Shown here: piece by piece, positions 1 to 20,000 of the stretch | Layout of the letters: every line of letters begins with the position of its first letter | How positions within the stretch are numbered: the first letter of the stretch is position 1 | IMG/VR virus record: IMGVR_UViG_3300031963_009771 | Location: 53,214-73,213 of that record | Reading direction: 5' to 3' (one strand) | Origin: an uncultured virus (IMG/VR IMGVR_UViG_3300031963_009771) | Lineage: Duplodnaviria; Heunggongvirae; Uroviricota; Caudoviricetes | DNA: 20,000 nt | The notes under the pieces: model-generated | The model's database searches: none | Told to the model about the DNA's origin: nothing | Seen by the model: only the letters and a program-made list of their open reading frames with translations | Program-made: the position numbers and the translations under genes

Positions 1-45
1 AAAATGGCAGAAGTGTCATATAAAATATTAAGCAAATATAAGTAG
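1..45 (+). CDS. 3' end of an upstream gene (partial; ...KMAEVSYKILSKYK*)
   Basis: Frame 1 is open from base 1 to TAG at 43-45, 4 nt before the next ATG, matching the tight packing elsewhere. Confidence 0.55.
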   Translation, partial: KMAEVSYKILSKYK

Positions 46-49
46 TATT

Positions 50-1141
50 ATGAATATGAATCTTAAAGAATTGATGAAAGGTATGGGTGTTCAGCCAGGA
101 CAGGTTGTTTCTAACCCTTATGCAAGAGCATTTCAACCACAAGTTGAGACCGTTGTAAAAGAGGAGGAAGATCACGAAGTTTCAATGGCTCAAAGTTCAT
201 TGGATACTATCATTAAGATGGCAACTGAATTAAAAGCCAAAATGGGTGAAAACGAAAAGGATATACCTGCTTGGATTCAAGACCATATTACTAATGCAGA
301 AAACTTCATTTCACAGGCATCATCAAACTATCATGAATATGGAACAAACGAAATTAAGTTTGATGAAATTAGAGTTTTATCTAAAGAAGAATTTTTAAAA
401 GAAGGTAAATTTAAAAAAGATGATTTAGTTTACAATAAAAGAACTAAAACAGTTGGTATTGTAAGATTGGGAGATGATAAGTATGGTGAGGTAAAAACTG
501 ATGCGGATGGTAATGTTAATGTTGATGAATTGGAAAAATACAATCCGATTAAACACAAACATCAGCAAAACGCAAAAGTTGCACCATCTACTGAAAAAGA
601 AGTAAATAGTAGAGGATTGTTTAACCCATTTAAATCAGAATCACTAAAAGAATTTCAAACCGGGTTTTCTGATAAAAAAGTTGATGGCAAAGTTATTGCA
701 GATAGAATGAGAAAACATTCTGAAACGAAAGGTTTTGCGGATAAAGTTGAAAAATTAAAAGCCGTTTCTCCACAAGATTTGGATAAGATGTTACCTGATT
801 ATGTACCAGGTAGTGTAATCAATAAACTATTTAAAGAATCAGTAGGGCGAAGATTAACTGATATAGTTCATTCAATTGTAGAAACACCCGTAATAGGTAA
901 ACCAATTCATTCTAGAGTAGAGGAAGCAAAAAAATATGACATCGGTTCTGGATATATGGGAAACGGTTTAACAATATGGAATAGAGCGGAAGAAGAACAT
1001 GGTGATTACAAAATTATTGCACATATTTCCCCACAAGGTTCATTAACAATTAGAGATAAAGAATTACCTTCCGATTTAAAGAAGACGTTTCAAATTTGGG
1101 CTGATTCAATGAAAAAGGGCAATATGGGCCCAAAATATTAA
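50..1141 (+). CDS. Modular phage protein, probable internal head/virion protein processed by a prohead protease
   Basis: 363-aa ORF. N-terminus MNLKELMK. Segments are separated by hydrophobic-x-E motifs (VVKEEE, FLKEG, ESLKE, IVE, VEEAK). The DHEVSMAQ...IPAWIQDHIT module is of a kind I recognise from large T4-like phage proteins. Confidence 0.55.
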   Translation: MNMNLKELMKGMGVQPGQVVSNPYARAFQPQVETVVKEEEDHEVSMAQSSLDTIIKMATELKAKMGENEKDIPAWIQDHITNAENFISQASSNYHEYGTNEIKFDEIRVLSKEEFLKEGKFKKDDLVYNKRTKTVGIVRLGDDKYGEVKTDADGNVNVDELEKYNPIKHKHQQNAKVAPSTEKEVNSRGLFNPFKSESLKEFQTGFSDKKVDGKVIADRMRKHSETKGFADKVEKLKAVSPQDLDKMLPDYVPGSVINKLFKESVGRRLTDIVHSIVETPVIGKPIHSRVEEAKKYDIGSGYMGNGLTIWNRAEEEHGDYKIIAHISPQGSLTIRDKELPSDLKKTFQIWADSMKKGNMGPKY

Positions 1142-1147
1142 TCGATT

Positions 1148-1459
1148 ATGGAAAACGTATATTCAGTATTAATCACAGCAATTACCGTATTAGGGGGGAC
1201 ATCTGCTTGGAGATACTATGAAAAAAGAGCTGAAAAAAAAGATAAAGATGAAGATTTTATTAAGCACGATTGCAGAGATAGAATTTCAAAATTAGAAGCA
1301 CTTTTAGCAGAATCTTCAAAGGAGAAAGAACAACTTCGTCAAATGATTTTAGATTTAACATCAAAAGTTGCAGAGCTTAAAGTGACAGTTGATTTTTTAA
1401 GAGTTGAAAATGAGGAGTTGAGTAAAAAGGCTAGAACCAAAAAAGTGATTAATGGCTAA
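1148..1459 (+). CDS. N-terminal transmembrane helix plus coiled-coil protein
   Basis: Hydrophobic VYSVLITAITVLGG followed by a heptad-patterned charged helix (RISKLEALLAESSKEKEQLRQMILDLTSKVAELKVTVDFL). Confidence 0.75.
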   Translation: MENVYSVLITAITVLGGTSAWRYYEKRAEKKDKDEDFIKHDCRDRISKLEALLAESSKEKEQLRQMILDLTSKVAELKVTVDFLRVENEELSKKARTKKVING

Positions 1460-1983
1460 TGATAGCAAGAAGTTTATTTGTAGAAGACAAAAAGTTAAGA
1501 GTATTTGATTTTGATGATACCCTCGTCAAAACATCTTCCTATATCTATATCACACATAAAGATGGTAAGAAATCTAAATTAACACCTGGACAATACGCAG
1601 TATATAAAGAAAAGCCGGGAGATGAGTTTGATTTTAGAGATTTCGAAAAAGTAAAAAATCCAATTAAAATTAAAGCCTATTTTGAATTATTAAGAAGAAT
1701 GGTAAGAGATTCTTCAAGAGCGGTTTATATCCTTACTGCTCGTGCGGCCTATAAACCCGTATATGATTTTATTAAGGATAGTGGTATTAAGGATGTGTTT
1801 GTAGTAGCATTAGGTGATAATAATCCTGAAACAAAAGCGGATTGGATTGAAAGGGAAATAAAAAATCACGGATATGATAATGTTTATTTCGTAGATGATT
1901 CTTCTAAAAATGTTGATGCAGTAAGAAGAAGATTAAACAAGTATCCCAATATTAGAAAAAAGATTCAATTGGTTCAAGGATGA
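1459..1983 (+). CDS. HAD-superfamily phosphatase (phage/RNA-repair-associated type)
   Basis: HAD motif I VFDFDDTL, motif II ILTAR, motif III K (ETKADW) and motif IV FVDDS. TAATG stop/start overlap with the upstream gene. Confidence 0.85.
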   Translation: MIARSLFVEDKKLRVFDFDDTLVKTSSYIYITHKDGKKSKLTPGQYAVYKEKPGDEFDFRDFEKVKNPIKIKAYFELLRRMVRDSSRAVYILTARAAYKPVYDFIKDSGIKDVFVVALGDNNPETKADWIEREIKNHGYDNVYFVDDSSKNVDAVRRRLNKYPNIRKKIQLVQG

Positions 1984-2678
1984 TAAAAGAAATAGAAGAG
2001 AATGGCTGTTATTTCGGTCATTTATCTGAAATAAATCCATCTTTATTAAATAAGTTGGAAAAACTAAACCCACTCCTAAATAGAGAATTTTATACAAGAG
2101 TAACTCATTCTTATTTTGGGAACTCTTCCGATAAAATAGAAAGTACTACCGTCTCAACATTCAAAGAGGCCGAAATAATTAAAAACGATTGGTTAAAAAG
2201 AAAATACAAAGATAGAGTTTGGCAAATATTCTATACATTTAATAATGAGAATAATGAAGGTTCAAAAATTTTATCCGAGTTGATACCTGATATAAGAGAA
2301 TTATTTTCTGAAATTATAACATATTGTTATGGTGAGGAAACTTTGGATAGAATTTGGGAAATCAATAGAAATCTAATAAATGTAACAAATTTTACCAAAG
2401 ATTGTTACATAGATAATCACGCAGATGGTGGGAATCCTAATATGGTTTGTAATATTCTTATATATTTAAATAAAGATTGGGTAGATGGAGATGGATGTGA
2501 ATTAGTGATAGGTAATAAATTCAAACAACAACCTAAATGGGGTAATTTTGCGGTTTTAGATTTTGTTAAACATAATCCTTCTCATTCGGTGACACCTTAT
2601 TTATCGGAAAATAATAACAGATTTGCAGTGCTTACAGGAGTATTAACCAAAGAAAATAACTTTATTTACAATAGTTAA
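1980..2678 (+). CDS. 2OG-Fe(II) oxygenase superfamily protein
   Basis: HxD (NHADG), LIYLNKDW..DGCEL, distal His (SHSVTP) and 2OG-binding Arg (NRFAV). ATGA overlap. Confidence 0.85.
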   Translation: MIKEIEENGCYFGHLSEINPSLLNKLEKLNPLLNREFYTRVTHSYFGNSSDKIESTTVSTFKEAEIIKNDWLKRKYKDRVWQIFYTFNNENNEGSKILSELIPDIRELFSEIITYCYGEETLDRIWEINRNLINVTNFTKDCYIDNHADGGNPNMVCNILIYLNKDWVDGDGCELVIGNKFKQQPKWGNFAVLDFVKHNPSHSVTPYLSENNNRFAVLTGVLTKENNFIYNS

Positions 2679-2693
2679 TATTTATATATAAAT
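2678..2693 (+). promoter_or_regulatory. Candidate phage promoter motif ATATTTATA (followed by TATAAAT)
   Basis: The same 9-mer recurs in intergenic DNA at 10739-10747 and 13115-13123. It contains the reverse complement of the T4 late box TATAAATA. Confidence 0.45.
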
Positions 2694-2708
2694 CTAAAAT
2701 AACAAAAA

Positions 2709-2966
2709 ATGACTATTTCAGAATTCAAAATAGAAAATCACAAAAGCATTACAGCAGAAATCGCAGAATCAATGCAATTATTTGATGGAACTTATGCTAA
2801 CGAAGGTGATAAATTAATAGATGCGATGTTGGTAAATGAAGATGGAGCAGAATCTCTAATTCATATGACACCGAATCAAATAGATAGTTTTATTATTGTG
2901 GAAGATGAAGAATACGATATATTCTTACCTCTATCAGAGCAAAAATTTAAAGTAAAATTAAAATAA
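2709..2966 (+). CDS. Small acidic hypothetical protein (paralog A)
   Basis: 85-aa ORF, MTISEFKIEN...QKFKVKLK. Confidence 0.8.
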   Translation: MTISEFKIENHKSITAEIAESMQLFDGTYANEGDKLIDAMLVNEDGAESLIHMTPNQIDSFIIVEDEEYDIFLPLSEQKFKVKLK

Positions 2967-2967
2967 G

Positions 2968-3243
2968 ATGAAAGTATCTGAATGGAAATTAGAAAATGCG
3001 GTGACAATTGATGATGAAAACATAGTATTTTTATCTGAAATTGAATTAGTAACCAAAAACCCATTAGTTAAAGGGGCAAAGTTTATTGATGCAATTTTTG
3101 ATGATAAATATGCCCCATTAGATGGTGCTACTATATATTTTATGGATACTGAATTGGGATTATTTGAAATCACCGAAGATCCAGAATGGGATGATTCATT
3201 GGAAGTAGCCATTCAAAATTTTAAAGTAAAACTTAAAAATTAA
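2968..3243 (+). CDS. Small acidic hypothetical protein (paralog B)
   Basis: 91-aa ORF, MKVSEWKLEN...QNFKVKLKN. Both termini resemble those of the upstream ORF. Confidence 0.8.
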   Translation: MKVSEWKLENAVTIDDENIVFLSEIELVTKNPLVKGAKFIDAIFDDKYAPLDGATIYFMDTELGLFEITEDPEWDDSLEVAIQNFKVKLKN

Positions 3244-3247
3244 TCAA

Positions 3248-5251
3248 ATGCCAGCAGTATCGAAAGCACAACAAAGATTTATGGGTATGGTTCACGCTAC
3301 TCAAAAAGGTGATATGGAAGCACCATCGAAAGAAGTGGAAAAGGTAGCGGATACTATGAAAAAAGTTGATGCGAAAGATTTTGCATCCACAAAGCATAAA
3401 GGATTGCCAACACACGTTAAAGAAAGATTAAAAGAAATCATAAGAGGTGTATTGAGAGCGGAAGGTGCATTTGGCTCAGTAATAGGTGGACCAGAAGATG
3501 GTAGAAACCTAACTGAAATGTCACCTAATGATACACATTTTAAAGGTATAATGGCAATGTATGATAAAGGTGGTTCATTTGCTAAGAAAAAAGTAGGAGC
3601 AGCCGTATCTAAAAACCCAAATGCAAGTAGAAATCAAATTATAGATGATTTAAAGGATTTAGATTATCATGAAATTTTAGACGCAGAAGCTCAGTTAGGA
3701 TTAGATGAAACCATAATGGAAGAATTTAAACATGTTATTCATGTGGATACTCCAACTCAGGTAGTATCTAAACCAATTGCGGCACAAATTATGGCATTGG
3801 CTAAAAAAGGTGTTCGTTCAAATGAAATTGGATTAGAAATGGGATTTGTTGGAAACCAAAAAGCAGCAACCGATGCATTCCAAAAAGTTAAAAATCAGAT
3901 ATACTTTGCATTAGATAAAAGAAATGAATCGGTAAACGAAGGTAAACTTGGAGATACTTGGAGAAAAAATAATAAAAAAGGATTCGTTCTTAAAGTAGGT
4001 AATATAGAACTTAAATCAGCAGGGCCTTCAAACTCACATGATATACTTGTAGACCGTATGCCGTGGGGAACTTTTATGATGGATTATGAAGCCGGTGGGG
4101 ATGATTGGTGGGTAAAACCATTAAGAGGAAAAGATTTTTGGGTAGATTCAATTGATGATTTAGTAAAAAAAATAAAAGGTGATTCACGAATTAAAGAATC
4201 AGTAAACGAGGCATTTAATGTAAGAGATTTACCAACTTGGCTATTTGATGACCCAGTTGATTTTGAAGATTGGTACGAAGATGGAATGAAACTAGATAAA
4301 GGTAAAGGTAAACTTGCTCCATTTAGTAGTTCCGATGAGAAAAAACTATTTCAGTTAGTTGGAATATGGCAGGATTCTGAAGGTGATTATCAATTCGGAA
4401 GAGGAGATTACGGAACTGGTAAAACTACTGGTGCCCGTTCTGCTTCTTATACCGCACAAGATGATATTAAAAAGTTCTTAACTCAAAAGGGAAAAGTTGT
4501 TGATGAATCATTAAGTGAAGCAAAATATCCAACCGATTTAAAAGTAGGTTCGGTAATTATGGGGCAAGGATTTACTAGATTAAAAGGTATTGATGGTGGT
4601 AAATACTATAAGATTGTTGCTATGGATGATACTACAGCAACATTAGTTCCATCGGATAAAAGTGGTAATGTAAAAGGTTCATCAAAAGTTAGACATAAAT
4701 TGGATTCAATTGAAGGTGGTATCAAAACTGCCAAAAGAGGTGATGAAAATGGAATTGTCGTAATCAAAGAATCAGTAAACGAAGGATGGGCATCCGGCCC
4801 TTATGTTGGTCTTGAAATGACACCAACAGGGCCTAAACTAGTTAAGACATTTAGTTCGGGTAGTCAAGCATACGCATGGGTAATGAAAGCTGGCGGTGGA
4901 CATAGTATAATGACTAAAAAACAATGGAATTTGGAGGAATCAATAACTGAAGGTAAACTTGGAGATGATTGTGGATGTAACGAAAATCACGATTGTGGAT
5001 GCGGTGGAGTACATGAGCATAAACATATACATGAAGATTTATCAGCAGATGCAAATGGTATAGCAGGTTTAACTGCTTCAAGAGCAAGTGCAGTTAAGGG
5101 CTTTTTAGAGAAAAATAATATAGATTCAAACAAACTATATCTATTTTTGAAAAAGGGTAATTTAAAAGATAGAATGGATTTTGTAACGGCATTAGTTGGA
5201 AAACCAGGTAATCCTATTCAAAAAAAGGTAATATCGCAATTTAGTAAGTAA
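3248..5251 (+). CDS. Modular polyprotein with N-terminal DUF3008-like domain; probable protease-processed internal head protein
   Basis: MPAVSKAQQRFMG...FASTKHKGLP matches the DUF3008 pattern (MPAxSKAQQ...ASTKxKGxP). Repeated linkers ESVNE (x3), ESLSE and ESITE. Confidence 0.65.
   Translation: MPAVSKAQQRFMGMVHATQKGDMEAPSKEVEKVADTMKKVDAKDFASTKHKGLPTHVKERLKEIIRGVLRAEGAFGSVIGGPEDGRNLTEMSPNDTHFKGIMAMYDKGGSFAKKKVGAAVSKNPNASRNQIIDDLKDLDYHEILDAEAQLGLDETIMEEFKHVIHVDTPTQVVSKPIAAQIMALAKKGVRSNEIGLEMGFVGNQKAATDAFQKVKNQIYFALDKRNESVNEGKLGDTWRKNNKKGFVLKVGNIELKSAGPSNSHDILVDRMPWGTFMMDYEAGGDDWWVKPLRGKDFWVDSIDDLVKKIKGDSRIKESVNEAFNVRDLPTWLFDDPVDFEDWYEDGMKLDKGKGKLAPFSSSDEKKLFQLVGIWQDSEGDYQFGRGDYGTGKTTGARSASYTAQDDIKKFLTQKGKVVDESLSEAKYPTDLKVGSVIMGQGFTRLKGIDGGKYYKIVAMDDTTATLVPSDKSGNVKGSSKVRHKLDSIEGGIKTAKRGDENGIVVIKESVNEGWASGPYVGLEMTPTGPKLVKTFSSGSQAYAWVMKAGGGHSIMTKKQWNLEESITEGKLGDDCGCNENHDCGCGGVHEHKHIHEDLSADANGIAGLTASRASAVKGFLEKNNIDSNKLYLFLKKGNLKDRMDFVTALVGKPGNPIQKKVISQFSK
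3938..4966 (+). repeat. 18-bp exact direct repeat GAAGGTAAACTTGGAGAT (3938-3955 and 4949-4966)
   Basis: Read directly. The spacing of 1011 bp is 337 codons, and both copies encode EGKLGD. Confidence 0.9.
4193..4782 (+). repeat. 17-bp exact direct repeat AAAGAATCAGTAAACGA (4193-4209 and 4766-4782); near-copy at 3926-3939
   Basis: Read directly. The spacing of 573 bp is 191 codons, and the repeat encodes KESVNE. Confidence 0.9.
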
Positions 5252-5252
5252 G

Positions 5253-5546
5253 ATGAAACTAAAAGAATTATTAAAAGTAAAAAACATTTCAGAAGCTAAA
5301 TTAAATGAAGCATCTGAAATTGAATTTAAAGAATTGGATTCTACTAAACAAAAGCAAGTTCAACAATTTGTAAAGTTTTTTGGTGGTAAGATTAATACAA
5401 TTTGGGATGGTATTCATGGTAACATCGTTGATATCAAAATGTCAGAGAAAAATTGGAGAATGGATACACAAGATTTAAAAGATTTAATTTCTTTAAAAAT
5501 TAGATGGATAGAATTTGATAATCAAACAGTCTCAATAGGATTCTAA
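5253..5546 (+). CDS. Hypothetical protein with MKLKELL...E leader (candidate capsid-targeted protein)
   Basis: 97-aa ORF with N-terminus MKLKELLKVKNISEAKLNEA. Confidence 0.7.
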   Translation: MKLKELLKVKNISEAKLNEASEIEFKELDSTKQKQVQQFVKFFGGKINTIWDGIHGNIVDIKMSEKNWRMDTQDLKDLISLKIRWIEFDNQTVSIGF

Positions 5547-5560
5547 ACAATAGAAATAAA

Positions 5561-6259
5561 ATGAAATTAAAAAATATATTAACAGAATCAGCTACATTTA
5601 ACAAAAAAGTAAAAAGTGATTTAGATTCTTATTTAAAGGATTTTAAAGCGGGCACTCCAACTCATCAATGGGCTGTTAAAGAGATACTAAAAGCTGCTTT
5701 AACTGATGCTAATTTTCATAGTGAAGTTAAAAAAGTAGATTCAATGTTCCCTAAAGCAAAATATGAGGGAGATTCGAAGAGTGAAACATCATACCAAAAT
5801 GCAGTAGAGAGGAAGGGTATGGAAATTGCAAATAAAGCAAAATGGGACGGATATGAAATTATAGATGCTATATCGTTTTATACATCAATGACAATTGGTC
5901 ATCCACTTGGTCAAAAAGTATCTTCCTTAAAAGAAAATGTATTTACTAAAAATAAAGTTGAATCTAAATTGACACTTAAGGGTGCAATGAGCGAAGCAAA
6001 ATCTGATTATGAAGTATATCACAAATCATATACATCAGCTATTGAAGCTGCGAGAGCTTATGCTGAAAAAAAGGGATTTGAAATTAATAATGATGATGCG
6101 TTTTCAAAAATAGGTGTTGGGCCAAAGAAACCATCAGAAGGAAAAACAAATAGATTTTCTATTGAATTGCTGAGAGGCGGAAAAGAACAAAGAAAACAAC
6201 TGCATATTCAGGTTTATGGTATGAAAAATGGATATGAATTAAATGCTTATATAGGATAA
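5561..6259 (+). CDS. Two-module hypothetical protein with MKLKNILTE leader (candidate capsid-targeted protein)
   Basis: 232-aa ORF with leader MKLKNILTE and internal LKE / MSEAK linkers between two segments. Confidence 0.7.
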   Translation: MKLKNILTESATFNKKVKSDLDSYLKDFKAGTPTHQWAVKEILKAALTDANFHSEVKKVDSMFPKAKYEGDSKSETSYQNAVERKGMEIANKAKWDGYEIIDAISFYTSMTIGHPLGQKVSSLKENVFTKNKVESKLTLKGAMSEAKSDYEVYHKSYTSAIEAARAYAEKKGFEINNDDAFSKIGVGPKKPSEGKTNRFSIELLRGGKEQRKQLHIQVYGMKNGYELNAYIG

Positions 6260-6269
6260 ATTAAGTTAA

Positions 6270-7007
6270 TTGAAAAGGTTATATTCATTTGGTTGCTCAT
6301 TTACTTCATTAGATTGGAAGAATTGGTGTGTATCTCAATATGGATACCCACCAAATAAATTATATACAGAATTACTCGCAGATGAATTAGGGCTAGAACT
6401 CATAGATTCATCATATTCAGCGAGAGGCAATAACTCAATTTTATTAGATTTTGCATCAACTTCATTTGAGGATGATTCGCTTGTTATTTTACAATTGACA
6501 GGGTTCAATAGATTAGAATTCCTATCATTTGATAAAAATATACAAAAGAATCAAACTTGGTGTTATGATGATTATTTAAAAGGGCCTATTACTACTGCAT
6601 CAATTAAATTTGGTGAAGGTGGTGATGGGTTTTTAAGTTTAGAAGATAGTAGAATGTATTTTAATTTTGTCACTCAATTTGAAAAGATTTTTTTAGTAAA
6701 TGATTTATTTAATGCTAATAAATTAATAAACAAAAAGCAAAACGAAAGTAAAGGTTGTAAATTTTTATTACTTACAATTGAAAATATATTTAATCCTATA
6801 TTTAATGTAGATAGTGAATTTTTTATCCGAAGAAAAGATTTAATTGATAGTATATCCTATAATGGATTTTACGAAGATAATAAAGAATACATTTGGAAAA
6901 ATTGGGCTGAAGAAAAGGGTATAGACAACCAACAAATGTTAAATGATTATCATTTGACAGAAGAAGGTAATAAGAGAGTTTTTGATAAGTTAATAAGGTT
7001 ATGTTAG
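6270..7007 (+). CDS. SGNH/GDSL-fold hydrolase/acyltransferase-like protein (GCS variant)
   Basis: Block I LYSFGCSFT, block II-like SARGNN and block V DYHLTEEGN. TTG start. Confidence 0.75.
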   Translation: MKRLYSFGCSFTSLDWKNWCVSQYGYPPNKLYTELLADELGLELIDSSYSARGNNSILLDFASTSFEDDSLVILQLTGFNRLEFLSFDKNIQKNQTWCYDDYLKGPITTASIKFGEGGDGFLSLEDSRMYFNFVTQFEKIFLVNDLFNANKLINKKQNESKGCKFLLLTIENIFNPIFNVDSEFFIRRKDLIDSISYNGFYEDNKEYIWKNWAEEKGIDNQQMLNDYHLTEEGNKRVFDKLIRLC

Positions 7008-7033
7008 TTTGTATTAATAAATGTTTTTAACAA

Positions 7034-7156
7034 ATGGCAAAATCAGTAGGTTCGGCAAACAAAGTATCTTTCGGAAAGAAAACATCCGGTAAGGCAAAAA
7101 AAGGTTACGGTCCAAAAGAACAAAAACCAAAAAAATATCGCGGACAAGGGCGATAA
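7034..7156 (+). CDS. 40-aa Lys/Gly-rich basic peptide ending KKYRGQGR (not in the ORF track)
   Basis: ATG at 7034 to TAA at 7156 translates as MAKSVGSANKVSFGKKTSGKAKKGYGPKEQKPKKYRGQGR and fills the gap. I recognise the YRGQGR end from small proteins of T4-like phages. Confidence 0.85.
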   Translation: MAKSVGSANKVSFGKKTSGKAKKGYGPKEQKPKKYRGQGR

Positions 7157-7161
7157 GGAGG
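7154..7161 (+). promoter_or_regulatory. Strong Shine-Dalgarno sequence TAAGGAGG
   Basis: GGAGG at 7157-7161, 7 nt upstream of the ATG at 7169, overlapping the previous stop codon. Confidence 0.7.
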
Positions 7162-7168
7162 AACAAAA

Positions 7169-7567
7169 ATGTTTAAACCCAATCACCTACACCTTTTAGT
7201 AAAAGGTTATTTAAAATCACCTCCTCAAACGGAAAAAGTTTTGAATATATGGTTTACTCAATTGGTAAGTAATGTAGGAATGAAAGTAGTAGCAGGCCCT
7301 ACTTCCGTTTATGTAAATGAGCCTGGCAACGAAGGAATTACTGGAACCGTAACATTAGCAACATCACACGCTAGTATTCATGTTTGGGATAGGGATACCC
7401 CACCAATGTTTCAGTTTGATTTATATAGTTGTTCGAATTTTAAACCAAAAGATGTATTAAACCATATTGATGATTGGTTTGGATTACATTCAGCTTATTA
7501 TCAATTCATAGATAGAAATGGTGATAAATTTTTTGAATTAGAAAGCGGAGTTTGGAAAAAAAGATAA
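7169..7567 (+). CDS. speD: S-adenosylmethionine decarboxylase proenzyme family (class 1b, pyruvoyl-dependent)
   Basis: HLLV near the N-terminus, GITGTVTLATSHASIHVW (cf. GxTGVxxLAESHxSIHTW) and FDLYSC. The 132-aa size is typical. Confidence 0.85.
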   Translation: MFKPNHLHLLVKGYLKSPPQTEKVLNIWFTQLVSNVGMKVVAGPTSVYVNEPGNEGITGTVTLATSHASIHVWDRDTPPMFQFDLYSCSNFKPKDVLNHIDDWFGLHSAYYQFIDRNGDKFFELESGVWKKR

Positions 7568-7600
7568 AGGGGGCGGGGGGTTACTCTCCCCCTTTCCCTT
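7567..7600 (+). terminator. GC-rich hairpin, candidate terminator or processing site
   Basis: AAGGGGGCGGGGGG-ttactc-TCCCCCTTTCCCTT forms a ~14-bp stem with G:U pairs and one mismatch, right after the speD stop. There is no immediate U tract; T runs follow at ~7619-7646. Confidence 0.55.
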
Positions 7601-7684
7601 GTCCTTCGGAAGATAAAATTTTTTGATAGTTTTTCACACTTTTTTTCACCCACCACATATATATAATTAAACAAATAATTAGTT

Positions 7685-8338
7685 ATGGGTGAAAATGAAA
7701 ATGAGGAAAGTAGGCCCGTAGAAAAGGTTTACATATTTAATAAGAACTATCAGGAGTATTACAATAAAAAGGCCAAAGAAGAGGCGGAAAAGAATTACCG
7801 ACCTCCGGCACAAAGTGGCATCCTAAGAAAGGGTAAGTTAGCCCGCCCACTTCTACAATCCGAAATTGAAGATATGCAAAAGTTGGCACAATCCGCAAAA
7901 CATTGTGCAAGATTATTAGGAGTATCATACCCTACATACAAAAAATACGCAAAGATGTATGGGGTATTTGAGAATTGTAAAAACGAAGCGGGAGTTGGAA
8001 TACATAAATTAAACAAAGGTAGAAGGTCTCATGCATTAGAAAACATCCTCGAAGGAAACAATCCATCATATCCAAATTGGAAATTAAAGAAAAGATTATT
8101 GGAAACGGGTTATATGCCGCAAGTTTGTGCCAATTGTGGATACGATGAACCCCGTATAACCGATGGTAAAGTTCCACTTCTTTTGGATTATATGGATGGA
8201 AATCGAAAAAATCACAAATGGGATAATCTTCGAATGTTATGTTACAATTGTTGGTTTCAAATAAATGGAGACCTATTTGGAAAGGCGATGAGGAACGTAA
8301 AAAAAGATGCGTGGGATTATCAATACATACACAAATAA
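7685..8338 (+). CDS. HTH + Zn-ribbon HNH-like protein with degenerate active site
   Basis: HTH-like SAKHCARLLGVSYPTYKKYAKMYG, then CANCG...PLLLDYMDGNRKNHKWDNLRMLCYNCW (cf. L-x-H-I-D-G-N..N....NL..LCPNCH). Confidence 0.75.
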   Translation: MGENENEESRPVEKVYIFNKNYQEYYNKKAKEEAEKNYRPPAQSGILRKGKLARPLLQSEIEDMQKLAQSAKHCARLLGVSYPTYKKYAKMYGVFENCKNEAGVGIHKLNKGRRSHALENILEGNNPSYPNWKLKKRLLETGYMPQVCANCGYDEPRITDGKVPLLLDYMDGNRKNHKWDNLRMLCYNCWFQINGDLFGKAMRNVKKDAWDYQYIHK

Positions 8339-8341
8339 GAT

Positions 8342-9151
8342 ATGAGTTATTACGGTTACGAAAGGGTTTATATCAATGGTTGTTCTCATTCACAAGGTGG
8401 GGGGTTAGAAGGGCCTGAATTAAGGGATGATTCGGTATTCCCTTTATACAAAGAAAAGTATGGAGTGGAGAAGTGGGATGATAGAACCCGTTTGAATTTT
8501 GGACACCACTTATCTGAATTGATTGGGATTCCACACCTCAATGAAGCGGAGAGTGGTGGTGGAACTGAAAGGGTGGTACGAATGGCGTATAATTGGTTAT
8601 TAGATAATTGGGAAATTAGGGATAAGGTAATTCTTATATTAGAAAATCCTGATCCATCCCGTTTTGAAGTTTATTATAGACCGGTTGGGGAATACTTTAT
8701 ACTCAATACAAATATAAATGCGGAGGAGGGTAGTGGCGAATTCGTATCATCTACTCGCAAATACTATGGTAGCGAAACTTCTAATGAGGATAAAATGATA
8801 GAACCTATTTTTATGAAGTGGTTTAACAATCATGCAAATATAAGGGAAAATTGGAAAAGAATTGAAAGGGATTTTGTGGGGTTGTATTCGTTTTGTAAGT
8901 GGAATGGTATAAAAATTTTTGTAATGACGGGTAATAGTGTTACATTTAAGGAATGTTTTGATAAAGAGGATATAATTAAATTTGGTAATGATGAAAAAAA
9001 TTACGACATTTGTAGTTGGGCGATTGATAACCGAAAAACTATATCCGATGAATTAGATGGTAAATCCGCAGATAGACATCCAGGTTATTTTGGACACAAA
9101 GAATATGCAGAATTATTAAAAGTGTTTTTAGATAAAAGATTAAATAAATAA
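8342..9151 (+). CDS. SGNH/GDSL-fold hydrolase/acyltransferase-like protein (GCS variant)
   Basis: VYINGCSHSQG, NEAESGGG and C-terminal DRHPGYFGHKEYA. Confidence 0.78.
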   Translation: MSYYGYERVYINGCSHSQGGGLEGPELRDDSVFPLYKEKYGVEKWDDRTRLNFGHHLSELIGIPHLNEAESGGGTERVVRMAYNWLLDNWEIRDKVILILENPDPSRFEVYYRPVGEYFILNTNINAEEGSGEFVSSTRKYYGSETSNEDKMIEPIFMKWFNNHANIRENWKRIERDFVGLYSFCKWNGIKIFVMTGNSVTFKECFDKEDIIKFGNDEKNYDICSWAIDNRKTISDELDGKSADRHPGYFGHKEYAELLKVFLDKRLNK

Positions 9152-9154
9152 TAT

Positions 9155-9307
9155 ATGGAACAGGGATTAAGTTTTATAGCAGTCATTGCCTTATGTATGA
9201 TAGGGTTATGGTTGGATTCTCCTCAATGGTTTGGGGTGGCATTTGTTAGCGGTGTAACCTATTTGTTATTGAGAGGTAAGAAAAAAGGTTGGAATTGGAA
9301 ACGATAA
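9155..9307 (+). CDS. 50-aa small membrane protein, two TM segments and basic tail (not in the ORF track)
   Basis: ATG at 9155 to TAA at 9307 gives MEQGLSFIAVIALCMIGLWLDSPQWFGVAFVSGVTYLLLRGKKKGWNWKR and fills the gap. Confidence 0.75.
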   Translation: MEQGLSFIAVIALCMIGLWLDSPQWFGVAFVSGVTYLLLRGKKKGWNWKR

Positions 9308-9318
9308 AATTAAAAATT

Positions 9319-9474
9319 ATGAAAAAATTATTAGAAAAAATCAGAACCCTATTGGGTATTAAAACAAAGGCCGAAAAGGAGAAAGAAAAGAGAAAGGCTG
9401 AATTAGAAGCAGAATTCCAAAAGAAATTAGAGGAATTAAGAAAAAGAGACCCATTCATTTATCATAACAGATAA
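9319..9474 (+). CDS. Small charged helical protein ending RKRDPFIY
   Basis: ATG at 9319 (MKKLLEK...) with an A-rich leader is preferred over the TTG at 9289, which overlaps the preceding small gene. Confidence 0.75.
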   Translation: MKKLLEKIRTLLGIKTKAEKEKEKRKAELEAEFQKKLEELRKRDPFIYHNR

Positions 9475-9506
9475 TTTGGTGGTCTCAAAAATAATTCGTA
9501 TATTTG
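9475..9506 (+). promoter_or_regulatory. Bacteroidota housekeeping-sigma promoter (-33 TTTG / -7 TAnnTTTG)
   Basis: TTTG at 9475-9478, a 20-nt spacer and TATATTTG at 9499-9506 match the consensus TTTG-N19-21-TAnnTTTG exactly, in intergenic position. Confidence 0.85.
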
Positions 9507-9530
9507 AGGAAACAATTTAAAAACAAAATT

Positions 9531-9752
9531 ATGGCAAAGTTTTTCGAAGTACAGGTTACAGTTCACCACGAAGTTGATGGTGGCAAAGGTGGAACAAAGA
9601 TTAAGAAAGTAAAAGAAAATTATTTAGTAGATGCGATGACAGTTACTGAAGCGGAAGCAAGAGTAGTAAAACAATTTGAAGATTCAGGTGTTCAATTGGA
9701 TTACGAAGTAACTGGTGCAAGGGAATCAAAAATTATTCAAGTAATTGATTAA
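9531..9752 (+). CDS. DUF4494-like protein (single domain)
   Basis: KKVKENYLVDAMTVTEAEARV matches the DUF4494 signature KKVxExYLVDAxSxTEAEAR. Start moved to ATG 9531 because the TTG at 9504 lies inside the -7 promoter box. Confidence 0.8.
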   Translation: MAKFFEVQVTVHHEVDGGKGGTKIKKVKENYLVDAMTVTEAEARVVKQFEDSGVQLDYEVTGARESKIIQVID

Positions 9753-10003
9753 TGGAAACTGAAATCAAAGAACAAAAGGAACTAATTCTTAAAAGAGTTC
9801 CACCTGGTGATAGATGGGTATTCGCTAATGCTAATTCAAATAGTATAGTGTATCCATCTCTTACTGATGGTTTAGAAGCTTGGTTTCAGGCTAATGGTCA
9901 CACTCAATTCTATATCGATGCACGAAAGGGAGCTGTGGAAATTGTTCAACAAAAGGAAGTAGAAAAACCTATTACGAAGTATTCTTTATATGGAGAAGAC
10001 TAA
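9752..10003 (+). CDS. Hypothetical protein
   Basis: 83-aa ORF (KRVPPGDRW motif) with TAATG coupling to the upstream gene. Confidence 0.75.
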   Translation: METEIKEQKELILKRVPPGDRWVFANANSNSIVYPSLTDGLEAWFQANGHTQFYIDARKGAVEIVQQKEVEKPITKYSLYGED

Positions 10004-10445
10004 AACATTAGTAATTTGTAGTGGGTATTTTAATCCGATTCATAAGGGACATATAGAATACTTAAAAAGAAGTAAGGAGTTAGGTGATTTTCTTTATGTA
10101 ATTGTGAATAACGATTACCAAAGAGAAATGAAAGGTAGTAGACCTTTTATGGAAGCCGATGAAAGAAAACTAATTGTAGAATCTTTGGGATTTGTTGATA
10201 GAGCTATGGTGGCGATTGATGAAGAAAAAACCGTCAATCGTAGTATCAAATGGATTATGATGAATATTGGAAAAGAATTTAATCGTTATATATTTGCTAA
10301 TGGAGGTGATCAAAATCGAAACACAGTTGGTGAAACCAAATTGTGTGAAGAGTTGGGAATAGAATTGGCAGATGGATTGGGTGATAAAATTCAATCTTCA
10401 TCAAAACTTATAAAAGATTCAGATGAGTTTTATAATAGGAAATAA
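9990..10445 (+). CDS. Cytidylyltransferase-like (HxGH) nucleotidyltransferase, TagD/RfaE-domain-II-like
   Basis: SGYFNPIHKGH, VIVNND, KGSRPFM...ER, FANGGD and KIQSSS. Confidence 0.88.
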   Translation: MEKTKTLVICSGYFNPIHKGHIEYLKRSKELGDFLYVIVNNDYQREMKGSRPFMEADERKLIVESLGFVDRAMVAIDEEKTVNRSIKWIMMNIGKEFNRYIFANGGDQNRNTVGETKLCEELGIELADGLGDKIQSSSKLIKDSDEFYNRK

Positions 10446-10737
10446 ATGTGTAGATTGTTTAGATACCAGTTGTGTAAGCGTTTGCCCGATTGATTGTATT
10501 CATGGGCCCATTTATACAGACCGAATGGGGTGGGAAGTATCTCAAATGAATGATGAAGATAAGAAGGGAAAACAACTATATATTAATCCTGCGGAGTGTA
10601 TAAATTGTGGAGCGTGTGTACCCGAATGCCCGGTTGATGCGATTTATTCCGATGAAAAGGAGGCGATTTCATTAGGAGACGAGGTATCGGTCCACAAAAA
10701 CTATGAATTCTTTGGACAGTTTTATCAAAAAAAATAA
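10423..10737 (+). CDS. Dicluster (7Fe/FdxA-type) ferredoxin
   Basis: CVDCLDTSCVSVCPIDC and LYINPAECINCGACVPECPVDAI follow the Azotobacter FdI-like Cys spacing, with an insertion between the clusters. Confidence 0.92.
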   Translation: MSFIIGNKCVDCLDTSCVSVCPIDCIHGPIYTDRMGWEVSQMNDEDKKGKQLYINPAECINCGACVPECPVDAIYSDEKEAISLGDEVSVHKNYEFFGQFYQKK

Positions 10738-10738
10738 T

Positions 10739-10747
10739 ATATTTATA
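10739..10747 (+). promoter_or_regulatory. Candidate phage promoter motif ATATTTATA
   Basis: Recurrent intergenic 9-mer ending 28 nt upstream of ATG 10776. Confidence 0.45.
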
Positions 10748-10775
10748 TTTACAATTATAACTTAAAAACACAATT

Positions 10776-11078
10776 ATGACAACGTTTATTTTAATTTTAG
10801 TTTTAGTAACAATCGCAGCAGGTACTGTAATCTTTCTTCAAAAATCTGGTAAAATTGCAGATAAAGATGGTGATTTAATACCTGATGTAGTAGAAGAGAA
10901 AGTTGAAGAGGTAAAGGAAGTTGTTAAAGAAGTAAAGACTAGAGCAAAAAAAGTAGCAACCGAAGTAGGTGATGTAGCCAAAGCTGTAAAAGAAGTGGCG
11001 AAACAATCTAAAGATGTAGTAAATGCTGCAAAAACTTCAACTGGTGCTCGTAGAGGAAGAAAACCTGCTCAAAAATAA
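10776..11078 (+). CDS. Membrane-anchored protein with DxDGDxIPD motif and K/E/V repeats
   Basis: N-terminal TM helix, DKDGDLIPD, amphipathic VKEV/VAK repeats and a basic tail. Confidence 0.8.
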   Translation: MTTFILILVLVTIAAGTVIFLQKSGKIADKDGDLIPDVVEEKVEEVKEVVKEVKTRAKKVATEVGDVAKAVKEVAKQSKDVVNAAKTSTGARRGRKPAQK

Positions 11079-11095
11079 TAATTTAAATCTATAAG

Positions 11096-12355
11096 GTGGG
11101 GTTAGTAAATGAGGCTTTCTGCCTTGCTCCGTGGATACATACATATAATGGAACATTAGGAGAAAGGAGAGTATGTTGTATTTCATCATTAGAATTAGGA
11201 AAGGGTTCAACTCTTTCCGATTCCTTTAATGGGGATGAAATAAGACAGCTGAGAAAGGATATGATTGCGGGAAAACAAATAGAATCCTGTAATCTATGTA
11301 ATAACCAACCTTATGAAAACACTTACAAATTTCATTTTAACGGTAATTACAAATACCTAATAGATGAAGTTATAAATAATACAAAAGAAGATGGGACTTA
11401 TACAGGTCTTCCCATCACATTTGATTACCGAAATGATTTATGCAATTTAAAATGTAGAATATGTGGTAGTTCTGCATCATCATCAATCAGAGCAGAATTC
11501 ACTAAATTCGGTAATTATCAAAAGGAATCGGAATTACTTTCCGGCACCGAATCCCGCAATCTTTCGGAACTTCAATTAGAAGAAATGTTATTCCTAATTG
11601 AAAATACCGATATAAAAGAAATCTATTGGGCGGGAGGAGAACCTCTTTTCAATATTAATCACTATAAGGTTTTAAACCGTCTTATTGAATTAGGAAAAAC
11701 CAATGTATTCTTACGATACAATACCAATTTTACTAACATTACATTTAGGGAGTTTAATTTTTTAGATATAATTGCTCACTTTGATAGAGTTCACTTTTAT
11801 TTTTCGCAAGATGGTATAGGTGAAACTGCTGAGTATTTGAGATATGGACAGAATTTTTCCAAATGGGATTTTAACATTCAGCAAGTAGTAAAAATAAAAA
11901 AACCAAAATGGGAATTTTATGTTCATTCTGTAATGACAATTCTCACTCTTTTAGATGTTGAAAAGATCATTGAATATGTTCACGAATATGAAAACATAGG
12001 AATTAGTTTTTTCAAATGTTTTTCTGATGAATATAAAGATATACTTACACCTGATTTTTACCCAAAAGAAATTATTACAAAAATAATTGAGGAGAAAATC
12101 CAAATTATAGATAATCAATATAGTGGAAGTAGAAAATTAGTTGCAGTAAACTTTTTGGAAAATATGTTAAAAACATTTAATCAAATAGAAAGGAGTGATA
12201 TACAAACTAAACTTTCATTTGGTTATATAGATGATTTGGATAAATTGAGACCATACTCAAGAACATTTTCTGATTTTATAAAAGAAGGTAATAATGAACT
12301 TTTCCAATATTTAAGTAAAAGAAAAGCCGAAATTTCAGATAATGATAATAACTGA
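11096..12355 (+). CDS. Radical SAM protein with N-terminal twitch/SPASM-like Cys cluster
   Basis: CNLKCRIC (CX3CX2C), WAGGEP, YNTN and SQDG, with N-terminal FCLAPW...VCC...SCNLC. GTG start. Confidence 0.9.
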   Translation: MGLVNEAFCLAPWIHTYNGTLGERRVCCISSLELGKGSTLSDSFNGDEIRQLRKDMIAGKQIESCNLCNNQPYENTYKFHFNGNYKYLIDEVINNTKEDGTYTGLPITFDYRNDLCNLKCRICGSSASSSIRAEFTKFGNYQKESELLSGTESRNLSELQLEEMLFLIENTDIKEIYWAGGEPLFNINHYKVLNRLIELGKTNVFLRYNTNFTNITFREFNFLDIIAHFDRVHFYFSQDGIGETAEYLRYGQNFSKWDFNIQQVVKIKKPKWEFYVHSVMTILTLLDVEKIIEYVHEYENIGISFFKCFSDEYKDILTPDFYPKEIITKIIEEKIQIIDNQYSGSRKLVAVNFLENMLKTFNQIERSDIQTKLSFGYIDDLDKLRPYSRTFSDFIKEGNNELFQYLSKRKAEISDNDNN

Positions 12356-13091
12356 TTTCCTTCATAATAATAAGAATCACAAAGAATTAAATCAACTTTG
12401 GAATAATTCCACACCATTTCCTAATTTAGAATTTAAGAATTTTTTGAGTGATGAAATGGTAGTTTCGATGAAAAACGAAATTACAGATTCTTATAGAAAG
12501 CATAACCATTTACTCAAAAACTTTACCCGAAATGGTTCTCATATGGTTGAGTTATGTGAAGCGGGTGATGTTTGCCCAATAGCACATCAACTTATTGGGG
12601 ATTTACATTCAAAGTATTTTATAGATTGGTTGGAAAGAGTTACGGGAATAGATGGATTGATACCCGATCCGTGGCTTGTAGGAGCATCTTATATGAGATG
12701 TTATAGAGGTGATTCATTGCAAGTCCATTCTGATTTTAATTGGAATGAAAAGCTAAAACTTCATAGAAAATTAACATTAGTAATTTACCTAAATCCTGAA
12801 TGGGAAGAAAATTGGAATGGTGATATACAATTGTGGGATAAAGATAGAACACACTGCGTTCAAAAATACTATCCTACTAATGGAAACCTCGTTTTATGGG
12901 AGTATTCCAAATACGCTTTTCATGGACACCCACATCCACTAAATTGCCCAGAACACATAACAAGAGATGGAATTAGATTATTTTATTATATATCTGATGC
13001 TGAACACAAATCAGATGACCCTCCACACCGTTCACTTTATTGGTTCGATGAAAAAACTAAAGAACCTTTCGATAAAAAGAAATCCTTTTAA
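12342..13091 (+). CDS. 2OG-Fe(II) oxygenase (prolyl-hydroxylase-like)
   Basis: PFP near the N-terminus, TGIDGLIPDP, LQVHSDFN (HxD), IYLNPEW...GDIQLW, AFHG and RDGIRLFYY. Confidence 0.9.
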   Translation: MIITDFLHNNKNHKELNQLWNNSTPFPNLEFKNFLSDEMVVSMKNEITDSYRKHNHLLKNFTRNGSHMVELCEAGDVCPIAHQLIGDLHSKYFIDWLERVTGIDGLIPDPWLVGASYMRCYRGDSLQVHSDFNWNEKLKLHRKLTLVIYLNPEWEENWNGDIQLWDKDRTHCVQKYYPTNGNLVLWEYSKYAFHGHPHPLNCPEHITRDGIRLFYYISDAEHKSDDPPHRSLYWFDEKTKEPFDKKKSF

Positions 13092-13114
13092 TATTTATTT
13101 AAGATAAAGATTAT

Positions 13115-13205
13115 ATATTTATAGTTGTAAGAAATAAGTTTCCTTAAATAGTTTCATAAATTGTTATAGTAATCGGAAAAATAGGTTTCCATAACAAAAA
13201 TTTAT
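13115..13205 (+). promoter_or_regulatory. Leader of the envelope operon: ATATTTATA motif, three AAATA(A/-/G)GTTTC repeats and a hairpin reaching the start codon
   Basis: Motif at 13115-13123. Repeats at 13132-13143, 13146-13156 and 13179-13191. TTGTTAT(13161-67)/ATAACAA(13191-97) and GGAAA(13175-79)/TTTCC(13186-90) are complementary. Confidence 0.45.
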
Positions 13206-13859
13206 ATGAAACAAAAGGTCTATTTATTAGTCGATACTCTATCGGATAAATTATTATCAGCATTTTTACGATTAGCCCTACTTTGGGTATTCGTTGCACT
13301 CTCAATTCAGGTTTTTTTCGTTAGTTTAACCTTTATGGGTAAGGATGATTTAATTCGAACTTACTCCAATTGGTTTACTCATACTTTCGATGGTAATTTC
13401 AAAAACTCACCCGGTAACATTTGGTATAATGAAGATGAGCATATATGGGTTGAGAGCGTTACCAATAATGTTAAGATAGGAAATTTAGCCGGCAATAAAA
13501 ATTTAGAGTTCGGTGTAAAGAATATATTAGAAGAGTATTTGCAAGAAAAAGGTTATAACCTATCCCCATCAGCAGTAAACAAATTACAGGTTCAAATTGT
13601 ATTTTTAGATGTATTAACAACTAAAAAGAACATTTCTGTTTTCCACTCCAATGAGGAAGAGGTTGTAATAAGATTAAAAGGTATTTTATTTAAAGATGGT
13701 AAGAAGGTAAAAGAAATAGTGGTTGAGGAATCATCTTCCGAAATTTCAATGTCCACCTTAATTGTAGATCAAGGTGGTAAATTTAACCAAACTTCTTTAA
13801 GCAATGCATTGAAGAAAGGTTGCGATAAACTTGTAACCAAATTATTTTCAACCAAATAA
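13206..13859 (+). CDS. Membrane-anchored alpha/beta protein, possibly CsgG/TolB-N/LptE-like fold
   Basis: TM segment (AFLRLALLWVFVALSIQVFFVSLTF), then strand, helix (FGVKNILEEYLQEKGY), a run of strands and a C-terminal helix (SLSNALKKGCDKLVTKL). Fold inferred from the pattern only. Confidence 0.45.
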   Translation: MKQKVYLLVDTLSDKLLSAFLRLALLWVFVALSIQVFFVSLTFMGKDDLIRTYSNWFTHTFDGNFKNSPGNIWYNEDEHIWVESVTNNVKIGNLAGNKNLEFGVKNILEEYLQEKGYNLSPSAVNKLQVQIVFLDVLTTKKNISVFHSNEEEVVIRLKGILFKDGKKVKEIVVEESSSEISMSTLIVDQGGKFNQTSLSNALKKGCDKLVTKLFSTK

Positions 13860-13861
13860 AA

Positions 13862-15547
13862 ATGAAAAAAATCGTATTAGGGTTAATATTATTAGTATTA
13901 ACTTCTCCACTTTTTGCACAATTAACCGTTAATAGAACTATTTTACCGACAACTGGCCCATATAGAGTAGGTGATACTTTGACGGTAAAATATGTTATAG
14001 ATAGAGGAGCTAATCCTGCAACTACTCCACGTTATTTTTGGTTAAGATACCAATATAGTAATAAGGCATTATTGCTATTACCAAATACTACAATTTATTC
14101 GCAGGGTAATTCAGTTCAAACATATTCTACTGAATGGGCTAACTTTAAATTTACACCTAATACCGCTAATAGTTTAAGTGCAAATTCACTTTATGCACAA
14201 TACCAATCATCACCTTGGAATTTTGTAGCCAATACTAATTTTAATGTTGGGCAATTAACAATACAAAGAACTGATGCAAGTATTAGTGGTGAATTCGTAT
14301 CTCAAAAATTTATTATTAAAGATAATGTATCCTACGAAGATATACATAATTTAATATTAGCATATTCAATAGATGCAAGTTCTGCTTATATATCTCCTAT
14401 AACAACTACCGGAAATGTTATATCGTTAGGTAATGTAGCAGGTGGTTCATCTTCTTTCAAAGTAAAGGTGGCATTCCCTTCTACATATACAACGATTACC
14501 GAACATAAAGTTCAGTTAATGAAATTGAAAACTGATGGTAGTGGAGGAATAGATTGGTCACAACAACCAATTGCACAATTACCATTAGATGCGACAGGAG
14601 AAGCGACGTTTACAACACTTAAAATTGGTGATTCAGTTGGTGTATTTGTTGGCCCTACCCTTAACAAAACATTTATGAATAATATAGTAACGGTATCAGA
14701 TGCGTATAAATCATTTTTAGCCGTTTCTCAAACAGATATAAATGGTAACCCAACATACTTTACTTATCCAAATTTGGAAAAAAATGTTGGAAACATTACT
14801 AAAACCGATAATGTATTTAATGAATCAGATTCTTACTATATGTTTGCATATATAATGGGAATAAATGTAGATTCAAATGCTATGTTACCTTCAAGTACCG
14901 CAACTACTGTAAAATGGCAAAGTGGATTATTGAATCAAAGTTGGTTAAATGGAGTTCCGACAAATAAAGTATTAATTACATCTAACACTCAAACCGCTAA
15001 CGCAGTATTTGCTTGGGGTGGTGATTTAAACTGGTCACACTCAACCGATCCGGCAGTTGTGGCACAAAATATAGCAAACAATACAAATGTAACTAATTCC
15101 TTAAACAAAACATCATTTGGTATTTCATCTATGGCTGTAAATTCAACAAGCAATGTTGGATTATATCAAACAAAAGAATACGAAAAAGCAACATTAAGTG
15201 TATCTTCTAAATTGGAAGGTGGTAAAGTAGTATTAACTACAAACTTAACAAAAGCGGATTTAGCAGGATTGGAAGTGATACTACAATATGATGAAACCAA
15301 ATTATCGTTGGATAACATAGTATTTGATGCGGGTTCTACCATTACTAATTTTTCAACAAATAAAGATGGTAGATTAACATTTGGTTCTATTGACCAATTA
15401 AAAACTGCAAGAATTAAAACTGGAACACCATACAAATTAATTTTTACACCAAAAACTAATTTAACAAATACAGCGGGATTATTCTACTTTGTATTATCAG
15501 ATGCAGTAGATGCTGCTGGAAATAAGATAGATTTAATAGTAGAATAA
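13862..15547 (+). CDS. Secreted protein with cohesin-like N- and C-terminal domains and a degenerate dockerin-like region
   Basis: Sec signal MKKIVLGLILLVLTSPLFA|Q. N-domain VGDTLTVKY...WLRYQYSNKAL. Central IVTVSDAY...GNITKTDNVFNESDSY. C-domain DLAGLEVILQYDETKLSLDNI...LTFGSID...KLIFTPK. Confidence 0.6.
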   Translation: MKKIVLGLILLVLTSPLFAQLTVNRTILPTTGPYRVGDTLTVKYVIDRGANPATTPRYFWLRYQYSNKALLLLPNTTIYSQGNSVQTYSTEWANFKFTPNTANSLSANSLYAQYQSSPWNFVANTNFNVGQLTIQRTDASISGEFVSQKFIIKDNVSYEDIHNLILAYSIDASSAYISPITTTGNVISLGNVAGGSSSFKVKVAFPSTYTTITEHKVQLMKLKTDGSGGIDWSQQPIAQLPLDATGEATFTTLKIGDSVGVFVGPTLNKTFMNNIVTVSDAYKSFLAVSQTDINGNPTYFTYPNLEKNVGNITKTDNVFNESDSYYMFAYIMGINVDSNAMLPSSTATTVKWQSGLLNQSWLNGVPTNKVLITSNTQTANAVFAWGGDLNWSHSTDPAVVAQNIANNTNVTNSLNKTSFGISSMAVNSTSNVGLYQTKEYEKATLSVSSKLEGGKVVLTTNLTKADLAGLEVILQYDETKLSLDNIVFDAGSTITNFSTNKDGRLTFGSIDQLKTARIKTGTPYKLIFTPKTNLTNTAGLFYFVLSDAVDAAGNKIDLIVE

Positions 15548-15548
15548 T

Positions 15549-17846
15549 ATGAAAAAACTATTTGTTACAACTATACTTTTATTAATTTCTTTTTTTGGGT
15601 TTGGGCAGTCAATAACGACACCCGAACCCAAAACATTTACACTTAATACTGCTGGACAAGATGCTAGTGGTTTTGTGTTAAGTGGATTTGGTGCAACCGA
15701 AACTCTATTAGTTGCAATCGGATTACCAACTGCACCAACCGGCACAACTTTTTATATGACCCGATTTGATGGTATGACACCAGCAACGGGTTTTAATTTT
15801 AGTGGTAATAAGACCCGTTTAGTTTTTACCGGAACAATGGAAGGCATTAACATCGCATTATCTACCTTAAAAATAAACACAACGGGAACTGCCGGTAACA
15901 TACAAATATCTGTATCAGCAACCGTAAATCCTTCGGGTTATTTCTACAATCCAAACAATGGACACTTTTATAGACCAATATCAACGGGAGCAACTTATAC
16001 AAATGCAAAAACATTATCATCACAACAAACATTTAAAGGTCAAACTGGATATCTTGTAACAATAACTTCTGCGGATGAAGATGCTTTTATTTTTAATAAT
16101 GTACCACAAAGTAATATATGGTTTGCATTAACAGATGAAGTGACAGAAGCTCAATGGAAAATAGATGCGGGTCCTGAGGCTGGAACTCTTATCAAAACAT
16201 CAAATGGACAAACCGCAGGAAACATACAAGGTCAATACAATAACTGGGCAGGTGGTGAACCAAATAACAGTGGTAACGAAGATTACGCTGTAACTAAATG
16301 GGGTGGTGGTTCTCAATGGAACGATTTACCAAACCATTTCAGTTGTGCTTATGTAATTGAATTTGGAACTTGGACAAATCCCGATGACCAGACATTTACT
16401 GAATTCGTTTCTAATAGTGTTATACATTCAAACGGAAACACATTAAGAGCACAATTCACATTTAATTTCGGAAGTAATATAGATGAAACTAAATTTAAAT
16501 CAAAAATTATAACATCCACCGATGATATAACATACAATACAAACAATGCTTTAGTTGCACTTAATGGTATTGGTAGAGTAGATTTAACATCACAAATAGA
16601 TACCTCAACAATTGTAGGTAGTGGATTTAAAGCAACAATCAATCCAGGTCAGGTTGAGTATTCATATACAAATCCAAATGCAAGTTGGTTAGGTGGTAAT
16701 TCTCGATTACTAATTGATATGAGAACATTTGGTAGCACTGTTCCTTCAACAATTACAAATGTAAAAATATTTGATGCTTATGATGGACCGGTAACTTTTA
16801 TAAGTAGTGATGCGGCTTGGGCTCAGTATAATGTTCCTTCACCACTTACAAAAATAACCGATGGAACATCTGCTTTTAACGCTAATATAAGAAATGTAAA
16901 TGGATGGAATACCGATTATGCTTTTACATCAAATCCAACATTTGGACAAAATCGAATAAACAAATACCATAAAATTTCTATGGAGATTACACAAAGTGAT
17001 TTACTTACCTTATTGGGAAGTGTGATTACTGTTGGTGATGTTTATTTGGCATTTAAAGAATTTGCAGATAGGGGTATATTAGGAGATGAAAGTAAGTATT
17101 TTACTTCTGGTATTCAATTTCATAATGCGGATGTAAATGATGATGGGGTATTTGATGAGAGAGATTGTTACACATTATTAACACATTTGCAAGGCACAAC
17201 TTCTTTATGGCCAAATCCACCGGCATTAGGTGATATAATGAAGATTGTAACATCAACGGCGTATGATGGTATTACAAAACAAAATTGGAATACATACACA
17301 GGAATTACGAGATATAGATACCCATTCGCGTTTGCAAGTGGTATTCTAAATTCATATAATTTAGATGTTACTTGGAAGGGTGATGTAAACCTTTCTCATT
17401 CTTCTCAACCAACAGGATTTGTAACATCAGCAAATAGTTCAGTTTCAGAAATAAAATCTATGGCTGTATCATCTAATTCAATAGGAGATGTTGAAGCAGA
17501 AATTATGATGGAAAAAGTTGGTGATAGTGTTATTGCAACAATTGAATTAAATCCAAATGGTAATCAAATAGGAGCAACTCAATTTGATATGTTTTTTGAT
17601 AATTCAGTATTAGAATTTAGTTCAATACAATTTAGTAATACCAATTCTACAAACTTCGGTAGGAATAACGGCTCAACCATCAGCATTGGTAGTTTAAATA
17701 CCTCTGGTGGAACGATTTCTAATATAGGGTATAAAGTTACATTTAAACCAAAGACAACCGTTACAAACCTATTAGGATTGATTTCTGTAAAAAGTGTTGA
17801 AACTCTTAATACATCATTAAATAAAATAAATGTAAAAGTATTGTAA
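15549..17846 (+). CDS. Secreted C-type lectin + dockerin-like + cohesin-like protein
   Basis: Sec signal ...SFFGFG|Q. Lectin at ~15942-16367 (NGHFY, GYLVTITSADED, WFALTD, YNNWAGGEPNN, WND, YVIEF). Ca-loop DVNDDGVFDERD at 17130-17165. C-terminal IGATQFDMFFDNSVLEF...ISIGSL...KVTFKPK. Confidence 0.8.
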   Translation: MKKLFVTTILLLISFFGFGQSITTPEPKTFTLNTAGQDASGFVLSGFGATETLLVAIGLPTAPTGTTFYMTRFDGMTPATGFNFSGNKTRLVFTGTMEGINIALSTLKINTTGTAGNIQISVSATVNPSGYFYNPNNGHFYRPISTGATYTNAKTLSSQQTFKGQTGYLVTITSADEDAFIFNNVPQSNIWFALTDEVTEAQWKIDAGPEAGTLIKTSNGQTAGNIQGQYNNWAGGEPNNSGNEDYAVTKWGGGSQWNDLPNHFSCAYVIEFGTWTNPDDQTFTEFVSNSVIHSNGNTLRAQFTFNFGSNIDETKFKSKIITSTDDITYNTNNALVALNGIGRVDLTSQIDTSTIVGSGFKATINPGQVEYSYTNPNASWLGGNSRLLIDMRTFGSTVPSTITNVKIFDAYDGPVTFISSDAAWAQYNVPSPLTKITDGTSAFNANIRNVNGWNTDYAFTSNPTFGQNRINKYHKISMEITQSDLLTLLGSVITVGDVYLAFKEFADRGILGDESKYFTSGIQFHNADVNDDGVFDERDCYTLLTHLQGTTSLWPNPPALGDIMKIVTSTAYDGITKQNWNTYTGITRYRYPFAFASGILNSYNLDVTWKGDVNLSHSSQPTGFVTSANSSVSEIKSMAVSSNSIGDVEAEIMMEKVGDSVIATIELNPNGNQIGATQFDMFFDNSVLEFSSIQFSNTNSTNFGRNNGSTISIGSLNTSGGTISNIGYKVTFKPKTTVTNLLGLISVKSVETLNTSLNKINVKVL

Positions 17847-18736
17847 TGAGAAAACTAATAATCATATTATCCTTACTTTGTATAACTTTTGTTTCAACCG
17901 CACAAATCCAAAAACCGGATACATTACAATTATCTCCAAAAGAATTGTTTGGTGAAAGCGATGATTGGAACGATGTGGGTATATTACAATCTTATATTGA
18001 TTTTTCAAAAGATGTTCTTTCATCATCAAACCTTTCAGTTGGTATAATTGGAAAGCAGGTATCCACAACTCTTAATTTAGGATATAGTAAATCATCTCTG
18101 AATGGTAAGTGGATACATTCATTCTCAACATCAATAAATCCTATATGGAAATACTACGGTGTTGGTTATGGTTTTAGTAGAAATACCGATAAGAGAACAA
18201 CTACATTACAAACATTCTATTCAACCGATTTTGATTTCCAAAAAGATATTAACTTTTCGTTTATAGATGTATTCAGAACTAAAAAGTGGGGAACATTTGG
18301 ATATAGCTTAATAGCATCAAAAACATATTGGGATTCATATCAAGGTGAATGGGAAGGAAAATATACAGTAAATGCAAATGGTGATTTTTTAGATTTGATT
18401 TATCCCCAAATGCCAGCATCATCCGAAACAACATATAAAGGGATGTTAATGTACACATATACAATTAAAACAAAAAGAGTTAATATATCACCACAAATAT
18501 TTGCTATGAGTGATGTGTATGTAGACTTTAAAGATGGTGAAACTGATTTTGGATATAAAAACGATTTTAATTTAGACCTGTATTATGGAACATCATTTGA
18601 TTGGAAAATAACTAAAAGGTTTATATTAAACACCAATATAAGATATAATACAACTTGGGATAAATTAAGTGAATCAGTTGGGTTCAAAAAAAGTAACCCA
18701 CTATTATTTATGATAGGAACAAACTTTCAATTTTAG
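17846..18736 (+). CDS. Outer-membrane beta-barrel protein
   Basis: Signal peptide ...FVSTA|Q, many alternating aromatic/polar strands (TTLNLGYSKS, GVGYGFS, LMYTYTIK, YYGTSFDWK, LNTNIRYN) and a C-terminal BAM beta-signal-like end MIGTNFQF. Confidence 0.8.
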   Translation: MRKLIIILSLLCITFVSTAQIQKPDTLQLSPKELFGESDDWNDVGILQSYIDFSKDVLSSSNLSVGIIGKQVSTTLNLGYSKSSLNGKWIHSFSTSINPIWKYYGVGYGFSRNTDKRTTTLQTFYSTDFDFQKDINFSFIDVFRTKKWGTFGYSLIASKTYWDSYQGEWEGKYTVNANGDFLDLIYPQMPASSETTYKGMLMYTYTIKTKRVNISPQIFAMSDVYVDFKDGETDFGYKNDFNLDLYYGTSFDWKITKRFILNTNIRYNTTWDKLSESVGFKKSNPLLFMIGTNFQF

Positions 18737-18739
18737 GAT

Positions 18740-19096
18740 ATGAAATGGAGTAAAATTATAATAATGTGTTGTATGGTTTTTATGATTTCTTGTTATAAAG
18801 AAGAAATAGAGCCAACTCCTCAGCCAAAACCTTTGGTAGATATTTTTACATATACTGAAACATCAGTAAATGATGGACAAGAAATTATGTTTAGATTAAA
18901 TTCAGATAGTTTGTATATAATAAAATTAATTGATAAACCAACGAATCAGGTGGTAAGTAAAGAAAAGATTTTTGGTAAAATTGGTGATAATAAAATAAAG
19001 ATTTACACTAAAACCCTACAAAGTAAATATTTATATTTGGTTTTGGAAAATGTTAATAGAAAAGAATTAAAAAAAACAACATTAATACTTAAATAA
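18740..19096 (+). CDS. Lipoprotein with a small Ig-like (T9SS-CTD-like) domain
   Basis: Lipobox MISC (Cys18) followed by YKEE, then IKLID..NQVVSKE...GDNKIKIYTKTL...YLVL. Confidence 0.75.
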   Translation: MKWSKIIIMCCMVFMISCYKEEIEPTPQPKPLVDIFTYTETSVNDGQEIMFRLNSDSLYIIKLIDKPTNQVVSKEKIFGKIGDNKIKIYTKTLQSKYLYLVLENVNRKELKKTTLILK

Positions 19097-19097
19097 A

Positions 19098-19466
19098 ATG
19101 AAAAAACTATTTTTAATAGCAATTGTAACAATAACCTTAACCGGTTGTTTTAAAGAAGATTTGGTTAATCCAATCGTAAATGTTACACCAGATTTAAAAA
19201 TAGAATCTACTGCTGGTATCAAATTAGCATCATCCTTTGTAACCGATGAGGTAAGTATGAATGTAAAATTAGAATCAGCGGGGACTATTAATGTAAAGAT
19301 TTTAGATATATCTAATAGAGTAGTATCAAAAGAAACTATGAATGTTAGTGCAGGTGATAATATATTAAAAGTATATACGAGAGCTTTACCATCATCAGCA
19401 TATAGAATTGCATTATATAATAGTAATAATGTATTAATTGGTATAACAGATTTTAACAAACTATAA
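19098..19466 (+). CDS. Lipoprotein with T9SS type-A CTD-like Ig domain (paralog of the upstream gene)
   Basis: Lipobox LTGC (Cys17) followed by FKED. INVKILDISNRVV...AGDNILKVYTRALPSSAYRIAL resembles the Por secretion-tail pattern (I.D..G..V...G.N...L..G.Y). Confidence 0.8.
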   Translation: MKKLFLIAIVTITLTGCFKEDLVNPIVNVTPDLKIESTAGIKLASSFVTDEVSMNVKLESAGTINVKILDISNRVVSKETMNVSAGDNILKVYTRALPSSAYRIALYNSNNVLIGITDFNKL

Positions 19467-19477
19467 ATTACAATAAA

Positions 19478-19801
19478 ATGTCAGAAGAATTAGAACAAAA
19501 CAATGATGGAACATGGTCGGGATTAAAAAAGACCATTATAGGGGTTGCAACGACCGCAGTTATGGGTTTAGGAACTTGGGGAGTAACTCAACTAACAGGT
19601 GGGGATAAAGAAGAAGCACCTGTGCAACAAGCAGCTCCAGTAATTAACATTACAAACTCAAACCAACAATCTCAGGCAGCAGGTGGTACAACTAAAATTA
19701 TCGAAAGAGAAAGAGTAGTAGAAAAGCCAGCAGCTGAAAAAGCTAAACCTGCTAAGAAGAAAGAAGGTGATGAATTTAAAGAAGAAGCTCCTAAATGGTA
19801 A
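19478..19801 (+). CDS. Single-pass membrane protein with a low-complexity Q/A/P/K/E tail
   Basis: KKTIIGVATTAVMGLGTWGVTQL hydrophobic segment, then a disordered tail ending in W. Confidence 0.75.
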   Translation: MSEELEQNNDGTWSGLKKTIIGVATTAVMGLGTWGVTQLTGGDKEEAPVQQAAPVINITNSNQQSQAAGGTTKIIERERVVEKPAAEKAKPAKKKEGDEFKEEAPKW

Positions 19802-19807
19802 TAAACT

Positions 19808-20000
19808 ATGAATAATCAACAACCGACTGGATTTAAAGATTTATTAAATGCAATGATGAAACGCAGATGGTTCATTACTGCAATTGTTTTGGGTGGCTTT
19901 ATGGTCATTATTATAGGTATTTTTGCATCTATTGTGGGGCAAACTGCAATTAGTGGAGAGTGGAAAGAACTTCTTCTATTATTGTTAGGTGCTTTCATCG
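19808..20000 (+). CDS. Multi-pass membrane protein (partial, runs off the window)
   Basis: ATG at 19808 is open to the end: MNNQQPTGFKDLLNAMMKRRWFITAIVLGGFMVIIIGIFASIVGQTAISGEWKELLLLLLGAFI. Confidence 0.8.
   Translation, partial: MNNQQPTGFKDLLNAMMKRRWFITAIVLGGFMVIIIGIFASIVGQTAISGEWKELLLLLLGAFI

What the first reader, a model, noticed from the sequence alone, without database searches (positions are those of the whole stretch)
13206..20000. Candidate phage-encoded cell-surface display/adhesion apparatus spanning the whole Gram-negative envelope
Seen: eight consecutive, tightly packed genes (gaps of at most 11 nt) all encode envelope-targeted proteins. They are a TM-anchored alpha/beta protein, two large Sec-signal proteins, a beta-barrel ending in ...GTNFQF, two lipoproteins and two inner-membrane proteins. 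Established: a C-terminal aromatic beta-signal is read by BAM, lipoboxes are read by Lgt/LspA, and cleavable Sec signals are not expected on cytoplasm-assembled virion parts. Inference: the phage builds a multi-protein structure on the infected cell (barrel/CsgG-like channel or anchor, lipoprotein adaptors and a lectin-tipped cohesin/dockerin scaffold). Possible roles are aggregating infected cells with new hosts or particles, masking receptors (superinfection exclusion) or deterring grazers. I know of no characterised phage system with this composition. The operon continues past the window.
Basis: partly seen in the sequence, partly recalled or inferred. Interest (0 to 1): 0.9.

Follow-up and report, generated by a model that had tools for sequence, protein, structure and literature searches.

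The report
Phage-encoded host envelope lectin-display module
A large lake-water phage that probably infects Flavobacterium-type bacteria carries a tightly conserved block of genes whose products all go to the host's membranes and surface, apparently to hang a sugar-binding protein on the infected cell; its purpose has not been tested.

Summary
Window 13206-20000 carries eight abutting + strand genes (gaps of 11 nt or less), and every product has an envelope-targeting signal. The signals are kept in relatives.

The contig is a T4-like myovirus fragment, not a bacterial chromosome or chimera. The eight genes keep their order in 70-80 of 80 related viral contigs. In relatives the block continues with a CsgG-fold protein and two more exported proteins, one ending in an outer-membrane barrel.

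What I tested:
- P3 is a C-type lectin with invariant EPN/WND, plus a cohesin-like end.
- P2 shares P3's C-terminal module.
- P4 is an outer-membrane barrel. It is 80% identical to a complete relative, against a 55% median for shared proteins.
- P5 and P6 are paralogous lipoproteins with the Bacteroidota surface-export motif.
- A complex model places P6 on P3's cohesin-like domain (score 0.79, best control 0.00).
- Cultured Flavobacterium phage immuto carries a reduced version.

Best reading: an outer-envelope lectin display complex built on the infected cell. Its purpose is untested, and a role in lysis timing is the main rival.

Two literature searches on this composition listed no paper describing the module. 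This scan has noted the same module before on other DNA (74 notes, at least 61 genomes).

The parts
13115..13123 (+). Promoter-like motif ATATTTATA, 91 nt upstream of P1 (a second, looser copy at 13091)
   Evidence: 6 of 10 + strand copies of ATATTTATA in the 73-kb contig lie in the 2.9% of it that is intergenic, including before the tail tube and SSB genes; the motif ATA[TC]TTAT[AT] lies within 150 nt upstream of P1 in 27 of 43 unique relatives, of P10 in 17 of 50 and of P11 in 14 of 27; background is 0.027 per 150 nt. Its function as a promoter is inferred.
13206..13859 (+). P1, 217 aa: N-terminal membrane anchor plus an alpha/beta domain of the YajG/LptE/CsgG-like kind
   Evidence: Pfam PF03923 Lipoprotein_16, E 1.8e-5, 25.0 bits, exactly at the cut-off. 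One hydrophobic segment, residues 14-32 and beyond. An Ignavibacteriales protein (L087:10666-11280) matches both my P1 profile (1.6e-5) and my P10 profile (4.5e-7). P1 against P10 directly gives only a shared C-terminal helix motif (hhalign 22.6%).
13862..15547 (+). P2, 561 aa: signal peptide, head of unknown fold (21-267), then the C-terminal module shared with P3 (268-561), ending in a cohesin-like domain
   Evidence: hhalign of P2 268-561 against P3 485-765: 99.5%, E 4.4e-23. No Pfam hit for P2 itself or 14 relatives. The head gave only weak leads (0.85) to Ig-like cohesin/dockerin proteins.
15549..17846 (+). P3, 765 aa: signal peptide, N-terminal domain, C-type lectin, middle domain, EF-hand-like loop, cohesin-like end
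15957..16361 (+). C-type lectin domain of P3 (residues about 137-271), with EPN (237-239), E244 and WND (257-259)
   Evidence: Pfam Lectin_C 23.1 bits against a cut-off of 22.6. It matches 15 of 15 P3 members, best E 9.2e-7. The profile against PDB hits CEL-I at E 1.1e-4 and mannose-binding proteins. E237, P238, N239, E244, W257, N258 and D259 are invariant in 31 sequences.
17124..17195 (+). EF-hand/dockerin-like loop of P3 (NADVNDDGVFDERDCYTLLTHLQG, residues 526-549)
   Evidence: Read from the sequence. N526, A527, D528, V529, G533, F535, E537, D539, L543, L547 and G549 are invariant. Pfam Dockerin_1 matched none of 30 P2/P3 members at E 0.01.
17496..17843 (+). Cohesin-like C-terminal domain of P3 (residues about 650-765); predicted docking site of P6
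   Evidence: Pfam Cohesin matched 8 of 15 P3 relatives, best E 2.3e-5, but not the window's own copy. The profile of the C-terminal module against PDB hits the cohesin of scaffoldin B, 4ums, at E 0.0032. Interface residues 652-654, 682-684, 686-687, 709, 739-747 and 764-765.
17846..18736 (+). P4, 296 aa: signal peptide, conserved 40-residue N-terminal extension, outer-membrane beta-barrel ending in NFQF
   Evidence: AlphaFold2 gives a barrel at mean pLDDT 60.8. Foldseek and VIA hit many unrelated barrels (Z 12-15: CymA, OmpG, PelB porin), so no family can be assigned. The barrel is homologous to the C-terminal barrel of P12 (95.2%, E 2.5e-8). P4 is 80% identical to G002's copy, rank 5 of 49 shared proteins.
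18740..19096 (+). P5, 118 aa: lipoprotein (C-YKEE), paralogue of P6
   Evidence: hhalign of P5 against P6: 99.2%, E 1.9e-19. Lipobox in 63 of 76 members.
19098..19466 (+). P6, 122 aa: lipoprotein with a surface-export motif (C-FKED) and a DUF3244 / T9SS-CTD-like beta-sandwich; predicted to bind P3's cohesin-like domain
   Evidence: DUF3244 matched 13 of 15 members and Por_Secre_tail 2 of 15. Cys17 is invariant and K19 at least 90% conserved. C-x-K-(D/E)2 is present in 25 of 53 unique members; the motif definition comes from PMC5080379. Complex model 0.79 against 0.00.
19478..19801 (+). P7, 107 aa: bitopic inner-membrane protein with a Pro/Ala/Lys/Glu-rich tail ending in ...EEAPKW; part of the core trio P7-P10-P12
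   Evidence: C-terminal Trp in 75 of 75. Homologue in phage immuto at E 2.2e-18. Present in 77 of 80 immuto-type loci next to P10. The N-in topology is inferred from the KK before the membrane segment.
19808..20000 (+). P8, first 64 aa only (cut by the contig end): in relatives a 2-TM inner-membrane protein of 200-230 aa with an Asp-rich, four-Cys C-terminal domain

Best explanation
The eight genes are the first two thirds of a phage-encoded operon set of about 12 genes. It is probably transcribed from the phage's own promoters, and its products are exported by the host's Sec, Lgt/LspA-Lol and BAM pathways. They assemble in the outer envelope of an infected Bacteroidota cell.

Proposed working:
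1. The paralogous lipoproteins P5 and P6 are lipidated. Because they carry the Bacteroidota lipoprotein export motif C-x-K-(D/E)2, they are flipped to the cell surface.
2. The barrels P4 and, downstream, P12 are inserted by BAM. The CsgG-fold protein P10 forms a ring or channel beside them. P10, P12 and the inner-membrane, periplasm-spanning P7 form the conserved core trio.
3. The secreted proteins P2 and P3 carry different heads on one shared C-terminal module (EF-hand-like loop, linker domain, cohesin-like domain). They are captured by the lipoproteins through the cohesin-like domain.
4. P3 thereby presents a Ca-dependent EPN-type (mannose/GlcNAc-type) lectin at the cell envelope, so that infected cells bind glycans of neighbouring cells, particles or their own surface.

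Shown here: the targeting signals and their conservation, the folds and families, synteny, strong purifying selection on P4, and model support for the P6-P3 contact.

Inferred: surface exposure, the route of P2 and P3 across the outer membrane, ring formation by P10, the timing of expression, and the biological purpose.
For: Phage origin and integrity:
- Phage hallmark genes lie on the same contig.
- 84 of 87 ORFs lie on one strand, and GC is even.
- Gene order is collinear with a complete 237-kb relative that has Gp23 capsid and terminase.

Synteny, by tblastn in 80 loci found with P4: P4 in 80, P5 in 76, P3, P6 and P7 in 75 each, P2 in 73, P8 in 71, P1 in 70. Some loci are cut by contig ends.

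Continuation with P9-P12 in relatives. Signals are conserved.

Lectin. The C-terminal module shared by P2 and P3. Cohesin: 8 of 15 P3 relatives by Pfam and PDB scaffoldin cohesin at E 0.0032.

P6 and P3:
- ipSAE was 0.72, 0.79 and 0.79 in three runs; the best of 3 controls was 0.00.
- The mark was reached by 116 of 157 solved complexes and 2 of 215 mismatched pairs. These counts hold only roughly, since my own alignments were used.
- Partner pLDDT was at least 84, and the runs agreed in at least 96% of contacts.
- P6 has no sequence relative in the PDB, so the pass is unlikely to come from memory.
- The interface falls on conserved blocks of both proteins.

Surface-export motif: window P6 is C-FKED and P5 is C-YKEE. 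The optimal signal C-X-K-(D/E)2-X comes from PMC5080379 (passages read). It is present in 25 of 53 P6 members.

P10 as a CsgG fold:
- Foldseek hits CsgG at E 7e-7.
- VIA gives Z 12.7, rmsd 3.7 A and 169 aligned residues to 6l7a_A. The eight best rows are all CsgG, and the next other fold scores 9.8.
- An Ignavibacteriales homologue (my P10 profile E 1e-48) passes Pfam CsgG at 28.6 bits against a cut-off of 20.8.
- ESM-feature neighbours are CsgG/LpoB clusters at 0.94.

Selection: P4 is 80% identical to G002's copy. The median is 55% over 49 shared proteins, the DNA polymerase is 62% and UvsX 85%.

Surface location by analogy: in cultured phage immuto and in a related fragment, the cohesin protein carries a T9SS C-terminal sorting domain (Por_Secre_tail 34.6 and 43 bits).

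Promoter-like motif shared with the tail tube gene.
Against: - No experiment exists.
- The two structure models are of middling confidence (pLDDT 60.8 and 61.8, from shallow alignments with all members above 70% identity).
- P2 and P3 carry no T9SS domain (0 of 30) and no other recognised outer-membrane export signal. They might therefore stay in the periplasm, where an EPN lectin could bind peptidoglycan GlcNAc.
- The window's own P3 does not itself reach Pfam Cohesin at E 0.01. Dockerin_1 matched none of the 30 P2/P3 members.
- Phage P10 has no lipobox and no direct Pfam CsgG hit. No CsgA, B, E or F was found.
- Only 25 of 53 P6 members have the strict export motif.
- P8 and P9 have holin-like topology. 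An endolysin lies within 5 kb upstream of P1 in 11 of 80 loci, and the literature reads phage CsgG as a lysis-timing pore (PMC9004378).
- RNA-library contigs identical to parts of the block do not prove transcription.
- P10-P12 are not on this contig. Their presence in this phage is inferred from relatives.
Confidence: 0.5

Rival explanations
1. Lysis or egress device. The CsgG-fold ring and the barrels perforate or weaken the outer membrane. P8 and P9 act as holin-like inner-membrane proteins. P7 together with the lipoproteins acts like a spanin pair. The block would then time or complete lysis of a Bacteroidota host, for which classical spanins are rarely recognised.
For: - P9 (87 aa, 2 TM, charged C-terminus) and the 2-TM start of P8 have class-II-holin-like topology (topology inferred).
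- P7 is an inner-membrane protein with a periplasmic tail, followed in the gene order by no other partner than outer-membrane proteins.
- An endolysin (PG_binding_1 + GH19) lies within 5 kb upstream of P1 in 11 of 80 loci, and directly next to it in 5.
- Earlier notes of this scan report the module next to lysis genes in other phage lineages (not checked here).
- PMC9004378 proposes a lysis-timing role for phage CsgG (passages read).
- The immuto P7 homologue and window 1148-1459 both touch phrog_2658 'hol-like'.
Against: - In 69 of 80 loci no endolysin lies within 5 kb. In the complete relative G002 the endolysin is about 15 kb from the block.
- A lectin, two cohesin-like proteins and surface-type lipoproteins have no known place in lysis.
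- No Pfam, PHROG or NCBIfam holin or spanin family matched.
- The lipoproteins, at 118-122 aa with a folded beta-sandwich, are unlike short o-spanins (recalled).
Confidence: 0.2
2. Superinfection exclusion or receptor masking. The same assembly exists to cover or alter surface glycans and receptors of the infected cell, so that other phages, or the phage's own progeny, do not adsorb to infected cells and debris.
For: - The assembly is the same as in the best explanation.
- The exposed parts evolve fast (median identity to the window: P5 45%, P3 53%, P2 58%). The presumed machinery is conserved (P4 81%, P10 79%).
- Heads are exchanged between relatives: an LCCL insertion in 4 of 15 P3 members.
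- Phage lipoproteins that block receptors are known (T5 Llp, Cor; recalled).
Against: - Nothing here distinguishes masking from adhesion.
- A 12-gene apparatus is far larger than any known exclusion system.
- No PADLOC search was run.
Confidence: 0.15
3. Periplasmic scaffold. P5 and P6 stay on the inner face of the outer membrane and tether P2 and P3, whose lectin binds GlcNAc of peptidoglycan. This braces or reorganises the envelope of the infected cell.
For: - P2 and P3 have no recognised signal for crossing the outer membrane.
- EPN-type lectins bind GlcNAc (recalled).
- Only 25 of 53 P6 members carry the strict surface-export motif.
Against: - The window's own P5 and P6 both carry C-x-K-(D/E)2.
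- The related immuto-type cohesin protein has a T9SS sorting domain, which sends cargo to the surface.
- The barrels and the CsgG fold suggest transport across the outer membrane.
Confidence: 0.08
4. Nutrient-uptake auxiliary genes. The barrels act as porins and the lectin/cohesin proteins as glycan-capturing surface proteins, boosting the infected cell's supply.
For: - One relative (L071) has a SusC-like TonB-dependent receptor (CarbopepD_reg_2 + Plug + OMP_b-brl_3) and a lipoprotein inserted inside the block.
- PMC7029224 considers uptake through phage CsgG pores.
Against: - No glycoside hydrolase or inner-membrane transporter family was found in the block.
- That insertion was seen in 1 of the 5 loci I listed in full.
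Confidence: 0.04
5. Virion parts or an annotation artefact. The proteins would be tail-fibre-like structural proteins, and the 'signals' chance hydrophobic N-termini.
For: - Lectin and Ig-like domains occur on phage fibres and capsid decorations (recalled).
- The promoter-like motif is shared with the tail tube gene.
Against: - Signal peptides, lipoboxes and the C-terminal Phe are conserved across dozens of homologues.
- Barrel and CsgG folds are membrane folds.
- No PHROG structural family matched.
Confidence: 0.03

Closest known systems
csgG/csgF ('curli', type VIII secretion) clusters of pelagimyophages (HTVC008M group) and OM43 phage Melnitz (PMC7029224, PMC9004378; passages read)
   Same: T4-like aquatic myoviruses carry a CsgG-type outer-membrane protein with a few exported partners. 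The host lacks the system, and the function is unknown. 'Sibling capture', uptake and lysis timing have been proposed.
   Different: - Those clusters hold recognisable CsgG and CsgF of proteobacterial type and about three small unknown proteins.
- Here the CsgG-fold protein has no lipobox and no direct Pfam hit, and no CsgF was found.
- This block adds barrels, a lectin, cohesin-like proteins, surface-type lipoproteins and three inner-membrane proteins.
- The probable host is Bacteroidota.
Curli secretion channel CsgG of E. coli (PDB 4uv3, 6l7a)
   Same: It is the best structural match of P10, over the whole mature protein (VIA Z 12.7).
   Different: About 10% identity. P10 has no lipid anchor, its oligomer and membrane hairpins are untested, and it has no curli subunits or CsgE/F. 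P10 is not in this window.
Cohesin-dockerin assemblies (cellulosomal and non-cellulosomal scaffoldins)
   Same: A cohesin-like domain is used as a docking module for building a multi-protein surface complex. A Ca-loop resembling half a dockerin lies in the same proteins.
   Different: - The predicted partner of the cohesin-like domain is a lipoprotein beta-sandwich (DUF3244-like), not a dockerin.
- Pfam Dockerin_1 was not matched.
- The assembly is encoded by a virus and lacks enzymes.
Barrel plus alpha/beta lipoprotein pairs of the outer membrane: LptD-LptE and PelB-PelC
   Same: P10 also resembles PelC (Z 9.3) and LptE (Z 8.7). P1 touches the YajG family. Each is encoded beside a barrel (P1 with P4, P10 with P12). 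The PelB porin is among the tied best matches of P4 (Z 13.7).
   Different: - The matches are weaker than to CsgG, and P4's barrel matches are unspecific.
- No polysaccharide or LPS synthesis genes are linked.
Bacteroidota surface lipoprotein complexes with the lipoprotein export signal (Sus-like systems; PMC5080379)
   Same: The lipoproteins carry C-x-K-(D/E)2 right after the lipidated Cys and are expected to carry binding proteins at the cell surface.
   Different: There is no SusC/SusD pair in this window. The lipoproteins are small single-domain proteins encoded by a phage.
Phage-encoded outer-membrane and exclusion proteins (lambda Lom and Bor, T5 Llp, phi80 Cor; recalled, not searched)
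   Same: Phage genes whose products are inserted in the host envelope during infection or lysogeny.
   Different: Those are single genes. This is a conserved block of about 12 genes with paralogous pairs and a core trio.

Membership tests
CsgG / curli type VIII secretion channel (applies to P10, downstream of the window in relatives) | CsgG fold over the whole mature protein | tested here: met
   Foldseek hits 4uv2/4uv3 at E 7e-7, TM 0.41-0.49. VIA gives Z 12.7, rmsd 3.7 A and 169 aligned residues. The eight best rows are all CsgG and the next other fold scores 9.8. The model's pLDDT is only 61.8.
CsgG / curli type VIII secretion channel | Sequence membership (Pfam PF03783 above its gathering score) | tested here: not met
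   No Pfam hit at E 0.01 for P10 of L020 or L014, or for immuto gp017. Membership is met only transitively: the Ignavibacteriales homologue L087:9977-10669 scores 28.6 bits against a cut-off of 20.8 and matches my P10 profile at 1e-48.
CsgG / curli type VIII secretion channel | N-terminal lipobox (CsgG is a lipoprotein) | tested here: not met
   P10 members have a signal peptide ending ..AQ/T. My loose lipobox pattern fired in 3 of 70. The Ignavibacteriales homologue does have ..NAC-GS.
CsgG / curli type VIII secretion channel | Partners CsgF, CsgE and curlin subunits CsgA/B in the locus | tested here: not met
   No such Pfam family appeared among the module proteins scanned.
CsgG / curli type VIII secretion channel | Nonameric ring with a 36-strand membrane barrel | not testable with these tools
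C-type lectin domain (P3) | Pfam Lectin_C above its gathering score | tested here: met
   23.1 bits against 22.6 for the window's P3. It matches 15 of 15 members, best E 9.2e-7. The PDB profile hits CEL-I and mannose-binding proteins.
C-type lectin domain (P3) | Ca/sugar site motifs EPN (or QPD) and WND | tested here: met
   E237, P238, N239, E244, W257, N258 and D259 are invariant in 31 sequences. That these motifs define the site, and that EPN means mannose-type sugars, is recalled.
C-type lectin domain (P3) | Two conserved disulfides of the canonical animal domain (recalled) | tested here: not met
   Residues 137-271 of the window's P3 hold a single Cys (C266), read.
Cohesin (P2 and P3 C-termini) | Pfam Cohesin PF00963 match | tested here: inconclusive
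   It matched 8 of 15 P3 members (best E 2.3e-5), but not the window's own P3, and 0 of 15 P2 members. The profile of the shared module hits a scaffoldin cohesin, 4ums, at E 0.0032. P2 is tied to P3 by hhalign at 99.5%.
Cohesin-dockerin pair | A dockerin (duplicated Ca-binding segment, Pfam Dockerin_1) as the partner | tested here: not met
   Dockerin_1 matched 0 of 30 P2/P3 members at E 0.01. Only one EF-hand-like loop is seen in P3, and it is degenerate in P2. The modelled partner is the lipoprotein P6.
Type IX secretion cargo | C-terminal sorting domain (Por_Secre_tail) on the secreted proteins | tested here: not met
   It matched 0 of 30 P2/P3 members and 2 of 15 P6 members at E up to 3.7e-4. 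It is present on the cohesin proteins of phage immuto (34.6 bits) and of L086 (43 bits).
Bacteroidota surface-exposed lipoproteins | Lipobox plus export signal C-X-K-(D/E)2-X (PMC5080379) | tested here: met
   Window P6 is LTGC-FKED and P5 is MISC-YKEE. Cys17 is invariant in P6. 25 of 53 unique P6 members have the strict motif. The P5 count in that call is unreliable, because the pattern caught an earlier CC. Surface exposure itself is not testable here.
BAM-dependent outer-membrane beta-barrel (P4) | Signal peptide, barrel fold and C-terminal aromatic residue | tested here: met
   (Phe in 79 of 79). No specific barrel family could be assigned.
Holin / spanin lysis proteins (P5-P9) | Match to a known holin or spanin family, and adjacency to an endolysin | tested here: inconclusive
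   No family hit. An endolysin lies within 5 kb in 11 of 80 loci. The topology of P8 and P9 is holin-like by inspection.

The most novel reading that the evidence does not exclude
The block encodes a virus-built trans-envelope secretion-and-display machine. P7 (inner membrane, periplasm-spanning), the P10 CsgG-fold ring and the P12/P4 barrels form a conduit distinct from the host's own systems. This conduit exports the lectin/cohesin subunits. Phage-made surface lipoproteins then capture those subunits, so that an infected cell becomes sticky for the glycans of uninfected kin. This would realise the 'sibling capture' proposed for pelagimyophage curli genes, but with lectins instead of amyloid.
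Probability: 0.2. Interest if true: 0.9.

Novelty: new variant of a known kind. Interest (0 to 1): 0.72.

Why it matters
Phages are known to put single proteins into the host envelope, and a few marine myoviruses carry a partial curli cluster of unknown use. This block has about a dozen exported proteins, recurs in hundreds of metagenomic sequence clusters (883 clusters for P4 alone), and holds a member as conserved as the recombinase and tail sheath. That implies an important and unstudied step in how large aquatic phages handle Bacteroidota cells.

If it displays a lectin, it would change how infected cells interact with particles, neighbours and other phages in lakes and coastal water. It would also be the first viral use of cohesin-type docking.

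It is directly testable, because cultured Flavobacterium phage immuto carries the core (gp013-gp019).

Tried and rejected
The 85-nt leader of this window folds no better than shuffles (z -1.18, 22 of 200 shuffles as good). Upstream regions of relatives align poorly apart from the promoter-like motif. Rfam gave no hit in the window.
P3's C-terminal module was not found in 301 genomes of the order of G003, either as a single protein or as a profile. There was no positive control, so this shows little.
- Context of distant P4 relatives. Queries P0140 and P0124 found no confirmed locus in IMG/VR.
- Nucleotide search of the whole window against cultured phages found no match. P4 by tblastn against cultured phages found no match.
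- PHROGs matched none of the eight window proteins. For P8-P12 of L020 it gave only one weak hit, P12 to phrog_3793 of unknown function (E 3.9e-4). NCBIfam gave nothing near a cut-off.
- Profiles of P1, P2, P6 and P10 against PDB sequences gave nothing meaningful.
- P1 and P10 as clear paralogues: hhalign gave only 22.6% over 19 columns.
- The motif upstream of P6 (29 of 50) lies inside P5. I put it down to the conserved codons for ..YLY.., not to a promoter.
- The antisense ORF 19082-19459 is a shadow of P6.
- RNA libraries. Three metatranscriptome runs from three studies hold contigs identical to parts of P1, P2, the P2/P3 junction and the P7/P8 junction. DNA carry-over cannot be excluded, no silent control stretch could be laid, and parts without cover mean nothing.
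- ESM-feature search of the P2 head gave only sub-threshold leads (0.85).

Full report
**Where the window lies.** The window is the last 20 kb of a 73,213-bp linear IMG/VR virus record. CheckV rates the record 38% complete. The record is a myovirus. PHROGs finds tail sheath, tail tube and baseplate hub at its start. It then finds dCMP deaminase, SSB, UvsX-like recombinase, exonuclease, DnaB-like helicase, methyltransferases, both RNR subunits, a family-B DNA polymerase and a clamp loader. In my own ORF call, 84 of 87 ORFs lie on the + strand. GC stays at 0.28-0.36 through the window.

Against a relative that CheckV calls complete (G002, 237,307 bp), 59 of the 87 ORFs have a tblastn match, in largely the same order. 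G002 and a second relative, G001, carry a Gp23-type capsid gene and a large terminase. The fragment G000 has neither.

The upstream part of the window holds typical large-phage accessory genes:
- an AdoMet decarboxylase
- an HNH endonuclease
- two 2OG-Fe(II) oxygenases
- a radical SAM protein
- a ferredoxin
- a cytidylyltransferase

**The observation.** Eight + strand ORFs run from 13206 to the contig end, with gaps of 2, 1, -1, 3, 1, 11 and 6 nt. I call them P1 to P8.
- P1 (217 aa) has one long N-terminal hydrophobic segment. Its alpha/beta domain touches Pfam Lipoprotein_16 (YajG) exactly at the cut-off (25.0 bits, E 1.8e-5).
- P2 (561 aa) and P3 (765 aa) begin with signal peptides ending FAQ and GFGQ.
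- P4 (296 aa) has a signal peptide and ends in GTNFQF.
- P5 (118 aa) and P6 (122 aa) have lipoboxes.
- P7 (107 aa) has one membrane segment after an acidic N-terminus and KK.
- P8 is cut after 64 aa, inside its second membrane segment.

**It is not chance.** A search of IMG/VR with P4 gave 97 confirmed loci, of which the best 80 were kept. They lie on contigs of up to 334 kb. By tblastn, the eight proteins occur in the same order in most of the 80: P4 in 80, P5 in 76, P3, P6 and P7 in 75 each, P2 in 73, P8 in 71 and P1 in 70. Several loci are cut by contig ends. The neighbouring radical SAM and 2OG genes occur in none.

The targeting signals are kept in homologues (my own heuristics):
- Signal-like N-termini: P2 63 of 63, P3 67 of 68, P4 77 of 79.
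- Lipobox: P5 63 of 76, P6 73 of 74.
- Terminal Phe in P4: 79 of 79.
- Terminal Trp in P7: 75 of 75.

**What follows beyond the contig end.** In relatives the block continues as follows:
- full-length P8 (200-230 aa, two membrane segments, an Asp-rich C-terminal domain with four Cys)
- P9 (about 87 aa, two membrane segments, charged end)
- P10 (about 240 aa, signal peptide)
- P11 (about 270 aa, signal peptide)
- P12 (430-540 aa: signal peptide, small N-domain, Ser/Ala/Lys/Glu-rich linker, C-terminal barrel)

After P12 the genes turn to the other strand. Extra genes are inserted in some relatives:
- a SusC-like TonB-dependent receptor plus a lipoprotein in L071
- a class-3 lipase in L038
- a small lipoprotein in L020

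**The proteins.**

*P3.* Its C-type lectin domain passes Pfam's cut-off and is found in 15 of 15 members. Its profile hits CEL-I and mannose-binding proteins in the PDB. The sugar/Ca motifs EPN, E and WND are invariant in 31 sequences. The domain holds only one Cys, so the canonical disulfides are absent. Four longer relatives carry an added LCCL domain.

*The module shared by P2 and P3.* Pfam Cohesin matches the C-terminus of 8 of 15 P3 members, though not the window's own copy. P2 residues 268-561 align with P3 residues 485-765 at 99.5% probability, E 4.4e-23. The two proteins therefore carry different heads on one shared module: an EF-hand-like loop, a linker domain with W-GD-N-SHS, and a cohesin-like domain. 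A profile of that module hits one PDB sequence below E 0.01, a cohesin of cellulosomal scaffoldin B (E 0.0032). Pfam Dockerin_1 and Por_Secre_tail match none of the 30 P2/P3 members.

*P5 and P6.* They are paralogues (99.2%, E 1.9e-19). P6 matches DUF3244 in 13 of 15 members and the T9SS sorting domain weakly in 2 of 15.

*P4.* It folds as a beta-barrel at mean pLDDT 60.8. It resembles many unrelated barrels equally well (Foldseek TM 0.3-0.45; VIA Z 12-15 for CymA, OmpG, PelB porin and others). I can therefore name only the class. Its barrel is homologous to the C-terminal barrel of P12 (95.2%, E 2.5e-8).

The P4 family is abundant but narrow. There are 883 clusters at 90% identity. None of the 120 listed carries a name other than 'hypothetical protein' or any Pfam domain. 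Among 1.84 billion representatives at 50% identity there are only 29 hits, about seven of them full-length.

*P10.* It folds at pLDDT 61.8. CsgG is its best structural match by Foldseek (E 7e-7) and by VIA (Z 12.7, rmsd 3.7 A, 169 aligned residues). The eight best rows are all CsgG. Cj1090c scores 9.8, PelC 9.3 and LptE 8.7. ESM-feature neighbours are CsgG/LpoB clusters at 0.94.

Phage P10 itself gets no Pfam hit. However, a homologue in an Ignavibacteriales MAG matches my P10 profile at 1e-48. That homologue has a lipobox and passes Pfam CsgG (28.6 bits against a cut-off of 20.8). The next gene in that bacterial operon matches both my P1 and my P10 profiles, which ties P1 to the same fold class.

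**A new piece of mechanism: the lipoproteins as anchors.** Both window lipoproteins carry, right after the lipidated Cys, the motif C-x-K-(D/E)2 (C-FKED, C-YKEE). In Capnocytophaga this motif is sufficient to send a lipoprotein to the cell surface, and it is shared by other Bacteroidota (PMC5080379, passages read). In the P6 family, 25 of 53 unique members have the strict motif and 33 of 53 have two or more acidic residues there.

In cultured phage immuto the cohesin protein is fused to a T9SS sorting domain. In this lineage the cohesin-like proteins lack that domain, while two small lipoproteins with a sorting-domain-like sandwich appear. I therefore tested whether the two parts touch.

The complex tool was given P3 485-765 and mature P6, each with its alignment.
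- It returned scores of 0.72, 0.79 and 0.79, against 0.00 for the best of three controls.
- Partner pLDDT was at least 84, and at least 96% of contacts were shared between runs.
- The mark was reached by 116 of 157 solved complexes and 2 of 215 mismatched pairs. The tool warns that these counts hold only roughly with my own alignments.
- All contact residues of P3 lie in the cohesin-like domain and include the invariant D684, G743, L744 and S746.
- Those of P6 include the invariant I68, V76, S77, K78, L90, Y93, L97 and P98.
- P6 has no sequence relative in the PDB, so the pass is unlikely to be memory of a solved complex.

The model supports binding; it does not show it. By paralogy I infer that P5 pairs with P2. 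That pairing was not tested.

**Selection and expression.** Between G000 and G002, 49 proteins align over at least 70% of their length, with a median identity of 55%. P4 is 80% identical, rank 5. That is next to UvsX (85%) and tail sheath (79%), and above the DNA polymerase (62%), clamp loader (66%) and tail tube (64%). P1 is 66%, P2 57%, P7 50% and P5 47%. So a conserved machine part sits beside fast-evolving, presumably exposed parts.

The 9-mer ATATTTATA occurs 10 times on the + strand of the contig. Six of these copies lie in the 2.9% of the contig that is intergenic. They precede, among others, the tail tube gene, the SSB gene and P1 (window 13115). In relatives a slightly looser form lies within 150 nt upstream of P1 in 27 of 43 unique regions, of P10 in 17 of 50 and of P11 in 14 of 27. 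The background is 0.027 per 150 nt. I read it as a phage promoter heading two or three transcription units. This is inference.

Contigs from three metatranscriptome libraries of three studies are identical to parts of the block, which is compatible with expression but does not prove it.

**Range of the module.** Among cultured phages, only the four Flavobacterium phage immuto records match P10 (59% identity) and the lectin (37%). The genes gp013-gp019 of immuto are, in order:
- a lectin
- an unknown exported protein
- a cohesin plus T9SS sorting domain
- a P7 homologue (E 2.2e-18)
- a P10 homologue (E 3e-89)
- a P12 homologue (E 3.5e-15)
- a P1-like protein (E 3.4e-8)

A search with immuto's P10 found 117 further viral loci. 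In the 80 kept, P10 is in 80, P7 in 77, P12 in 73, a P3-like protein in 58, P1-like in 35, P8 in 32 and P9 in 25. P2, P4, P5, P6 and P11 are in none.

So the core is the trio P7-P10-P12: an inner-membrane tether, a CsgG-fold protein and a barrel. P2, P4, P5, P6 and P11, four of which lie in this window, are additions of this jumbo-phage lineage. The nearest cultured relative by UvsX is Microcystis phage Mel-JY01 (54%), which gave no P4 or P10 match. G001 has P4 at 90% identity but no clear match to this contig's DNA polymerase. The block therefore seems to move between phage lineages.

**Bacterial genomes.** A pattern scan of one genome per 185,579 species with the P10 alignment gave four loci:
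- two 2.6-2.7-kb MAG contigs that look like phage fragments (one holds P7 and a P1 fragment beside P10)
- the Ignavibacteriales operon
- a weak Halobacillus hit

The P10 profile matched none of 300 other genomes of the order of G003. It did match G003's own fragment, which served as a positive control. I found no known Bacteroidota locus that the operon copies.

The host assignment to Bacteroidota is inferred from:
- the signal-peptide style
- the export motif
- the T9SS domain in sister modules
- the SusC-type insertion
- immuto's host

**Rivals.** The main rival is a role in lysis. P8 and P9 have holin-like topology, and P7 plus outer-membrane lipoproteins recall spanins. An endolysin lies within 5 kb upstream of P1 in 11 of 80 loci, and next to it in 5. 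The Melnitz paper argues that phage CsgG may time lysis. Against this, 69 of 80 loci have no endolysin nearby, and a lectin with docking modules has no place in known lysis systems.

The other rivals are exclusion by receptor masking, a periplasmic scaffold, nutrient uptake and virion parts. They are weighed in their own entries.

**Literature and earlier notes.** The closest thing in print is the partial curli cluster (csgG, csgF and three small genes) of pelagimyophages and of OM43 phage Melnitz. Its function is unknown (PMC7029224 and PMC9004378, passages read).

My searches were:
- 'phage' + 'cohesin domain' + 'C-type lectin' + 'Flavobacterium' (3 of 4 terms, 28 papers, 10 listed)
- 'phage-encoded' + 'CsgG' (11 papers)
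- 'immuto' + 'Flavobacterium' (8 papers)

Going by titles and abstract openings, none listed a paper that describes this module. Supplements of the immuto-related papers were not looked at.

This scan has met the module before on other DNA: 74 notes in at least 61 genomes hold the words cohesin, CsgG and lectin. Eight of the look-alike notes for P4 were shown to me. I used them as leads.
- I confirmed the CsgG fold, the cultured carrier and the lipoprotein partner myself.
- I could not confirm the structured leader RNA in this window.
- I could not confirm the descent from host T9SS adhesins.

**Verdict.** The thing is a real, widespread, strongly selected phage module for the host envelope. 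It is best read as a lectin display complex anchored by phage lipoproteins and served by a CsgG-fold/barrel core. Its location, export route and purpose are still untested.

Noticed in passing
window 2678, 10739, 13091, 13115; contig-wide: The 9-mer ATATTTATA is strongly enriched in intergenic DNA (6 of 10 + strand copies in 2.9% of the contig; 1 copy on the other strand). It precedes the tail tube, SSB and several small genes. It is a candidate phage promoter resembling T4's late TATAAATA (recalled).
   Followed up: partly
window 1980-2678, 7169-7567, 9990-10445, 10423-10737, 11096-12355, 12342-13091: A run of auxiliary enzymes lies upstream of the module: two 2OG-Fe(II) oxygenases, AdoMet decarboxylase, a cytidylyltransferase-like protein, a 2x[4Fe-4S] ferredoxin and a radical SAM protein. 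The radical SAM and 2OG pair is absent from all 80 related loci.
   Followed up: no
window 2709-2966 and 2968-3243: Two adjacent small ORFs (85 and 91 aa) look like tandem paralogues: both begin M.ISE.K.EN and end FKVKLK. No family hit.
   Followed up: no
window 6270-7007 and 8342-9151; L020 17947-18570 (- strand): Three unannotated proteins share an N-terminal G-C/D-S-F/H motif reminiscent of SGNH/GDSL hydrolases. No Pfam or PHROG hit.
   Followed up: no
L071 13122-16792; L038 13196-15597; L014 11644-12363: The module is a landing site for extra cargo in relatives. These are a SusC-like TonB-dependent receptor with a 398-aa lipoprotein, a class-3 lipase with two unknown proteins, and a 239-aa protein touching a tail fibre/lysozyme PHROG.
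   Followed up: partly
L087 9977-17413 (Ignavibacteriales MAG, 232-kb contig): A bacterial operon holds a CsgG-family lipoprotein, a P1/P10-like protein, an 825-aa protein with a weak transglutaminase-like match, a CHASE2-adenylate/guanylate cyclase and a 428-aa protein ending ..RWRF. It is a possible cellular relative of the phage core.
   Followed up: partly
G001 (record of L008) against G000: P4 is 90% identical, yet this contig's family-B DNA polymerase has no clear match in G001 (best E 5.7e-4; G001 is 75% complete). Either that region is missing, or the module is shared by phages with different replication genes.
   Followed up: no
contig 19774-20892 (L002 2774-3892): The UvsX-like recombinase is closest, among cultured phages, to Microcystis phage Mel-JY01 (54%). 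Mel-JY01 infects a cyanobacterium and lacks P4 and P10, so the host assignment to Bacteroidota rests on the envelope signals, not on core-gene kinship.
   Followed up: partly
window 19082-19459 (- strand): A 125-aa antisense ORF fully overlaps P6. It is conserved only because P6 is, so it is a shadow ORF.
   Followed up: yes
L020 and others, 1-5000 (upstream of P1 in relatives): In many relatives the module follows a stretch full of short spurious ORFs that looks like a tRNA gene array. It was not scanned with ARAGORN.
   Followed up: no
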